The notes under the pieces were generated by a model, which worked only from the letters and a program-made list of their open reading frames with translations, was not told the origin of the DNA and ran no database searches. A DNA stretch of 38,371 nt from Solirubrobacteraceae bacterium (lineage in GTDB: Bacteria; Actinomycetota; Thermoleophilia; Solirubrobacterales; Solirubrobacteraceae): contig JAXDHK010000340.1 in the NCBI GenBank assembly GCA_034664545.1, positions 1-38,371 of the forward strand, written 5' to 3'. Below are positions 1 through 38,371 of this stretch, one piece after another. Positions within the stretch are counted from its first letter, which is position 1; every line of letters begins with the position of its first letter. The translations under genes were made by a program, and so were the position numbers.

Positions 1-1
1 C

Positions 2-163
2 GGCTTTCTCACCCGGATGGTCCAGGACGAGTCGCTCACCGGCTACGTCCTCGACGTCAGCGCCACCCGTGCCCAGGAGATCGCCGGAGAGGTCAGCGTC
101 GTGATGGTCCTCCAGCCGACGTTCAGCATCGAGTACGTCCGCGTCGTCATGAACCTCAAGTGA
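2..163 (+). CDS. contractile tail sheath protein, C-terminal fragment (5' end outside window)
   Basis: The frame is open from the window edge to TGA 161-163 (...VMVLQPTFSIEYVRVVMNLK*). Its QP-x-F/Y-x-x-E-Y/F-V/I-x-V tail resembles the C-terminus of the complete sheath at 24894-26879 (...GVQPVYPAEFIVVRIGI...). A tube-sized gene follows directly. Confidence 0.55.
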   Translation, partial: GFLTRMVQDESLTGYVLDVSATRAQEIAGEVSVVMVLQPTFSIEYVRVVMNLK

Positions 164-179
164 GGGTCCAGGAGGCCTG

Positions 180-680
180 ATGCCCAACAACGTGTTCAAA
201 GCCATCGACGCCGCCCTCGTGTTCGCCGTCGACGACGCCAGCTCACCCGAGGGTGCCGCCGCCGACAGCCTGATCTCCAACTACGACCTCGCCAACGTCG
301 TCGGCCGGCTCACCGACGTCACCGTCAATGTCACCAGTGCCATCCGGCCGTTCTTCGAGCTCGGCCAGCGCTACCCGACCCAGCTGCGGCCCGGGGTCGT
401 CCACGTCACCGGCACCGCCGGGCGCGCCCATGTGAACGGAGCGCTCCTACGCCTCCTGCTCGGTGACGGGGCCGCCAGCCCCCCCGGCGCGGCGAACTTC
501 GTCCAGCCGGCCCTGAACATAGTGACGACGCTCAAGGACCCGTCCTTTCCCGACAACCAGACCCGGGTCACCGTGTTCGGGGCCAAGTTCGCCTCCTGGA
601 CCTACCACATCCCGAGTGATGACTTCGTGATGGAGTCGGTCGCCTTCCAGGCGCTCCGTGTCTCCTTCGAAGAGAAGTGA
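180..680 (+). CDS. tail tube protein (cluster 1; not gp19-like, possibly XkdM/phage-tube type)
   Basis: 166-aa ORF with ATG 180 preceded by AGGAGG (170-175). It sits immediately after the sheath and before the chaperone. Size, position and beta-rich composition fit a tube protein. The family was not recognised by motif. Confidence 0.55.
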   Translation: MPNNVFKAIDAALVFAVDDASSPEGAAADSLISNYDLANVVGRLTDVTVNVTSAIRPFFELGQRYPTQLRPGVVHVTGTAGRAHVNGALLRLLLGDGAASPPGAANFVQPALNIVTTLKDPSFPDNQTRVTVFGAKFASWTYHIPSDDFVMESVAFQALRVSFEEK

Positions 681-683
681 TAC

Positions 684-1199
684 GTGCCGGTGTCCGCGTC
701 GGTGACCGAGGCCTCACTCTCGGCCCAGGATCTCCTGGGTCCGAGCACGCTGGTCCACGACATCCCGGTCCCCCCCGCGGTCCTCCGGCCGGGGCTTGAC
801 GTCGACCCCGGCTCACCAATCCGTCACGTCCGCCTCAGGCCGCTGACGGTGGCCACCCTCACCACCATCTCCCGGGCCGCCCGGGAGGACCCGAGCCTGG
901 TTCCGCTCCTCATGATCAAGGAGTCCCTGGTCGAGCCCGAGCTCGGACTCGACGGCGTCCGCCGGCTCCACGTCGGCCTCGTCCAGTTCCTCGTCAGCCG
1001 GATCAACCTGATCTCCGGCCTCACGGCTGACGGACAGGCCCTCGACGACGCCGTCGCCTCCCCCGCCGGCCAGATGCACGTCCTCCTCGCCCGCCATTTC
1101 GGCTGGACACCAGACCAGGTCGCCCAGCTCACCCCCGGGCAGGTGGCCGTCTACCTCGCCGGGGTCAGCCGCCTCCTCGACCTCGGCGCTGGCGCATGA
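684..1199 (+). CDS. tail assembly chaperone with fused C-terminal DUF6760-like segment
   Basis: GTG 684 lies 3 nt after the tube stop. The core (VRLRPLTVATL...LVQFLVSRINLISG) parallels the cluster-2 chaperone 27328-27711 (VMRLATAADE...LAHLQDLYNAIN). The C-terminal VLLARHFGWTPDQVAQLTPGQVAVYLAGVSRL aligns without gaps to AYLAYHLHWSHAELMHLDHRSRRGWVEQVSAL of the small ORF 27720-27848. Confidence 0.6.
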   Translation: MPVSASVTEASLSAQDLLGPSTLVHDIPVPPAVLRPGLDVDPGSPIRHVRLRPLTVATLTTISRAAREDPSLVPLLMIKESLVEPELGLDGVRRLHVGLVQFLVSRINLISGLTADGQALDDAVASPAGQMHVLLARHFGWTPDQVAQLTPGQVAVYLAGVSRLLDLGAGA

Positions 1200-2173
1200 T
1201 CGACGCCGTCGACCGCCTCGAGCGCACCGGTGCTCGTCTGCTCGGGCTCGAGGCGGATCTCCGCCCCCCGGTGATCGCCCCCGGCCCGGTGCTCGACGCC
1301 ACCCATCCATGGAGCCGACTCGCCCGGCTCGTCGACCTCGCGCTCGGCGACGCAGGCCCAGACGAGGACACCGACGCGATTGCGGTGGCCCGGACGAGGA
1401 GCCCGGCCGCCCACGTAGCCCTCGCCCCCATCTGGTCGCCCGCGGGCCAGGTCGGCCGGACGGCGTCACCCGGCTCCGACCCCCGCCTCCCGTCCTGGCC
1501 GCAGGCGTGGCGCGACGGGTCTCGAGCGGATGCCGAAGCCCGCGGGGACGCGGCTGACGGCTCGCCCGGCACCCGCCCACCTGACGCCCCGACCGCCACC
1601 GGGCCTCGGCTCGACCGCGCGCGCCCCAACGGATACGCCCCAGACCGCCGGCGCCCGCACGACTCGGCGTCCGGCCCCGGCCTCGGCCCCGGCCCCGGCT
1701 CAGGGATTCCCGGCCCCGCCTCCGACGCCGCCGGCCACTCCGACGCACTTCCGCCCGGCGCCGCCCCCCGCGTGCCCCCCGGTCCCATCGCCCCAGGCCC
1801 GACCCCGGACCTCTCTCCCCGACCCGGCTACGCGCCCGAGACCCCGCTGCGGCTCGAGCTCGCCCCGGACACGATCGCCCTCGCCGCCGCCCTCACCGCC
1901 CAGCTTAGGACGACCCCCGGACCCCGCCCGGGACTCACCCCCGACCTCGCCTCCAACCTTGGTCCCGCCACCGGCCCGGCGGCGGACATCGGAATTTCGC
2001 CCCCGACCGCGGCCCCGACCCCGGCCCCGACCGCCGGGCCGCCGTCGGCCCCTGGCTCACCCGCCCCGCTGACCCCCTCCGAGCGGATCCCCGACGACCT
2101 CATGGACCAACTGACCGCGGAGCTCGAGTTCGAGTTCCTCCGCCGGTACGGCCGGTCGGGCGGGGGGCGCTGA
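1196..2173 (+). CDS. Pro/Gly/Ala-rich low-complexity protein; tape-measure (tail length) candidate of cluster 1
   Basis: ATGA overlap with the chaperone stop (1196/1199) and high GC3. The 325-aa product is mostly disordered-looking. Its C-terminal IPDDLMDQLTAELEFEFLRRYG aligns with IP-RLVEEIVGELERRTRAQRERRG at the end of 27845-28552. Both genes sit between a chaperone and a tube-initiator gene. Confidence 0.45.
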   Translation: MIDAVDRLERTGARLLGLEADLRPPVIAPGPVLDATHPWSRLARLVDLALGDAGPDEDTDAIAVARTRSPAAHVALAPIWSPAGQVGRTASPGSDPRLPSWPQAWRDGSRADAEARGDAADGSPGTRPPDAPTATGPRLDRARPNGYAPDRRRPHDSASGPGLGPGPGSGIPGPASDAAGHSDALPPGAAPRVPPGPIAPGPTPDLSPRPGYAPETPLRLELAPDTIALAAALTAQLRTTPGPRPGLTPDLASNLGPATGPAADIGISPPTAAPTPAPTAGPPSAPGSPAPLTPSERIPDDLMDQLTAELEFEFLRRYGRSGGGR

Positions 2174-2175
2174 CC

Positions 2176-2778
2176 ATGCCCGTCGAGCTCGCCGGCATCA
2201 CCCTCGCCCACCTCACCCATATCGCCACGACCGAGGGCGCCCGGATCGTCCGCCATGCCGTCCCCGGCGCGACGGGAGATCTTCAGCAGTCGCTCGGCCG
2301 GCCATCCGTCGAGGTCGACCTCCAGGGCATCTTCTACGGCCCCGACGCCCCGGCCGAGCTCGACAAGCTCCGGAGCGCCCACACGGCGACCGACCCCGTC
2401 GACTTCTTCGTCCACGCCGTCGACGACACCGACAAGATCCAGACCCTCCACTTCACCCGGGTCCTGATCACCGACCTCCGGGTCGAGCAGAGCGCCGGCG
2501 CCCCGAGCGAATTCGGCTTCGCCTGCCGCGTCGTCGAGTACGTCAAGCCCCCGGCCCCGGCCACCGCGAGCCCGCTCGGCGCCATCGACACCAGCCTGGT
2601 CGACGCCGCCGCCGGGGCCGTCGACGGCGTCCAGGACGCACTCGCCGAGGTCGCCGGCCTCACCGCCCTGCTCGGCGGCACATCCTTCGGAAACCCGGTC
2701 GAGAAGCTCTCGGGCCTGGTCACGCCGTTCGCCGAGGCCGCCGGCAGCGCGGTCACCGCCCTGGCGAAGCTGGCGTAG
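2176..2778 (+). CDS. tube-initiator / baseplate hub-proximal protein (Mu gp43 N-terminal-like), no LysM
   Basis: ATG 2176 lies 2 nt after the preceding stop; 200 aa. The segment GARIVRHAVPGATGDLQQSLGRPSVEVDLQGIFYG...LDKLRSA resembles the N-terminal domain of DNA-circulation/tube-initiator proteins. It occupies the slot that the LysM protein holds in cluster 2. Confidence 0.4.
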   Translation: MPVELAGITLAHLTHIATTEGARIVRHAVPGATGDLQQSLGRPSVEVDLQGIFYGPDAPAELDKLRSAHTATDPVDFFVHAVDDTDKIQTLHFTRVLITDLRVEQSAGAPSEFGFACRVVEYVKPPAPATASPLGAIDTSLVDAAAGAVDGVQDALAEVAGLTALLGGTSFGNPVEKLSGLVTPFAEAAGSAVTALAKLA

Positions 2779-2898
2779 CCGGGGCATCCGTGGTCGATCG
2801 CTCGACACCGTCTCCGATCGAGACCCCCCCAGGACACGGCGCCGGGGCCGATCCCCCCGAGACCGCTCCCCCTGGAAAGCACGCCTAGGCAGGCAGAC

Positions 2899-5800
2899 AT
2901 GGCCGACCCCGCCGACCCCGCCCCCCCCGATCCGCCGTCTCCGGCGGCCGGGTCCCCGCTGAGCACCCCCCCACCGAGCACGGCGGGCATCACCGCGGTC
3001 CAGGGCCAGGCGACCGGGGCGATCGGCGAGGTGACCGGCAAGCTCGCCACGCTCGATCCCAGCCATCCGGACTCCCCCCTCGCCGGCGTCGGCAAGGCGA
3101 TCTCCGCCGTCGACGAGGCCGCCGCCAAGGTCGACGTCACCGGGCTCTCCGACCAGCTTCCGGCCGCCCTCGGGCGCCTCAACGCCGCGATTCCTCCGTC
3201 CGCGCTCGACGCCGTCGGCAGCCTCGACAAGTCCTACGACCGGGCCCACACCCTCCTGACCGGCGGCCCGCTCTCCAAGCTGACCTTCGGGCGCAAGCTC
3301 CAGGACGTCGCCCAGGAGGTGATCGGCGACGCCATCAGCGCCTTCGAGCAGGAGCTCGACCGGCTCGCCGCCGAGGTCTTCGATCCCGAGACCCTCGCCC
3401 TGATCAAGGAGGGACTCAAGGACCTCGTCCTCTTCGCCCAGGACTTCGCCGCCAACAGCAAGAACTTCCTCGCGTTCCTCTCGCGGAACCTCATCGGAGT
3501 CGCCGACGACCTCCTGGCCGAGGTGAGCTCCGAACTGGCCAAGATCCTTGCCGGGCTCGGCCCGATCGCCGCCGACGCCCTCACGGTCATCGACACCCTC
3601 GAACACGCCGCCGCCGACGCGCTGGCCGAGTTGACTCGCGCCATCGACGCGCTCGAGCGGGCCGGCGCCGCCGCCGAGGCCCAGGCCTACGCCGACCTCC
3701 TCAAGGCGCTCGACGATCTCGAGAGGTCGGCCGAGACCCTGATCGCCCGGGTCACCGACATCCTCGACCGGCTGGCCACCGCGCTCGACGGGCTCGACCT
3801 CAGCCAGGTCATGGTCGAGTACGCCGCCCTGCTCCGAGCGGTCGACATCGGCGAGATCCCGACGATCGACGATGCCGTCGAGGCGCTCGCCGGGCTCCTC
3901 GACGGACTCGCGGCCCGGGCTGTCGTCGTCGCCGCCGGCGACGAGCTCCCCGCCCAGGTCGAGCTCCTCGTCCGGACCATCGACGACACCGTGGCCACCG
4001 CCGGGCTCCATGCCGCCCGCGACACCGTCCACGCCGCCTTCGTCGAGGTCCAGGGGGCGATCGCCCAGATTCCGACCGAGGAGATCCAGAAGGGGATCGA
4101 CGCCATGCTCGGGGCGGTCGCGGCCGAGATCCAGTCCCTCCACCTCGATCAGGTCACCCAGCAGATCAAGGACGGCCTGGCCGAGGTGGCCAAGGAGGTC
4201 GACACCGCCACCTCCGGTCTCGCCGACACGGTCTCCGCGGAGGTCGAGCAACTCGTCGCCGGCATCGCCGACCTCGACCTCGGGAGCGTCACCGACGAGA
4301 TCCTCCGGGTGATCAAGGAGGCCGGCGACCTCATCGGGGAGCTCGAGACCCTCGCCAAGGACAACGTCGGCGTCCTCACCGACGCCCTGGCCGAGTTCGA
4401 CAAGATCAGCTTCAAGCCTCTCGCCGACGAGGCCATCGGCGAGATCGACGACATTCGCAAGCGCCTCGAGAAGATCGATCCCTCCGCGCTCTCGGCCCCC
4501 GAGCGGCTGGCCATCGCCGCGGCGCTGACCGTGCTCGAGGCGATCGACGTCGAGGGCCACGTCATCACCACGCTCGAGGGCATCTTCGATCAGGCCCGGA
4601 TGCCCCTCGACCAGGCCATCGATCTCGTCGCCATGCCCCTCGAGACCCTCGGCCGGTTCATCGGCGAGCTCGATCCGGCCAAGCTCGTCGGCCCGGTCGA
4701 CGACCTCCTGGTTGGCCTCGAGAAGGAGATAGACAAGCTCGACGCCGAGGTTCTCCTCCGGCCGCTCCGAGCCGAGGTCGACAAGCTCCTCGCCCGTCTC
4801 GGCGACCTCAACCCCGGGGCGCTCGTCAAGCCGCTCGAGGCGCCCTACCACGACCTCGTCGACTCGGTCGGAAGGCTCGACCCGACGGTCTGGGTCGCGC
4901 CCCTCAAGGGCCTCTACACCAAGATCGACGAGGTCATCGGGAAGCTCGACATCACCCCGCTGTTCGATGAGCTCGACAAGCTCAGGCGCGAGCTACTGAC
5001 CAAGGCGAGCGGCGCCGTCATCGCCGGCCTGAAGGGGCTCGACCTCCCGGCCCCGGTGACCGCGCTCCTGACCGAGGTCACCACGACCGTCGACGCCATC
5101 GGCGTCGCCCTCTTCGACGACCCCGAGAAGCTCGCCGGAGCCATCCCCCCCACGATCGACCTGACGACTCCGCTCATGCTCCTCGACGCCCCGTTCGACG
5201 AGCTCGTCGCCCTGGTCGGCAAGGTCCCGGCCAAGGACCTGACCGAGGCGGCGAACGCCCTCCGCCAGACGTTCGGCCCCGGACTCGCCGCCCTCGACCC
5301 GCGCGCGCTCGTCGCCGAGCTCCGGGCCGGGGCCGAGCGCCTCGACGCCCTCGACCCGGCGGTGCTCCTCCCCGGGACCGCCGCCGCCCTGCCCGCCCTT
5401 CGGGCTCGGCTCGCAGCGGCGGTCAAGGCAGCGCCCCCGGGGCGAGCGGCCGACGCCGCGGCCGTCGGGGCCCGCCTCGACCGGATCCTCCAGACGCTCG
5501 ACGCCCATCTCCCCCAGAGCGACCTCGCCAAGCTCGCCGCCGCCCACCTCCGGGTGTCGGACGTGCTCGGCCGGGCTCTCGACACGCTCGATCCGGCGGT
5601 GGCCGTCCCGCCCTACCTCGACCTCCGGCGCGATCTCGCCCGGATCGTCCCGCCGTTCCTCGCCCAGCACGACCCGCTCACCCGCGACGACGTCGTCAAG
5701 GGCCTCGCCGCCCTCCGCCCGTCGGCCCACGCCCCGCGGCTGAAGACGTCGCTCGCGGGCTTCCGGGCCGGAGTCGCACCCCTCCAGGCGCGGATCGCCG

Positions 5801-6369
5801 TCGGGTTCGACGCGCTCCTCGCCGCGATCCGCCGGGCCCTCACCCTCGTCGATCCACTCGTGTTCAAGGCTGACGTCGCCGCCGTGTACGCAGAGGTCCG
5901 GGCGAAGGTGAGGGTGATCGATCCCGACCAGCTGGCCAAGGACGGAGGGGCCGTCCTCACCGCCGTCCAGGACCAGCTCAAGGCGATCGATCCGGCCGCG
6001 ATCGGCGCCGCCCTCGACGCCACCTACCACGAGGTCGCGGACGCGGTCAAGCAGGCGATCGACGGGGTCCTCGACGCGATCGCCTCCGCCATCGACCTCG
6101 AGGTGACCAAGGTCCGCGACGCGCTCAAGGGGATCGTCACCGCGTTCCACCAGGCGCTCGACGACGCGGTCGCCGAGGCCGGGAGCCTCACCAAGGATCT
6201 CGAGAGCCTCGTCCTCGTGGCCATCGTCGACCGGCTCAAGCACTTCACCGAGAACCTCGCCAAGAGCCTCGACATCGAGCTCCAGCGGGTCCGCAAGGCG
6301 TTCGATTCGATGCTCGACGCCATCCCCCTCGAGAAGGACAAGGCCAGTGCTCCGGCCCTCGCCGCCTGA
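2899..6369 (+). CDS. large (1156 aa) Ala/Leu/Asp-rich helical repeat protein, unknown function (cargo/adaptor or alternative tape measure)
   Basis: Long ORF with high GC3, preceded by a 120-nt gap. It has a Pro-rich N-terminus followed by helix-type composition. At least 14 degenerate h-D/N-P-x-x-h motifs occur (for example LDPAKLVGP, LNPGALVKP, LDPTVWVAP, LDPRALVAE, IDPDQLAKD, IDPAAIGAA). Confidence 0.6.
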   Translation: MADPADPAPPDPPSPAAGSPLSTPPPSTAGITAVQGQATGAIGEVTGKLATLDPSHPDSPLAGVGKAISAVDEAAAKVDVTGLSDQLPAALGRLNAAIPPSALDAVGSLDKSYDRAHTLLTGGPLSKLTFGRKLQDVAQEVIGDAISAFEQELDRLAAEVFDPETLALIKEGLKDLVLFAQDFAANSKNFLAFLSRNLIGVADDLLAEVSSELAKILAGLGPIAADALTVIDTLEHAAADALAELTRAIDALERAGAAAEAQAYADLLKALDDLERSAETLIARVTDILDRLATALDGLDLSQVMVEYAALLRAVDIGEIPTIDDAVEALAGLLDGLAARAVVVAAGDELPAQVELLVRTIDDTVATAGLHAARDTVHAAFVEVQGAIAQIPTEEIQKGIDAMLGAVAAEIQSLHLDQVTQQIKDGLAEVAKEVDTATSGLADTVSAEVEQLVAGIADLDLGSVTDEILRVIKEAGDLIGELETLAKDNVGVLTDALAEFDKISFKPLADEAIGEIDDIRKRLEKIDPSALSAPERLAIAAALTVLEAIDVEGHVITTLEGIFDQARMPLDQAIDLVAMPLETLGRFIGELDPAKLVGPVDDLLVGLEKEIDKLDAEVLLRPLRAEVDKLLARLGDLNPGALVKPLEAPYHDLVDSVGRLDPTVWVAPLKGLYTKIDEVIGKLDITPLFDELDKLRRELLTKASGAVIAGLKGLDLPAPVTALLTEVTTTVDAIGVALFDDPEKLAGAIPPTIDLTTPLMLLDAPFDELVALVGKVPAKDLTEAANALRQTFGPGLAALDPRALVAELRAGAERLDALDPAVLLPGTAAALPALRARLAAAVKAAPPGRAADAAAVGARLDRILQTLDAHLPQSDLAKLAAAHLRVSDVLGRALDTLDPAVAVPPYLDLRRDLARIVPPFLAQHDPLTRDDVVKGLAALRPSAHAPRLKTSLAGFRAGVAPLQARIAVGFDALLAAIRRALTLVDPLVFKADVAAVYAEVRAKVRVIDPDQLAKDGGAVLTAVQDQLKAIDPAAIGAALDATYHEVADAVKQAIDGVLDAIASAIDLEVTKVRDALKGIVTAFHQALDDAVAEAGSLTKDLESLVLVAIVDRLKHFTENLAKSLDIELQRVRKAFDSMLDAIPLEKDKASAPALAA

Positions 6370-8728
6370 GCTCCCCCGACCCGAGGCCTCACCCGCCCCG
6401 AACGCCGCCGCCCAGGGGCGACTCGTCGCCTGGCTGGCCGACGATCGGGCCCAGCGGACGATCGCCATGCCCGCCGGCGACGTCACCGTCGTCTCGGAGC
6501 GGGGCGGCGGAAGCTCGGAGTACCGCTACGACCCCCGGGGGGACCTGGCGGAGCTGGTCGAGCCCGACGGGGGGCGGGTCGGCTTCGAGTACGACGACCG
6601 GCGTCGCCTCGGGGCCGTGGTCCGCCGGGGGGTCCGGACCGTTTTCAGCTATGACGACCACGACCGGTTGGCCGGGGTCGACGACGGCGCCGAGACCGGC
6701 GTCCGCCGCTTCCACCGGGACGCCGACGGGCGCCTGGTCGTCGTCCGCCAGGCCGACGGCACGACCCTGGCCTTCGTCTACGACGAGGCCGGCCGAGTCC
6801 GGGAGGGGCGGACCCCGACCGTGGCGACCGTCCACGACTACGACGACGTCGGGCGAATCACCGGGGTTCGCCAGACGCTCGACGGGGTGACGCTCGAGCT
6901 CCGACTCGACTTCGCCGTGGACGGCAGGCTGGCCGCGATGCGCGTGCCCGGGGCGAGCGTCCGCTACGCCTGGGACGAACGCGGGCGCCCGGCCTCGATC
7001 GGGCTCGGCGGCGACGCCGCGACGGCGCCCCTGGCCCGGTTCGCCTACGACGAGACCCGGCGGGAGACGGCGGTCACCCTCGCGAACGGGCTCGTCGAGC
7101 GGACCTGGGCCGACCCGGTCGACGGGCGCCTGCTCGAACGCCAGCTTCGGCGGGGCGACGGGCTCGTGCTTGGACGCCGGCACCGCCATGATCCGGCCGG
7201 TCGGATCATCGGGGACGGGACCCGGCGGTACGGCTACGACGACCTCGGGCGCCTGACCCGGGTCGAGGATGACCGAACCCGCGAGGTCTGGCGGTACGGC
7301 TACGACGCCCGGGACAACCGCGTCGAGACGACGGGACCCGAAACGGCCGGGGCGCGGTGCGAACACGACGAGGACGAGCTCCTGATGGTCCGAGCCGACG
7401 CGGGCGACACGCCCTACGAGCACGACTCCGCCGGCCGGCGGACCCACGCCGGCGCCGCCGACGGGGCGCGCACCTACCGCTACGACGCGGCCGGCGAGCT
7501 GCGTGAGGTTCTCCGAGACGGCGCTCTCGTGGCCCACCTGAGCTACGACCACAAGGGGCGGCTCGCCGCCGTCCGCCGGGCGGCACCCGTCACCGGGGCC
7601 GGGTCCCCGGAGGCCTACGGGCCCGCGGCGAGGACCGAGCGCTACCTCTACGGGCCCGACGACGAGCTCGTCGCGGTCACCGACGGGGCCGGGAGCCCGC
7701 TGCGCGTGATCGTCCGGACTCCACTCGGACCGATAGCCGAGATCCGGGACCCCGGCGGCCCCGACCAGGCCATCACGTTCCTCCACCTCGACCACCAGGG
7801 GACCTCCCACCTGGTCACCGACGAGACCGGCGGGGTGGCCGGGGAGTGGCGGTTCTGCCCGTTCGGGACCCCGTCCGGGGCGGGCCGGACCCGCCCCCGA
7901 TTCGCCGGTCGCGACTGGCACGCCGACCTCGGTCTCTACCGGTTCGGGGCGCGGTGGTATGACCCGGTGACGGGCCGCTTCCTCACGCCCGACTCGTTCA
8001 CCGGGGCCCCCGACGACGAGCGCCTGGTCCACCCGCTCGTCCCCGGGTCGGTCCAGCCCCTCGCCCGGGCCGAGCTCCTCGGAGGATGGCTCCAGCGGCC
8101 GCGGATCCGCAACCGGTACGCGTTCTGCGCCAACGACCCGGTCAACCGGATCGACCCCAACGGCCACTGGTCGTTCGGAGCGGCGCTGATGACCCTGCTC
8201 GGCGCGGTCTGGGCGCTCCCGAACACGATCTTCGGCCTCCTGCTCGAGATCACGTGCCTGATCGGCGAGGTCGTCCGGTGGGTGGTCTCGGCGCTCTCGA
8301 GCGGCGAGACCGACTGGGAATCGCCGGAATTCGGGGCGGCGGCCTCGAAGCGGCTGAACGCGTTCGGGCTCGTGTTCTCCGGGGGGTGGCTCGGGTCGTT
8401 CGCCAGCGTCCCGGCGCTCACCTTCGGGAACGTGTTCTTCGTCTACAAGAAGTGGGAGTCGCTGCCTGAGTTCAGCGCCCCGGGCGAGGTCCACCCGGCT
8501 GCCTACGGGGGGAAGGTGGCGATCCCGCGCCACGACACCCTCTACGAGCACGAGCTGTTCCACACCAAGCAGCAGGGTCGGTTCGGGCCGTTCTTCCACC
8601 TCGGGCTCCCCCTGTTCGGGGTCTACGAGTGGGACCTGCTGCTCAACGGACGGGCCGGGAGCGTGCTCGAGCAGGAGGCCCGCGACCACTCGGGGCGGCC
8701 GGCCCCGGCCGCGCCGGCGGGGGGCTGA
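6347..8728 (+). CDS. RHS/YD-repeat toxin with C-terminal HExxH (zincin-like) domain
   Basis: It has many YD repeats (YRYDPRGDL, FEYDDRRRL, FSYDDHDRL, YGYDDLGRL, YRYDAAGEL). It also has the RHS core end motif GLYRFGARWYDPVTGRFLTPDSF...NDPVNRIDPNGHW. A roughly 185-aa tail follows with hydrophobic segments and YEHELFHTKQQ. The GTG 6347 start overlaps the upstream ORF by 23 nt; in-frame ATG 6467 is an alternative start. Confidence 0.85.
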   Translation: MLRPSPPELPRPEASPAPNAAAQGRLVAWLADDRAQRTIAMPAGDVTVVSERGGGSSEYRYDPRGDLAELVEPDGGRVGFEYDDRRRLGAVVRRGVRTVFSYDDHDRLAGVDDGAETGVRRFHRDADGRLVVVRQADGTTLAFVYDEAGRVREGRTPTVATVHDYDDVGRITGVRQTLDGVTLELRLDFAVDGRLAAMRVPGASVRYAWDERGRPASIGLGGDAATAPLARFAYDETRRETAVTLANGLVERTWADPVDGRLLERQLRRGDGLVLGRRHRHDPAGRIIGDGTRRYGYDDLGRLTRVEDDRTREVWRYGYDARDNRVETTGPETAGARCEHDEDELLMVRADAGDTPYEHDSAGRRTHAGAADGARTYRYDAAGELREVLRDGALVAHLSYDHKGRLAAVRRAAPVTGAGSPEAYGPAARTERYLYGPDDELVAVTDGAGSPLRVIVRTPLGPIAEIRDPGGPDQAITFLHLDHQGTSHLVTDETGGVAGEWRFCPFGTPSGAGRTRPRFAGRDWHADLGLYRFGARWYDPVTGRFLTPDSFTGAPDDERLVHPLVPGSVQPLARAELLGGWLQRPRIRNRYAFCANDPVNRIDPNGHWSFGAALMTLLGAVWALPNTIFGLLLEITCLIGEVVRWVVSALSSGETDWESPEFGAAASKRLNAFGLVFSGGWLGSFASVPALTFGNVFFVYKKWESLPEFSAPGEVHPAAYGGKVAIPRHDTLYEHELFHTKQQGRFGPFFHLGLPLFGVYEWDLLLNGRAGSVLEQEARDHSGRPAPAAPAGG

Positions 8729-8730
8729 CC

Positions 8731-9804
8731 ATGGCCGACACGACCCACCCGACGTTCACGCTGACCATCGGCTCAGTCGTCGCGACGACCGACCGCCCGA
8801 TGGCCGGCCCGACCCGCCTGGTGCTCGAGCGCGACATGGACATCGCGGCCGACGGCCTCCGGGTCCACCTGTCCGATCGGTCGGGGATCGGCCTCGACGA
8901 CCCGGTGGGGCTCGAGCTCGGGTACGGGGGGTCGGAGTCGGCGGTGTTCACCGGGACGGTCGCCCGGCTGCGTCCGGCGACGGGCGGGGTCGAGGTCTGG
9001 GCCCTCGGGGGGCTGCACCTCCTGCTCGACCTCCACTGCGGGGAGGTCTACCAGGAGCAGTCGGCCGGGGCGATCGCCCACGACCTGTTCGGGCGGGCCG
9101 GGCTCTCGGCCGGGACGGTCGACGATGGGCCGGACATCTCGCGCTTCGCGGTCGACGTCCGCTCGAGCGGCTACGTCCACCTGGCGGGCCTGGCCCAACG
9201 CCTGGGCTACGAGCTCTACGCGGACATCGCGGGCAAGGCGATGTTCCATGCCCTGGGCGCGACGGCGGGCCTCGACTCGGGAGGGGGTGGTTTTGGAGCG
9301 GTGGTCGGAGCGTCGGCCCCCGTCCCGGGCGACGTGGCGGCTGCGGGCCGGGGAGGCGAGGTCCGCTACGGGAGCGACCTGCTCGGGCTCGACGCGACCG
9401 ACGCTCCGGTGATCTGGGAGTCGGTCGACGTCGGCGGCGAGAGCCCGGTGTCCGGCCAGGGCGAGAAGACGGCGTCGTGGCTGACGACCAGGGACGCCGA
9501 CTACCGGGGGTCGTCCGGATCGGGCGGGCGCCACCTCCTGGTGATCGACCCGGCGGCCCGGACCAAGGATCTCGCCGATCGGTTCGCCGCCGGGCGGCGG
9601 GCGGCCGGGGCCCGCCGGGCGCACGAGGTCCGGATCAGCGTCCTCGGCCGCCCCGGGGTCGATCTCGGCGACACGCTCTCGGTCGCCGACCACCCCGACG
9701 CCCTGGCGAATGGGAGCGGCTACGTCCGGGCGCTCCGCCACCGGGTCGGCGAAGGCGTCGGCTTCGTCACCGACATCCGCCTGGCCCTGGAGCCGGCGGC
9801 ATGA
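8731..9804 (+). CDS. gpD-like (late control D / baseplate hub) protein, cluster 1
   Basis: ATG 8731 lies 2 nt after the RHS stop. The N-terminal pattern (TFTLTIGS...LVLERDMDIAADGLRVHL...LELGYGGSESAVFTGTV) parallels the cluster-2 gpD-like protein 29238-30470. It sits directly upstream of the spike gene. Confidence 0.65.
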   Translation: MADTTHPTFTLTIGSVVATTDRPMAGPTRLVLERDMDIAADGLRVHLSDRSGIGLDDPVGLELGYGGSESAVFTGTVARLRPATGGVEVWALGGLHLLLDLHCGEVYQEQSAGAIAHDLFGRAGLSAGTVDDGPDISRFAVDVRSSGYVHLAGLAQRLGYELYADIAGKAMFHALGATAGLDSGGGGFGAVVGASAPVPGDVAAAGRGGEVRYGSDLLGLDATDAPVIWESVDVGGESPVSGQGEKTASWLTTRDADYRGSSGSGGRHLLVIDPAARTKDLADRFAAGRRAAGARRAHEVRISVLGRPGVDLGDTLSVADHPDALANGSGYVRALRHRVGEGVGFVTDIRLALEPAA

Positions 9805-10487
9805 CCAGCGCGATGGAGATCGTCCGCCAGGTGGTTCGCGAGGAGCTCGCCCAGCGGGCCGACGGCCTGCTCGGGGTGGTCACGGCGACCTACCCGCACG
9901 CGGCCGAGGACGACGACAACAACCTCGAGGTCGACGTCCGCCTCAAGCACGAGGACCTCGAGCTCCGCCGGGTCCCGGTCGGGGTCTCCCACGTCGGCGC
10001 GGCCGCCCCGCCCCGGGTCGGCGAGCTCGTGCTCGTCCGCCTGGTCGACGGCCAGATCAACCAGCCGCTGGTGACCAGCCGCTTCTACCACGCCGACGAG
10101 CGGCCGCCGCTCGCCCAGGAGAACGAGGTCCTGCTCGAGCACCGGGTGCCCGACGGGACGCTCAACCATCTCCGGTTCATGGCCGACGGGACGATGCTCC
10201 TCCAGCGGGACGTGACCAAGCCCAGGGACGGGACCGAGGCGAAGACGACGATCAGGATCGACGGGGGGACCGGGGACGTCCGGATCGAGGCGGGCGCGGA
10301 CATCGTCGTCGAGCTGAAGAACGGCTCGGAGATCAGCATCACGAGCAAGGACAAGCCGGTGAGCGTGAAGTGCAGGACGCTCGCGATCGAGGGGAACGTC
10401 GAGATCACCGGCGACCTGACCGTCCAGTCCTCGGCCGGGGGCAGCCCGGGGACGAAGATCAGCGGCCACACGATCACGGGGATGTGA
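9801..10487 (+). CDS. baseplate spike protein (gpV / gp5 OB-fold plus beta-helix)
   Basis: ATGA overlap (9801/9804). The sequence RRVPVGVSHVGAAAPPRVGELVLVRLVDGQINQPLVTSRFY is a gpV/VgrG OB-fold signature. The C-terminus has repetitive beta-strand segments (DVRIEAGADIVVELKNGSEISITSKDKPVSVKCRTLAIEGNVEITGDLTV). Confidence 0.7.
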   Translation: MTSAMEIVRQVVREELAQRADGLLGVVTATYPHAAEDDDNNLEVDVRLKHEDLELRRVPVGVSHVGAAAPPRVGELVLVRLVDGQINQPLVTSRFYHADERPPLAQENEVLLEHRVPDGTLNHLRFMADGTMLLQRDVTKPRDGTEAKTTIRIDGGTGDVRIEAGADIVVELKNGSEISITSKDKPVSVKCRTLAIEGNVEITGDLTVQSSAGGSPGTKISGHTITGM

Positions 10488-10903
10488 TGGGGGACCTCGT
10501 GCTCAAGGGGATGCTCAGCCTCGGGGGTACCCTCGACCTCGCCCCCAAGCCTCCGGGCGGGAAGGTGATGGTCGAGGCGGTCGAGGTGCTGGTCGAGGGA
10601 GCCGAGGGCATGGGCACCGTGCCCGTGCTCCTTCCCGGGCCGCCCCCTCCCCCGGCCGATCAGGGCCTCGGCGTGAAGGTGCCGGTTTCGTTCAACAAGA
10701 CGGTGACCGCCGGCGGTGCGGCGATCGTCACCCAGGGGATGTGCTTCCAGGGAAGCAGCGGGACCTGGCCGGGGATCGTCCTGCCGAGCCTCGGCAACAC
10801 GACGGTCATGGCCAACGGGATCCCGATGAACCTGGTCGGCGATCAGGCGACCATCCTCCCGACCGGCGCTCCCGCGGTTCTCGACAAGTCGGGGCAGAAA
10901 TGA
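10487..10903 (+). CDS. PAAR-like spike-tip protein with N-terminal extension
   Basis: TGATG overlap (10485-10489). TVTAGGAAIVTQG and TVMANGIPMNLVGDQAT resemble the two PAAR motifs of 31128-31406 (TVLIGGLPAAVVGD, VLIGGRPALRVGDVAG). It lies immediately after the spike gene. Confidence 0.4.
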   Translation: MGDLVLKGMLSLGGTLDLAPKPPGGKVMVEAVEVLVEGAEGMGTVPVLLPGPPPPPADQGLGVKVPVSFNKTVTAGGAAIVTQGMCFQGSSGTWPGIVLPSLGNTTVMANGIPMNLVGDQATILPTGAPAVLDKSGQK

Positions 10904-11688
10904 CGGCGGTCGGGCTCGAGATCGTCAAGCCGGTCCACGACAGCGTCGTCCGCGGGACCGAGCGGGTCGAGCTCCAGGGGAAGGTGGCTCCGCTCGCGCC
11001 GGAGCTCGCCCGGGGGGTCGAGCTGCACTTCCGGTGGTACTCGAGCCTCCATCCGGGGAGCGCCGACGACTACGCCCTGACCGACTCGGTCCCCGACCCG
11101 GCACTGAGCGTCGCGGAGCCCGCCGGGCCGGTGGCCACGGGGGTCTGGAAGGACCCGCTCACCCCGGGCACCCACGCCATCACGCTGGCCGTCACCGACC
11201 AGCCGGGCCAGGACAAGGACTCGGCGGCGGCGGTCAAGCACGGCGGGGTCACCGGCGGGGCGCAGGACCCGACCCCGTGCGTCGTCCACGTCCTACGGGC
11301 GGCGCTCGCCCCGGCGGAGGGGCCGGGAACGCTCAGTCGGTCCGGGTGCACGATCGGGGTGGCCGGTCCGTCAGTGTGGACTACGAAGCCCTACCAGGAC
11401 GTCAACCGGGTGCGCTTTCGCTTCGTCTTCCGGGACGCTCGCGGAAACACGGTGGCCGACCCCGCTCCCGAGATCGGGACGGTGACGCCGGATGCCGACG
11501 AGAAGCTCGTCTACCGCGGGCCGTGGGCGCCCGACCCCGACCATCCGGGTGTCCTGCGCTACCAGGGGACGCTGCCGGCGAGTCTGGTCGACGGCCGCTA
11601 CACCCTGAGCGTACGGGTCGAGGTTGTCGGCGACGCGACGGTGTTCGACGAGTCGACCCCGGGGGTCGGGGTGAAGGTCGTCCCGTGA
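10900..11688 (+). CDS. hypothetical beta-rich (Ig-like, two-domain) protein
   Basis: ATGA overlap (10900/10903), 262 aa, high GC3. Beta-sandwich-like stretches are present (VELQGKV...GTHAITLAVTDQPG; RYTLSVRVEVVGDATV). Cluster 2 has no counterpart. Confidence 0.5.
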   Translation: MTAVGLEIVKPVHDSVVRGTERVELQGKVAPLAPELARGVELHFRWYSSLHPGSADDYALTDSVPDPALSVAEPAGPVATGVWKDPLTPGTHAITLAVTDQPGQDKDSAAAVKHGGVTGGAQDPTPCVVHVLRAALAPAEGPGTLSRSGCTIGVAGPSVWTTKPYQDVNRVRFRFVFRDARGNTVADPAPEIGTVTPDADEKLVYRGPWAPDPDHPGVLRYQGTLPASLVDGRYTLSVRVEVVGDATVFDESTPGVGVKVVP

Positions 11689-12107
11689 CCGACCGCGACG
11701 CCCTCTTCGGCGACGACCTGCGCCTGCGCGAGGTGAGCTGGGGCCTCGACCTGGTCGGAGCGGCCGGCGACCTCGACCTCGTCCACGGGGCGGACACGAT
11801 CAGCCAGGCGCTCCGGATGCGCCTGGTCGTCCGCCAGGGCGAGCTGGCGGGGGTCGGGTGGCCGGACTACGGGTCGCGCCTGCAGGAGCTGATCGGCGAG
11901 CCGAACCTGGCCCGGACCCAGGCCCGGGCGATGACGCTGGCCCGGGACGCGATCGAGGCGGACCCGCGGGTGGTCAAGGTGAGCCGGATCGGAGCGAGCG
12001 TCCCCTTCGGAAACCGCGATGTCGTCCGCCTGGACATGGACATCGACCTGATCACCGAGCCGACGCCGCTCAACCTCGTCGTCGACGTCGCGTTGGGAGC
12101 CCGATGA
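11685..12107 (+). CDS. gp25/GPW-like baseplate wedge protein, cluster 1
   Basis: GTGA overlap (11685/11688), 140 aa. GADTISQALRMRLVVRQGEL...YGSRLQELIGEP fits the GPW/gp25 pattern (compare GEDVRQAIRTILATSRGERQMRPEFGAGLDELLF in 31410-31835). It lies directly upstream of baseplate J. Confidence 0.6.
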   Translation: MTDRDALFGDDLRLREVSWGLDLVGAAGDLDLVHGADTISQALRMRLVVRQGELAGVGWPDYGSRLQELIGEPNLARTQARAMTLARDAIEADPRVVKVSRIGASVPFGNRDVVRLDMDIDLITEPTPLNLVVDVALGAR

Positions 12108-14068
12108 TCGATCCCGGCCATCCGTTCTCCACCGGGTTCGCCGACGTGATCGCGGCCGTCGAGGACCGGCTGCGAAACGGGACCGAGCAGCCGGCGAGGT
12201 GGCGGCCGGTGTTCCAGAAGGCGATCAACGCCTACGAGCTCCCGCAGGAGGCGAGCGGGATCACGTCGGTCGCGGGGAGGGTGGGCGGCGTCTACACGGT
12301 CTTCGCCCCGGCTTCGGGGGAGGTCCCGAGCGTCGGCGACTACCGGTTCGCGGACAATCGGCTGATCTGGGTCGACGGGGGCCGGCGGCCGACGGACCTG
12401 ACCCGGGTGGACGTCGAGTACACCTACCGAGAGCGCCAGTCCGGGCTGACCGACTTCAACGAGGGGAGCGTCGCCGGAACGCTCGTCCGGGCGGTCGCCC
12501 GGGAGATGACGACGATCTACGAGCAGATGGACCAGGCCTACCGGCGGGCGTTCATCGACGGGGCGTCCGGCGTCGCCCTCGACAGCGTCGTGGCCCTGGT
12601 CGGCGCGGTGCGCATCCCAACGATCAAGGCGACCGGCGCCGTGACCTACTCACGTCAGACGGCGGCTGGAGACGAGGTCAAGATCCCGGCGCGGAGCCGG
12701 GTCGCGGATCGTCAGGGACGGACGTTCTTGTCGGTCGCGGACGCGTCGATCCCACCCTGGCGGGAGGAGTTCGCCACCCAGACCGGTGGGGTGGTGCAGA
12801 CGGTCGACCAAATCGCGGCGGTCACCGGCACCGCGTCGGGCACGATCCTCGGGGTGTGGGCGGCGGCCACGGCGACCACGTTCGACCCGGGGAAGCCGCC
12901 GCCGCTCGGGCTGGTGGCCGACCCAGCGAAGCCGTTCGGCGGCGACGAGCGCACGATCGCGCTCGCCCCTCCCACCGGTGGCGCGGCGCTTCCCAACGAG
13001 GTACGCATCCGCTACAGCCCCAAGAGCGTGACCGTCGGGGTCGAGGCCGCCGTGGCCGGACCGGAGAGCAACGTCCCGGCGGGGACCGTCATCGTCATGC
13101 CGACTCCTCCTACCGGGATCAGCGGCGTAACCAACGAAGCGCCGATCGATGGGGGTCGGGTTGCCGAGACCGACGACCGTCTCCGCGAGCGGGCCAAGCA
13201 CGCGCTCGAGCGCGCGGGAAACGCCACGATCGGAGCGCTGCGGTTCGCCGTCCTCGGGATCGAGGGCGTAGACGAGGTCCAGGTCGTCGACTTCGCCGCC
13301 GACAGCACGCTCCCTCCCGGGGAGGTCCGGCTGCGCATCTCGGCCGCCCACCCCGACCTGGTGCGCGGGGGGGTCGAACGCGTGGTCGACGTGACGCGGG
13401 CGGCTGGGGTGCGGGTCACGATCGACGTGATCGAGACGGTGCTGGTCACTGGACGGTTCGTCCTCGTCCCGGACGTCGACGGGGCGCCGGGGGCGAAGGA
13501 CCAATTCATCGAGGCGGTGATCGCTGCCATGCTCGCCCTCCCGGTCGGGGCGCCGCTGCAGGCGCGCCGGCTGAACGCGCTCGCCTTCGGGATCGGCGGG
13601 CTCGCGGACGTGGTCGAGGCGCAGCTGACCACCGTCGGCGGGGTTCCCGCTCCGGATCCGCTCGTCGTCGATCCCGGTCGGGTCGTGCGTCCGGACCAGG
13701 CTCACCTCGGCACCATGCTGCTAGAGCGGCTCGAGGCGACGGTCAAGACGCCCGGGACACCGGAGATCACGGTGCGACTCCTCGACGCCGCGGGCACGGC
13801 GATGGCGGCGCAGCGCGTGGTCGGGCTCGACGCGTCGGTCGAGATCAGCGCGAGGCTGAAGACGTCGGCGACGCGCGCGCCCGAGATCGTGGGCACGTTC
13901 GCCGGCCGGTTGACGTTCGATCGGTCCACCGAGGCGACGCTCGAGGTGACGGCCGCGAACGCTCCGAACTTCCGACCCGACGATCACGATCCGACCGTCA
14001 CCGTCAAGATCGCCGCGAGCGCCTACCCCGGGCTCTTGCCGGCCACCACCCTCCTGGGGCTGAGGTAG
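12104..14068 (+). CDS. baseplate J-like protein (gp6/gpJ family), cluster 1
   Basis: ATGA overlap (12104/12107), 654 aa. It contains FNEGSVAGTLVRAVAREMTTIYEQMDQAYRRAFIDGASGVALDSVVALVG, typical of the Baseplate_J core. It sits between the gp25-like and gpI-like genes. Confidence 0.7.
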   Translation: MIDPGHPFSTGFADVIAAVEDRLRNGTEQPARWRPVFQKAINAYELPQEASGITSVAGRVGGVYTVFAPASGEVPSVGDYRFADNRLIWVDGGRRPTDLTRVDVEYTYRERQSGLTDFNEGSVAGTLVRAVAREMTTIYEQMDQAYRRAFIDGASGVALDSVVALVGAVRIPTIKATGAVTYSRQTAAGDEVKIPARSRVADRQGRTFLSVADASIPPWREEFATQTGGVVQTVDQIAAVTGTASGTILGVWAAATATTFDPGKPPPLGLVADPAKPFGGDERTIALAPPTGGAALPNEVRIRYSPKSVTVGVEAAVAGPESNVPAGTVIVMPTPPTGISGVTNEAPIDGGRVAETDDRLRERAKHALERAGNATIGALRFAVLGIEGVDEVQVVDFAADSTLPPGEVRLRISAAHPDLVRGGVERVVDVTRAAGVRVTIDVIETVLVTGRFVLVPDVDGAPGAKDQFIEAVIAAMLALPVGAPLQARRLNALAFGIGGLADVVEAQLTTVGGVPAPDPLVVDPGRVVRPDQAHLGTMLLERLEATVKTPGTPEITVRLLDAAGTAMAAQRVVGLDASVEISARLKTSATRAPEIVGTFAGRLTFDRSTEATLEVTAANAPNFRPDDHDPTVTVKIAASAYPGLLPATTLLGLR

Positions 14069-14073
14069 CCGGC

Positions 14074-15447
14074 GTGTCCGTGAAGACCGACCGCCTGACC
14101 GCGCTGCTGCCCGACGCCTACGGCGCGACGGAGTCGGAGTCCCTCCTCTCCCGTCTGCTCGACGCGGTCGCCGCCGAGCTGATGGTTGCCGACGACAAGG
14201 TGAAGGCGCTGCTCAAGTCCCACTGGGTCGACTACGCCGAGGACGCGGCGCTTGACGGGCTCGGGGCGATCTACGGCGTCGATCGCCGCCGGTTGCCCGA
14301 CGGAACGCCGGAGGGGGACGACGGGCTCCGGCGCCGGGTGCGGTCCGTCGTTCCCCTGTTCACTGGCGGCGGCACGAGGCGCGCCGTCACGGGGGCCGTC
14401 CGGTCCGCGCTCGGACTGCCCTTCGATCTCGCCACGCTCGACGTGCCGCCGGAGCTACGCGACGACCTCGAGCAGCTCGTAAGGCTCGACGAATTCCCGG
14501 TCACCGACGAAGAGGTCGAGTACGGGCCGACGCGGATCGTCGTCGAGCGCGTCGCGGAGGTTGGGGAGGAGGCCGCCCTCTACGTCGACATCGTGGCATA
14601 CGCGGCGGAGGTCGCTCCGGCGCGGATCACGTTGACGATGGGTTCAGCCGGCCTCGATCCGTCGATCGAATCGATCGGGTCGTCGTTCCGGGTAGGGGTG
14701 CGGACCGACCCCGCAAAGCCCCTGTTCCTCCCGGCCGGGAGCGTCGTCCACTTCGAGACGACCGCCGCCGGAGAGTTCAGTGCGGCGCTCGAAGGCTTCG
14801 GCGACGTGGGCGACCGGTTTGTCGGCCTCGACGGAGGCCCACCGCGCCTGCCGTCGGTACCCACCGAGCCGAGCCGCTGGCGCTTCGCCGCCCGGGGGGC
14901 GCAGTTCGACGTGTCCGGGTTCGACGCCCACTTCGACACCAGTCCGACCGACGACCAAGCGCGGTTCGACGAGATGACGTTCGACGGCTTCTTCGACGCG
15001 ACGCCGGACGACGGGGAGCCGTTCGATTCGCCGCACTTCGCCGTCGCGATGACCTGGACACGGGCGCAGCCGCTCGTGTTCGACCTCACGGTGCCGTGGT
15101 CGGCGGAGGCAGCCGTCGCGGCCATCCTCGGCCGGCATGGCTACACCGGCAAGGTGTTCGTGTTCGCCGGCCTGGGGCAGGATGCGGTCAAGCAGGTGGT
15201 CGAGCAGACGCGGGCGGCCGGGGTTCGAGCGAACCTGTACTTCTCGGTCCTGGCCGCCGAGGACCAGGACGTGCGCGAGTCCTTCTCGGAGGGCAGGCGC
15301 CTGGTCTCCGAGGACGCCGACGCCACCGATTCGCTCCGGCTCGCCCGGGCGAATCGCATGGTCGAGTCCCTCGACGCTCGCGACGCGGCTGGGGTCGCGA
15401 GCGATCTCGACATCGCAGCCTTCGACGGTTCGTTCGTCTTCACATGA
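14074..15447 (+). CDS. gpI-like tail/baseplate protein with long C-terminal extension
   Basis: GTG 14074 lies 5 nt after the J stop. The N-terminus LTALLPDAYGATESESLLSRLLDAVAAELM...LDGLGAIYGV is a P2 gpI / eCIS tail-protein signature. The C-terminal part contains an acidic FD-rich segment (FDVSGFDAHFD...RFDEMTFDGFFDATPDDGEPFD). Confidence 0.6.
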   Translation: MSVKTDRLTALLPDAYGATESESLLSRLLDAVAAELMVADDKVKALLKSHWVDYAEDAALDGLGAIYGVDRRRLPDGTPEGDDGLRRRVRSVVPLFTGGGTRRAVTGAVRSALGLPFDLATLDVPPELRDDLEQLVRLDEFPVTDEEVEYGPTRIVVERVAEVGEEAALYVDIVAYAAEVAPARITLTMGSAGLDPSIESIGSSFRVGVRTDPAKPLFLPAGSVVHFETTAAGEFSAALEGFGDVGDRFVGLDGGPPRLPSVPTEPSRWRFAARGAQFDVSGFDAHFDTSPTDDQARFDEMTFDGFFDATPDDGEPFDSPHFAVAMTWTRAQPLVFDLTVPWSAEAAVAAILGRHGYTGKVFVFAGLGQDAVKQVVEQTRAAGVRANLYFSVLAAEDQDVRESFSEGRRLVSEDADATDSLRLARANRMVESLDARDAAGVASDLDIAAFDGSFVFT

Positions 15448-15459
15448 GAGGAGAGCACC

Positions 15460-15951
15460 TTGCTTGAACGTACGGACATGCGCGGCGCGGTAGTGGTCGA
15501 GCTTTCGGACCGCTCGGGGACGGTAGTCCATAGGCAGCGTCAGGGGAACCGGATCGTCCTCAGCGGAAGGCGCCTGGTCGCGGACATGTTCGCGGGGACG
15601 GGGTCAGGGGGCACACCGACCAAGGTCACCCACGTCGGCGTCGGGACGGACGGGACCCCTCCGGCCGACGGCCAGACCGCGCTGCTCGCCGAGCGGAGCC
15701 CGCGGAGTCCGATCAGCCAGGTCGACGTCCAGAACGTGGTCGAGGGACAGGACTCCGACACGGTCCAGAGGTCGCGCGTATCGCTCACTGCGGTCTTTGA
15801 TTTCGACCAGGCGAACGGGACCGAGCCGCTCCGCGAGGCGGCCGTGTTCACCGCCGACGCGGACGGCGTCATGTACAACCGCGTGCTGCTCGATTCCGTC
15901 AGCAAGACAAACGCGTTCAAGCTAACCGTCCTCTGGGACATTGTTTTCTGA
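15460..15951 (+). CDS. hypothetical tail/fibre-region protein
   Basis: TTG 15460 lies 5-10 nt downstream of GAGGAGAG; ATG 15478 is an alternative start. 163 aa and beta-rich (VGVGTDGTPPADGQTALLAE...KLTVLWDIVF). It lies in the distal tail region after gpI. Confidence 0.45.
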   Translation: MLERTDMRGAVVVELSDRSGTVVHRQRQGNRIVLSGRRLVADMFAGTGSGGTPTKVTHVGVGTDGTPPADGQTALLAERSPRSPISQVDVQNVVEGQDSDTVQRSRVSLTAVFDFDQANGTEPLREAAVFTADADGVMYNRVLLDSVSKTNAFKLTVLWDIVF

Positions 15952-15965
15952 AGCTAAGGAGCCCC

Positions 15966-16547
15966 ATGACAGTCCCTCCAAACGTATATCCCAAGGGTCG
16001 CGGAGACGCGGTCAAGTCCCAAGATTGGAACGACGGCTTCGCCGAGGTCGATCGACTCGACGCGACGAAGGTGAGCACGACCGGCGGCCAGATTGACGGG
16101 ACGCTGGACGTGAAGCAACTCGTGGTGGCGGAACCGGTCCCGGCGCTCACGGTGGGCGACTTGACGGTGAATCAGAGCATGACGGTCCCGTCCGGCGCAC
16201 TGGGGGTTGTCCTCGGCATGCACCCGATCTTCCTGTCGGGACTCAACCTGCCCCACCAGACGACCGGGTTCCTCAGCATCGAGCAATATCCGGTCAACTC
16301 CCCCCCACTCGGGCCCCCGGCATTCTTCCGGCTCCTGTCCGCGAATCCGCCCACAGCGGTGACGGTCTTGAGCGAAGTGGTGACCGACGTCTCCAATTCG
16401 GTGTCGGGCCTCAAGGCGATCGTCCGCGTCTATTCGTTCCAGCAGATCTCGGGAGCGCCGATAACTCTCGACCTCGTTGTGTTCACATCGGTGCCGGAAT
16501 CGGACTTCAAGCCGGAATGGCGCGTTCGTAACCTCGGCGGCCTCTGA
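15966..16547 (+). CDS. short tail-fibre-like protein
   Basis: ATG 15966 is preceded by AAGGAG (15955-15960). The N-terminal YPKGRGDAVKSQDWNDGFAEVDRLDATKVSTTGGQIDGTLDV matches the common fibre N-terminal pattern (D-W-N ... K ... GG-x-h-x-G-x-L). It sits in the AT-richer part of the window. Confidence 0.5.
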   Translation: MTVPPNVYPKGRGDAVKSQDWNDGFAEVDRLDATKVSTTGGQIDGTLDVKQLVVAEPVPALTVGDLTVNQSMTVPSGALGVVLGMHPIFLSGLNLPHQTTGFLSIEQYPVNSPPLGPPAFFRLLSANPPTAVTVLSEVVTDVSNSVSGLKAIVRVYSFQQISGAPITLDLVVFTSVPESDFKPEWRVRNLGGL

Positions 16548-16565
16548 GCGGCGCGGCGCTCCGCG

Positions 16566-17375
16566 ATGTCTGGTGCTCCTGTCCTGCCCGCGGAGCTCGA
16601 AGTTGCTCTCGCGAGCCTCCTGCAGGCCTCGCTGCCCGGCCTCTTCGGCGGTGCGACGCCGGTCGTCCGCCTGACCGTCGCCACCGACGCCACCGAGATC
16701 TTGGCGCGGGAAGCGGAGGCCGTCGTGGGTGACCCGCGAGGCGACCCGCGCCCGGCCGACCAGGTCGACGAGCTGCCGTTCGACCGGACGAAGCCGGCGG
16801 GACCGTACACGCTCAGCCTCGCGCCCTATCCCGGTCCGCGCCGGGTGCGATTGGTCTCCCCGGGCGGGGTGACGCCCCTGGGCGACGCCGAGGTCGAGTG
16901 GGGCCAGGTAGATCCGCGCAAGTTGATCCTCCACCCAAGTGCCGGCCGGGACCTCTCGACGGTCACCGGCGTCGAGGTGCTCTACGGGGTGACCGCCGTC
17001 TTCGCGACCGTGGCGACGCGGCGGACGTTCGGGCTCTCGCTCGATGCCCAGCCGGCGGACACGTCGAGGCTCGCCGGGGCCGTCGCGCTCGCCCTGTCGG
17101 TGATCGAGCTCAACCGCGAGGCGCTGACCGCTGCGGCGTCGGTAACCTACGGCGGCGGCGACTACGGAGCCAGCTCGACGATCAAGCGCCTACGAATGGT
17201 CGGCGTGACCGCGCCGAAGAGCACCACGCGCCTCCTGACGCTCCAGGCCGACGCAACGCTCACGCTGAAGCGCGCCCTGCGCGAGTTCGAGGGCGCCCCG
17301 ATTGAGCACATACGTACCCCGGGTCGGGCTCCCGGCGGACGGCCGGTCGAGATCGACATCGGTCTGGGCGGTTGA
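16566..17375 (+). CDS. hypothetical protein, last gene of cluster 1 (weak DUF4255/cap-like resemblance)
   Basis: 269-aa ORF with high GC3. The N-terminal LEVALASLLQASLPGLFGG and the later RRTFGLSLDA...LAGAVALALSV loosely recall DUF4255 features of 23989-24879. The resemblance is too weak for a firm call. Confidence 0.45.
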   Translation: MSGAPVLPAELEVALASLLQASLPGLFGGATPVVRLTVATDATEILAREAEAVVGDPRGDPRPADQVDELPFDRTKPAGPYTLSLAPYPGPRRVRLVSPGGVTPLGDAEVEWGQVDPRKLILHPSAGRDLSTVTGVEVLYGVTAVFATVATRRTFGLSLDAQPADTSRLAGAVALALSVIELNREALTAAASVTYGGGDYGASSTIKRLRMVGVTAPKSTTRLLTLQADATLTLKRALREFEGAPIEHIRTPGRAPGGRPVEIDIGLGG

Positions 17376-17534
17376 GCAGCGACCCTCCAGAGAACGACCG
17401 GGGAGTGCCTGACGTCGGCAGGACCGGATTCGTCAGTCCCTTCTCGGTGCCAACGATCGACATGGGGTCACACTGACCTGTCGGCGGCACGAACCCCGGC
17501 GCGGCGCGACCCGACCGAGCGAAGCCCGGAGCAC

Positions 17535-17563
17535 TTGAACGGATCGGCTTAACCGCACATACT
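17535..17563 (+). promoter_or_regulatory. sigma70-like promoter, apparently leaderless for the 17571 gene
   Basis: TTGAAC (17535-17540), a 17-nt spacer, then CATACT (17558-17563). ATG 17571 lies 8 nt after the -10 hexamer and has no Shine-Dalgarno sequence. The promoter sits in a 195-nt intergenic gap. Confidence 0.4.
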
Positions 17564-17570
17564 GGGCACG

Positions 17571-20500
17571 ATGGCGGCGCCGACGCTGACCCGCGAGGAG
17601 GCACCCAAGGTGTCTGCGCCCGCCAAGGCGCCGCCCCAGGCGGGGCCGGATGCCGCCGATCCCCTTCGCTCGGCCTATTCGAGCTTCCGCGACGTCCTCG
17701 AGGTGATCGGGAACAACCAGGCCGTCCAGCTGTTCCTGCCGGCCAGAGCAGCGGTCAAGGAAACGGCGAAGCCGAAGCCCGTGTCGACCGGTGACCCCCG
17801 GGCCGGGGCCGCCACCACTCCCGCCACGTCGGTCAACGTCAACCGGTTGGCCGTCGAGGCCGTTCCGGCGGACAAGGCCGCCTCCGTGGGCCAGGCCACC
17901 TCGCAGACGCCAGCCGCCCCGACCGGCAGGCCACAGGCGGCGGTCGGCCTCCCCATCGACAAGTTCGTCTACCAGCTCGCGAGCGACATCCAATCGCTGA
18001 GCAACCAGGCGGTCGCCGACTTCCTCGGCGCGATGGCCTCCGGAGGGGCGCTGAAGCAAGTCCTCGCCCGCTACCGGGAGCTCCACCAGACCACGGTGCG
18101 GGACGCGCTCATCGCCGCCAATCGGTCGGGAGACGACAGTCGCCCCTGGCACTTCGTGCGGGCGATGGCCACGCTCTACGGAGGTGACGGCGCCGAGGAC
18201 GAGCCCTGGGCGCAGATGGGCCTGTCGGTGATACCCCCGGGAACGGCCGATGAGAACCTCTACCGCCTCCTGACCGAGCGCAAGCTCCCCCAGCGCCTGA
18301 GGCTCAAGGCGACGTACAACCAGGCGTTCGCCGGCATCGGCCTGACCCCGAACGACACGCTCGAGGAGCATGTCGCGGCCGACACATGGAGCTTCGAGCG
18401 CCAGCGGGCGCTCGCGCTGCTCGACCACGACCTCACCGACGCGGATCACCTGTCGTTCGTGACCACGGCCATCGTCGGCGCCCACCAGACCACCGCGCTC
18501 GAGATCCTCCAGCGCGACTGGCGCGACGGCATGGCCTCGTTCGACCGACTCTTCGCCGACTGGGATCGCTACGTGAAGGCACCGGGCTACACAAAGCTCG
18601 GGCTCGAGGCGGCGATGGACAGCGAGCTGACCGGCCTCGAGGTCGACGTGGCGAGGTACATCTTCCAGGAGTACCACGCGGTGAAGGAGGGTAGGTACTC
18701 CTACCCGGTGGCCGCCAGCATCGTGGCGTCCTCCACGGTCTCCCGCGGGCTGAGCGGCGGCATTCTCACCACCGACGCCCGCGCGATCAAGACCGGTGCA
18801 CGCGATCTGCGCCTCGCCGTCGAAGCCGAGCAGAAGGCGGACCCCACGCGTCCCTCGACGATCCCCGGCACGCTCCGCGACAGCGCCCAGGAGAAGATCA
18901 AGGCGGGCGCCGTCAGTCTCGGCGACCCAGACCGGGTCGAGGCCCTGATCCAACTCGACCGCGAGCCGACCTACGCCGACCGGATCTACCTCGCCTCCCG
19001 ACGCGGGCAGTACGCCGACGCGCTCGCCAAGGCGATCGGCGCCTGGAAGAGCGGAGAGGAGGGCACGATCGACCGGGACCTCCGGGCCGGGTCCGACCCC
19101 CGCCCGGCGCTCGCCGGACACGTCATCCCCCCCGCCGACGAGAATGCCCCGGCCTACAGCGCCCTGACCCACCCCGGCCTCTCCCACGCCGAGCGCGGGG
19201 CCGTGCGCCTGGAGCTCGCCCTCCACAGCCTCACGGGCGACACCAAGGCGGACGAGCTCGCGGCTGCCGCTCAGTTCCTGAGGATCATCGACCCGAAGTC
19301 GCGCAAGCTCGTGATCGAGGCCTACGTGGCGCGCTATCTCGACTCGGCGACCGGCCGGCGGTTCGGGACGGTGCGTGAGGAGGGGACCCCCACGGCGGGG
19401 GACGCCCAGGAGCGCTTCTACCGGGCGGTCCAGACCGCCGCCAGCGGGTTCGAGGAATCGGTGACCCTGGTCGACCTCCTCCGCCTGATCCGTCCGGAAG
19501 CCGGACTCAAGGACACCTTGAAGCTGGCCGAGCGACGCGAGGCCGCCACCCACACCGGCCGCGTCGACGACCTCGCCACCGCCATGGTGGCGATCTACGA
19601 CGAGCTCACCGCCGAGCACACGATCGAGTTCGCCGACGCGGCGCTCAGGCGTCTGCGCCGGTGGGTGCACCTCGCCGAGGTCAAGCCCGACGAGCTCCGG
19701 GCCATCGCGGAGGCCGAGGGCGTCACGACGGTCACCGAGCTGGCGACCAAGAGCTACGACGAGCTCGCCGCGCGGCTCGACGAGGTCCGGTCGGTCAAGA
19801 ACACCATCTCCCAGGCGGTGGGGACGTTCGCCGACATCGCCGTCCGCTCGTTCTTCGTCGCCCTCGGCGGCCCGGCCGGACTACCCGGCCTCGCCTCCGC
19901 GCTCGGAGCCCAACTCGCCGGGATCGCCGTGCGCGGGGGCCTCCTCGGCGCCGAGTATCAGTCGGTCAGCAAGGCGACCATCTCGAACGCGGTCGGCGAC
20001 ATCGCCGCGCTCGGCCTCTTCGAGGGGCTGAAGATCGAGAGCGTCATCCAGGAGCTCGTCCCCAAGGGCGCCCTCCGCGGGAAGGTCGGCAAGCTCGGGG
20101 TGACCGAGGGCACAGGGATCCTCGAGCGCCAGGGACTGACCGAGCTGCAGGCCAAGTTCGTCCAGGACTCCCTCACCCAGATGGGGTCGAAGCTGTTCGA
20201 GAAGTCCGCCCAGAACGCGGTCGAGAACCAGCCCTTCCCCGGCATCGGCGAGATCCTCGCCCGGGCGGGCTACGCCCTCACCGTGGCCGGGTTCAAGGGC
20301 CTGGCCAGCGTGATCAACGTGAAGGCCGACATCTTCGCCTCGCCCGCGCAGCGACTGAGGACCAACGTAGGCGCGACCCTGCTCAAGGGACCCCCGCCCA
20401 AGTTCTCGCTCGGTCCCGCCATGTTCAAGGAGATGACCGACATCTGGCAGTCGCCGGACTCGGCCAACGCCACGTTCGCGGAGAAGCTCGTGCGGGTGAG

Positions 20501-20687
20501 CAAGGTGGGCGTGGCGTCGCTCGTCAGCGCTTTGCCCGTCGCGGGCGCCTTCACCGTCCTCGGCGAGCGGGAGGCCGCGGAGCTTCGAGCGGGGGCGGGG
20601 GGCGATCCCGAGGATTACCTCAACCGTCTCGTCCTGCGGCCCCCCACCTTCAGCCGGACGGTGGTCAGGCCGCCCGCCCGGCGGTGA
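17571..20687 (+). CDS. 1038-aa orphan protein; candidate CIS payload (GNNQAVQ leader motif, annexin-like repeats, hydrophobic C-terminal region)
   Basis: Long ORF with high GC3. Residues 45-56 read VIGNNQAVQLFL. Units such as GTADENLYRLLTERKLPQRLRLKATYNQAF...SFERQRALALL look annexin-like. The C-terminal roughly 300 aa are rich in Gly/Ala hydrophobic stretches (FFVALGGPAGLPGLASALGAQLAGIAV...). Confidence 0.7.
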   Translation: MAAPTLTREEAPKVSAPAKAPPQAGPDAADPLRSAYSSFRDVLEVIGNNQAVQLFLPARAAVKETAKPKPVSTGDPRAGAATTPATSVNVNRLAVEAVPADKAASVGQATSQTPAAPTGRPQAAVGLPIDKFVYQLASDIQSLSNQAVADFLGAMASGGALKQVLARYRELHQTTVRDALIAANRSGDDSRPWHFVRAMATLYGGDGAEDEPWAQMGLSVIPPGTADENLYRLLTERKLPQRLRLKATYNQAFAGIGLTPNDTLEEHVAADTWSFERQRALALLDHDLTDADHLSFVTTAIVGAHQTTALEILQRDWRDGMASFDRLFADWDRYVKAPGYTKLGLEAAMDSELTGLEVDVARYIFQEYHAVKEGRYSYPVAASIVASSTVSRGLSGGILTTDARAIKTGARDLRLAVEAEQKADPTRPSTIPGTLRDSAQEKIKAGAVSLGDPDRVEALIQLDREPTYADRIYLASRRGQYADALAKAIGAWKSGEEGTIDRDLRAGSDPRPALAGHVIPPADENAPAYSALTHPGLSHAERGAVRLELALHSLTGDTKADELAAAAQFLRIIDPKSRKLVIEAYVARYLDSATGRRFGTVREEGTPTAGDAQERFYRAVQTAASGFEESVTLVDLLRLIRPEAGLKDTLKLAERREAATHTGRVDDLATAMVAIYDELTAEHTIEFADAALRRLRRWVHLAEVKPDELRAIAEAEGVTTVTELATKSYDELAARLDEVRSVKNTISQAVGTFADIAVRSFFVALGGPAGLPGLASALGAQLAGIAVRGGLLGAEYQSVSKATISNAVGDIAALGLFEGLKIESVIQELVPKGALRGKVGKLGVTEGTGILERQGLTELQAKFVQDSLTQMGSKLFEKSAQNAVENQPFPGIGEILARAGYALTVAGFKGLASVINVKADIFASPAQRLRTNVGATLLKGPPPKFSLGPAMFKEMTDIWQSPDSANATFAEKLVRVSKVGVASLVSALPVAGAFTVLGEREAAELRAGAGGDPEDYLNRLVLRPPTFSRTVVRPPARR

Positions 20688-20802
20688 ACATTCTGACACG
20701 TTGCCTGGGGCCCTTTCGCCCGTGCGGTAGGAGGGTTATGATCAGTGGGTCCAGTCAGTCCCCATGTGCCACGGCGGCGCGTGCCCGCGGCGGAGGCCCC
20801 GG

Positions 20803-21462
20803 ATGCCAATCAGCATTGTCGTCGTCGTCGAGGTGCGCCTCTACCGGGAGGCCGTCGTCCGGGCGCTGAGTGACCAGGACGACCTGCGTCTCCTGGGCGA
20901 GGGCGACTCCGCCCGCGTGGCGCTGATCGAGATCGCGCGTTCCCAGCCCGACGTCGTGCTGCTCGACCTCGGGATCCCCCATGCCCTCGATGCCGTGCGA
21001 CAGGCGCGTGCCGTCGCGCCCGAGACGAAGATAGTGGCACTCGGCTTCGGCGGCACCGATGCCGAAGTGGTGGCCGCGGCCGAGGCCGGGCTCGGTGGAT
21101 ACATCGGAGTCCACCAACCACTCGACGATGTCATCACCGCCATCCGCGGCGTCGTGCGCGGCGAGGCGCCCTGTGACGGGCTGATCGCCGCGGCCCTCCT
21201 CCGGCGGGTGGCCGCCCGGGCCGGGGAGGTCGATTCCGCTCCGGTCCTGGCCGAGCTCACCTCACGCGAGCGCCGCATCCTCGAGCTCCTCGCCCGCGGG
21301 CTCTCGAACAAGGAGATCGCCAGCGAGCTCGTGATCGGCCTGGCGACGGTGAAGACCCACGTCCACGCCATCCTCCGCAAGCTCGAGGTGAGTCGGCGCG
21401 GCGCGGCCGCCGACGTGTTCAGGCGCGCCCAGGTGATCGGCGCCGGCTCCCGGGCCGCCTAG
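20803..21462 (+). CDS. LuxR/NarL-family response regulator, atypical receiver domain
   Basis: ATG 20803 lies 6 nt after GGAGG (20792-20796). The receiver-like N-terminus has the acceptor Asp in PDVVLLDLGIP. The C-terminal LuxR HTH reads LTSRERRILELLARGLSNKEIASELVIGLATVKTHVHAILRKL. Confidence 0.85.
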   Translation: MPISIVVVVEVRLYREAVVRALSDQDDLRLLGEGDSARVALIEIARSQPDVVLLDLGIPHALDAVRQARAVAPETKIVALGFGGTDAEVVAAAEAGLGGYIGVHQPLDDVITAIRGVVRGEAPCDGLIAAALLRRVAARAGEVDSAPVLAELTSRERRILELLARGLSNKEIASELVIGLATVKTHVHAILRKLEVSRRGAAADVFRRAQVIGAGSRAA

Positions 21463-21644
21463 CCCAGCCGGGCCCCGCCGGACCGACTCAGGTCACCCGA
21501 AGGGTGGACGCCGGTCCATCCCCGATCCATCTCCTTTCCACCCTTGAGCCGATGTGGCGTGGTGCCCACCCTCGGATGATTAAGGCCAGGTGAGCTACGA
21601 CGTACGAGGTTCCATCCACATCGAATGCCGGAGCCCGGATCCGC

Positions 21645-21992
21645 GTGCATCTCGTCGACCTCCCGCAGATGCTCCACGACGCCGTCCGCGACGCTCTGGC
21701 CGGAGCGGCGTTCGAGCTGGCGATGGGCCCTCCCCCTCCCGGGCCGGCGCCCGGGGTCACCGTTCTCGTCATGCCGGCCCGGGTCGAGCCCGGTCTCTGG
21801 ATCGAGCAGCTGACACGCCGCCCCGACGCATCGATCCTCTTGATCGAGCCCCGGGACTGCGAGGCCGCCCTCGTCGAGCTGCGCCCGGAGCGCCGGTATC
21901 TCGGCATCCTCGACGCCCCACGGATCGCCGATGCCATCCGTTCGGCCTCGGCCTGGGAGGCGCGGGTGACGGCGGCCGTGACCACGAAGTGA
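21645..21992 (+). CDS. small hypothetical protein translationally coupled to the ATPase
   Basis: 115-aa ORF with GTG 21645 (ATG 21669 is an alternative start) and high GC3. Its TGA (21990-21992) overlaps ATG 21992 of the ATPase. No family was recognised. Confidence 0.45.
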   Translation: MHLVDLPQMLHDAVRDALAGAAFELAMGPPPPGPAPGVTVLVMPARVEPGLWIEQLTRRPDASILLIEPRDCEAALVELRPERRYLGILDAPRIADAIRSASAWEARVTAAVTTK

Positions 21993-23992
21993 TGGAGGCC
22001 GGCGCCGTCACCGCCCCGGTCACCCCCCTGCTCGAATGGGCGGCGGCGGTACTCGCCGGCGCGCTCGACGCCGCCGGAGAGCTGCCGGCCGCGGCCGGCG
22101 GGATCGAGGCCCTCCGAGGGCTCGTGCTCTCGCCCGAGTCCGTCCGCGACCGGCTCCGGAGCGCCCGCTCCGCGCCGGTTGCCGCCTCTGCGCCACCGCC
22201 CCTCCCGGACTCGCTGCTCGGGCCCCTGCGCCGGCTCGGGGCCGACGCCTTCGAGCTGGCGGCGATCGGTCTCGCCGTCGCCGTCGAGCTCGACCCGGCG
22301 GCCGCCCGCGCCGTGGCCTACCTCCACGACGACATGCGACTTCGCCGCCTCTCCGTCGACCTCCTCGCCGCCCTCTGCGCCGATCTGGCCGGCGACTGGA
22401 CGGCCGGGAGGCGATGCCTGGCCCCGTCCTCCCGGCTGGTGACCCGCGGACTCCTCGAGGTCACTGCCGCCGGGGGCGACGCCGAGGTCCGGGCGACCCC
22501 GGCGCTCGCCGGTCACGTCGTCGGGATGCACCACCTCGCCCCCGAGCTCGTCGCGGCGCTCGGCACGGCGGCCGCCATCCCGGTCGCGACCCATCATCCG
22601 GCGGTGACGCGCTGGGCAGAGGCCCCCGATCAGGCCGTTCTCCACGTGCACGGAGCCGGTCCCGACGTTCTCGGTGCCCGCGTCGCGGCCTCCCTCGACC
22701 GGGCGGGCCGTCCCGCCGTCGAGGTCGACCTGGCCGCCCTCGACGAGGCGCACGCGCGCGGCCTCTCCGCCCACTGCCTGCTCGGCGATCTCGCGGCCAT
22801 GCTCGTGCTCCCGCGCGAGGGCCACCCCGCGCTCGGATCCCTGCTCGGCTCGATCGACGCGGTGTGCCTCGTGGACCAGGGACTCGCCCTCTGGCAGTCC
22901 CCCTCGGCGAGCACGCTCCGCCCGGTGGCCTCCGTGGAGCTGGCCTCACTCGAGGTCTCCGAACGCGCAGCGGCGGTCGCCGAGGGGCTCCGCGACGGCG
23001 GCATCCGTCTCGCCGACCCCGACGGAGCGCTTCCCTTCGCCCGGCGCTACCGCCACGGCCCCGACGCGATCGCCAAGGTCGCCGGCGCGACCCGGGCGCG
23101 CCTGCGCGCCGAGGAGCGCTCGACGGCGCGCGACACCGACATCCTCGCCGTGGCGGCGGTGCTCGCCGGCGCCCCGCTGCGCGACCTCGCCACCCGGGTG
23201 GACCGGGTCGCCGGTTGGGCCGACCTGGCCGTGCCCGAACCGATCGCCGACGAGCTTCGGGAGCTCTGCGCCCGGGTCGACGTCCGAGACGCCGTCCTCG
23301 GCGACCGGGGCTACGCGCGCACGCTCGGCACCGCCCGGGGGGTGAGCGCCCTGTTCGCCGGGCCGAGCGGGGCCGGCAAGACGCTCGCCGCCTCGGTCGT
23401 GGCCTGCGAGCTCGGGCTCGCCCTCTACCGCGTCGACCTCGCCCGGATCGTCTCGAAGTACATCGGCGAGACCGAGCGCAACCTCGAAGCCGTCTTCGCC
23501 GCCGCCGAGTCGACCGACGTCGTGCTCCTGTTCGACGAGGCCGATGCCCTGTTCGGCCGGCGCTCCGAGGTCCACGACGCCCACGACCGGTACGCCAACC
23601 TCGAGGTCGCCTACCTGCTCCAGCGCATGGAGGTCTACGACGGCGTGGCGATCCTCTCGACCAACCTCCTGCGCAACCTCGACGAGGCCTTCACCCGGCG
23701 CCTGGACTTCCGTGTCCTCTTCCCGTTTCCCGCCGCGGCCGAGCGTCGGCGGATCTGGCGCCTGATGTGGCCGCCCGGCGAGCGACTCGCCGACGACGTC
23801 GACCTCGACGCGCTCGCCCTCGAGCACGAGCTCTCGGGCGGGATGATCCGCAACGCCGCGCTCGCCGCCGCCCACCTGGCCGAGACCGAGCGGGCGATGG
23901 TCTCGAGTCGCCATCTCGAGCACGCGATCGCCCGCGAGCACGACAAGCTCGGGCACCTCCCGCGCATCTCGACCGCGGAGCCCGGGCGATGA
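21992..23992 (+). CDS. eCIS AAA+ ATPase (Afp15/Pvc15-like)
   Basis: Walker A GPSGAGKTLAA, Walker B VVLLFDEADALFG, and a CDC48-like C-terminus. The N-terminal LRRLGADAFELAAIGLAVAVELDPAAARAVAYLHDDMRLRRLSVDLL is typical of Afp15-type ATPases. The start was chosen at the TGATG overlap with the upstream ORF. Confidence 0.9.
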   Translation: MEAGAVTAPVTPLLEWAAAVLAGALDAAGELPAAAGGIEALRGLVLSPESVRDRLRSARSAPVAASAPPPLPDSLLGPLRRLGADAFELAAIGLAVAVELDPAAARAVAYLHDDMRLRRLSVDLLAALCADLAGDWTAGRRCLAPSSRLVTRGLLEVTAAGGDAEVRATPALAGHVVGMHHLAPELVAALGTAAAIPVATHHPAVTRWAEAPDQAVLHVHGAGPDVLGARVAASLDRAGRPAVEVDLAALDEAHARGLSAHCLLGDLAAMLVLPREGHPALGSLLGSIDAVCLVDQGLALWQSPSASTLRPVASVELASLEVSERAAAVAEGLRDGGIRLADPDGALPFARRYRHGPDAIAKVAGATRARLRAEERSTARDTDILAVAAVLAGAPLRDLATRVDRVAGWADLAVPEPIADELRELCARVDVRDAVLGDRGYARTLGTARGVSALFAGPSGAGKTLAASVVACELGLALYRVDLARIVSKYIGETERNLEAVFAAAESTDVVLLFDEADALFGRRSEVHDAHDRYANLEVAYLLQRMEVYDGVAILSTNLLRNLDEAFTRRLDFRVLFPFPAAAERRRIWRLMWPPGERLADDVDLDALALEHELSGGMIRNAALAAAHLAETERAMVSSRHLEHAIAREHDKLGHLPRISTAEPGR

Positions 23993-24879
23993 TCGGGGCC
24001 GCCGACGCCATCCTCCGCCGGGTCCTGACCGACGGCGTGCCCGGCATGACCTCCGACCGGATCTCCTTCCAACCGCCCGACGAGGTCTGGCGAACCCGCG
24101 TCGGCGCGAGCAAGGGCGTCAGCATCGACGTCTACCTGGCCGAGATCGACGAGGATCGCGACCTGCGCACCAGCGCCGTCGACCGGGTGATCGACGGCGG
24201 GATCGCCCGCGACCGCCGGGCACCTGAGCGGGTGCGCCTGACCTACCTGATCTCGGCCTGGAACGCCGCCAAGGACTCGGTGGCGACCGCCGCCACCGAG
24301 GCCGAGCACGACACCCTGTCCTTCGTCCTTCAGGCGCTGCTCCGGGCGTCCCCGCTCAACGCGTCACGGATCCTGCCCCCGACGGCCCTCGCCAGCGTCC
24401 CGGTCGGGATGCGCGAAACGGACCTTCCGACGAGGATCGCCGTCTCCGAGGCCCTCGACAAGCTCAGCCACTTCTGGGGCACCATGGGCGCCACCCACCC
24501 GCACAAGCCGGTGATACCCGTCCTCGTGACGGTGCCCGTGACCTACCCGGAGACGATCACCGACGGGGTCGTGTTCACGATCGACACCGGCCTCGGCTCC
24601 GAGCGCCTGATCGAGGTCGGCGGGCACGTGTACGACGCGGTCGGACCCAACGCCGCCCATCCCCGTCCGGTCGCCGACGCCGCGGTCGTGTTCACCACGC
24701 TCGCCGGCCGCCGAGCGGCCGGTACCCGGGCCGCGAGCGACGGCCGCTTCGTCGTCGACGGCCTGACTCCCGGCACCTATCACCTGAGCTTCACGGCCGA
24801 CGGCTACGCAGCTCCCCCGCCGGTTCCCATAACCCTGCCCACACCCTCCGGCGGCTCCCTCGAGCTGCTGTTCACCTGA
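23989..24879 (+). CDS. DUF4255 tail cap/terminator protein (Afp16-like) with C-terminal CarboxypepD_reg-like beta-sandwich
   Basis: ATGA overlap (23989/23992). The N-terminus ILRRVLTDGVPG...ISFQPPDE...SIDVYLAEIDEDRDLR and RLTYLISAW fit DUF4255. The C-terminal SDGRFVVDGLTPGTYHLSFTADGY is a carboxypeptidase-regulatory-like motif. Confidence 0.75.
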   Translation: MIGAADAILRRVLTDGVPGMTSDRISFQPPDEVWRTRVGASKGVSIDVYLAEIDEDRDLRTSAVDRVIDGGIARDRRAPERVRLTYLISAWNAAKDSVATAATEAEHDTLSFVLQALLRASPLNASRILPPTALASVPVGMRETDLPTRIAVSEALDKLSHFWGTMGATHPHKPVIPVLVTVPVTYPETITDGVVFTIDTGLGSERLIEVGGHVYDAVGPNAAHPRPVADAAVVFTTLAGRRAAGTRAASDGRFVVDGLTPGTYHLSFTADGYAAPPPVPITLPTPSGGSLELLFT

Positions 24880-24893
24880 AGCCAAGGAGAGCC

Positions 24894-26879
24894 ATGTCCG
24901 TCCAGGTGTCCTACCCCGGCGTCTACATCGAGGAGTTCGAGCCCGCCGCCCCGATCGAGGGTGTGTCCACCAGCCACGCCGCCTTCATCGGCATCGCCGA
25001 GCGGGGACCGAGCAACGTGCCGACGCTCGTCACCAGCCTGGACGACTTCACGCGCGTCTTCGGCGGCCCCGTGGACGGAGCAGTGCCCTACTACCTGCCC
25101 ACGAGCGCCGAGGGCTTCTTCCGCAACGGGGGAAGCGTCCTCTACGCGCTGCGCGTGTCGACGGCGGCCAACGCCTCCAAATCGTTCCTCTCCCGGGGCG
25201 CGAGCCCGCCGCCCGCCGCGCCGGTCCTCACGGCGACCGCGCTGACCGAGGGCGGCGCCGGCAACGGCATCGCGGTCACCGCGGCGGACTCGTCGGCGCT
25301 CGCCAAGGCCCTGGCGGCGATCAAGCCCACCCCGCCGCCCAAGCCGACGCTCGCGCTCGCCAACGCCTCGACGCCGGCGAGCGCCCTCGACCCCACCGGG
25401 CGGATCCTGACCGTGGCCCAGAGCTCGAGCTTCGCACCCGGCGACAACGTCCTCGTCGTCGACGCCACCAACAAGCGTCCGGGCACGATCAGCGCCGTTC
25501 CCGACTCCACGACGATCGTCCTCGGTGCGGGGCTGACCGGACCGCTCGCCGCCGGATCGACGGTGAAGCTCGCCGACCTCGCCCTCGGCGACACGCTCAT
25601 CCGCCTCACCGTGCCGCTGGGGCTGAACCTCCGCCAGGCGGTCCCGGCCGGGACGCTCGTGGCGATCGGAGCGACGGGATCGACCGAGGTCGCGGTCGTC
25701 GCCGCCGTCACCGCCGACTCGGTCACCCTGACCCGAGGGCTGAGCGTCGCCCACGCGCGCAACACGGCCGAGCTGGCCTCGGCGGAGTTCGATCTCACGG
25801 TGACGGGCACCGGCGGCGAGGTCGAGACGTTCACCTTGCTCTCGACCTCGCCGAACCATCCGCGCTACTGGAAGACGGCGACCGACTCGAGCGCGCTCGT
25901 GAGCTTCTCGCGACCGGACACGCTCCCGCCGGGCGCCGCGCCGGACCCCCGGCCCAAGCCCGCCACGATCACCCTCGCCGGGGCGGCCAACGACGATCCC
26001 GCCGCCGCGTGGAACACGCAGCTCGCGGCCAACATCCACGCCTACCTCGACGCGCTCGCCCGGATCGACGACATCAGCATCGTCGCCGTTCCGGGATGCA
26101 CCGAGCAGGGGGTGCAGCAGGCGCTCGTCGAGCACTGCGAGTCCCTCTGGGACCGCTTCGCCATCCTCGACGCCGTCAAGGGCGCCGACCTGACCGCTGT
26201 CCGCGCCCAGCGAGCCACCCTGACGGGCACGCTCGACAAGGGCTTCGGCGCGCTCTACCACCCCTGGATCCAGGTGCGCGACTCCGCCAAGCAGGCCATC
26301 GTCGACCATCCGCCGTCCGGGCACCTCGCCGGGATCTACGCGAAGATCGACACGACGCGAGGGGTCCACAACGCCCCGGCCAACCTCGGCATCGCCACCG
26401 CGCTCGGCGTGACCCAGCGCCTGACGAACGCCGACCAGAGCGTCGTGAACCTCGAGGGCGTGAACCTCATCCGAATCCTCCCCGGTCGCGGCGTCCCCGT
26501 GGTCTGGGGCGCGCGGACCACCGCGGGCGACCGCAACTGGCAGTACGTCAACATCCGCCGGCTGTTCCTCTTCCTCGAGGAGTCGATCCAGCAGGGCCTC
26601 CAGCCGAACGTCTTCCTGCCCAACGACCTCGCCCTCTGGGAGCGGGTCAAGCGCACGCTCAACGAGTTCCTCGGCCGGGTCTGGCGGGACGGCGCGCTGT
26701 TCGGCGCCACCGCCAAGGAGGCCTACTACGTCCGCGTCGACGAGGCGCTCAACCCCCCGAGCACGCGCAAGCTCGGGCGGCTGAACATCGAGATCGGCGT
26801 GCAGCCGGTGTACCCGGCCGAGTTCATCGTCGTCCGGATCGGCATCTGGGACGGCGGCAGCGACATCAGCGAGAGCTAG
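24894..26879 (+). CDS. contractile tail sheath protein (Afp2-4/Pvc2-like)
   Basis: AAGGAG RBS upstream. The N-terminus MSVQVSYPGVYIEEFEP...STSHAAFIGIAERGP is classical for sheath proteins. It also has YHPWIQV, NAPAN and GVNLIRILPGRGVPVWGARTT motifs. 661 aa. Confidence 0.92.
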   Translation: MSVQVSYPGVYIEEFEPAAPIEGVSTSHAAFIGIAERGPSNVPTLVTSLDDFTRVFGGPVDGAVPYYLPTSAEGFFRNGGSVLYALRVSTAANASKSFLSRGASPPPAAPVLTATALTEGGAGNGIAVTAADSSALAKALAAIKPTPPPKPTLALANASTPASALDPTGRILTVAQSSSFAPGDNVLVVDATNKRPGTISAVPDSTTIVLGAGLTGPLAAGSTVKLADLALGDTLIRLTVPLGLNLRQAVPAGTLVAIGATGSTEVAVVAAVTADSVTLTRGLSVAHARNTAELASAEFDLTVTGTGGEVETFTLLSTSPNHPRYWKTATDSSALVSFSRPDTLPPGAAPDPRPKPATITLAGAANDDPAAAWNTQLAANIHAYLDALARIDDISIVAVPGCTEQGVQQALVEHCESLWDRFAILDAVKGADLTAVRAQRATLTGTLDKGFGALYHPWIQVRDSAKQAIVDHPPSGHLAGIYAKIDTTRGVHNAPANLGIATALGVTQRLTNADQSVVNLEGVNLIRILPGRGVPVVWGARTTAGDRNWQYVNIRRLFLFLEESIQQGLQPNVFLPNDLALWERVKRTLNEFLGRVWRDGALFGATAKEAYYVRVDEALNPPSTRKLGRLNIEIGVQPVYPAEFIVVRIGIWDGGSDISES

Positions 26880-26888
26880 GAGACAGCC

Positions 26889-27326
26889 ATGACCACTGGG
26901 GTGCTGGTGGACCCATACCCGGGTTACAACTTCCACGTCGAGATCGACGGGATCAGCCGCGGGGCCTTCGAGGAGGTGACGGGCCTGGACTCGACCGTCG
27001 ACGTGGTCGAGTACCGGGAGGGCGGCTGGAACACCACGCCGCACAAGTTCCCGGGCCAGACCAAGCACGCGAACATCGTGCTCAAGCACGGGATGGCGAG
27101 CGACCGCGACCTCACCAACTGGCACCAGAACGTCGTCGAGGGCACGATCGACCGCCGGAACGGGTCGGTGATCCTCCTGGACCGCCGGGGAACCGAGGTC
27201 GCCAGATGGAACTTCATCCGGGCCTGGCCGACCAAGTACACCGCTCCGAGCTTCAACGCCAAGACGAGCGACATCGCGATCGAGACCCTCGAGCTGGCCC
27301 ACGAGGGCCTCGAGCGGGTGAGCTGA
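26889..27326 (+). CDS. tail tube protein (T4 gp19-like, Afp1/5-like)
   Basis: AGGAGA RBS upstream. DPYPGYNFHVEIDGISRGAFEEVTGLDSTVDVVEYREGG...KFPGQTKHANIVLKHG is the conserved eCIS/gp19 tube signature. 145 aa. Confidence 0.9.
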   Translation: MTTGVLVDPYPGYNFHVEIDGISRGAFEEVTGLDSTVDVVEYREGGWNTTPHKFPGQTKHANIVLKHGMASDRDLTNWHQNVVEGTIDRRNGSVILLDRRGTEVARWNFIRAWPTKYTAPSFNAKTSDIAIETLELAHEGLERVS

Positions 27327-27327
27327 G

Positions 27328-27711
27328 ATGTTCGAGGTCGAGCACCACTTCACCCTGCCGATGGGCCTGATCGACCGGGACGGGACGCTGCACCGCGACG
27401 GCGTCATGCGCCTGGCCACCGCGGCCGACGAGATCCTCCCCCTCCAGGACCCCCGCGTCCAGCGCAACCCCGCCTACCTGGCCCTGATCCTGCTCTCCCG
27501 GGTCGTGCTCCGCATCGGCGGCATCGAGGACGTCAACCCGCACACCATGGAGGGGCTGTTCGCCGCCGACCTCGCCCACCTCCAGGATCTCTACAACGCG
27601 ATCAACCGCATCGGCGGGAGCGAGCGCGTCTCCTGCCCGCACTGCGAGCGCGACTTCGAACTGGAGGTCGACCGCCTGGGGGGATCGCAGGCTATCCCCT
27701 CGACCGGGTGA
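27328..27711 (+). CDS. tail assembly chaperone-like protein (zero-frame product)
   Basis: ATG 27328 lies 1 nt after the tube stop; 127 aa. It sits between the tube and the tape-measure candidate. The core resembles the cluster-1 chaperone 684-1199. The slippery heptamer lies 25 nt before its stop. Confidence 0.65.
   Translation: MFEVEHHFTLPMGLIDRDGTLHRDGVMRLATAADEILPLQDPRVQRNPAYLALILLSRVVLRIGGIEDVNPHTMEGLFAADLAHLQDLYNAINRIGGSERVSCPHCERDFELEVDRLGGSQAIPSTG
27678..27684 (+). promoter_or_regulatory. candidate -1 programmed frameshift slippery heptamer G_GGG_GGA
   Basis: In the zero frame of 27328-27711 the codons are ctG GGG GGA, which is X_XXY_YYZ. The -1 frame is open from here through 27845 and encodes ...IAGYPLDRVNEEMAYLAYHLHW... 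Confidence 0.45.
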
Positions 27712-27725
27712 ACGAGGAGATGGCC
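27690..27725 (+). promoter_or_regulatory. stem-loop 5 nt downstream of the slippery site (possible frameshift stimulator)
   Basis: GGCTATCCCCTCG (27690-27702) pairs with CGAGGAGATGGCC (27713-27725). That gives 13 positions: 11 Watson-Crick pairs, 1 G:U wobble and 1 C:A mismatch, with a 10-nt loop. The 3' arm covers ATG 27720 and the adjacent GAGGAG. Confidence 0.4.
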
Positions 27726-27848
27726 TATCTCGCCTATCACCTGCACTGGTCCCACGCCGAGCTCATGCACCTCGACCACCGCAGCCGCCGCGGCTGGGTC
27801 GAGCAGGTCTCGGCGCTGAACGAGCGTGTCTCCGCGGGGGGCGTGTGA
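27720..27848 (+). CDS. small DUF6760-like eCIS protein segment (independent 42-aa ORF or -1 frame extension of the chaperone)
   Basis: MAYLAYHLHWSHAELMHLDHRSRRGWVEQVSALNE matches the small conserved protein I recall from eCIS loci. The same frame upstream encodes the family-typical YPLDRVNEE, but there is no ATG/GTG/TTG before GTG 27708. GAGGAG abuts ATG 27720 with no spacer. Confidence 0.55.
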   Translation: MAYLAYHLHWSHAELMHLDHRSRRGWVEQVSALNERVSAGGV

Positions 27849-28552
27849 CCCGCCCGCCGCGCATCGGACTCGCCGGCCAGGCCGCCGCCCGGGCGACGGC
27901 GCGGCGGCGAACCCGGTGCGGCGCGACGGTGGCCGGGGGCCGCCTGGAGGTCCCGGCGCCCCCCCTCGCCGCGAGCCTGCTGACGCGGCGGGCGCGGCTG
28001 GCGGCGCCCGGCGCCTGGGCCGTGCGCATCGAGCTGCGCCTCGCCCCGGTCACCGTGGTCCGGTCTGAGGCGTTGGCCGCCCCCGCGGCTTCGATCCTCG
28101 TGCCTGCCCCCCACGGAGACGCCCGACTCATCCCCGTGACCCCGGGCGCCAGCCCGGACCCCCCCGCGATGACGCTCTCGCGGGAGACGATCCGCGAGCG
28201 GATCGAGCGCACCGTCGAGCGGCTGGTCGCACGCGGCCGGCGCGAGGAGCCGCCTCGCCGCCTGGACGCCCCGGCCGTGCGCCTCGGCCCCGACCGGGCG
28301 GCCACGCCCGCGATGGCGCCGCCGGTGTTCACGAAGCTCGTCCTGCCCGTGCTCCCGGTCGCCGCCCGCGCCGCCGAGGCTGCCGGCTCGGACGGCGGGA
28401 GCGCGCCGCCCGCCGTGCTCGCGCCGCCCGCGGTGCCGGCAACCGGTCCGCTCCCGCAGGCCGCGCAGATCCCGAGGCTCGTCGAGGAGATCGTCGGTGA
28501 GCTCGAACGCCGCACCCGAGCCCAGCGCGAGCGCCGAGGGTGGCTGGGATGA
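27845..28552 (+). CDS. Pro/Ala/Arg-rich protein; tape-measure candidate of cluster 2
   Basis: GTGA overlap (27845/27848), 235 aa, high GC3. It sits between the chaperone and the LysM tube-initiator. Its C-terminal IPRLVEEIVGELERR is shared with 1196-2173. Confidence 0.45.
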   Translation: MTRPPRIGLAGQAAARATARRRTRCGATVAGGRLEVPAPPLAASLLTRRARLAAPGAWAVRIELRLAPVTVVRSEALAAPAASILVPAPHGDARLIPVTPGASPDPPAMTLSRETIRERIERTVERLVARGRREEPPRRLDAPAVRLGPDRAATPAMAPPVFTKLVLPVLPVAARAAEAAGSDGGSAPPAVLAPPAVPATGPLPQAAQIPRLVEEIVGELERRTRAQRERRGWLG

Positions 28553-29241
28553 GCGGGACGCTCGAGAACGCCCTGCTGGTGAACACGGTGACCAACGCCT
28601 TCGTGTCGGTGCAGTTCAACCCCGAGGACTACACGATCAACCGGGAGGTCCAGTACGCCCAGATCGGGGTCCCCGGCCTCTCGGCCCCGGTCGTCCAATT
28701 CGTCCACGGCAACGCGCAGACGCTCGAGATGGAGCTCTTCGTCGACACCCTGGAGAAGAGCTCCCAGGCCGAGGCCGGCAGCGACGTCCGCGAGCTGGTC
28801 AAGAAGATCACCTCGTTGATGGACATCGAGCCGACGGTGCACGCCCCGCCGCCGGTGCTCTTCACCTGGGGCAGCCTGAGCTTCAGCTGCGTGCTCCAGC
28901 GCGCCTCGCAGAAGTTCATCATGTTCAAGCCGGACGGGACTCCGGTGCGGGCAAAGGTGCAGGTGACGTTCAGCGAGTTCTGCAACGTCGAGCTCGAGGC
29001 CAAGGAGGTCAAGCGCCAGACCGCCGACTACTCGAAGCTCCACACGGTGTGCGCCGGCGACTCGCTGGCGCTGATCGCGTGGCGCGAGTACGGATACCCG
29101 ACCGCGTGGCGGCCGATCGCCCTGCGCAACGGTATCGACGACCCGCGACGCCTGCGGACGGGCGATGTGCTCGTGCTCCCGCGCCTGCCCTACCGAGACC
29201 GGGACACCGGGACGCTCTACGACGCCGGAGCGATCGCGTGA
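28549..29241 (+). CDS. LysM-domain tube-initiator/baseplate protein (Afp7-like)
   Basis: ATGA overlap (28549/28552); GTG 28540 is an alternative start. The N-terminus FVSVQFNPEDYTINREVQYAQIGVPGLSAPVVQFVHGNAQTLEMELF is the CIS tube-like domain. The C-terminal LysM reads HTVCAGDSLALIAWREYGYPTAWRPIALRNGIDDPRRLRTGDVLVLP. Confidence 0.85.
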   Translation: MSGTLENALLVNTVTNAFVSVQFNPEDYTINREVQYAQIGVPGLSAPVVQFVHGNAQTLEMELFVDTLEKSSQAEAGSDVRELVKKITSLMDIEPTVHAPPPVLFTWGSLSFSCVLQRASQKFIMFKPDGTPVRAKVQVTFSEFCNVELEAKEVKRQTADYSKLHTVCAGDSLALIAWREYGYPTAWRPIALRNGIDDPRRLRTGDVLVLPRLPYRDRDTGTLYDAGAIA

Positions 29242-30470
29242 GCGCTCCGCCCCGCTACGCCCCGGAGATCCGCATCGCCTTCGACCGCGTCCCGGCGCCG
29301 GCCGAGCTGCGCGGCTCGGTGACATCGGTCAGCTGTCAGACCGGCCTCGGCGGCTCCGACCGGCTCGAGCTCTCGCTCGTCAACGAGCGGTTGCGCTGGC
29401 TGGACGACCCGCTGCTGCGCCTCGGAGCCGAGATCTCGTTCGCCATCGGGTACGCACCCGACTCGCCGACCCAGATCTTCGTCGGGGAGGTGACGGGCAC
29501 CGAGGCGGCGTTCCCGAGCGACGGAGTACCTACGCTCCGCGTCGTCGCCCAGGACCGGCGCACGCGCCTCGCCGAGTCCTCACCGACCCGGCTGTTCGCG
29601 GTCCCCATCCCCGGGTACGGGGTACAGCCGCTCCCGGATCTCGGCGTGGCGCCGCTGATCGGGCTCGAGCACCAGCTCGTCACCTTCGTCGACCCGCTCG
29701 CCGCCTTCCTCTCCGCCGCGCTCAGCCTCGCCGACCTCGACGCCACGAGTGAGGACCCGGGCGGACGCCAGAAGCTCGCGCGCAAGCAGATCGGCCAGAG
29801 CTCGCTCGACTTCCTCGGGAAGATCGCGGCCGAGAACGGCTGGGAGGTGCTCATGGAGCACGGCCCGATCGCCGGCGGCTGGGTGATCCGCCTGATGTCC
29901 CCGGCCAGCGTCCTGGCCCCAGAGGAGACGCTGCGGTACGGTCAATCGCTGATCGACTTCACTCCGAGGCTCTCGACCGTCGGACAGGTCGCGGCCGTCT
30001 CGGTCAAGGTCTGGCGTCCCGAGATCAAGCTCGAGCTCACCGTGACCGTCGGCTACGACTGGGAGAAGCGGGCGCTCAGGATCGAGATCACCCCGGGCTT
30101 CCTCGACAAGGTGGCCAAGGGCGCCAAGGCCGGGTCGGAGACCAAGACCCTTCTCGTCAACGAGCCGGTCACCGTGGCCACGGCCCCGCGGATGATCCTC
30201 TCGAAGCTCCTGCCCAAGCTCAACCGACGGCTGACGGCGAGCGGCTCGTGCGTCGGGACCCCGACGATCGCCGCCGGCGAAGTGCTCCGGATCGAGGGGG
30301 TCGGCGAGCAGTTCGGAGGGCTGTATCGGGTCACCCAGGCGCGTCACTCCTTCGACGGCGGGGGCTACCGCACCAGTTTCGACGTGCGCAAGGAGATCTG
30401 GTTCGACCCGATCCCCCTCACCGCCCAGGGCGCCGTCCGCCTCATCCCGAACCCGCTTCCCGTGGCCTGA
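29238..30470 (+). CDS. gpD-like (late control D) baseplate hub protein, cluster 2
   Basis: GTGA overlap (29238/29241), 410 aa. It has IFVGEVTGTEAAFPSDGVPTLRVVAQDRRTRL, SSLDFLGKIAAENGWEV and the C-terminal GLYRVTQARHSFDGGGYRTSFDVRKE, typical of the gpD family. Confidence 0.8.
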   Translation: MSAPPRYAPEIRIAFDRVPAPAELRGSVTSVSCQTGLGGSDRLELSLVNERLRWLDDPLLRLGAEISFAIGYAPDSPTQIFVGEVTGTEAAFPSDGVPTLRVVAQDRRTRLAESSPTRLFAVPIPGYGVQPLPDLGVAPLIGLEHQLVTFVDPLAAFLSAALSLADLDATSEDPGGRQKLARKQIGQSSLDFLGKIAAENGWEVLMEHGPIAGGWVIRLMSPASVLAPEETLRYGQSLIDFTPRLSTVGQVAAVSVKVWRPEIKLELTVTVGYDWEKRALRIEITPGFLDKVAKGAKAGSETKTLLVNEPVTVATAPRMILSKLLPKLNRRLTASGSCVGTPTIAAGEVLRIEGVGEQFGGLYRVTQARHSFDGGGYRTSFDVRKEIWFDPIPLTAQGAVRLIPNPLPVA

Positions 30471-30480
30471 AGGAGGACCC

Positions 30481-31128
30481 GTGCTCGACGAGTTGCACGA
30501 CGAGAGCATCCACGCCCTTTCGAGTCCGCGCATCCTCGGCGTGACGCCGGCGATCGTGATCGAGAACGTCGACTTCGAGGCCCAGGGCCGGATGAAGGTG
30601 AGCTTCCCATGGATCCCGAACATCGAGCTCTGGGCTCGGATGTGCGCCCCGGTGGCGGGAAATGGCTGTGGGGTCTGGGCGGTCCCCCAGGTCGGCGACG
30701 AGGTGCTGGTGGCGTTCGCCCACGGGGACGTCGAGCAGCCCTACGTGTTGGGCGGCCTCTGGAGCATGCAGGCCCGGCCGCCGGCCGCGCAGCCGACCGA
30801 CGCCCGGACGAAGCGGATCGTCCGCTCGCCGCTCGGCCACTCGATCACGCTTGACGACGTGCCGCCGGCGATCACCGTCGAGCACAACGCCGGCCACAAG
30901 ATCGAGATGACGGCGGACGGCATCAAGATCTCGACGTCGGGCGGCGCCGCGTCGATCGAGCTGACGGCCGCCGGCGAGATCAAGATCACCGGCAGGACCA
31001 CGGTCTCGGTGTCGGCGCCCGCCGTCAAGGTCGCCGGCGATTCATCCGCGCAGGTGACCGGCGGCGCGGTCGAGGTCTCGGCCACCGGGCCCTGCAAGGT
31101 CGCCGGCTCCCTGGTGGCGATCAACTGA
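30481..31128 (+). CDS. VgrG/gp5-like spike protein (Afp8-like, short)
   Basis: GTG 30481 lies 4 nt after AGGAGG. GVWAVPQVGDEVLVAFAHGDVEQPYVLGGLW is an OB-fold signature. Beta-helix repeats follow (ITVEHNAGHKIEMTADGIKISTSGGAASIELTAAGEIKITG). Confidence 0.8.
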   Translation: MLDELHDESIHALSSPRILGVTPAIVIENVDFEAQGRMKVSFPWIPNIELWARMCAPVAGNGCGVWAVPQVGDEVLVAFAHGDVEQPYVLGGLWSMQARPPAAQPTDARTKRIVRSPLGHSITLDDVPPAITVEHNAGHKIEMTADGIKISTSGGAASIELTAAGEIKITGRTTVSVSAPAVKVAGDSSAQVTGGAVEVSATGPCKVAGSLVAIN

Positions 31129-31406
31129 TGCCGCCCGCCGCCCGCATGGCCGACCTCACCGGCCACCCGGGGATGGTGACCGGGCCCGGGGTGGCGACCG
31201 TGCTCATCGGCGGCCTCCCCGCGGCGGTCGTCGGCGACCTGCACTCCTGCGCGTTCCCGCCGCCCGCGCCGCATCCCCCGACCCCGTTCGCGGTCGGTTC
31301 GGCGAGCGTCCTCATCGGCGGAAGGCCCGCCCTGCGGGTCGGCGACGTCGCCGGGTGCGGCGCGCCGATCGTCACGGGCGCCTTCACGGTGATCGTCGGG
31401 GGCTGA
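31128..31406 (+). CDS. PAAR-domain spike tip protein
   Basis: TGATG overlap (31126-31130), 92 aa. The two PAAR-type motifs are TVLIGGLPAAVVGDLHSC and SVLIGGRPALRVGDVAGCGAPIV. Confidence 0.85.
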   Translation: MPPAARMADLTGHPGMVTGPGVATVLIGGLPAAVVGDLHSCAFPPPAPHPPTPFAVGSASVLIGGRPALRVGDVAGCGAPIVTGAFTVIVGG

Positions 31407-31409
31407 GCG

Positions 31410-31835
31410 GTGTCCGACACCAGCATCAGCCCGACCGATCCGCGCATCCTCGGCCGGGGGTGGTCGGCCCCGTACGGACTCGACCCGCTCGGGGAGGCGG
31501 CGATGGTCGAAGGCGGCGAGGATGTTCGCCAGGCGATCCGGACGATCCTCGCCACCTCGCGGGGCGAGCGTCAAATGCGCCCCGAGTTCGGAGCCGGGCT
31601 CGACGAGCTCCTCTTCGCCCCGGTCTCGACGACGACGTTCGCCCTCGTGCGCCACCGCGTCGAGCAGGCCCTCGTCGCCTGGGAGCCGCGGATCGACGTG
31701 CTCGCGGTCCGCGTGAGCGCACCGGGGCCGGTCCGCAACCGCCTCGAGATCGGAATCGACTACACCCTCCGGGCGACGAACGTCTTCTACAACCTCGTCT
31801 ATCCGTTCTACCTCCAGGAGGGCCAGCCGACATGA
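31410..31835 (+). CDS. gp25/GPW baseplate wedge protein (Afp9-like)
   Basis: GTG 31410 lies 3 nt after the PAAR stop. GRGWSAPYGLDPLGEAAMVEGGEDVRQAIRTILATSRGERQMRPEFGAGLDELLFAP is the GPW/gp25 signature. Confidence 0.85.
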   Translation: MSDTSISPTDPRILGRGWSAPYGLDPLGEAAMVEGGEDVRQAIRTILATSRGERQMRPEFGAGLDELLFAPVSTTTFALVRHRVEQALVAWEPRIDVLAVRVSAPGPVRNRLEIGIDYTLRATNVFYNLVYPFYLQEGQPT

Positions 31836-34800
31836 GCGCCCCCTTCGCGACGGCCACGGCCGAGGAGATCGCCCGGGCGCTGCTCGCCCGGCGCCCGGCC
31901 TACGCCCCCGACCTGCGCCCCCGCGACGACGGGCCCTCGAACGCCTTGATCGCGATCGCCGCCGAGTACCTCGAATCGCTCGGCGAGCGCATCGGTCGGA
32001 TGCCCGACAAGCATCTCGCCGCGCTGCTCGACATGCTGGGGGTCAGCGTCCTTCCCGCGCAGCCCGCCGGGGCGACCGTCGTCTTCACGGCACTCCCGAG
32101 CGCCCCGGCCACCCGCGTGGTCGCCGGAACGCGGCTCGGGGCGTCGATCCCCGGAGCAGCGGCGCCGCTGCCGTTCGAGACGGGGGCCGACGTCGCGGTC
32201 ACGAGCTCGGCGCTCGCCGAGGTCTGGACGGTCCTTCCCGGAGCCGACGCCGCCGCCGAGCACGGCGCCGACCTCGCCGCCGGCCGCGGCGCCACCCTGT
32301 TCGCCGGGGCGCAACGGGTCGAGCGCCAGCTCGCGATCGGCGACCCGGTCCGGCTCGCGCTGAGTGGCCGGGCGGAGATCCTCCTCGACCTGAGGCTCCG
32401 CACGCCCGGTTCGACGGCCCTCGCCCTGGACTGGTCGTGGTGGGACGGGGAGGACTGGCAGCCCTTTGCGCCCTTCGCCGACCCGGAGGCGGCCGGCGAC
32501 GACGACTCCTGGGACGGGACGGGCGGCCTCACCCGGTCGGGTCGCATCCGGCTCGTCGCCCCCTGCGCGAAGGCGAAGCGGCTGACGATCGAGGGCGTCG
32601 AGTCGTATTGGATCCGGGCCCGCACCACGGTTCCCCTCTCGCCCCGGCCGGACCTGCGTCCCCCGGAGGTAGCCGCCGTGCGCATCCGCACCGTGCTCTC
32701 GCGGGCGCCGGTCAGGATGACGCTGCTCCCGGCGAGCGAGTCCGGGAAGCTGACCGTACGGGTCTTCACCGCGGACGCCAAGCCCGCGCCGAAGGAGACG
32801 ACGTTCTGGGTGCGGACGCTCAGCGGGGCCGGCGGGGACGTCCTGTACTCGTGCGATCCGGTGCGGCCGCGCGGACCGTCCCAGGACACGCCGGCGCCGG
32901 GCACGACCATCGCGCTCTCGCTCGACGGGGCGGCCAAGCCCGACCCCGAGTCGTTCCTGCCCCCGATCACGCTCCGCGGCGACCTCGACGTCGACCTCGC
33001 CCACGTGCGGGGCCTCCCGCCCGACAAGGCGATCGGCGACTCGAAGCCGGTCGACGTCACGCGCGCCTTCCAGCCCCTGGGCCAGGCACCGACCCGGGGG
33101 GCGGCCTTCTACCTCGCCTGCGACGAGGTCTTCGCCAAGCCCGGGGCGCGGGTGACGCTCTCCTTGGCGCGCCCGGTCACGGCCAGCGAGGAGGCCGACA
33201 TCGCCGGCGGGAACTACGAGGGCTCGCTCCAGAGCGCCCGGACCTTCCTCGACAACCTGATCAACACCCTGGACGCCGTCGGCGCGAACCTGCGCGCCCT
33301 GACCGCCGCCGGGCACGACCTGGATCCGGCGTCGGTCCCGCCGATCGACAAGGGGTCGGAGACGACGGCCGCCTGGTACCTGCGGGTCCGCCAATCGGTG
33401 ACCGACGCCCTCCGCGCGCTGACCGACGCCGCCACCCGACACCAGCCCGCCGCGTTCAACGCGATCGTCGACGCCCGCCGCCTCCTGGCCCCGTCGCCGG
33501 ACGTCGGCAGGGCCCTCGCCGCGCTCGACTCCCACGAGCTCGACGCCGCGACGATCCTCGCCGACCTGGCGAGCGCCGTCGCCCTGCTCACCTCCACCCC
33601 GACCCCGCTGTCGGCGCAGGGGGCGAGCCTTCGGGCCGCAGCGGCGGCCAACTCGCCCGACGTTCCCGCCTTGCAGGCCGCGCTCGTCCTCACCTTCACC
33701 GCCCTCCCCGCGCTCGAGCCGTTCCTCGGCGGCGCGCTGCCCGAGAACCTGGTGGAGTCTCCCGAGGCGTTCCGCGACATGGTGATCGGGCGCCTGAACA
33801 GCGCCAAGGCGGTGCTCGCCACCGCCGCCGCCACCATCCTGGACTGGACCAACCAGCTGACCTACCTGACGCCCCAGCAGCTCGTGGCCGGGGTGAGCGT
33901 CAACCCGACGCCCCAGCTGTCCGCGGCGGAGGTCGTGTGGGAGTACTGGAACGGCAGCCGCTGGACCGAGCTGGCGATCACCGGCGATCCGGCGGGGGCG
34001 GTCGCGAGCTTCCGCGCGAGCGGGGTGATCCGGTTCGACGTCCCCGAGGGGTGGGAGCCGAACGAGGTCGTCAACGACACGCGCCGGTGGTTGCGCGCCC
34101 GCCTGGCCGCCGGCAGCTACACCTACCTGCGGCTCGTGGCCTGGACGGACCCCAAGACCAACGTCCTCAACTTCCTCCCGGTGGTCGAGCCGCGGCCGCC
34201 CGTGCTCGACGGCCTCGAGCTGTTCTTCCACTACGAGTCCCCCGGGGCGCCGCCGGCCACGGCGTTGACCCTCAACGACTTCGCGTGGGAGGACGTCACA
34301 CCGGGACTTGCCCAGCCGGGCCCCGGCTTCATCCCGTTCCGGTCTATGCCCGAGCGGGTGCCGATGCTCTACCTCGGCTTCGACGGGCCCCTCCCGGCCG
34401 ATCGCCTCGGGCTCTACGTCGAGCTGCGGGAGCCCGATCCCGACGCCCGGCCCCTGGCGCTCGACTGGGAGGGCTACGACGGGGTCGACTGGCGGACGCT
34501 CTCGACCGACGACGGTACCCGCGGGCTGACGGCCCACGGCGTCGTCGGCCTGATCTGGCCGGGCGACGCCTCGCCGCCGGGCGCGGCACTGCTCGGTGCC
34601 GTCGGCCGCGCGTTGACGCTCGCCGAGCGCGACGCCGCGACTCGCTTTGCCCCCGGCGACCGCGTCCTCGTCCGCGACCCGGCCGGCGGCGAGCCGGGGG
34701 TGGTGGCCGCAGCCGCCGGACAGACGCTGACGCTGCGCGACCCGGTCTCGCGCGCCTACGTCGGGGGCGAGGTCGTCGACGCCCCCCCGGCTCGCTTCGG

Positions 34801-36031
34801 GACCCCCCGGACCTGGCTGCGGGCGCGCTTCGACGCGACCGCCGCCGCCCCGGCCGTGGAGCTCACCGCGCTGGCGATGAACGCGACCGACGTCGCGCAG
34901 ACGGAGTCGATCGCGGGCGAGGTCCCGGGCTCGAGCGACGGCAGCCCCCAGCAGGTCGTGTTCGTCCGGCGGCCGCCCATCCTCGAGGGCGAGGTCATCG
35001 AGGTGCGCGAGCTCGAGGGAGCGCGCGCGGCGGTCGACCTCCCGATCCTCGAGCGTGAGCTCGCGGGGGACGGGATGGCGGGCGCCGCCCGTCGGGTGGT
35101 CGATCCGGTCAGCGGCGCGGTCTCCGAGGTCTGGGTGCGCTGGGCGATGCGCTCGAGCCTCGGGCTGTCGGGACCGGCGGACCGCCACTACACCGTCGAC
35201 CGGAGCGCCGGGCGCATCCTCTTCGGAGACGGTGTCCACGGGCGGATCCCGCCCGCGGCGAGCGACAACATCCAGGCGGCCTACCGGACCGGGGGCGGGG
35301 CGAGCGCGAACGTCGGCGCCGGCGCGGTCAGCGCCCTGATCAGCCCGGTTCCGGCGAGCCGGGCCGGCAACCCGCTGGCGGCCTCGGGTGGGGCCGACGC
35401 CGAGACGCTCGCCGCCGCGCTGGCCCGGGGCCCTGCGCTCCTGCGCCACCGGCGGATGGGGATCACGACCGCCGACACCGCGGACGTCGCCCACGAGACG
35501 TGCCCAGCCGTCGCTCGCACGCGGGTGCTCGGCGCCCGCGACCAGTACGGCCGGCCCCTCCCCGGCCACACCCGGGTGATCGTGATCCCCGACGCCCCAG
35601 ACCCGCGGCCCCAGCCCGACGCCGAGCTGCGCCGGCGCGTCCGGGACGCGCTGGCGGCGCGGGCTCCGGCGACGGCGGCCGCCGGAATCGCCGTGGTCGG
35701 CCCGGACTACGTCGCCGTGGGCGCCGAGGTCACCGTTCGGGCCGCGGTGCGTGCCGAACCCGGACCGGTCCGCGCGGCCGTGCTCGCCGAGCTCGAGCGG
35801 TTCCTCCACCCACTGCGCGGCGGTCCGACCGGAACCGGCTTCGACTTCGGCCGCTCGGTCTTCCTCTCGGATCTGGCCCGGACGCTCGAGGCGCTGGACG
35901 GCGTCGACGTCGTGACCGGCGTGGCGCTCACCCGGGACGGGGTCGAGCAGGGGGAGCGGGTCGACGTCGGCCCGGGCCAGCTCGTCTGCGCCGGAGTCCT
36001 CTCGGTCACCCTGGCCGGAGCGGGTGCCTGA
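31832..36031 (+). CDS. large (1399 aa) putative baseplate assembly protein (baseplate J-related, Afp11-type)
   Basis: ATGA overlap (31832/31835). It has three copies of a W-x-Y/W-W/Y-D/N-G-x-x-W motif (WSWWDGEDWQPF, VWEYWNGSRWTEL, LDWEGYDGVDWRTL). The J-type C-terminus reads LERFLHPLRGGPTGTGFDFGRSVFLSDL. Confidence 0.7.
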   Translation: MSAPFATATAEEIARALLARRPAYAPDLRPRDDGPSNALIAIAAEYLESLGERIGRMPDKHLAALLDMLGVSVLPAQPAGATVVFTALPSAPATRVVAGTRLGASIPGAAAPLPFETGADVAVTSSALAEVWTVLPGADAAAEHGADLAAGRGATLFAGAQRVERQLAIGDPVRLALSGRAEILLDLRLRTPGSTALALDWSWWDGEDWQPFAPFADPEAAGDDDSWDGTGGLTRSGRIRLVAPCAKAKRLTIEGVESYWIRARTTVPLSPRPDLRPPEVAAVRIRTVLSRAPVRMTLLPASESGKLTVRVFTADAKPAPKETTFWVRTLSGAGGDVLYSCDPVRPRGPSQDTPAPGTTIALSLDGAAKPDPESFLPPITLRGDLDVDLAHVRGLPPDKAIGDSKPVDVTRAFQPLGQAPTRGAAFYLACDEVFAKPGARVTLSLARPVTASEEADIAGGNYEGSLQSARTFLDNLINTLDAVGANLRALTAAGHDLDPASVPPIDKGSETTAAWYLRVRQSVTDALRALTDAATRHQPAAFNAIVDARRLLAPSPDVGRALAALDSHELDAATILADLASAVALLTSTPTPLSAQGASLRAAAAANSPDVPALQAALVLTFTALPALEPFLGGALPENLVESPEAFRDMVIGRLNSAKAVLATAAATILDWTNQLTYLTPQQLVAGVSVNPTPQLSAAEVVWEYWNGSRWTELAITGDPAGAVASFRASGVIRFDVPEGWEPNEVVNDTRRWLRARLAAGSYTYLRLVAWTDPKTNVLNFLPVVEPRPPVLDGLELFFHYESPGAPPATALTLNDFAWEDVTPGLAQPGPGFIPFRSMPERVPMLYLGFDGPLPADRLGLYVELREPDPDARPLALDWEGYDGVDWRTLSTDDGTRGLTAHGVVGLIWPGDASPPGAALLGAVGRALTLAERDAATRFAPGDRVLVRDPAGGEPGVVAAAAGQTLTLRDPVSRAYVGGEVVDAPPARFGTPRTWLRARFDATAAAPAVELTALAMNATDVAQTESIAGEVPGSSDGSPQQVVFVRRPPILEGEVIEVRELEGARAAVDLPILERELAGDGMAGAARRVVDPVSGAVSEVWVRWAMRSSLGLSGPADRHYTVDRSAGRILFGDGVHGRIPPAASDNIQAAYRTGGGASANVGAGAVSALISPVPASRAGNPLAASGGADAETLAAALARGPALLRHRRMGITTADTADVAHETCPAVARTRVLGARDQYGRPLPGHTRVIVIPDAPDPRPQPDAELRRRVRDALAARAPATAAAGIAVVGPDYVAVGAEVTVRAAVRAEPGPVRAAVLAELERFLHPLRGGPTGTGFDFGRSVFLSDLARTLEALDGVDVVTGVALTRDGVEQGERVDVGPGQLVCAGVLSVTLAGAGA

Positions 36032-36034
36032 CCG

Positions 36035-38272
36035 ATGCCGCTCGCCCTCCCCGACCTCGATACCCGGCGCTTCGCGGAGCTCGTCGTCGAGGGCCGAAGC
36101 CGCATTCCGATGCAGGCGCCCGAGTGGACCGACCACAACCTCTCGGACCCCGGCATCGTCCTCATGGAGCTGCTGGCCTACCTGATCGAGACCGATGTCT
36201 ACCGGGCCAACCGGGTGCCCGATCGGAGCCGTCGCAAGCTCTTGGGGCTCGCCGGGGAGCGGCTGGCCGGGCCGGTGCCGGGCCGGGCGGTCATCGCCGC
36301 CGTCACGCGGCCGGGAGCTCCGGTGAGCCTCCCGGCCGGGGTCGGACTCACCCTGCAGCACGGCGCGACGGTCATCCGGGCGACCACGCAGGCCGGCTTG
36401 CCGCTGATCGACGGGACGGTGCGCGCCGTGCAGGTGCTCAGCGCCGACGCGCTCCTCGACCGGAGCACCCGGCTGGCCACGACCCGCGCCACGGCGGCCC
36501 TCGGTGAGGATCCGCGCCCGGGCGATGCCCTCGTGATCGGCCTCGACGGCCCGCTCCCCGCTGGGCGGGGACTGGCCCTGCACCTCGACTTGGCGGGGCC
36601 CGACGCGTTCGACGAGGACGCCGGGATCGTCGCCCTGGGGCTCGATCCGACCGTTCACCACGGAGCGCGGACGGTGTGGGAGGCGTTCGACGGCGCCGCC
36701 TGGGTGCCGCTCGCCGACGCGGCCGTCAAGGATCCCACCCGGGCCCTCAGCCGCCCGGGGATCGTCGTGCTGGAACCCGCGACCGCGGTTCCCCCGGTCC
36801 GGCTCGGGACCGTGGTGGCCCCGCTGGCCTGGGTGCGCTGCCGCTTGGCCGACGGCCGGCCCGACCGGGCGCCGGTCCTCCGCGCGGCGACGGCCAACGC
36901 CGTCGAGGTTCGCCTCGCCGCGCCGGCGTTCTCGACGCTCCACATCAGCCCCGGGGCCGAGGTCCCCCCCGCCGGGGTGGTCGCCGGGAACACGAGCGTC
37001 GGGCTCGCCTTCGATGTCGACCCGGCGACCGGGGACGTCACCCGGCTGCTCGCCGCCGGCGCCGAGGAGGCCCCGGCGGTGGCGGTCCTCGACTACGCGC
37101 CGCCGGCGCCGGGCGCCCCGGGACGGATCGCCCTGGCGGCCGCGTGGGTCGGCCGCGGCGACGGGACGCCCGAGCAGGAGTTCACGATCCCCGGAGCCCC
37201 CGTCGAGGACGACGCCCGCGTCTGGCTGCTCGAGACCGACGGCGTCCACGGCGTACGCCTGCGCGAGAGCCTCGACGCGTCGGGGCGGCGGGACCGCGAT
37301 GCCGTCCTCGACCCCACGACCGGCGGGCTCCGCTTCGGGGACGGGCGTCGAGGGCGGGTGCCGCCGGCTGGCTCCGCCGTCCTCGCCGCCTGGAGCGCGA
37401 CGAGCGCGGCGGCCGGCGGCGGGCTGCGTCCGCCGGCGACCGGCCACCTGGTCGGTGACCCCCGCACCCGGCTGCTCCTGGGTGCCGACCCGGGCGCCGT
37501 CGACGCAACCCTCGCCATCGCGCTCGTCACCCCGGTGCGGGGGGCCGCCGATGCCGAGGACGTGAGCGCCGCGGCGGCCCGGGCCGAGCTACGGGTCTGG
37601 GCTCACGAGCGCCTCGTCGAGGCGCTCGAGGCGGCCCGGGCGACCACGCTCGACGACCTCGACCCGGACGTCGCCCGGGGACTCGCGGTGCCCGAGCGGG
37701 CGGTCACCCTGGCCGACCACGAGCGCATCGCCCGCGCCACCGCCGGCGGGCGGATCGACCGGGCGCGGGCGTTCGTCGACATGCACCCCGACCTGCCTCC
37801 CGAGCTTCGGGCCGCCGGCTGCGTGACCGTCGTCGTCGTGCCCTCGCTCCCGGCCGCGCGCCCGGAGCCGACGCCCGGGCTGCTCGACGCCGTCCGGCGG
37901 ACGCTCGACCCGCGCCGGCTCGTCGGAGCCCGCGTCTTCGTGACCGGCCCGACCTACGTCGTCGTCGACGTGACCGCGACGATCGCGCTGGTCCCGGGCG
38001 CCGACGCCGACGCGGCGACGGCGGACGTCCGCGACGCCCTCGGCCGCTTCTTGCACCCGCTGAGCGGCGGCGCCCCCGGACGGGGGTGGCCGTTCGGGCG
38101 CCCCGTCTACCGCAGCGAGATCATGCAGCTCATCGACGCCGCGGCCGGGGTCGACCACGTCGAGGCGCTCACGCTGGCCGCCGCCGGCGACCCGCCGACC
38201 TGCGGGAACCTCGCGATCGGGCCGGCGGCGCTCGTCGTCGCCGGGACGTTGACCGTGGTGGTGGTCTCGTGA
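36035..38272 (+). CDS. baseplate J/gp47-family protein (745 aa)
   Basis: ATG 36035 lies 3 nt after the upstream stop. The N-terminus PDLDTRRFAELVVEGRSRIPMQAPEWTDHNLSDPGIVLMELLAYLIETDVYRANRVPD is the classic Baseplate_J motif. The C-terminus reads LGRFLHPLSGGAPGRGWPFGRPVYRSEI. Confidence 0.8.
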   Translation: MPLALPDLDTRRFAELVVEGRSRIPMQAPEWTDHNLSDPGIVLMELLAYLIETDVYRANRVPDRSRRKLLGLAGERLAGPVPGRAVIAAVTRPGAPVSLPAGVGLTLQHGATVIRATTQAGLPLIDGTVRAVQVLSADALLDRSTRLATTRATAALGEDPRPGDALVIGLDGPLPAGRGLALHLDLAGPDAFDEDAGIVALGLDPTVHHGARTVWEAFDGAAWVPLADAAVKDPTRALSRPGIVVLEPATAVPPVRLGTVVAPLAWVRCRLADGRPDRAPVLRAATANAVEVRLAAPAFSTLHISPGAEVPPAGVVAGNTSVGLAFDVDPATGDVTRLLAAGAEEAPAVAVLDYAPPAPGAPGRIALAAAWVGRGDGTPEQEFTIPGAPVEDDARVWLLETDGVHGVRLRESLDASGRRDRDAVLDPTTGGLRFGDGRRGRVPPAGSAVLAAWSATSAAAGGGLRPPATGHLVGDPRTRLLLGADPGAVDATLAIALVTPVRGAADAEDVSAAAARAELRVWAHERLVEALEAARATTLDDLDPDVARGLAVPERAVTLADHERIARATAGGRIDRARAFVDMHPDLPPELRAAGCVTVVVVPSLPAARPEPTPGLLDAVRRTLDPRRLVGARVFVTGPTYVVVDVTATIALVPGADADAATADVRDALGRFLHPLSGGAPGRGWPFGRPVYRSEIMQLIDAAAGVDHVEALTLAAAGDPPTCGNLAIGPAALVVAGTLTVVVVS

Positions 38273-38371
38273 GCACCACCCCGGCGAGCTTCGTCCCCGA
38301 CCGGGTCCAGCCGGTGGCCGAGGCCCGGCTCGCGGCGAGCGACCTGCGCGACCTCCTGCGGCTGGCCGACC
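38269..38371 (+). CDS. start of next baseplate/tail gene (3' end outside window)
   Basis: GTGA overlap (38269/38272). The frame stays open to the window edge (MSTTPASFVPDRVQPVAEARLAASDLRDLLRLAD...). By synteny a gpI-like tail protein is expected here, but the fragment is too short to assign. Confidence 0.35.
   Translation, partial: MSTTPASFVPDRVQPVAEARLAASDLRDLLRLAD

Follow-up and report, generated by a model that had tools for sequence, protein, structure and literature searches.

A coupled pair of genes for a repetitive helical protein and an RHS protein between tube-initiator and hub genes of a P2/Mu-like tail cluster

The tail cluster and its two additional large genes

The window, meaning the whole 38,371-nucleotide stretch of DNA analyzed here, comes from a Solirubrobacteraceae bacterium (GCA_034664545.1 JAXDHK010000340.1:1-38371) and holds two tail-related gene clusters (clusters 1 and 2), with all genes carried on the + strand. 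Between the tube initiator and the baseplate hub of cluster 1 lie two large genes. The first (2899-6369, ATG start) encodes a giant all-alpha protein of 1156 aa, built of proline-punctuated repeats of about 23 residues, and the second (6347-8728, GTG start) encodes an RHS protein of 793 aa. Both open reading frames are backed as real genes by GC3 frame analysis (0.94 and 0.91, respectively). They share positions 6347-6369, a 23-nt overlap, and the RHS stop codon (TGA, 8726-8728) is followed by the two letters cc and then by the ATG of the hub gene at 8731; tight translational coupling links the helical gene with the RHS gene, and the pair with the hub gene. A database gene caller begins the RHS protein at Met41 (nt 6467; P0292, 753 aa). 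However, the alignment of RHS orthologues reaches back to residue ~12-25, and there is no further start codon between GTG 6347 and Met41, which supports both the GTG start and the 23-nt overlap. Upstream of the helical gene is an intergenic gap of 120 nt (2779..2898, no strand), as compared to mostly 0-30 nt at the initiator-helical junction of orthologous loci; the gap has no in-frame ATG, GTG or TTG 5' of 2899, and holds promoter- or terminator-like sites no more often than expected by chance. The coordinates, the gap, the overlap and the 2-nt RHS-hub spacing given in an earlier, sequence-only reading of this locus were all found in the sequence.

Just 5' of the window, a sheath gene (646-aa Phage_sheath) lies directly upstream of the tube gene on the source contig (L016). 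The tail tube protein (180..680, 166 aa) is 62-76% identical to the 166-aa product of the post-sheath gene in related loci, and is followed by a tail-assembly-chaperone-like protein (684..1199, 171 aa), whose position is kept in those related loci that are long enough to cover it. No Pfam or PHROG match was found for the latter, and its Ideonella homologue carries the UniRef name 'Phage tail assembly protein'. A Pro-rich, probably disordered protein of 325 aa (1196..2173) occupies the position of the phage P2 tape-measure gpT and has a conserved C-terminal helix (...LEFEFLRRYG), a motif also present in loci L021, L026, L030 and L033; a gene for ~310-370 aa sits at this position in most related clusters, including those without the helical/RHS pair. 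The tube initiator (2176..2778, 200 aa) is DNA_circ_N/gpU-like (Pfam DNA_circ_N, 26.1 bits against a cut-off of 21), matches PHROG families named 'baseplate hub' and 'GpU-like tail protein', and has at least 146 homologues of ~198 aa. Beyond the pair, the gpD/gp27-like baseplate hub (8731..9804, 357 aa) shows weak Phage_GPD and VgrG_rel matches, with Phage_GPD also weakly carried by its orthologues, and the gpV/gp5-like spike (9801..10487, 228 aa) matches Phage_base_V, phage_P2_V, the VgrG C-terminal family and a PHROG baseplate assembly protein. The small conserved protein after the spike (10487..10903, 138 aa), kept in L015, L019, L025 and L033, may be a PAAR-like tip, to judge by its position and the look of its sequence; Pfam gives no match for the L033 homologue.

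The gene order of cluster 1 (sheath, tube, chaperone, gpU-like, gpD-like, gpV, gp25/W, J, I) is that of a P2/Mu-like tail cluster. Capsid and terminase genes are absent from it, no lysis cassette was identified with it, and neither cluster 1 nor the complete orthologous cluster from Pyxidicoccus has an AAA+ ATPase (Cis15/Pvc15), a Pvc16-type cap or a CIS_tube-LysM initiator. Going by its gene content, cluster 1 is a P2/Mu-like, ATPase-less, tailocin-like tail cluster. A prophage identity was ruled out by the flanking genes, which are unrelated cellular genes, and by the absence of matches in phage and IMG/VR collections.

Predicted structures of the helical and RHS proteins

The AlphaFold model of the helical protein (2899..6369) is all-alpha, with ~45 helices and a pLDDT of 74.8; 212 residues reach a pLDDT of at least 90 and form confident packed segments, and the helix-breaking prolines are conserved. 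The sequence shows a period of 23 residues (z = 6.0) as well as one of 11, gives an off-diagonal self-alignment at E = 3e-38 (hhalign), and can be described as ~48 repeats of 23 residues. The family comprises 1053 representative clusters, at 18-40% identity and a length of 1138±10 aa, and in some relatives the helical protein is fused C-terminal to a tube-initiator domain (e.g. P0260, DNA_circ_N 28.9 bits). No tape-measure match was found in Pfam or NCBIfam. Two PHROG tape-measure families matched weakly (E 1.5e-4 and 6.5e-4), with the single stretches individually non-significant, Foldseek TM-scores were <0.1, and many of the weak BFVD structural matches that have a name are tail or tape-measure proteins. 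The gene is long, all-alpha in its product and conserved in length, as tape-measure genes are, and lies upstream of the hub but downstream of the gpU-like initiator.

The RHS protein (6347..8728) consists of an N-terminal helix, a YD-repeat cocoon, an Rhs core, an autoproteolysis motif and a conserved C-terminal domain. It matches Pfam RHS_repeat (E 9.7e-28, with 11 stretches at a relaxed threshold) and TIGR01643 (E 1.5e-21), and residues 505-552 match Rhs_assc_core, TIGR03696, at 56.1 bits (cut-off 32.5). An insertion of ~40 residues, specific to this family, separates the RWYDP motif from DPNGH. DSSP strands in the AlphaFold model (pLDDT 88.3, pTM 0.77) place the beta-cocoon at residues 37-545 (6455..7981), and Foldseek returns T6SS Rhs proteins, TcC and teneurin at E 1e-32 to 1e-23 and a probability of 1.00, the best match being a teneurin-like protein. 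In its predicted fold the RHS protein is a genuine YD beta-cocoon. The domain labels of the sequence-only reading, i.e. a DNA_circ_N/gpU-like initiator, a gpD-like hub (weakly), an RHS protein and, by AlphaFold, an all-alpha giant, were likewise upheld. Preceding the shell are ~36 residues with one conserved helix at 20-35; no N-terminal trafficking domain (PAAR, VgrG fusion, prePAAR, signal peptide or TcB-binding) was found, and Pfam and NCBIfam are silent there. At ~510 residues the YD shell is short, its size being nearer that of TcC by itself than that of a whole T6SS Rhs cocoon, and it may or may not be closed and have room for 185 residues. Orthologues form ~95 protein clusters at ≥208 bits, after which scores fall sharply to generic RHS proteins.

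Behind the core lies the Rhs C-terminal autoproteolysis motif, NDPVNRIDPNGH followed by W (residues 596-608; 8132..8170), in which P598-x4-D603-P-x-G606-H607 fits the pattern PxxxxDPxG[H/L]. The motif is intact, and cleavage is predicted from it: 70 orthologues share D597, P598, D603, G606 and W608 without exception, and conservation of N596, P604 and H607 among them is 90% or higher. The conserved C-terminal domain that comes next (residues 608-793; 8168..8725) is composed of a long hydrophobic/amphipathic helix and a zincin-like alpha/beta domain, and its mean column identity is 71%, as compared to 29% for the whole-protein alignment, which spans variable extensions. The helix contains a hydropathy peak, at residues 610-650, with a borderline value of 1.4-1.7, and its charged residues E634, E641 and R644 are invariant. 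AlphaFold blocks over residues 661-790 have mean pLDDT values of 75-94, with strands at 661-699 and helices at 728-782. A metal-binding motif of the form HExxHxxQ (HELFHTKQ, residues 735-742; 8549..8572) is followed downstream by Glu E775, and across the orthologues H735, H739 and E775 are invariant, while E736 and Q742 are at least 90% conserved. This HExxHxxQ...E signature, together with the beta-plus-helix topology of residues ~660-790, agrees with the PVC-metallopeptidase, for which the signature 'HExxHxxQ-E' and an occurrence at the C-terminus of RHS arrays have been described (PMC3482391). Pfam gave no match to the C-terminal domain of the window protein at E ≤ 10, including to PF13699; PF13699 (eCIS_core) weakly matched 3 of 19 orthologues (best E = 0.2), and no sequence relatives of the domain were found in the PDB.

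RHS proteins of this family fall into length classes of ~720-826, 1154-1183 and 1292-1398 aa, with variability restricted to optional extensions beyond the C-terminal domain. Longer orthologues append PG_binding_1, Peptidase_C39_2 or unknown-family domains there, the longest class carrying mostly PG_binding_1, and Peptidase_C39_2 in two members. The shell would certainly be too small for the 600-aa extensions of long orthologues. The sequence-only reading had called the RHS protein a toxin; as a polymorphic toxin it fails, in that its C-terminal domain is the most conserved part and no immunity gene is adjacent. Here the hub starts 2 nt after the stop, and an immunity ORF was absent beside the RHS gene both in the window and in orthologous loci, which is unusual for an antibacterial Rhs toxin.

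Distribution of the gene pair and comparison with cluster 2

At least seven phyla (Actinomycetota, Chloroflexota, Cyanobacteriota, Pseudomonadota, Myxococcota, Acidobacteriota and Gemmatimonadota) include relatives that keep the order of tube initiator, helical protein of ~1140 aa, RHS protein and hub, and Bacteroidota has a divergent relative. The order was seen in L001, L003 (Solirubrobacter), L004/5 (Ideonella), L006 (Spirulina), L007, L008 (Chloroflexia), L010, L011 (Caldilineales), L015 (Pyxidicoccus), L018-L020, L025 and the P0013 contig. At the shared junction identities across these phyla are 31-40% for the helical and 42-59% for the RHS protein, and every locus examined has tight junctions between helical and RHS genes and between RHS and hub genes, ranging from 26-nt overlaps to 45-nt gaps. 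This conservation of gene order across phyla marks the pair as a core feature of the lineage. In at least 15 related loci the RHS gene is retained among the structural genes of the operon, which also fits a tail-like particle with an RHS component at its center. Other genes occur at the RHS position as well: a 1140-aa protein, weakly M23-peptidase/TMP-like, in L014, and an OmpA/PG_binding_1 protein in the P0003 contig.

A search for clusters with and without the pair, as had been proposed, recovered both kinds. In L033 the hub gene follows the initiator gene after 135 nt with the pair lacking, and the junction is alike in L021, L022, L026 and L030. The other cluster 1 genes of L033, from the tube to g269, were detected by tblastn, and the Pro-rich gene by its position and C-terminal motif. 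No tblastn trace of the helical or RHS gene was found in the covered parts of these five contigs (12.4 kb of 22.9 kb for L033, and part of each of the others); the absence refers to those parts, and the pair, or a ruler, may lie elsewhere in L033-type genomes. The circN proteins of this pair-less clade are 60-70% identical to each other, and nest within a rooted neighbor-joining tree, built without support values, which indicates that the pair was lost in the L033 clade. Relatives with and without it support the view that the two genes are inherited together, as a discrete unit placed between tube initiator and hub, and the loss of the pair as one dispensable unit argues against the helical protein being an essential tape measure.

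The sequence-only reading had framed the pair as an insertion relative to cluster 2, in which the tube initiator (28549-29241, + strand, CIS_tube + LysM) does run directly into the hub gene: the letters GTGA at 29238-29241 hold both the GTG start of the hub and the stop of the initiator, so that the two genes overlap by 4 nt, as had been stated. The frame itself was wrong, since the two clusters belong to different lineages. Cluster 2 is an Afp/PVC-type eCIS, with AAA+ ATPase, Pvc16 cap and CIS_tube-LysM initiator all present, and BLASTP detects similarity to the P2/Mu-like cluster 1 only in the spike and gp25 proteins; comparison with cluster 2 therefore says little. A recent insertion was also contradicted by the pair-containing order, which is widespread and ancestral by the rooted neighbor-joining tree, an outcome that the sequence-only reading had itself listed as one that would refute it. 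That the pair might be a mobile toxin cassette, newly acquired by this genome only, could draw on the unusual 120-nt upstream gap and on the existence of pair-less clusters, but we consider it highly improbable and refuted by the cross-phylum conservation at the same junction and by the nested position of the pair-less clade; moreover, the GC content and GC3 of the pair equal those of neighboring genes, its borders lack repeats, integrase or tRNA genes, and core genes flank it directly.

Proposed function, rival explanations and related systems

With moderate confidence, we propose that the helical and RHS genes form a two-gene effector module, integral to, and anciently conserved in, a P2/Mu-like contractile tail cluster that has no capsid or ATPase. 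A zincin (PVC-metallopeptidase-like) effector, with or without a cell-wall-directed domain added to it, would be caged in the RHS cocoon and freed on firing. The helical protein would act as effector carrier or co-cargo, anchored at the initiator/hub and probably placed in the tube lumen, where one 23-residue helical repeat of ~35-40 Å would correspond to about one tube ring; the more likely ruler would then be the disordered ~330-aa protein that occupies the place of gpT and is kept even without the pair. The target may be a bacterial envelope, to judge by the peptidoglycan-related domains that relatives have at this position. A more specific version, which we regard as doubtful, sees the particle as a contractile injector of a class not recognized before, working in part like a Tc toxin, with a TcC-sized RHS half-cocoon at the initiator/hub, a zincin released by autoproteolysis, either by itself or together with cell-wall-directed domains, and a tube lumen lined or filled with repeats. 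The apolipoprotein-like 23-residue-repeat protein, sometimes fused to the initiator, would line or fill the lumen with one repeat per ring, and contraction would expel it through the tube into the bacterial envelope, together with the caged effector.

The helical protein may instead be the true tape measure, and the RHS protein a tape-measure-associated ejection or lytic protein, analogous to the lytic domains of many phage tape measures. Both would be located in or at tube and hub, and the pair would be normal tail machinery with an uncommon RHS accessory; we rate this as unlikely, albeit a serious possibility. It would account for the largest ORF of the cluster, all-alpha and of near-constant length, lying just upstream of the hub, and for periodicities of 23 and 11 residues that come close to one tube ring per repeat, as known tape measures have ~24-27 residues per ring. 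The weak PHROG matches, the tail and tape-measure names in BFVD, the chaperone-like gene upstream, the lack of any other long helical protein in the conserved cluster, and the L014 gene after the helical gene, which resembles a tape measure with an M23 domain, all point the same way. However, the pair-less clade keeps the chaperone, ~330-aa, initiator, hub, spike, baseplate and fiber genes; P2 synteny (tube, chaperone, T, U, D) puts the ~330-aa protein at T and the helical gene after U; and the fusions place the helical part C-terminal to the initiator domain, opposite to the canonical polarity. The confidently packed helices with their conserved prolines, and the silence of Pfam and NCBIfam on tape measures, also speak against a ruler. 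The joint loss with the RHS gene favors a partner of the RHS protein over a ruler, in line with the possible adaptor, chaperone or co-cargo of the sequence-only reading, and we take the giant as a candidate carrier of the effector encoded downstream, or as its co-cargo, with a tape measure as the alternative. We think it improbable that the RHS protein is a structural element tethering the baseplate to the producer envelope, in a cell-bound, T6SS- or tCIS-like arrangement with the helical protein as scaffold. As seen in teneurins, a YD shell can serve as a structural module that stays uncleaved and carries its C-terminal domain on the outside, and the teneurin-like best match, the conserved rather than polymorphic C-terminal domain, the missing immunity gene, the hydrophobic stretch at residues 610-650, PG_binding_1 on long orthologues and in the protein replacing RHS in the P0003 contig, and the coupling to the adjoining hub gene would all suit such an anchor. 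Yet an invariant autoproteolysis motif is hard to explain for a pure anchor, the helix holds three invariant charged residues and has a merely borderline hydropathy, the invariant HExxH...E argues for catalysis (as predicted from the motif), the same architecture occurs in monoderm and diderm phyla, and one clade does without the pair.

T6SS spikes and Tc toxins are known to use RHS cocoons as payload containers; to our knowledge, no phage-tail-like (tailocin/eCIS-like) particle has been recognized as having one among its fixed core genes, and no published description of a helical/RHS module was found in the literature searched. With ~1000 representative clusters of the helical family in at least seven phyla, the lineage has likely been missed by published eCIS surveys; a metagenome survey, for instance, left out clusters without the Cis15 ATPase and Cis6 (PMC12210884). 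The lineage offers a natural comparison of clusters with and without the pair, as well as three cultured carriers, namely Solirubrobacter ginsenosidimutans, Ideonella azotifigens and Pyxidicoccus sp. MSG2, which makes both the carriage of an enzyme in a cocoon and the role of the 23-mer giant directly testable. The module would link the eCIS 'PVC-metallopeptidase' domain to RHS caging and, if the Tc-like reading were true, RHS cocoons would be a third, independent payload solution besides the tip-loading of T6SS and the lumen-loading of eCIS. A built-in payload container may interest groups engineering contractile particles for protein delivery.

Among known systems, T6SS Rhs effectors (RhsA, Tse5, Tse15, RhsP and the Advenella VgrG-Rhs) share an RHS cocoon gene beside hub/spike genes and the PxxxxDPxG[L/H] motif, with Foldseek E 1e-29 and a query-normalized TM-score of up to 0.53. 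In contrast to them, the window has no T6SS genes and its RHS protein has no PAAR, VgrG or prePAAR N-terminal domain; its shell is about half the size, its C-terminal domain is conserved, an immunity gene is lacking, and the host machine is P2/Mu-like. The shell is closest in size to TcC of the Tc (ABC) toxins, to which the cocoon also has its best target-normalized TM-scores (0.66 for the TcC component 4igl_B and 0.63 for 6l7i_G), and an autoproteolytically released, caged C-terminal domain in a cocoon docked on an injection device is what we propose for the window RHS too. However, the window has no TcA or TcB homologue, the injector is a contractile sheath-and-tube particle, and docking and toxin threading of the window RHS are pure inference. 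Toxins of the PVC-metallopeptidase/DUF4157/PF13699 group, which belong to Afp/PVC-type eCIS, have in common with the window RHS protein the HExxHxxQ...E signature, the predicted strands plus helices, a constant zincin with variable C-termini and, often, the lack of an immunity gene, whereas the window protein misses the Pfam model, its domain follows the RHS cleavage site instead of being N-terminal, and its machine has no Pvc15-type AAA+ ATPase.

A precedent is Tme, the tapemeasure-related effector of the Streptomyces davawensis CIS, in which a DUF4157-type domain is joined to hydrophobic helices and a TMP-like helical part; its gene directly precedes those of the baseplate, and the protein co-purifies and interacts with spike and tube initiator (PMC11126660). 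As in the lineage studied here, a large gene directly precedes the baseplate genes, and the clusters are spread across phyla; unlike Tme, the window splits the functions over two genes, cages the zincin behind an RHS cocoon and has no EndA nuclease domain, and its helical protein is a regular array of 23-mer repeats, whereas Tme is predicted to be ~70% disordered. P2/Mu tails and R-type tailocins (gpFI, FII, E/E', T, U, D, V, W, J, I) share the gene set and order of cluster 1, which differs from them in its two extra large genes between the U-like and D-like genes and in the disordered ~330-aa protein at T. In phage Mu, the 'DNA circulation protein N' (gp43) likewise extends far beyond its DNA_circ_N domain, as the fused variants of the helical protein do.

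Gene content and junctions of the two tail-like clusters

One strand of the window encodes two neighbouring, unrelated contractile tail-like clusters: cluster 1 (1-17375) is P2/Mu-like without an ATPase, and cluster 2 (21590-38371, the window end) is a textbook Afp/PVC-type eCIS. Cluster 2 encodes an AAA+ ATPase, a Pvc16_N cap, a sheath, a gp19-like tube, a CIS_tube + LysM initiator, a hub, a Phage_base_V spike, a PAAR protein, gp25 and two Baseplate_J proteins; no eCIS-specific genes were found in cluster 1. The order of cluster 1 starts with a sheath gene, which falls just outside the window and was seen in a JGI contig carrying the cluster 1 genes (3300044736), and continues with a 166-aa tube, a 171-aa chaperone-like protein, a 325-aa Pro-rich protein (1196-2173), a DNA_circ_N / gpU-like tube initiator (2176-2778), the helical protein (2899-6369), the RHS protein (6347-8728), a gpD-like hub (8731-9804), a gpV-like spike, a small conserved protein, a 261-aa protein, a gp25-like protein, J, an I-like protein, and three small proteins, the last of which ends at 17375. 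T6SS families were not found, which rules out a T6SS identity. The sequence-only reading had stressed that cluster 2 lacks the two inserted genes (hereafter the pair) at the equivalent junction, but this comparison is uninformative, since the clusters are different machines and BLASTP detected similarity only between their spike proteins and between their gp25 proteins.

The window has a GC content of 72%, and every real gene is on the + strand, including the helical protein ORF (2899-6369, ATG start, 1156 aa, GC3 0.94) and the RHS ORF (6347-8728, GTG start, 793 aa, GC3 0.91). These GC3 values (0.91-0.94), together with hundreds of homologues, rule out a high-GC ORF artefact. The junctions described earlier are all present in the sequence: the 120-nt gap downstream of the initiator gene (2779-2898), the 23-nt overlap of the helical and RHS genes, the 2-nt spacer that separates the RHS stop (8726-8728) from the hub ATG (8731), and, in cluster 2, the initiator/hub overlap (GTGA at 29238-29241). 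A promoter and terminator scan in and around the 120-nt gap returned nothing above chance. The public RHS gene call (P0292, 753 aa) begins at Met41 (nt 6467), 40 codons later than 6347, and thereby drops a conserved N-terminal helix and conceals the overlap with the helical gene; the GTG start at 6347 stands because orthologue alignments begin from residue ~12-25 and there is no alternative start codon.

Two further genes of the window deserve mention. Directly after the spike gene, a 138-aa protein (10487-10903) without a family match is kept in four related loci (L015, L019, L025 and L033), and the look of its sequence suggests that it is possibly PAAR-like. Between the clusters lie a LuxR-type response regulator (20764-21462) and a 1038-aa ORF (17571-20687) with a strong coding signal (GC3 0.93) and no Pfam match; the latter is outside the conserved cluster 1 gene set of Pyxidicoccus (L015), and may serve either cluster as an effector or fibre.

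Conservation of the pair, its probable loss, and variants at the RHS position

A word-index search with the helical protein gave only four matches, and an exhaustive profile search gave 1053 representative clusters, 378 of them at E < 1e-30; the NCBI name for members of this family is "hypothetical protein". Gene contexts, gathered by way of the initiator and RHS proteins and of DNA scans, revealed a recurring order of sheath, tube, chaperone, ~310-370-aa protein, initiator (~198 aa), helical protein (~1125-1156 aa), RHS protein (719-1398 aa), hub and spike. It is carried by Solirubrobacter ginsenosidimutans, a Solirubrobacteraceae MAG, Ideonella azotifigens, Pyxidicoccus sp. MSG2, Spirulina, Chloroflexia and Caldilineales MAGs, and several metagenome contigs, while a Burkholderiales MAG contig (L013) follows it up to the helical gene, where the contig ends. 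Named RHS orthologues were also found in Pyrinomonadaceae, Rubrobacter and Longimicrobium. In related loci the genes ahead of the sheath gene are unrelated cellular ones, and these flanks, along with the absence of capsid genes, rule out a prophage. The helical protein and initiator had no tblastn match in 50,697 phage records, and an IMG/VR scan found no relative. Cluster 1 is a chromosomal, headless, P2/Mu-like tail cluster, of which the pair is a conserved feature.

As had been proposed, related genomes were checked for clusters with and without the pair, and both kinds exist. Five loci lack it in the same fashion (L033, L021, L022, L026 and L030). In the 12.4 kb of L033 that were covered, the other cluster 1 genes from tube to g269 were found by tblastn at 40-73% identity, the ~330-aa gene being identified by its position and C-terminal motif, and the initiator gene is followed by a 135-nt spacer and then the hub gene. 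In the remaining four loci, read as partial contigs, the ~330-aa protein (identified by its C-terminal ...LEFELxRxYG helix), initiator and hub are contiguous. Initiator proteins of this pair-less clade share 60-70% mutual identity, which implies diversification of the clade after the event. In neighbor-joining trees of initiator, hub and spike, rooted on a divergent Bacteroidota locus and built without support values, the pair-less clade is nested among pair carriers. The simplest reading is that the pair was ancestral and was probably lost as one unit, with the remaining machine still under selection, and the earlier description of the pair as an "insertion" is thus better replaced by one of loss.

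Two variants retain the helical gene with another gene at the RHS position. The divergent Bacteroidota MAG (L014) encodes there a 1140-aa protein (5442-8864), then a Gly-rich 289-aa protein; the former is helical in its N-terminal region and also contains a hydrophobic, Gly-rich segment and what is probably an M23 peptidase motif (..SGDTGKSFFNHLHAHV..), with Pfam M23 at E = 0.015 and a weak PHROG tape-measure match. The other variant, JGI contig 3300056388, carries an OmpA/PG_binding_1 protein (709 aa) at this position. The set on this contig comprises a 1306-aa initiator-helical fusion (P0003), the 709-aa OmpA/PG_binding_1 protein, a 512-aa amine-oxidase-like flavoprotein and another 709-aa protein, and the genes downstream of the fusion differ from those of RHS-type clusters.

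Domain content of the RHS and helical proteins

YD repeats and an Rhs-associated core were detected in the RHS protein, and its AlphaFold model (pLDDT 88.3, pTM 0.77) shows a beta-cocoon (37-545) preceded by a helix (20-35) at the N-terminus. In Foldseek the model matched TcC, teneurins and the Rhs cores of T6SS with E-values between 1e-32 and 1e-23, the best target-normalised TM-score being 0.66, to a TcC component, which indicates that the shell is small. Repeats, core and model together indicate a genuine RHS cocoon. An autoproteolysis motif (NDPVNRIDPNGH|W) is conserved across 70 orthologues, and conservation within the protein is highest in the ~185 residues after it, where mean column identity is 71%, vs 29% for the whole-protein alignment. 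This C-terminal region has a long helix of hydrophobic/amphipathic character (609-651), followed by strands at 661-699 and then by helices at 728-782, the last containing invariant H735, H739 and E775 and near-invariant E736 and Q742. Its signature and topology are those of the PVC-metallopeptidase, "HExxHxxQ-E", which has been reported also after RHS arrays, often without immunity genes (Zhang et al., PMC3482391), and is now the eCIS core domain PF13699 of Pfam. Pfam gave no match to the C-terminal domain of the window's protein, PF13699 included, and PF13699 was matched weakly in 3 of 19 orthologues (best E 0.2), so that the relation, likely from signature and topology, is unproven. A profile search of the domain against PDB sequences also gave no match. 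A transmembrane anchor in this region was set aside as a low-probability rival, given that hydropathy is only borderline and invariant charges lie within the helix.

By length, the orthologues form three classes (about 720-826, 1154-1183 and 1292-1398 aa), the added length coming after the predicted zincin domain (part of residues 608-793 in the window's protein). The longest class mostly has a PG_binding_1 domain and ~450 residues without a family, and two members have Peptidase_C39_2. In long orthologues (L003 4415-8311, L006 14015-18211 and L010) the zincin domain is followed by a Pro-rich linker, PG_binding_1 and the ~450-residue conserved region, which bears a ..GPCHWTLG.. motif and has no Pfam family; the medium class (1154-1183 aa) has a different extension, with no family assigned. 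No immunity-like ORF follows the RHS gene in any locus examined, the next gene always being the hub. A small Imm8-family (polymorphic-toxin immunity) gene occurs on the opposite strand of JGI contig 3300044736 (3830-4114), ~4 kb upstream of the sheath gene; it sits among unrelated genes and nothing ties it to the RHS protein.

The AlphaFold model of the helical protein (39 homologues) is all-alpha, with ~45 helices, a mean pLDDT of 74.8 and 212 residues at pLDDT >= 90, and Foldseek searches of PDB and BFVD were uninformative, all matches being generic, of alpha-solenoid or tape-measure-like kind, and scoring a TM < 0.1. Self profile-profile alignment gave strong off-diagonal matches (E 3e-38), and profile autocorrelation gave a period of 23 residues (z = 6.0) with harmonics at 46 and 11. 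By its sequence periodicity, the protein is an array of ~48 proline-punctuated 23-mers, which accounts for sub-threshold Apolipoprotein and Baculo_PEP_C matches. Family members measure 1138±10 aa and share 18-40% identity, with conservation highest in residues 500-560 and in the ~40 residues at the C-terminus. A subclass of 1294-1365 aa has an N-terminal extension, which in one database protein (P0260) is a bona fide DNA_circ_N domain (28.9 bits), with P0003 aligning alike; such fusions physically tie the helical domain to the tube-initiator ring.

The 325-aa protein (1196-2173), at the P2 tape measure position, is Pro-rich, apparently disordered and conserved at its ends only (C-terminal ...LEFEFLRRYG). 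Its counterpart in L033 (826-1815), a 52%-GC relative, is hydrophilic and not Pro-rich.

Alternative readings and a proposed effector module

The size, constant length, periodicity, weak PHROG matches and position of the helical protein would all suit the tape measure of cluster 1, a reading that is weakened by the existence of pair-less clusters, by synteny, by the polarity of the initiator-helical fusions and by the confident packed segments of the AlphaFold model. Because the ~330-aa protein is retained in pair-less clusters it may be the real ruler, and as a disordered protein at the P2 gpT position, kept there with the chaperone, it is a better candidate than the helical protein. That the RHS protein is an envelope anchor has a low probability: its conserved C-terminal domain, hydrophobic helix and peptidoglycan-binding domains speak for this role, and the invariant autoprotease and catalytic motifs against it. 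A recent mobile insertion is refuted by the same junction holding the pair across phyla.

We regard as established the co-inheritance and coupling of the two genes, their loss as a unit, their domain content and the fusions. Beyond these, we propose that the pair is an effector module, in which the RHS cocoon would cage a predicted zincin, alone or with appended cell-wall-directed domains, and the helical repeat protein would be carrier or co-cargo of the caged zincin, anchored at the initiator/hub and probably inside the tube lumen. A helix-plus-turn of 23 residues spans about 35-40 A; each tube ring rises by about 38-41 A and corresponds to about 24-27 residues in known tape measures. The peptidoglycan-related domains recurring at the RHS position (PG_binding_1, OmpA, M23) point to the bacterial envelope as the probable target.

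In the literature searched, no tail-like cluster was described with an RHS gene among its core components. A metagenome-scale eCIS survey leaves out clusters without Cis6 or Cis15 (PMC12210884), a criterion by which the cluster 1 lineage would be excluded. From gene content, we rate this lineage as putative contractile tail-like particles combined with RHS-caged effectors. A precedent for such a hub-proximal effector is Tme of S. davawensis, in which DUF4157 is joined to hydrophobic helices and a TMP-like region, and which binds both spike and initiator (PMC11126660).

Follow-up and report, generated by a model that had tools for sequence, protein, structure and literature searches.

The locus described here raises the question of why an RHS protein with a putative metallopeptidase motif in its C-terminal tail should be encoded among the structural genes of a contractile, phage-tail-like cluster, with no immunity gene beside it. 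The gene was found in a 38,371-nt stretch of DNA from a Solirubrobacteraceae bacterium, which is referred to below as the window (Table 1). An earlier note, made from the sequence alone, had read the tail as a DUF4157-type metallopeptidase with two hydrophobic segments, and had ascribed the missing immunity gene to a non-self, possibly eukaryotic, target or to a latent toxin.

Analysis of the protein confirmed that it is a genuine RHS protein of 793 aa, in which the core ends at DPNGHW (aa 603-608, nt 8153-8170) and is followed by a tail of 185 aa. Pfam searches returned RHS_repeat (PF05593, E = 9.7e-28) over seven stretches, NCBIfam returned YD_repeat_2x (TIGR01643, E = 1.5e-21) and Rhs_assc_core (TIGR03696, E = 4e-15, aa 505-552), and the core matched the solved T6SS Rhs cocoons 8h8a and 7q97; sequence similarity to the solved Rhs cocoons 8cp6 and 6l7i was also found. 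At ~560 aa, the core was about half the size of solved cocoons (~1,000 aa). Neither Pfam nor NCBIfam revealed a PAAR or prePAAR domain, a signal peptide or an N-terminal trafficking domain, in agreement with the earlier description of the protein as lacking PAAR. The JGI gene call places the start at ATG 6467, which gives a protein of 753 aa; since the helix RLVAWLADDRAQR lies upstream of this codon and is conserved in orthologues (P0031, RRVEAWLLHDRRRRE; P0050, RRLQAWQARDEAAR), the earlier GTG start was favoured. Towards the end of the core, WYDPVTGRF and NDPVNRIDPNGHW corresponded to Rhs core and junction motifs that are kept in homologues, and NDPVNxxDPNGHWSFG was near-invariant among them. 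From these motifs we infer that the core may cleave itself directly after W608.

Table 1. Position of the RHS gene, its motifs and the adjoining structural genes in the window.
Feature	Position (nt)	Strand	Remarks
Tape-measure-like protein, 1156 aa	2899..6369	+	Coiled-coil ORF; weak Tape_meas_lam_C and Baculo_PEP_C matches
RHS/YD-repeat protein, 793 aa	6347..8728	+	GTG start; stop TGA 8726-8728
Conserved N-terminal helix RLVAWLADDRAQR of RHS protein	6419..6457	+	5' of JGI-called ATG
C-terminal RHS core with two RHS aspartyl autoprotease motifs	7937..8170	+	ARWYDPVTGRFLTPD 7937-7993; NRYAFCANDPVNRIDPNGHW 8111-8170
Hydrophobic helix, aa 608-650, with W-x-L-P-N-T (8210-8227)	8168..8296	+	AF2 helix 5-48 of tail
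Second "hydrophobic stretch", aa 672-700, modelled as beta-strands	8360..8446	+	AF2 strands 70-76, 88-91, 94-97
HELFHTKQ (HExxHxxQ) in predicted helix, aa 735-742	8549..8572	+	AF2 helix 126-147
LEQEA, aa 774-778; E775 at 8669-8671	8666..8680	+	AF2 helix 171-180 (last helix)
Baseplate hub, gpD-like	8731..9804	+	Phage_GPD E = 0.005 (sub-threshold); ATG 2 nt past RHS stop
Spike, Phage_base_V-like	9801..10487	+	Phage_base_V E = 0.004
Small PAAR-like protein	10484..10903	+	PAAR_motif E = 0.09

The surroundings of the gene were then compared across related loci. In 40 or more loci, drawn from at least 10 phyla, the RHS-plus-tail gene occupied the same place between tape measure and hub; the synteny was identical in 32 genome loci (at least 10 phyla), and metagenome and IMG/VR loci shared it. 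The order was sheath, tube, tape measure, RHS, hub, spike, PAAR-like protein and baseplate. The end of the tape-measure gene overlapped the GTG start of the RHS gene by 23 nt, and its homologues (30-37% identity) were syntenic in all related loci. The next gene was hub-like, in line with its earlier assignment as a structural hub: its Phage_GPD match was sub-threshold, and every related locus had a hub gene in the syntenic position. In locus L048 the counterpart of the PAAR-like gene matched both PAAR_motif and Tox-PAAR-like, and the spike and PAAR-like protein are the likely mounting point for the PAAR-less RHS protein. In a sister lineage the tape measure was followed directly by the hub with no RHS gene between them, which indicates that the RHS protein is added cargo.

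On the 45.6-kb source contig (L037) the sheath is encoded directly upstream of this region. The DNA beyond the sheath contained regulators and a GH65 gene but neither head nor terminase genes. Annotation, where present, revealed no typical eCIS ATPase in the cluster, a point against the injection-cluster reading preferred below. The contig bears on whether the cluster belongs, as its tail module, to a prophage that is functional or has recently decayed, with the RHS protein acting as a tail lysin or ejection protein for phage entry. The structural proteins were closer to phage tails than to solved eCIS proteins (the sheath resembled phage sheath FI, the wedge resembled phage wedge proteins, and PHROG baseplate matches were obtained), tail lysins occur at the site that the RHS gene occupies, between tape measure and hub, and three IMG/VR contigs carried cluster relatives, two of them with the RHS gene. 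Against this stand the gene content upstream of the sheath, the absence of the tail domain from all cultured phages (50,697 records) and the mere three matches among 2.9 million viral contigs, and we consider a prophage very unlikely. Searches by tblastn with the tail against plasmids and with the whole RHS protein against phages yielded no tail homologue; the phage matches were to generic RHS repeats, such as those of APSE toxin cassettes, and were discarded.

To characterise the tail itself, its hydropathy, motifs and predicted structure were analysed. Kyte-Doolittle hydropathy reached 1.5 or more solely at aa 608-650 across the entire 793 aa; this segment was modelled as a helix, and the most divergent RHS homologues had kept it too. 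Of the two long hydrophobic stretches that had been reported in the tail, for which a prediction of membrane topology had been proposed, the first therefore stood and the second did not: the hydropathy of aa 672-700 was always below 1.5 and the region was modelled as beta-strands. A toxin with two transmembrane segments was rejected accordingly, only aa 608-650 having TM-like hydropathy. An A-x-T-F-G-N-V hairpin (8414-8443) was conserved and was aligned by hhalign with AYTVGxDVVF of DUF4157.

The HExxH motif (HELFH, 8549-8563) was found to be no chance occurrence. In an alignment of 65 small homologues, described below, the W and P of the hydrophobic helix motif, the H, E, H and Q of HExxHxxQ and a downstream E and A were invariant; the H, E, H and Q were nearly so in the RHS tails. 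The downstream residues belong to LEQEA, of which the E and A were invariant in the small-family alignment (A5) and the E nearly invariant in alignment A3. The reported HExxHxxQQ motif was thus confirmed as HExxHxxQ, while the second Q was not a family feature (consensus HTNQY). H735 and H739 are candidate zinc ligands, with E736 as the candidate catalytic residue, and E775 is a candidate third ligand, corresponding to the E of HExxHxxQ...E. In the AF2 model of the tail (pLDDT 85) a beta-sheet precedes the helices that carry HExxH and the conserved E, so that the predicted secondary structure, which is that of a model only, had the zincin-like order of sheet, HExxH helix and later helix with E.

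The closest relatives of the tail were more than 5,400 small, stand-alone, unannotated HExxHxxQ...E proteins of 125-150 aa. The tail profile matched that of the small family with an hhalign probability of 99.5% (E = 3.4e-22) over about 121-125 columns; on the strength of these profiles the tail is a true homologue of the small proteins and a member of one unannotated family shared with them. Members such as P0086 and P0141 of Neorhodopirellula lusitana displayed the same order as the tail, that is, a hydrophobic W-x-L-P-x-T helix, strands, HExxHxxQ, GPFF and ExxA. They differed in being encoded by stand-alone genes, in lacking two insertions that are present in the RHS tails and in having a more hydrophobic helix after HExxH. 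The small family has no Pfam family, and its members are named just "hypothetical" in the source. The neighbourhoods of two stand-alone homologues contained unrelated housekeeping-type genes and were uninformative.

The proposed likeness to DUF4157 was only partly sustained. Zhang et al. 2012 (PMC3482391) defined the HExxHxxQ...E signature for PVC-metallopeptidase/DUF4157 and reported that PVC-metallopeptidase domains terminate RHS arrays as toxins; they also noted that PVC toxins often lack immunity genes. The tail carries this signature, and among Pfam families DUF4157 came closest to its small relatives, although the hmmscan matches were sub-threshold (E ~ 0.1 in three of six) and reached 13 bits against a Pfam cut-off of 22 bits for PF13699. 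The small-family profile matched an alignment of 35 genuine DUF4157 proteins with a probability of 83.7% (E = 8e-6) over only 42 columns. In contrast, the direct comparison of the RHS tails gave 24% over 19 columns with the same alignment and 8% with the DUF4157 consensus sequence. A 191-aa query covering the residues past DPNGHW had no Pfam match at E<=1, whether to DUF4157, to Tox-MPTase or to other toxin metallopeptidase families, and no NCBIfam or PDB sequence match was obtained (E<=1 or E<=10). Membership of the tail in DUF4157 was therefore rejected; these comparisons weakly suggest that the two are distantly related by way of the small family. An ExEA motif after HExxHxxQ was present in 7 of 48 DUF4157 proteins with sufficient tail.

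Foldseek searches of PDB with two confident AF2 models found no significant match: the tail model reached a best E value of 0.5 and a small-protein model one of 1.2, and the zincins M1 aminopeptidase and anthrax lethal factor were matched at E values of 2-8 only. Against BFVD, a SprT-like protein was matched at E = 0.9 and one unnamed 116-aa protein at E = 5.6e-4. YizA, the sole PDB profile match of the small family (E = 2.1), was not considered meaningful.

Conservation was then compared between the tail and the core. Across loci the tail was 53-65% identical and the RHS core 35-49%, the opposite of what is expected of a polymorphic RHS toxin with a hypervariable C-terminus, and that reading was rejected. 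YEHELRH was present in all 32 genome loci with a readable motif region except one Chthonomonadaceae contig, which is present as both L001 and L035. Of 33 genome loci, 31 retained the intact HExxHxxQ...E signature, as did the window. The invariance of H, E, H, Q and E in the small family and their retention by most RHS tails indicate that in most lineages, including that of the window, the active site is under selection.

The catalytic residues had nevertheless been lost in some homologues, in the form of HMxxH (L047), EKLLRH (L048/L049), RExxR and YALWF. At least two of these losses (L047; L048/L049) were in otherwise intact loci, and peptidase activity therefore cannot be the sole conserved function. 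An alternative reading gives the domain a mainly non-catalytic role: it would serve the RHS-spike complex as a structural plug or adaptor, or as an element for membrane insertion or translocation, and HExxH would be an inherited relic that often still binds metal. The losses number at least three independent events (E to M; both H to R; YALWF with EKLLRH) with the rest of the domain and the locus intact, and the W-x-L-P-x-T hydrophobic helix was the feature most widely kept. The selection on H, E, H, Q and E, seen in the small family and in all but a small minority of RHS tails, argues the other way, and a mainly non-catalytic role appears rather improbable.

About 22 of the 33 loci had no further domain after the tail. 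The RHS protein of the window also stops after the tail domain, variable domains following only in homologues with extensions. Some homologues extended 385-861 aa beyond it and contained PG_binding_1, C39-like or reprolysin domains; with the reprolysin form only, an additional 174-aa HEAT-repeat gene preceded the hub. No convincing match was found in PDB for the extensions of P0037 and P0031, or in Pfam for that of P0037 and for the extra L016 protein; SLT-like and CHAP-like motifs may be present in these sequences. Since extensions of up to ~860 aa exceed the capacity of a core of ~560 aa, encapsulation is doubtful.

These findings also bear on whether the tail is itself a DUF4157-type metallopeptidase toxin directed against a non-self, possibly eukaryotic, cell, the substrate being absent from the producer or the enzyme latent in the RHS shell. 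The intact signature, the RHS-terminal toxin domains and the frequent lack of immunity genes for PVC toxins described by Zhang et al., and the loci in which the tail would be the only payload are all in keeping with this idea. It is at odds with the failure to match DUF4157 in Pfam, with a tail that is more conserved than its core, contrary to toxin diversification, and with the persistence of catalytic-site-dead copies in at least two intact loci. Furthermore, no pointer to eukaryotes was found, and the extra domains of relatives bind peptidoglycan or resemble its enzymes. We regard such a toxin as unlikely, albeit a serious contender.

No cognate immunity ORF was found in the window or in most related loci, as had been claimed from the window alone. 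The hub begins 2 nt after the RHS stop, which leaves no space for an immunity gene, and hub homologues began 4-26 nt past the stop in about 20 loci. A scan of the other frames identified no conserved overlapping ORF. A further possibility is an interbacterial RHS toxin of the classical polymorphic type, with an immunity gene that had been missed because it is overlapping, antisense or located elsewhere. In its favour, the source contig has an Imm8-domain gene at L037 3830-4114, ~4 kb upstream of the sheath, and long antisense ORFs overlap the region. The ORFs in other frames, however, shifted in position between loci, GC3 was 0.96 in the RHS frame only, and synonymous-site identity was flat over the tail (0.53-0.59), with no added constraint. 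An antisense ORF near the tail start recurred in many loci; because its extent was variable and the synonymous sites were unconstrained, it was rejected as a hidden immunity gene and interpreted as a side effect of the GC-rich, conserved coding sequence. Together with the spacing of the hub and a tail that is conserved rather than hypervariable, these results make a missed immunity gene extremely unlikely. The absence of the gene is probably due to the tail being a constant, conserved machine part and not a swappable toxin, an explanation that fits better than a eukaryotic or other non-self target.

The reading that we prefer, with a probability of about 0.5, is that the tail serves as a constant zincin-like module, membrane-active and probably released by the RHS core, which acts as a payload or pre-toxin and not as a polymorphic toxin. 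The RHS gene that carries it would be a fixed component of a single lineage of phage-tail-like contractile injection clusters. The RHS core would cut itself after DPNGHW, and the half-size shell would keep the freed module on or near the spike/PAAR tip. Contraction of the sheath would deliver the module, the hydrophobic helix would engage a membrane in the target envelope, and the zincin site could cleave a conserved envelope substrate or, where relatives have them, release the extra C-terminal domains. The envelope is suggested as the target by analogy with the domain types found in relatives. As the module would not act as a polymorphic toxin in the producer cytoplasm, an immunity gene would be unneeded.

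A broader proposal is tentative. The loci may represent an undescribed multi-phylum family of tail-only contractile particles in which the half-size RHS shell is obligatory; the constant helix and zincin-like module would then form a new pre-toxin or penetration device, which opens or crosses the target envelope and offers a docking point for grafted toxin domains, an immunity gene being gained only at that stage. If the preferred reading is true, RHS proteins are also fixed, conserved parts of phage-tail-like particles, beyond their role as swappable T6SS/Tc toxin carriers. It would define a new large zincin-like family, with thousands of unannotated small proteins, that is distantly linked to the unexplained DUF4157 "core" of extracellular injection systems. 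It would also provide a testable account of immunity-less injection effectors, in which the constant module is no self-toxin and an immunity-like gene accompanies only those forms that have acquired a classical toxin domain. Experiments are made possible by cultured carriers, namely Pyxidicoccus caerfyrddinensis, Ideonella azotifigens, Actinopolymorpha pittospori, Humibacillus xanthopallidus, Azohydromonas aeria and Pelomonas candidula.

In comparison with known systems, the cluster shares sheath, tube, tape measure, hub gpD, spike gpV, gp25, gpJ, gpI-like and DNA_circ_N-like components with R-type tailocins and with the tails of Mu- and P2-like myoviruses, and on the source contig it is tail-only, as are R-type tailocins. 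No RHS gene within a CIS or tailocin structural operon, and no described tailocin with such a gene in this position, was found in the searchable literature, the coverage of which is incomplete. The RHS protein has YD repeats, Rhs_assc_core and the DPxGxW junction in common with T6SS Rhs effectors and the Tc-toxin TcC, and its gene likewise adjoins spike and PAAR-like genes. It differs from them in its half-size core, in lacking a PAAR/prePAAR N-terminus and an immunity gene, in having a conserved rather than hypervariable C-terminal domain, and in its genetic setting, a phage-tail-like cluster, where it is flanked by tape measure and hub, instead of a T6SS.

DUF4157/eCIS_core (PF13699) and the tail have in common the HExxHxxQ...E signature, an A-x-T-x-G beta-hairpin just before the HExxH helix, an association with contractile injection loci and the frequent absence of an immunity gene; like DUF4157 in some proteins, the domain is constant and N-terminal to variable domains in homologues with extensions, though not in the protein of the window. 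They differ in the N-terminal half (the hydrophobic W-x-L-P-N-T helix of the tail versus the FGxDFSxVRVH region of DUF4157), in the spacing to the Glu (36 residues versus ~19-27) and in context, since the tail is fused to an RHS core inside a structural operon whereas DUF4157 is encoded at the 3' end among effectors.

The tape measure pb2 of phage T5 contains a 46-residue hydrophobic stretch and a muralytic metallopeptidase motif (PMC10038345). The likeness to the tail, a functional analogy alone, lies in the pairing of a membrane-inserting hydrophobic stretch of ~40-46 residues, for which insertion is predicted here, with a metallopeptidase motif. Both modules are encoded at or beside the tape measure, and the proteolytic separation and delivery to the target envelope that are seen with pb2 are proposed for the tail. 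T5 is a siphovirus with the module within the tape measure itself, whereas in the present cluster the module is carried by the RHS protein.

The RHS gene encodes a protein with seven RHS repeats (PF05593, 9.7e-28), YD repeats (TIGR01643, 1.5e-21) and an Rhs-associated core (TIGR03696, 4e-15). The end of the core, the tail of about 185 residues and the HELFH motif were found where the earlier note had located them, as was the downstream gene 2 nt away. Its observation that PAAR was lacking was also upheld: Pfam and NCBIfam models detected neither a PAAR nor any other trafficking domain at the N-terminus. The JGI gene call puts the RHS start at ATG 6467; because a helix that is conserved in the orthologues is encoded upstream of that codon, the start probably lies earlier, at GTG 6347, which overlaps the tape-measure stop, or at a codon between 6347 and 6467. 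Very long antisense ORFs lay opposite the gene, as is typical of 71% GC DNA. GC3 reached 0.96 solely in the RHS frame, which indicates that these ORFs are artefacts.

Features of the RHS gene, its tail and neighbouring genes (nucleotide positions in the window; aa, amino acid residues)
Feature	Position	Strand	Remark
RHS ORF, 793 aa	6347-8728	+	translated ORF
Antisense ORF, 766 aa	6389-8689	-	opposite RHS gene
Helix RLVAWLADDRAQR	6419-6457	+	kept in orthologues; 5' of ATG 6467
DPNGHW, end of RHS core NRYAFCANDPVNRIDPNGHW	8153-8170	+	then 185 residues
WALPNT	8210-8227	+	W-x-L-P-x-T of tail
TFGNV		+	beta-hairpin T and G of tail
HELFH	8549-8563	+	tail
HELFHTKQ	8549-8572	+	HExxHxxQ of tail
LEQEA	8666-8680	+	ExxA of tail
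RHS stop	8726-8728	+	next ATG at 8731
Single long helix	aa 607-650		AF2 tail model
Four strands	aa 661-699		AF2 tail model
Helix with HELFH	aa 728-749		AF2 tail model
Two more helices	last, aa 773-782		AF2 tail model; last contains E775
163-aa protein	15460-15951		end of first cluster
Response regulator	20764-21462		between the two clusters
ORF with Pvc16_N domain	22036-24879		second cluster; tail terminator/cap
Sheath	24894-26879		second cluster
Baseplate_J ORF, 1558 aa	31355-36031		second cluster
Baseplate_J ORF, 745 aa	36035-38272		second cluster

The first 15-17 kb of the window form a phage-tail-like gene cluster in the order tube, two small genes, DNA_circ_N-like protein, 1156-aa tape-measure-like protein, RHS, hub, spike, PAAR-like protein, Ig-like protein, gp25, Baseplate J, wedge-like protein and further conserved genes. 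The sheath gene lies just upstream of the window on the source contig, which comes from a JGI metagenome and is 45.6 kb long; it is preceded there by a GH65 gene and regulators. One rival explanation makes the tail the lysin of a prophage tail: in its favour, the structural proteins are closer to phage tail proteins than to solved eCIS proteins; against it, no head genes were found before the sheath on the 45.6-kb contig.

When 185,579 species genomes were scanned, 32 loci matched the tail profile, in Rubrobacter, Chloroflexota, Myxococcota, Acidobacteriota, Actinomycetota, several Burkholderiales including Accumulibacter, KSB1, Syntrophobacteraceae, Armatimonadota and Cyanobacteria. Cultured strains that carry the cluster include Pyxidicoccus caerfyrddinensis CA032A, Ideonella azotifigens JCM 15503 and Actinopolymorpha pittospori DSM 45354. 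The gene order from tube through tape measure, RHS core, tail, hub and spike was identical in every locus long enough to judge, and also in metagenome contigs, one distant homologue and two IMG/VR contigs. Across loci, the tail was 53-65% identical to that of the window protein, compared to 35-49% for the RHS core. A related but more distant cluster (IMG/VR contig L046, 4357-9850; tube 58% identical) has the tape measure gene (1206 aa) followed directly by the hub gene and lacks an RHS gene, an arrangement which indicates that RHS was added and became fixed in one lineage.

Several other features of the region were recorded. The 163-aa protein, which matches phrog_5417 (function unknown; 1e-19), is found at the cluster end in most related loci. 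A second, different contractile-injection cluster occupies positions 22036-38371, approximately 7 kb downstream of the first; its Pvc16_N, sheath and two very large Baseplate_J ORFs show that two tail-like systems lie side by side. The response regulator between them carries a LuxR/GerE DNA-binding domain; GerE-domain regulators are reported to adjoin eCIS operons (Geller et al., PMC8213781).

The tail had no match in Pfam or NCBIfam (E<=1) and none to any PDB chain (E<=10). Its relatives were recovered by searching 5.8 billion proteins, which gave 28 close homologues (55-66% identity), many with the end of an RHS core visible before the tail. An exhaustive search of 1.84 billion cluster representatives gave 70 matches to the tail profile in total, comprising RHS proteins that terminate after the domain, RHS proteins that run on for hundreds of residues beyond it, and small stand-alone proteins of 130-147 aa. 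Alignment of the tail and small-protein profiles (hhalign, 99.5%, E ~3e-22, >120 columns) shows that the small proteins are true homologues. They belong to a large family that has neither annotation nor a Pfam model, with >5,400 members at E<=0.001; the best 120 listed were all short (~125-230 aa), with no Pfam domain and no name beyond 'hypothetical'. Members such as P0086, P0141 and P0134 are 125-150 aa long, each with an N-terminal hydrophobic helix. Planctomycetota were frequent among the few named members, and both of the two neighbourhoods examined (L040 for P0141, L041 for P0134) contained unrelated housekeeping genes.

Residues invariant in 65 aligned small proteins were the W and P of the hydrophobic N-terminal helix (W-x-L-P-x-T), a T and G in the beta-hairpin, the H, E, H and Q of HExxHxxQ, further G and Y residues, and the E and A of a C-terminal ExxA. 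Every one of these residues is present in the window protein. The QQ that the earlier note had included in the motif was not conserved, the consensus among homologues being HTNQY.

The AF2 model of the tail (mean pLDDT 84.9) and that of a small protein (pLDDT 91) had the same order of elements. Neither had a significant PDB match in Foldseek; M1 aminopeptidases and anthrax lethal factor appeared at non-significant E values of 2-8, and in BFVD there was one unnamed match (E 5.6e-4) and a SprT-like protein (E 0.9). On these models a zincin fold is plausible. Kyte-Doolittle hydropathy of at least 1.5 was confined to aa 608-650, so that of two hydrophobic stretches proposed previously the first was borne out; the second was modelled as beta-sheet.

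The catalytic residues have been lost from some tails: HMxxH replaces HExxH in P0047, P0048, P0049 and P0053, RExxR is found in P0020 and P0043, YALWF in P0054 and EKLLRH in P0092. Tails with HMxxH, RExxR or YALWF resemble pseudo-enzyme forms of this domain. In the P0020 locus the RHS gene is split into two ORFs. Since P0049 (L047, 7001-9370) and P0092 (L048/L049) come from fully intact loci, the domain has a conserved role independent of catalysis. The losses speak against one rival explanation, that the tail is purely a peptidase toxin aimed at non-self, and for another, that it is purely a structural or membrane module. In most lineages, and in the window protein, a predicted catalytic site is kept alongside the catalysis-independent role.

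A further rival is a polymorphic toxin whose immunity gene was missed. In approximately 22 of 33 loci the ORF ends straight after the domain, and in most of those the hub gene follows 4-26 nt later. ORFs in other frames over the tail varied between loci, and third-position identity at conserved codons was flat along the tail (0.53-0.59), which argues that no overlapping gene is concealed there; the earlier conclusion that there was no immunity ORF was thus supported. An Imm8 immunity-domain protein (94 aa) is encoded outside the window, approximately 4 kb upstream of the sheath gene (source contig L037, 3830-4114, minus strand), with a HemolysinCabind protein and a PadR regulator encoded close by; it had no evident link to the RHS gene.

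Elsewhere the ORF extends past the domain, by 385-393 aa in Rubrobacter, 562 aa in one Solirubrobacteraceae locus, 603 aa in Spirulina and 818-861 aa in three Actinomycetota loci. PG_binding_1 and a C39-like peptidase could be recognised among these extensions, and P0092 carries a reprolysin-type metallopeptidase. Behind the Actinomycetota extensions lies a further gene, separate from RHS, whose 442-aa product has a rubredoxin module. In L048/L049 (7001-11812) the RHS protein carries the catalytically dead constant domain and a C-terminal reprolysin-like (M12) peptidase. Only in this form is there an extra small gene between RHS and hub; it encodes a 174-aa HEAT_2-repeat protein and occupies the position expected of an immunity gene, making the two a candidate toxin-immunity pair.

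A module of approximately 440 aa recurred, either encoded by its own gene ahead of the hub (L016, 13160-14484; also L028 and L034) or fused behind the HExxH domain (Rubrobacter L005, L006 and L009, and P0074). It has conserved Cys (NDCCSFVE/NNCSTMVE) and His (GGHTFLIV/GGHNFFIV) motifs and, in some copies, rubredoxin, which was its only Pfam match; the fused Rubrobacter-type copy P0031 gave no convincing PDB match. The module resembles a thiol peptidase or an amidase.

We give about an even chance (roughly 0.5) to the reading that the injection machine has its own dedicated RHS protein, of which the tail is the constant module. The module would be cut after W608 by the RHS aspartyl protease motifs and would stay with the small RHS shell. 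Since RHS has no PAAR of its own, this shell would probably dock on the tip formed by the spike and the PAAR-like protein. Following delivery by contraction, the hydrophobic helix would engage the target membrane, and the zincin site would act on a conserved envelope substrate or free the C-terminal add-on domains where present. This sequence of steps would account for the high conservation of the tail and the missing immunity gene, the place of the gene beside the tape measure and the peptidoglycan-related add-ons, and the survival of catalytically dead copies. Against it, the RHS core has approximately 560 aa, half as many as solved Rhs cocoons, and is too small to enclose the long C-terminal extensions, and the zincin fold comes from predicted models with no significant structural match.

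It was noted in 2012 that RHS arrays may end in a PVC-type metallopeptidase and that PVC-delivered toxins may contain RHS repeats (PMC3482391). No report was found in the searchable literature of an RHS gene with a fixed place between the tape measure and hub genes of tail-like clusters in many phyla, of membership of its conserved tail in a large unannotated family of zincin-like proteins, or of the pattern of add-on toxin domains behind it.

The PVC-metallopeptidase, now Pfam DUF4157/eCIS_core, has an HExxHxxQ-E signature with three strands and three helices, and was described as a peptidase, constant and probably self-releasing, on the N-terminal side of variable toxins, at times C-terminal behind RHS repeats, with immunity genes often missing (Zhang et al. 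2012, PMC3482391); as the eCIS core domain its role is unknown (Geller et al. 2021, PMC8213781). A DUF4157-like query (125 bits on PF13699) was used to fetch real DUF4157 members, of which 35 were aligned. The small-family profile matched this alignment at 83.7% (E 8e-6), the 42 matched columns spanning the hairpin and HExxHxxQ; the RHS-tail profile matched it at only 24%. Sub-threshold eCIS_core matches (E ~0.1) were obtained for three of six small homologues, and of the 48 DUF4157 proteins with sufficient length, 7 had an ExEA motif after HExxHxxQ. The DUF4157 likeness drawn in the earlier note was thus a reasonable lead, in that both have the signature in common and show a weak profile signal, but the tail did not match the DUF4157 family model and its N-terminal half differs. 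A functional analogue is the phage T5 tape measure pb2, which likewise combines a hydrophobic segment (46 residues) with a metallopeptidase motif; this motif, muralytic in pb2, is released by cleavage and passes into the periplasm (PMC10038345).

Follow-up and report, generated by a model that had tools for sequence, protein, structure and literature searches.

The 1038-aa protein encoded at 17571–20687 is, on indirect support, a divergent bacterial annexin-repeat protein, and it is a stripped-down member of the DUF4157-annexin-toxin kind already described bioinformatically (Kodavali 2014; Geller 2021). Since the domain that marks toxins of contractile injection systems (CIS) is found in its distant relatives, the protein could plausibly serve the phage-tail-like machines whose genes flank it, either as cargo or as an accessory that targets membranes. 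The window, the whole stretch of DNA that was analyzed, comprises 38,371 nt of contig JAXDHK010000340.1 from Solirubrobacteraceae bacterium.

RESULTS

The gene and its upstream region

17571–20687, plus strand: gene for the 1038-aa protein, stop codon included (ORF list, translation)
17535–17563, plus strand: weak promoter-like element TTGAAC (17535–17540)-17 nt-CATACT (17558–17563), read from the sequence

The ORF is a real gene, and its product has three parts, a disordered region (residues 1–127), an all-helical region (residues 128–750), and a Gly-rich region (residues 751–1025). The GC contents at the three codon positions (0.70, 0.50, and 0.93) are typical of coding sequence, and a 99.7%-identical gene with the same neighbors was called in two metagenome contigs. 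With an in-frame stop codon at 17550–17552, no start is possible before the ATG at 17571. The original prediction had credited the gene with a promoter-like element of its own, which was confirmed weakly at best: the sigma-70 consensus scan of 16500–21700 returned zero promoter-like sites, and the TTGAAC/CATACT element, the only one visible, agrees with the consensus at 8 of 12 positions, one short of the scan threshold of 9. As this element ends 7 nt before the ATG with no intervening Shine–Dalgarno sequence, the mRNA may be leaderless. The gene had also been described as the only one with a long upstream gap; its gap of 195 nt is indeed the longest among our gene calls, but gaps of 120, 127, and 133 nt occur as well, and the metagenome gene calls give intergenic gaps of 182 and 320 nt. 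To call the protein an orphan was an overstatement, since the exhaustive profile search yielded 121 cluster representatives, compared to only three recovered by the word-indexed search.

Two clusters flank the gene

180–17375, plus strand: cluster 1, contractile tail-like (Pfam, PHROGs, NCBIfam)
20764–38272, plus strand: cluster 2, an Afp/PVC-like CIS (Pfam, NCBIfam)

The annexin gene lies between the two clusters as proposed, following the last gene of cluster 1 and preceding the LuxR regulator gene of cluster 2. Cluster 1 contains tube-like, DNA_circ_N, 1156-aa tape-measure-like, RHS, hub, spike, gp25, Baseplate_J, and wedge genes, and its sheath gene is located just upstream of the window, as seen in the longer metagenome contig L016. 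No AAA+ ATPase gene and no Pvc16 gene were found in cluster 1. Cluster 2 contains genes for the LuxR regulator, an AAA+ ATPase (21590–23992), a Pvc16 cap, sheath, tube, CIS_tube-LysM, VgrG-like, PAAR, gp25, and Baseplate_J proteins, with the AAA+ ATPase and Pvc16 genes 0.9–3.3 kb downstream of the annexin gene on the same strand. A tail-fibre-like gene was recognized in neither cluster, and none of the window's 31 ORFs matched DUF4157 (PF13699, E ≤ 0.01). About 9 kb upstream, the RHS protein has a weak HELFHTKQQ motif at its C-terminal end, without Pfam support. Independent metagenome contigs, from near-identical strains, show the gene between the same two clusters.

The core consists largely of annexin-type repeats

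17952–19820, plus strand: residues 128–750, conserved all-alpha core, largely annexin-type five-helix repeats (AF2, Foldseek)
17952–18431, plus strand: repeats R1 (residues 128–208) and R2 (residues 209–287), the two with sequence-level annexin homology (family profile, hhalign)
18432–18692, plus strand: repeat R3 (residues 288–374; hhalign; five-helix unit by DSSP)
18966–19235, plus strand: repeat R5 (residues 466–555), related to R3 (hhalign)

The core was modeled by AF2 with pLDDT mostly above 90. When the model of the protein itself was compared with the PDB using Foldseek, the top matches were annexins VI, A1, A5, and A4 (E = 5e-5 to 1e-2, probability 1.0), and nearly all of the top 50 matches were annexins. 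A profile of 66 family members, the target included, matched annexin VI in the PDB with E = 1e-27 (100 bits) through its columns 107–257, the part matching the annexin VI repeats; it hit 80 distinct PDB sequences at E < 1, and the best 60 of these 80 were annexins or annexin-A2 fusion chains. An HMM restricted to 54 distant family members in turn matched residues 26–1008 of the target (E = 5.5e-135), over the columns that match annexins.

The helical units quoted by the original prediction are located where it placed them, at residues 224–365 (nt 18240–18665), and its proposal of annexin-like repeats stands indirectly, through the family profile, the Foldseek matches, and the internal repeats. 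The direct search that it had called for was empty: Pfam Annexin (PF00191) did not match the whole protein or its sub-segments, including residues 128–380, even at E ≤ 10. Profiles of the close subfamily reached annexin A1 at only E = 0.027 or gave no annexin match, and among the relatives the Pfam model was found in 7 of 33 at E ≤ 0.001, the best of them scoring 29 bits, where the gathering score is 25.

Within the core, hhalign related R1 to R2 with a probability of 95%, R2 to R3 with 57% (E = 1e-4), and R3 to R5 with 95.5% (E = 1.5e-8); segments R4, R6, and R7 are helical, with no repeat signal detectable by hhalign. The type II Ca2+-site signature consists of GxGT and an acidic residue about 38 residues downstream. 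Part of it is kept in R2, as PPGT at 222–225 and the family-invariant D271 in a DT.S context, while the AB loops of the other repeats are degenerate. From this partial site we infer that R2 may bind Ca2+. The compact four-repeat disc arrangement was not reproduced in the model, the global superposition on annexins being poor (target-normalized TM-score 0.19–0.35, rmsd 14–25 Å), which may indicate either that the repeats are arranged differently or that the inter-repeat geometry of the model differs.

The N-terminal region holds a candidate leader

17571–17951, plus strand: residues 1–127, Ala/Pro-rich disordered N-terminal region (AF2 pLDDT 31–50 over residues 1–125; A 23%, P 13%)
17646–17738, plus strand: residues 26–56 (PDAADPLRSAYSSFRDVLEVIGNNQAVQLFL), short conserved element and candidate leader motif inside the disordered region (alignment to P0007)

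The disordered start seen by the first reading of the sequence was reproduced, with AF2 pLDDT below 50 over residues 1–125. The composition and hydropathy scan found no hydrophobic segment before residue 750 and no Sec/Tat-like segment in the N-terminal region. The element at residues 26–56 aligns with residues 48–77 of P0007, the closest relative having it (BLASTP E = 1e-4), and includes a weak helix at residues 31–46 of the AF2 model. It is missing from the closest clade (P0002–P0006, 47–50% identity).

Residues 45–56 do read VIGNNQAVQLFL, the stretch that had been likened to a GNQAVQ-type leader of DUF4157-associated toxins. A regular expression for this type of motif (GN and one or two residues, followed by A, one aliphatic and two hydrophobic residues) matched once in the six-frame translation of the window. 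The resemblance holds for the family: an LQRxAGNxAV motif is present in about 23 relatives at aa 33–75, a position equivalent to that of VIGNNQAVQLFL, and the eCIS_core/DUF4157 domain is present in 23 of the 33 relatives scanned. For the protein itself, the leader match was not significant. With the leader HMM, the motif scored 2.2 bits and came 7th among 350 sequences (the 8 proteins listed and ORF fragments from the window), and its alignment to the family leader with hhalign showed weak profile similarity (P = 0.014). MAFFT instead placed residues 25–70 at the start of DUF4157 (G.PL...FG.D..VRVH), a match that was not significant either.

The C-terminal module is Gly-rich and partly hydrophobic

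19821–20645, plus strand: residues 751–1025, conserved Gly-rich bundle of long helices (separate AF2 model, pLDDT 80.5)
19824–19940, plus strand: residues 752–790, Gly/Ala-rich semi-hydrophobic helices (GPAGLPGL...ALG; Kyte–Doolittle 19-mer peaks 1.2–1.43)
20505–20564, plus strand: residues 979–998 (VGVASLVSALPVAGAFTVLG), TM-like uncharged helix (Kyte–Doolittle peak 1.98, 20-residue uncharged stretch)

Gly makes up 12.2% of the last approximately 290 residues, compared to 6.6% of the core. Residues 752–790, of which 760–780 are uncharged, form the most widely conserved part of the module, and its G767, P768, G773, and L774 do not vary within the subfamily. The sole segment exceeding the classical transmembrane hydropathy threshold is at residues 979–998. 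The Gly enrichment and these two stretches thus agree with the predicted Gly/Ala hydrophobic C-terminus; the membrane insertion predicted along with it found no structural match, as a Foldseek search of the module against the PDB and BFVD gave nothing significant (E > 0.8) and no pore-former. A membrane-inserting C-terminus would be compatible with the hydropathy.

Relatives carry DUF4157 and toxin domains, and readable contexts lie outside CIS loci

Among the distant relatives, the best match to Pfam eCIS_core/DUF4157 (PF13699) had E = 6e-60. In the census of the 94 family members that are at least 600 aa long, DUF4157 was found in about 34 with a local HMM, the annexin-type core in 92, and the first part of the C-terminal module in 81. 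The domain order was invariably leader, DUF4157, core, and C-terminal module; single relatives end in Ntox4, WHH nuclease, or Colicin-DNase domains, and a toxin-less short form is common. The annexin-repeat family is usually fused to eCIS_core (DUF4157) or to an LQRxAGNxAV leader at its N-terminus. In the window protein, Pfam and NCBIfam recognized neither DUF4157 nor a toxin domain, an HMM from the 34 family DUF4157 segments gave no match, and HExxH does not occur anywhere. Homology to tape measures was not detected by PHROGs or Pfam, and the tape-measure matches of Foldseek in BFVD were non-significant (E > 2).

CIS genes were absent from the available flanks of every other readable homologue (11 contigs, about 9 different neighborhoods; contexts read were L001–L003, L006, L008, L009, L010, L012–L015, and the P0029 contig, some of only 4–8 kb). 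The relatives of 31–50% identity are surrounded by housekeeping and metabolic genes, for example aldehyde dehydrogenase with BacA, G6PD with GDSL lipase, ThiF with amylases, or metK, priA, and coaBC. Every other readable context thus lies outside CIS loci, an outcome that the original prediction had counted in advance against its payload idea.

DISCUSSION

A possible cargo of cluster 2

The payload idea came out of the analysis divided. In its favor are the DUF4157 domains, leaders, and toxin ends of the relatives and the CIS genes next door; against it are the missing DUF4157 and toxin domains, the non-significant leader, and the homologues outside CIS loci, of which the closest have no leader. 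Our preferred reading, held tentatively and at somewhat less than even chances, is that the annexin-repeat protein is made in the cytoplasm without a signal peptide as a CIS cargo or effector, most plausibly of cluster 2, since only this cluster has an AAA+ ATPase gene. Loading of eCIS cargo has been reported to proceed via disordered N-terminal sequences with the help of an AAA+ ATPase, with DUF4157 dispensable (preprint 10.64898/2026.05.27.728243). DUF4157 is highly specific to eCIS loci and serves as a toxin marker, often with very long linkers, and annexin is among the listed eCIS-associated domains (PMC8213781). For fusions of bacterial annexins with DUF4157, toxin, and TM regions, a role in toxin delivery has been proposed (PMC3894181).

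For the window protein, the disordered 127-residue N-terminus would direct particle association or loading via the element at residues 26–56. After firing, the annexin-type repeats (residues 128–750) would bind membrane phospholipid, and the Gly-rich hydrophobic helices of the C-terminal module (residues 751–1025, with the TM-like helix at 979–998) might insert into and perturb the bilayer. In the longer relatives, the core plus C-terminal module, standing ahead of nuclease or toxin domains, would be the membrane-engaging delivery part; in the window protein, a toxin-less short form, the membrane-engaging module itself would be the active part.

A broader proposition, which we consider speculative and on balance unlikely, is that the core and C-terminal module form a self-contained, widely reused device for membrane engagement and translocation that serves proteins delivered by CIS, much like the translocation domain in AB toxins, and that the LQRxAGNxAV-class helix element (VIGNNQAVQLFL) is a portable loading signal for actinobacterial CIS. 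No description of such a signal was found in the literature searched. If this were true, the window protein would represent such a system in its minimal natural form, with signal and delivery module and no enzymatic toxin.

Alternative roles

The protein may instead be a membrane-associated annexin independent of CIS, acting for example in membrane remodeling, repair, or stress response, with its position between the clusters incidental. The housekeeping neighborhoods of the 31–50%-identity relatives speak for this, as do the 47–50% clade without the N-terminal element and the target's lack of a toxin or DUF4157 domain. We regard it as unlikely: a domain that is reportedly highly specific to eCIS (PMC8213781) is fused to 23 of the 33 distant relatives. 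The arrangement with both clusters, moreover, is kept in independent metagenome contigs, albeit of near-identical strains. Effector genes of injection systems are frequently encoded apart from the structural loci.

Less probable still is a membrane tether or adaptor rather than a cargo, with the annexin repeats and TM-like helix at the cytoplasmic membrane and the disordered N-terminus contacting the baseplate. Such a protein would, like CisA in Streptomyces coelicolor, bring a cytoplasmic CIS to the membrane or trigger it, or could stand in for a tail fibre of cluster 1. The gene comes immediately after the baseplate and wedge genes in cluster 1, where fibres or adaptors are usually encoded, and a fibre-like gene was recognized in neither cluster. 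CisA (SCO4242), the CIS membrane adaptor of S. coelicolor, resembles the target in outline, with an unstructured N-terminus, a membrane-associating part, and a gene beside actinomycete CIS baseplate genes, and the actinomycete CIS of the type served by CisA are cytoplasmic (PMC12237407). However, CisA has 468 aa, is bitopic, and carries a substrate-binding-like domain in the periplasm (PMC12237407), whereas the target is an annexin array with a hydrophobic helix near its C-terminus and no ectodomain; only about 40 residues follow the TM-like helix, and therefore there is no CisA-like extracytoplasmic domain. The relatives, with N-terminal eCIS_core and C-terminal nuclease or toxin domains, have the architecture of an effector, not of an adaptor, and the homologues are unlinked to CIS loci.

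That the gene is a decayed polymorphic-toxin scaffold, formerly DUF4157-annexin-toxin and now, minus metallopeptidase and toxin, of little or no function, would fit the alignment of residues 25–70 with the DUF4157 start and AB-loop motifs more degenerate than the family consensus, but is improbable, given that this alignment is not significant, the intact ORF shows a strong coding bias (GC3 0.93), the core is modeled at pLDDT > 90 with many residues invariant across the 47–50%-identity clade, and the toxin-less short form is common in the family.

Comparison with known systems

The cargo reading can be set beside several described proteins. Like the annexins of Kodavali et al. 2014 (PMC3894181; e.g., of Haliangium ochraceum), the target is a large bacterial protein with five-helix annexin repeats; compared by architecture, its relatives share their DUF4157-annexin-toxin order, and hydrophobic or TM segments and membrane binding for toxin delivery have been predicted and proposed there as here. 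The target differs in lacking DUF4157 and a toxin domain and in repeats too divergent for Pfam, and its helical core extends for about 450 further residues, with a conserved C-terminal module of 275 residues that is not described in that survey (PMC3894181). With the EATs of Geller et al. 2021 (PMC8213781), the family shares the succession of an N-terminal marker, a very long linker, and a variable C-terminal toxin, and the window gene likewise adjoins CIS structural genes. In contrast to the EATs (PMC8213781), the target has no marker domain, the other readable family contexts lie outside CIS loci, and toxicity is putative.

The AlgoCIS cargos Cgo1 and Cgo2 and the PVC cargos Pdp1 and Pnf (10.64898/2026.05.27.728243) resemble the target in a long disordered N-terminus before a folded body and in being encoded beside a CIS with an AAA+ ATPase, and the size of the target, about 110 kDa, is within the known cargo range. 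They have no sequence similarity to the target, whose loading is putative, and Cgo1 and Cgo2 have DUF4157, whereas the target does not. Tme of S. davawensis (PMC11126660) and Sle1/Sle2 of S. lividans (PMC13277306) are alpha-helical actinobacterial CIS effectors with predicted TM helices, encoded next to structural genes and linked to DUF4157. Tme and Sle1 are tape-measure-related coiled-coil proteins, unlike the annexin-like core of the target, and the window holds no small DUF4157 partner like Sle2.

Significance

Even if it has nothing to do with CIS, the protein is a well-modeled, though then ordinary, divergent annexin from a bacterium. To the few bacterial annexins catalogued so far it adds a family of about 120 sequence clusters mostly missed by current Pfam models. 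Actinobacterial CIS effectors are few and hard to recognize, and those described are tape-measure-related. Should the protein be loaded and delivered, they would be joined by an annexin-based class of membrane-targeting effectors, and the protein would offer a compact test case both for the role of the very long linkers of DUF4157 toxins and for a loading feature recognized in a disordered N-terminus.

Genomic setting of the gene

The window had a G+C content of 68–80%, and all convincing genes were located on the + strand. The gene encoding the 1038-residue protein was located between two contractile clusters, as follows:

L016 6048–7988, just upstream of window position 1: sheath gene of cluster 1, 646 aa
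180–17375, + strand: cluster 1, contractile tail-like (Pfam, PHROGs, NCBIfam), in the order small tube-like genes, DNA_circ_N, 1156-aa tape-measure-like gene, RHS-repeat gene, gpD-like hub, gpV-like spike, gp25, Baseplate_J, wedge and three small unknowns
17571–20687, + strand: gene for the 1038-residue protein
20764–38272, + strand: cluster 2, Afp/PVC-type (Pfam, NCBIfam), in the order LuxR-type regulator, AAA+ ATPase, Pvc16 cap, sheath, gp19 tube, CIS_tube-LysM, VgrG-related proteins, PAAR, gp25 and three Baseplate_J proteins

The sheath gene, the first gene of cluster 1, was seen in the longer metagenome contig L016, which is linked to the window by an identical 200-aa gene product and the same gene order. 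Its upstream neighbours in L016 were unrelated GH65, Imm8 and PadR genes, and no AAA+ ATPase or Pvc16 gene was found in cluster 1. As cluster 1 has its own sheath and starts right after unrelated genes, the locus therefore contains two different contractile systems head to tail, one of a tape-measure/RHS type that lacks ATPase and cap genes, and one of an Afp-like type that has both. This arrangement was common only to near-identical strains.

Within cluster 1, the RHS/YD-repeat protein with an Rhs-associated core (6347–8728, flanked by the tape-measure-like and hub genes) continues after the core for about 240 residues, a C-terminal region that had no Pfam match and holds LYEHELFHTKQQ (~8528–8581), resembling the DUF4157 zinc motif LLAHELTHVVQQ (local HMM E ~0.1–0.2); this protein may be a spike-associated toxin of the cluster. 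The DNA_circ_N gene (200 aa, 2176–2778) and the tape-measure-like gene (2899–6369) are in the same reading frame, separated by a single stop codon (2776–2778) and 120 nt without a start codon. The split was called identically in the metagenome contigs L016 and L017, and readthrough or a once-fused gene is possible. A comparison over 23 kb with the near-identical metagenome contig L004 gave 13 mismatches, 8 of them within 27898–28321 (420 nt) of cluster 2, where gene calls conflict between a 235-aa GTG ORF and a 42-aa DUF6760 gene that is followed, after a gap of 320 nt, by a gene of 127 aa.

The ORF for the 1038-residue protein had coding-type GC at the three codon positions (0.70/0.50/0.93), and its ATG was the first start following the in-frame stop at 17550. 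The upstream gap of 195 nt was the longest but not the only one. The promoter-like element ascribed to the gene was not recovered by a sigma-70 promoter and terminator scan, which reported nothing above chance, and the intergenic regions on either side of the gene likewise gave unremarkable RNA folds, with nothing above chance. A sub-threshold TTGAAC-17-CATACT ends 7 nt ahead of the ATG and would imply a leaderless mRNA.

A divergent family with annexin-like repeats

The protein and three sub-segments of it had no match in Pfam, NCBIfam or PHROGs beyond a sub-threshold Phage-MuB_C match, judged to be chance. A word-indexed search found only three relatives, with 47–50% identity, while the three-sequence profile, run exhaustively with HMMER against 1.84 billion representatives, yielded 121 clusters (73 at E<1e-30). 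Pattern scans added only three further loci from genomes and two from metagenomes; the 66-member family alignment was too divergent to yield search patterns, and a second word-indexed search based on it was swamped by DUF4157 words, returning only six unrelated DUF4157 proteins. Exact-sequence look-ups for gene context found no record. The relatives, many of them 1300–2000 residues long, had in common a core of some 700 residues and, in most cases, the C-terminal module (residues 751–1025 here) or at least its beginning. Residues 26–1008 matched an HMM built from 54 distant members only at E=5.5e-135, and family-level properties are therefore transferable to the same columns. In one relative, P0004 (MAG MFD04212.bin.2.126; L003/L007 12445–12471), the reading frame shifts near residue 840 and the annotated C-terminus is spurious, probably owing to a long-read indel or a pseudogene.

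The original prediction had described helical units, corresponding to residues 224–365, as resembling annexin repeats. This observation is right, being borne out by the family profile, Pfam matches in relatives, Foldseek and internal repeats. With a profile built from the three closest sequences, annexin A1 was the top PDB match, in the correct register but at E=0.027 only, and a nine-member subfamily profile yielded nothing. With the 66-member profile, annexin VI was matched at E=1e-27; there were 80 distinct PDB sequences at E<1, the best 60 of which were all annexins or annexin-A2 fusion chains, and these annexin matches covered two consecutive repeats (residues 128–287). Of 33 relatives, 7 matched Pfam Annexin, and the best of these matches exceeded the gathering score.

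From the family alignment, AlphaFold2 predicted residues 128–750 to form an all-alpha array, for the most part at pLDDT >90. The top 50 Foldseek matches to the PDB were almost only annexins, led by annexin VI (E=5e-5 over 780 columns) and followed by A1, A5, A4 and others. TM-scores were low, so that the modelled repeats resemble those of annexins whereas their global arrangement does not. When the helical segments of the core (R1–R7) were compared by profile, R1 matched R2 and R3 matched R5 at 95% probability and R2 matched R3 at 57%; sequence comparison therefore reveals at least four repeats. A partial Ca2+-site signature was present in R2 only (PPGT 222–225, invariant D271), a candidate site.

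Terminal regions and the link to DUF4157

The N-terminal motif VIGNNQAVQLFL (residues 45–56) had been likened to a GNQAVQ-type motif of DUF4157 proteins, and a regular expression for this motif type gave a single match in the six-frame translation. Among 33 distant relatives scanned, 23 carried eCIS_core/DUF4157 (best E=6e-60), and Ntox4, WHH nuclease and Colicin-DNase ends occurred in single members each. About 23 members, some also with DUF4157, had LLxLQRxAGNxAVxxLL at residues 33–75, as did one unrelated DUF4157 protein (P0129); other DUF4157 members had a PDDxYExEAD-type motif in its place. Family order was constant: leader, DUF4157, core, C-terminal module. The association of this motif type with DUF4157 proteins is therefore correct for the family. 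Either of the two recurrent motif types upstream of eCIS_core/DUF4157 (LLxLQRxAGNxAVxxLL in P0009–P0090 and P0129; PDDxYExEAD-xxAxxVM in P0014–P0073) might serve as a recognition element in DUF4157 proteins generally; a full-text literature search for strings of the former found no paper containing them.

For the 1038-residue protein itself, however, the match was non-significant. Its motif scored 2.2 bits against an ungapped LQRxAGNxAV leader HMM, ranking 7th of 350 (8 listed proteins plus window ORF fragments), and hhalign gave P=0.014, also non-significant. A MAFFT alternative aligned the element at residues 26–55 to the first strands of DUF4157, and this alignment and a DUF4157-domain HMM run on the N-terminus were both non-significant. 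We thus claim neither homology to the leader nor a remnant of the DUF4157 start. The element, which occupies a place equivalent to that of the family leader, was conserved in P0007, the nearest relative having it (element E=1e-4, against a background of 42% identity for the whole protein). The contig of P0007 (L014) came from metagenome sample 3300044829, as did L017, which carries a 200-aa cluster 1 product identical to that of the window in the same gene order; the P0007 gene and the window-type gene may be paralogues within a single population or come from related co-resident strains.

The C-terminal third was Gly-rich (12.2%), with a semi-hydrophobic Gly/Ala stretch at 752–790 and one TM-like helix at 979–998. 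Modelled separately, the C-terminal module formed a bundle of long helices (pLDDT 80.5) that had no significant Foldseek match in PDB or BFVD; membrane and tape-measure proteins were frequent in the non-significant lists, which was not counted as evidence. Composition and hydropathy agree with the predicted hydrophobic Gly/Ala-rich C-terminus; membrane insertion is suggested by hydropathy only.

Proposed payload role and alternatives

The contexts of the other homologues were as follows:

L001–L003: syntenic aldehyde-dehydrogenase/EamA...BacA/PPIase site (three contigs, one a MAG)
L006, L008: metabolic gene neighbours
L010: housekeeping metK-priA-coaBC-rpoZ region
L009, L012–L015 and the P0029 contig: further contexts without CIS genes in the flanks

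No CIS genes were present within the available flanks of these 11 contigs (about nine different neighbourhoods), several of which were short (4–8 kb), some with one or two neighbouring genes only. Two L008 neighbours (200 and 1148 aa) considered as cluster 1 counterparts by size had no similarity to them, and the 1148-aa product has a metallo-beta-lactamase domain. A GDSL-family lipase gene lay directly downstream of the homologue in L008 (12969–13766) and L014 (5304–6272), in otherwise different contexts and on different strands, which could reflect chance or a lipid-related functional link.

A CIS payload, as originally proposed, is tentatively the best single reading of the protein, at a little short of an even chance. 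Against it are the lack of DUF4157, HExxH or a toxin domain in the protein, the occurrence of homologues outside CIS loci in every other context read, and the 47–50% identity clade without the N-terminal element; DUF4157 was likewise not found in any window ORF. Homologues lying mainly outside CIS loci had been named at the outset as grounds for refuting the payload proposal, and the contexts read agree with this; they are not decisive, because effector genes are often unlinked. A CIS-independent annexin protein would suit these outlying contexts and is a live though rather unlikely alternative. A membrane adaptor, in line with the TM-like helix and with CisA, which acts as such an adaptor and whose N-terminus is unstructured (PMC12237407), is also live but improbable.

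Cargo loading in AlgoCIS proceeds via a disordered stretch at the cargo N-terminus and does not require DUF4157 (2026 preprint 10.64898/2026.05.27.728243), and the actinobacterial CIS effectors described to date (Tme, PMC11126660; Sle1/Sle2, PMC13277306) are tape-measure-related. Geller et al. 2021 (PMC8213781) established DUF4157 as a core marker of eCIS, joined to toxins by long linkers, and included Annexin in their list of eCIS-associated domains. Earlier, Kodavali et al. 2014 (PMC3894181) had surveyed about thirty annexins from bacteria, among them actinobacterial ones and ones fused to DUF4157, toxin domains and TM regions, and had proposed roles in toxin processing and delivery. The leader/DUF4157 lead is right at the level of the family and unproven for the 1038-residue protein itself, which adds a new, minimal case to a kind of protein noted before.

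What the first reader, a model, noticed from the sequence alone, without database searches (positions are those of the whole stretch)
27328..27848. Predicted -1 programmed frameshift joining the cluster-2 chaperone to the DUF6760-like ORF; cluster 1 encodes the same two parts as one ORF
The chaperone frame contains G_GGG_GGA (27678-27684). Five nt downstream lies a 13-position stem (27690-27702 / 27713-27725).
- The -1 frame is open from the heptamer and reads IAGYPLDRVNEEMAYLAYHLHW... up to 27845.
- The family-typical YPLD segment has no start codon in front of it. ATG 27720 has no spaced SD and lies inside the stem.
- A slip would give a 173-aa fusion. The cluster-1 homologue (684-1199) is a single 171-aa ORF whose C-terminus aligns without gaps to the small ORF (8 identities in 32, including L-A-x-H-x-x-W).
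- The genomic position, between tube and tape-measure candidate, is exactly where phages use the conserved G/GT (lambda) or E/E' (P2) chaperone frameshift.
Basis: partly seen in the sequence, partly recalled or inferred. Interest (0 to 1): 0.7.

Follow-up and report, generated by a model that had tools for sequence, protein, structure and literature searches.

The report
Programmed frameshift in injection-system chaperone gene
A short run of G's followed by an RNA hairpin at the end of a tail-assembly chaperone gene almost certainly makes some ribosomes slip back one base and add a second small domain. The same signal is kept in hundreds of bacterial and archaeal injection-system loci that are currently annotated as two separate genes.

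Summary
The chaperone-like ORF (27328-27711) contains G_GGG_GGA (27678-27684) in frame. A 13-position hairpin (27690-27702/27713-27725) starts 5 nt downstream, and the -1 frame reads a DUF6760 domain up to 27848.

The heptamer alone is not above chance in this G-rich window. The support comes from comparison:
- In 80 of 81 loci (window plus 79 of 80 fetched genomes from Actinobacteria, Acidobacteria, Cyanobacteria, Proteobacteria, Chloroflexi and archaea), a G-run heptamer sits at a fixed position.
- DUF6760 continues in the -1 frame.
- 36 loci have no start codon for DUF6760 at all.
- The hairpin is kept, with compensatory changes and strong synonymous-site constraint.
- The few fused homologues whose DNA I read differ by extra G's in the run, and their junction (..GGV.GYPL..) matches the predicted product.

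A sequencing error, independent initiation and transcriptional slippage are all poorly supported.

The chaperone part matches phage tail assembly chaperones (PHROG 508). It is therefore a lambda G/GT-type or Mu gp41-type programmed -1 frameshift in contractile injection systems. RefSeq does not annotate it, and I found no mention in the literature I could search.

The claim that cluster 1 encodes the same parts as one ORF is only moderately supported (hhalign probability 71-81%).

The parts
26889..27326 (+). Tail tube gene (T4 gp19 family) directly upstream of the chaperone gene
   Evidence: Pfam Phage_T4_gp19, E 4.5e-48
27328..27711 (+). Zero-frame ORF of 127 aa: tail assembly chaperone-like protein with a C-terminal CPxC zinc-ribbon-like motif. 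This is the short product.
   Evidence: PHROG 508 'tail assembly chaperone', E 3.8e-7. RefSeq orthologues are named 'phage tail assembly protein'. Thousands of homologues of 120-132 aa.
27663..27667 (+). Shine-Dalgarno-like GGAGG, 10 nt upstream of the heptamer. Possible upstream stimulator, as in dnaX. It also encodes the conserved Glu of F-E-x-E.
   Evidence: GGAG occupies alignment positions -30 to -27 in 61-76 of 78 sequences. A role is inferred and not separable from the coding constraint.
27678..27684 (+). Slippery heptamer G_GGG_GGA
   Evidence: In frame. The equivalent heptamer lies 15 nt before the Tyr codon in 78 of 80 loci. Counts: GGGGGGG 32, GGGGGAA 24, GGGGGGA 20, GGGGGAG 2, GGGAAAA 1, GGGGAAA 1.
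27685..27689 (+). 5-nt spacer. Its first base, T, is invariant in 78 of 78 sequences.
   Evidence: Column statistics
27690..27725 (+). Stimulatory stem-loop: 5' arm 27690-27702, 10-nt loop 27703-27712, 3' arm 27713-27725, with one C.A mismatch (27697/27718)
   Evidence: -20.3 kcal/mol, z = -3.84. 90.6% of cells are paired across 77 distinct sequences, against 34-62% when partners are slid. Compensatory pairs CG66/UA10 and GC58/CG8/AU2. RNAalifold recovers the base of the stem. The Val codon in the 3' arm is GTA in 62 of 68 cases against a background of 6-18%.
27684..27848 (+). -1 frame extension (54 codons plus stop), a DUF6760 domain, read only after the shift. The predicted long product is 173 aa with junction ...DRLGG|IAGYPLDR...
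   Evidence: Pfam PF20546, E 1.9e-11. No start codon before the conserved GYPL. Fused homologues P0007, P0012, P0021, P0036 and P0048 have the junction GG[VG]xGYPL.
27845..28552 (+). Pro/Ala/Arg-rich 235-aa ORF whose GTG start overlaps the DUF6760 stop (GTGA). Candidate tape-measure-like partner (inferred).
   Evidence: No Pfam, NCBIfam or PHROG match. The same position holds an unannotated ORF of variable length in relatives: 212-247 aa in L081/L082, and, after a second tube gene, 524 aa in Nostoc and 737 aa in Methanoperedens.
28540..29241 (+). Tube initiator (CIS_tube plus LysM; Afp7/Cis7-like), which closes the tube / chaperone / candidate tape-measure module
   Evidence: Pfam CIS_tube E 4.2e-37, LysM E 9.5e-4
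684..1199 (+). Cluster-1 171-aa single ORF: probable remote analogue of the fused product. The C-terminal ARHFGWTPDQV..LTPGQ segment aligns with DUF6760. It has no zinc ribbon and no frameshift.
   Evidence: BLASTP not significant. hhalign probability 48% for a single sequence, 71% and 81% profile against profile, E 1.3e-5. Family members are uniformly 161-191 aa single ORFs.

Best explanation
This is a programmed -1 ribosomal frameshift in the tail assembly chaperone gene of a contractile injection system (CIS/eCIS).

Proposed mechanism:
- Most ribosomes translate 27328-27711 and release the 127-aa chaperone.
- A fraction pause on the 12-bp hairpin that starts 5 nt after G_GGG_GGA.
- The P-site tRNA-Gly (GGG) and A-site tRNA-Gly (GGA) re-pair one base back (GGG, GGG).
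- Translation then continues in the -1 frame to 27848. This gives a 173-aa protein in which the chaperone is joined through a flexible ..LGG-IAG.. linker to a three-helix DUF6760 domain.

Proposed function, by analogy with lambda G/GT, P2 E/E+E' and Mu gp41/FS-gp41:
- The common chaperone part is proposed to hold the tape-measure-like protein encoded downstream.
- The DUF6760 extension is proposed to recruit tube subunits.
- The fixed low ratio of long to short product would be needed for tube assembly.

Shown here: the signal, its conservation, the structure covariation, the lack of any independent start, and the kinship with tail assembly chaperones.

Inferred: that ribosomes actually shift, the efficiency, and the binding partners.
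For: 1. Conservation of the arrangement. The window plus 79 of 80 fetched loci have a G-run heptamer, 15 nt before the Tyr codon of GYPL in 78 and 18 nt in two. DUF6760 is in the -1 frame in all of them. They come from Actinomycetota, Acidobacteriota, Cyanobacteriota, Chloroflexota, Proteobacteria, Verrucomicrobiota, Nitrospirota, Methanoperedens, ANME-2, Methanothrix and others.

2. The shift window is pinned to the G-run. The -1 frame is closed by a stop as near as 18 nt before the Tyr codon in five loci. The zero frame stops 0 codons after the heptamer in 17 loci and 1 codon after it in 40.

3. No independent start. 36 of 80 loci have no ATG, GTG or TTG in the DUF6760 frame before GYPL, and only 8 have one between the heptamer and GYPL. 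RefSeq had to use an ATA start (Nostoc) or an internal TTG that truncates the domain (Rhodococcus).

4. Hairpin. 90.6% of cells are paired against 34-62% for slid controls, and the covariation score beats all 500 shuffles. Tyr TAC/TAT covaries with Val GTN / Ile-Met ATN (66 CG, 10 UA, 1 broken). Gly GGC / Arg CGC covaries with Ala GCC/GCG. The rare Val codon GTA is used in 21 of 26 high-GC loci (background 6%) and in 41 of 42 other loci (background 18%).

5. Natural fusions. P0007 and P0012 have G8 where relatives have G7, and P0021 has G9. Their junction sequence equals the predicted shift product, and they still carry the hairpin.

6. Not a read error in this contig. The 127-aa protein cluster is seen on 4 contigs. 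Relatives at 76-88% identity are nearly all 127 aa (one 129 aa), and the four close relatives aligned end ..LGGS.AIPS.G.

7. Chaperone identity and place.
- PHROG 508 tail assembly chaperone, E 3.8e-7.
- Foldseek hits to T4-like baseplate hub assembly proteins (E 4e-6), a tape-measure chaperone (E 2.6e-3) and Mu FS-gp41 (E 2.6e-2, probability 1.00).
- The gene lies directly after the gp19 tube gene in a locus with AAA ATPase, Pvc16_N, sheath, CIS_tube/LysM, Phage_base_V, PAAR, gp25 and Baseplate_J.

8. AlphaFold model. Mean pLDDT is 85.9. The only stretch below 50 is residues 116-119, exactly the junction. This is consistent with two domains on a flexible link.
Against: - There is no experimental evidence here or in any paper I could search: no peptide, Ribo-seq or reporter data.
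- An all-G heptamer is not among the classical efficient bacterial motifs (Y = A or U).
- 24 loci have G_GGG_GAA, where A-site re-pairing would need a mid-codon G.U. The exact slip mode (tandem, or P-site only) may therefore differ or be unusual.
- Both stem arms encode highly conserved residues (GYPL and EEVA), so part of the pairing is a by-product of protein conservation. Only the synonymous-site and compensatory evidence is independent of that.
- The heptamer alone is not above chance in the window.
- The tape-measure identity of the next ORF is unproven.
- In the window the GTGA overlap at 27708-27711 could also allow some reinitiation.
Confidence: 0.82

Rival explanations
1. Independent translation. 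DUF6760 would be a separate small protein started at GTG 27708 (overlapping the chaperone stop as GTGA, by termination-reinitiation coupling) or at ATG 27720. The G-run would be incidental.
For: The GTGA overlap exists in the window. RefSeq annotates separate 'DUF6760 family protein' genes. The Pfam local match in the window starts at the residue encoded by GTG 27708.
Against: - A start codon at that position (+5 codons from Tyr) occurs in only about 5 of 78 loci.
- 36 of 80 loci have no canonical start before GYPL.
- The conserved GG[IV]xGYPL segment lies upstream of these starts, and the Pfam profile covers it in relatives.
- No spaced Shine-Dalgarno sequence precedes either start, and both lie inside the loop or 3' arm of the hairpin.
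- RefSeq starts are ATA or an internal TTG.
Confidence: 0.06
2. Transcriptional slippage. RNA polymerase would add one G in the G6 run, so that a subset of mRNAs encodes the fusion in frame. The protein would be the same but the step different.
For: A one-base insertion in the run gives exactly the same product. Homopolymer runs are the substrate of such slippage. Length variants of the run (G6, G8, G9) occur in assemblies.
Against: - Many loci have only G5 (26), G4 (2) or G3 followed by A's (L007 G_GGA_AAA, a classical ribosomal heptamer). By established knowledge this is far shorter than the 8-9 or more identical bases used by bacterial RNA polymerase slippage.
- A conserved hairpin placed 5 nt downstream, with covariation, is the hallmark of ribosomal -1 frameshifting and has no known role in transcript slippage.
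- The register of the run relative to the zero frame is fixed. That matters for tRNA re-pairing but not for a polymerase.
Confidence: 0.07
3. Artefact or DNA-level variation. The true gene would be a simple fusion (G7) and the contig would carry a homopolymer error, or the run would be a phase-variable tract switching between fused and unfused states.
For: The window is a metagenome contig. Fused G8/G9 versions and one G6 version (L057, a nanopore-based MAG) exist in public assemblies.
Against: - The -1 arrangement is found in 79 of 80 independent species-representative genomes, including isolate genomes (Kribbella, Streptomyces, Embleya, Okeania, Fischerella, Mitsuaria, Microvirga) and complete plasmids.
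- Fusions are a small minority: about 12 of the best 120 homologues, several of them with additional frame errors.
- The same 127-aa product is seen on 4 contigs.
- The hairpin conservation is unexplained by this view.
Confidence: 0.04

Closest known systems
Lambda gpG/gpGT and the conserved tail assembly chaperone frameshift of long-tailed phages (Xu, Hendrix and Duda 2004, Mol Cell 16:11; cited from my own knowledge and listed as reference 42 in PMC3711429)
   Same: - Two overlapping ORFs sit after the tube or major tail gene.
- A -1 slip on a G-starting heptamer (lambda G_GGA_AAG; one locus here, L007, has G_GGA_AAA) occurs near the end of the first ORF.
- The second ORF has no start of its own.
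- The long product is the chaperone plus an extra domain.
   Different: - The host element is a non-viral contractile injection system, and there was no hit in 50,697 phage genomes.
- The heptamer is mostly all-G.
- A strongly conserved hairpin lies 5 nt downstream.
- The chaperone carries a CPxC zinc-ribbon-like motif.
- The extension is the DUF6760 family.
- There is no detectable sequence similarity to gpG or gpT.
Mu gp41 / FS-gp41 and P2 gpE / gpE+E' (chaperone frameshifts of contractile-tailed phages)
   Same: Both belong to contractile tails, with the chaperone between the tube and tape-measure genes. The predicted fold of the fused homologue P0007 matches Mu FS-gp41 (Foldseek probability 1.00, E 2.6e-2, rmsd 3.6 over 108 columns) and a Burkholderia phage tape-measure chaperone. 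PHROG 508 also matches.
   Different: The structural match is weak in E-value and covers only the N-terminal domain. The slippery sites differ (P2 uses T_TTT_TTG, from my own knowledge). The partner tape measure is not identified here.
E. coli dnaX -1 frameshift (A_AAA_AAG with an upstream Shine-Dalgarno-like element and a downstream stem-loop; from my own knowledge)
   Same: Both show a three-part architecture. Here that is an SD-like GGAGG 10 nt upstream (27663-27667), the heptamer, and a stable stem-loop 5 nt downstream.
   Different: In dnaX the shifted frame terminates at once to give a shorter protein, whereas here it adds a 54-residue domain. A role for the SD-like element here is only inferred, because it also encodes a conserved Glu.
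Cis6/Afp6/Pvc6 spike plug of CIS (PMC8894136, PMC12210884)
   Same: Both are small proteins encoded between the tube genes and the Cis7 tube initiator of CIS loci, so DUF6760 could be mistaken for Cis6.
   Different: DUF6760 sequences from the window and from an Anabaena locus find no chain in the PDB, although the paper reports a partial atomic model of Cis6 (I did not check whether that model is in the PDB). DUF6760 lacks its own start and is attached to the chaperone.

Membership tests
Tail assembly chaperone with conserved programmed frameshift (G/GT type) | Two overlapping ORFs lie immediately downstream of the tube or major tail gene and upstream of the tape measure gene | tested here: inconclusive
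   The position directly after the gp19 tube gene is met. The next ORF (27845-28552) has no detectable tape-measure similarity. It is only a candidate, based on its position and its variable length in relatives.
Tail assembly chaperone with conserved programmed frameshift (G/GT type) | A slippery sequence lies near the 3' end of the first ORF, in register, and is conserved among relatives | tested here: met
   G_GGG_GGA at 27678-27684. An equivalent heptamer is found in 80 of 81 loci, at a fixed position in 78.
Tail assembly chaperone with conserved programmed frameshift (G/GT type) | The second ORF has no initiation signal of its own, and its conserved sequence begins at the slip site | tested here: met
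   The window has no start in the 122 codons before Tyr. 36 of 80 loci have none at all. GG[IV]xGYPL is conserved from the heptamer onward.
Tail assembly chaperone with conserved programmed frameshift (G/GT type) | Sequence or fold kinship of the first ORF with known chaperones | tested here: met
   PHROG 508, E 3.8e-7. Foldseek matches to Mu FS-gp41, a tape-measure chaperone and T4-like hub assembly proteins. Pfam and NCBIfam gave no chaperone family.
Tail assembly chaperone with conserved programmed frameshift (G/GT type) | Both short and long products are made at a fixed ratio and both are required for tail assembly | not testable with these tools
   This needs proteomics, a reporter assay and genetics.
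Canonical -1 ribosomal frameshift signal | An X_XXY_YYZ heptamer that allows re-pairing of both tRNAs | tested here: met
   The window's G_GGG_GGA fits (X = G, Y = G, Z = A). Across the family, 53 of 80 fit strictly (GGGGGGG, GGGGGGA, GGGAAAA) and 27 do not (GGGGGAA, GGGGGAG, GGGGAAA).
Canonical -1 ribosomal frameshift signal | A stable downstream RNA structure lies 5-9 nt after the heptamer and is supported by covariation | tested here: met
   5-nt spacer. -20.3 kcal/mol, z = -3.84. 90.6% paired, 6 pairs with double changes, 0 of 500 shuffles reach the covariation score. Synonymous-site constraint.
Pfam DUF6760 (PF20546) | Score above the gathering threshold | tested here: met
   44.3 bits against 27, E 1.9e-11 for the -1 frame translation. 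Relatives score up to 74.6 bits.
Contractile injection system (eCIS/CIS, Afp/PVC-like) locus | Sheath, tube, Pvc16/Afp16 cap, AAA+ ATPase, LysM tube initiator, spike, PAAR, gp25 and Baseplate J in one cluster | tested here: met
   Pfam hits for all of these between 21590 and 36031.
Cis6/Afp6 spike plug | Sequence similarity to the modelled Cis6 chains | tested here: not met
   No PDB chain matches DUF6760. This was a sequence-level test only.

The most novel reading that the evidence does not exclude
One ancient recoding cassette (G-run heptamer plus a 12-bp hairpin) would be a universal, so far unannotated part of a large lineage of contractile injection systems in both Bacteria and Archaea. 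It would produce a hidden chaperone-DUF6760 fusion protein. It would also imply that these systems, which are described as lacking a typical tape measure, assemble their tube through a phage-like chaperone and tape-measure module. The variable, low-complexity ORF downstream would be the cryptic ruler. This would also be one of the most widely conserved -1 frameshift signals known outside phages and IS elements, and one that works on archaeal ribosomes.
Probability: 0.55. Interest if true: 0.75.

Novelty: new member of a known kind. Interest (0 to 1): 0.62.

Why it matters
1. Annotation. RefSeq splits this into 'phage tail assembly protein' and a 'DUF6760 family protein' with forced ATA or truncated TTG starts. 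At least about 600 species-representative genomes and thousands of metagenomic genes carry the chaperone, and all but one of the 80 loci inspected share this split-gene layout. The real long product is missing from protein databases.

2. Injection-system biology. Surveys state that lineage II eCIS and the Streptomyces CIS lack a typical tape measure and contain genes of unknown function (PMC6899500, PMC10066040). A conserved chaperone with a G/GT-type frameshift gives two of those genes a testable role. It also points to the adjacent variable ORF as the length-determining or cargo-like partner. This is relevant for engineering these particles as delivery devices.

3. Recoding. This is an all-G slippery site with a deeply conserved hairpin, shared by bacteria and methanogen/ANME archaea. 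It is a clean natural test set for how -1 frameshifting works on non-classical heptamers and on archaeal ribosomes.

Tried and rejected
- Window-only statistics. GGGGGGA is not enriched (11 against 19.9 expected), so the heptamer count cannot carry the claim.
- NCBIfam gave no family for either part. Pfam gave only sub-threshold zinc-ribbon hits for the chaperone.
- PDB sequence searches with the chaperone profile and two DUF6760 sequences found nothing relevant. The Foldseek PDB search found nothing significant; the best relevant hit was YqbN 3klu at probability 0.28.
- The phage genome collection gave no tblastn match, so this chaperone family is not shared with sequenced phages at that sensitivity.
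- The representative search with a fused profile was meant to find lineages where fusion is the norm. The few junction-spanning representatives mostly look like error-ridden reads, so no such lineage was found.
- I considered equating DUF6760 with the Cis6 spike plug and rejected it.
- Literature searches for DUF6760, eCIS plus frameshift, contractile injection plus slippery sequence or ribosomal frameshift, and Afp6/Pvc6/Cis6 found no description of this frameshift. Paywalled papers were not searchable.
- The pairwise alignment of the cluster-1 ORF to the fusion was not significant.
- The promoter/terminator scan of 24500-29500 found nothing.
Full report
**What is in the window**

Cluster 2 of the window is a contractile injection system locus. 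Pfam finds the following, in order:
- an AAA ATPase (21590-23992);
- a Pvc16_N cap protein;
- a sheath gene (24894-26879);
- a T4 gp19-type tube gene (26889-27326);
- then, after the region in question, a CIS_tube/LysM tube initiator (28540-29241);
- Phage_base_V, PAAR, gp25 and Baseplate_J.

Between the tube and the initiator lie three ORFs:
- a 127-aa ORF (27328-27711);
- a small ORF in the -1 frame that ends at 27848;
- a Pro/Ala/Arg-rich 235-aa ORF (27845-28552).

The 127-aa ORF reads ...GAC CGC CTG GGG GGA TCG.... So G_GGG_GGA (27678-27684) is in the frameshift register. From 27684 the -1 frame reads IAGYPLDRVNEEMAYLAYHLHW.... This is a DUF6760 domain (E 1.9e-11). In that frame there is no ATG, GTG or TTG in the 122 open codons upstream of the Tyr codon. 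The first are GTG 27708 and ATG 27720.

Five bases after the heptamer, 27690-27702 pairs with 27713-27725. The hairpin has 12 pairs and one C.A mismatch, -20.3 kcal/mol, z = -3.84.

On its own the heptamer means little, because GGGGGGA is not enriched in this G-rich window.

**Comparative test**

A search with the conceptual 173-aa fusion found thousands of homologues.
- Most are 120-132 aa chaperone-only proteins.
- About a dozen of the best 120 are 159-227 aa and carry DUF6760.
- In those that keep the zinc-ribbon motif intact (P0007, P0012, P0021, P0034, P0036, P0048), the junction reads ..GG[VIG]x[GR][YR]PL.., mostly ..GGVxGYPL... This is the sequence predicted for a -1 shift in the window (..LGG-IAGYPL..).

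A scan of one genome per species returned at least 598 matching loci. The 80 kept span Actinomycetota, Acidobacteriota, Gemmatimonadota, Cyanobacteriota, Chloroflexota, Proteobacteria, Verrucomicrobiota, Nitrospirota, Bacillota, Spirochaetia and several archaea (Methanoperedens, ANME-2, Methanothrix, Hydrothermarchaeota).

In the window and 79 of these 80 loci, the DUF6760 reading frame is -1 relative to the chaperone. It continues directly from a G-run that starts 15 nt before the Tyr codon (18 nt in two loci). The heptamers are:

| Heptamer | Loci |
|---|---|
| GGGGGGG | 32 |
| GGGGGAA | 24 |
| GGGGGGA | 20 |
| GGGGGAG | 2 |
| GGGAAAA | 1 |
| GGGGAAA | 1 |

GGGAAAA is the classical G_GGA_AAA type.

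The zero frame stops at variable distances after the heptamer:

| Sense codons between heptamer and stop | Loci |
|---|---|
| 0 | 17 |
| 1 | 40 |
| 5-26 | 23 (the window has 8) |

The zero-frame tail is therefore not conserved as protein. Its apparent A-T/I-P-S motif is the shadow of GYPL in the other frame.

The -1 frame is closed by a stop as close as 18 nt before the Tyr codon in five loci. Together with the early zero-frame stops, this confines any frame change to the G-run itself.

36 of the 80 loci have no canonical start codon at all in the DUF6760 frame before GYPL.

The single exception, L057, comes from a nanopore-based MAG. It has one G fewer than its relatives, most simply a homopolymer error.

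**The hairpin**

Alignment of 78 sequences shows that the stem seen in the window is a family feature. The consensus arms are GGCUACCCCCUC(G) and (C)GAGGAGGUAGCC, encoding G-Y-P-L and E-E-V-A.
- 90.6% of cells form standard pairs, against 34-62% when the 3' partners are slid by 1-3 columns.
- The covariation score exceeds all 500 shuffles.

Two pairs change on both sides repeatedly:
- The third base of the Tyr codon pairs with the first base of the Val/Ile/Met codon: C-G in 66, U-A in 10, and 1 broken. The window has the U-A version (TAT...ATG).
- The first base of Gly/Arg pairs with the third base of Ala: G-C in 58, C-G in 8, A-U in 2.

Because both arms encode conserved residues, I looked at synonymous sites.
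- The Val codon in the 3' arm is GTA in 21 of 26 loci with at least 60% G+C, where GTA is 6% of Val codons in neighbouring genes.
- It is GTA in 41 of 42 other loci, where the background is 18%.
- The second Glu codon is GAG in 78 of 78, and Pro is CCC in 69 of 78.

RNAalifold independently recovers the base of the stem.

A Shine-Dalgarno-like GGAG(G) lies 10-11 nt upstream of the heptamer in most loci (27663-27667 in the window). It overlaps a conserved Glu codon, so its role is only a possibility.

**Rivals**

- *Sequencing error or a plainly fused gene.* This is excluded by the number of independent genomes with the same arrangement, including isolates and closed plasmids. It is also excluded by the close 127-aa relatives of the window protein. 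The fused versions whose DNA I read have extra G's: G8 where relatives have G7 (twice), and G9 (once). They still carry the hairpin with its GTA codon, so they look like recent +1G derivatives or assembly errors of the frameshift arrangement. Other 'fused' representatives carry further frame errors.
- *Independent initiation at GTG 27708 or ATG 27720.* These starts are not conserved. They would cut off the conserved GG[IV]xGYPL segment, which the Pfam profile covers in relatives. They lack a spaced ribosome-binding site. RefSeq could only annotate DUF6760 genes with an ATA start (Nostoc) or an internal TTG (Rhodococcus).
- *Transcriptional slippage.* It would give the same protein. However, runs of G5, G4 or G3 followed by A's in 29 loci are too short. 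In addition, a downstream hairpin at 5 nt and a fixed codon register are features of ribosomal slippage (plus established knowledge).

**What it does**

The first ORF matches PHROG 508, tail assembly chaperone (E 3.8e-7).

An AlphaFold model of the fused homologue P0007 has mean pLDDT 85.9. It shows an alpha/beta N-domain, a short zinc-ribbon-like segment, a junction of low confidence at residues 116-119, and a three-helix DUF6760 domain. Its best viral fold matches are:
- T4-like baseplate hub assembly proteins;
- a Burkholderia phage tape-measure chaperone;
- Mu FS-gp41, itself a frameshift product.

The gene order of tube, chaperone, -1 extension, variable unannotated ORF and tube initiator is kept even in a Methanoperedens MAG, where a second tube gene follows the extension.

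By analogy with lambda G/GT, I infer two roles. The shared chaperone part would bind the downstream tape-measure-like protein. The DUF6760 extension would recruit tube subunits. This functional step is not shown.

DUF6760 is not the Cis6 spike plug. No PDB chain matches it, although the Anabaena paper reports a partial atomic model of Cis6.

**Cluster 1**

The 171-aa ORF 684-1199 belongs to a family of uniformly single ORFs of 161-191 aa. BLASTP against the conceptual fusion is not significant. Profile-profile comparison aligns its C-terminal half (..LVQFLVSRIN..ARHFGWTPDQVAQLTPGQ..) with the end of the chaperone domain plus DUF6760, at probability 71-81% and E about 1e-5. So the idea of one ORF for both parts is plausible but only moderately supported. 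The N-terminal halves were not aligned.

**Novelty**

The frameshift of tail assembly chaperones is textbook for phages. I found no paper that mentions it for contractile injection systems. CIS surveys describe these loci as lacking a typical tape measure and containing genes of unknown function (PMC6899500, PMC10066040). RefSeq annotates two genes.

I therefore file it as a new member of a known kind. It is notable for its breadth (bacteria and archaea), its all-G slip site and its unusually well conserved stimulatory hairpin.

Confidence that a -1 ribosomal frameshift joins the two ORFs is about 0.8. Confidence in the G/GT-like assembly role is about 0.6.

Noticed in passing
Proteins P0004, P0008, P0022, P0023, P0029, P0032 (Gallionella) and P0037: Homologues of about 210-260 aa. 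The four whose sequences were read (P0004, P0023, P0032, P0037) are tandem duplications of the chaperone domain in one ORF. In P0004 and P0023 each copy ends in the ..SPGES / ..SPGS motif that marks the slip site elsewhere. How or whether they frameshift is unknown.
   Followed up: no
L057:4300-4480 (Acidobacteriaceae MAG, long-read assembly): This is the only fetched locus where DUF6760 lies in the +1 frame. The run is G6 followed by TAGTGGGC, where relatives have G7 followed by TAGTTGGC. It is probably a homopolymer error, but it could be a natural length variant.
   Followed up: partly
L081/L082:3001-3534, L083:170-697, L084:343-873: Fused chaperone-DUF6760 genes carry G8 or G9 runs and still keep the downstream hairpin, including the rare GTA codon. 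The G-run is evidently a hot spot for length change in DNA or in assemblies.
   Followed up: partly
L085:6363-6533 (Nostoc sp. UHCC 0926 plasmid pn3) and L086:3384-3527 (Rhodococcus sp. WB1 pWB1): RefSeq annotates 'DUF6760 family protein' with an ATA start codon (Nostoc) or with an internal TTG that removes the conserved GYPLGT (Rhodococcus). No ribosomal slippage is annotated.
   Followed up: yes
window 1196-2173 and 27845-28552: Both tail clusters have, right after the chaperone-type gene, a Pro/Ala-rich low-complexity ORF. The two end in similar C-terminal helices (IPDDLMDQLTAELEFEFLRRYGR against IPRLVEEIVGELERRTRAQRERRGW). They may be a shared, unannotated tape-measure-like or plug protein family.
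   Followed up: no
window 180-8728 (cluster 1): A second tail-like module. It contains a tube-like ORF (weak Phage_tube_2 match), the 171-aa chaperone analogue, a DNA_circ_N protein (2176-2778), a 1156-aa ORF with weak tape-measure PHROG hits (2899-6369) and an RHS-repeat protein (6347-8728).
   Followed up: partly
L073:366-7838 (Methanoperedens MAG) and other archaeal loci L036, L044, L066, L067, L078, L079: Archaeal loci carry the slip site and the -1 DUF6760 frame, and six of the seven keep the GTA codon (L067 has the compensated TAT/ATA pair). Gene order was checked only in L073. The heptamers are G_GGG_GAA in six and G_GGG_AAA in L078. If functional, this is a -1 frameshift signal shared between bacterial and archaeal ribosomes.
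   Followed up: partly
window 27678-27740: The minimum-free-energy fold of the longer segment extends the hairpin by pairing the G-run itself (27678-27685) with 27727-27734. I did not test whether this extension is conserved.
   Followed up: no
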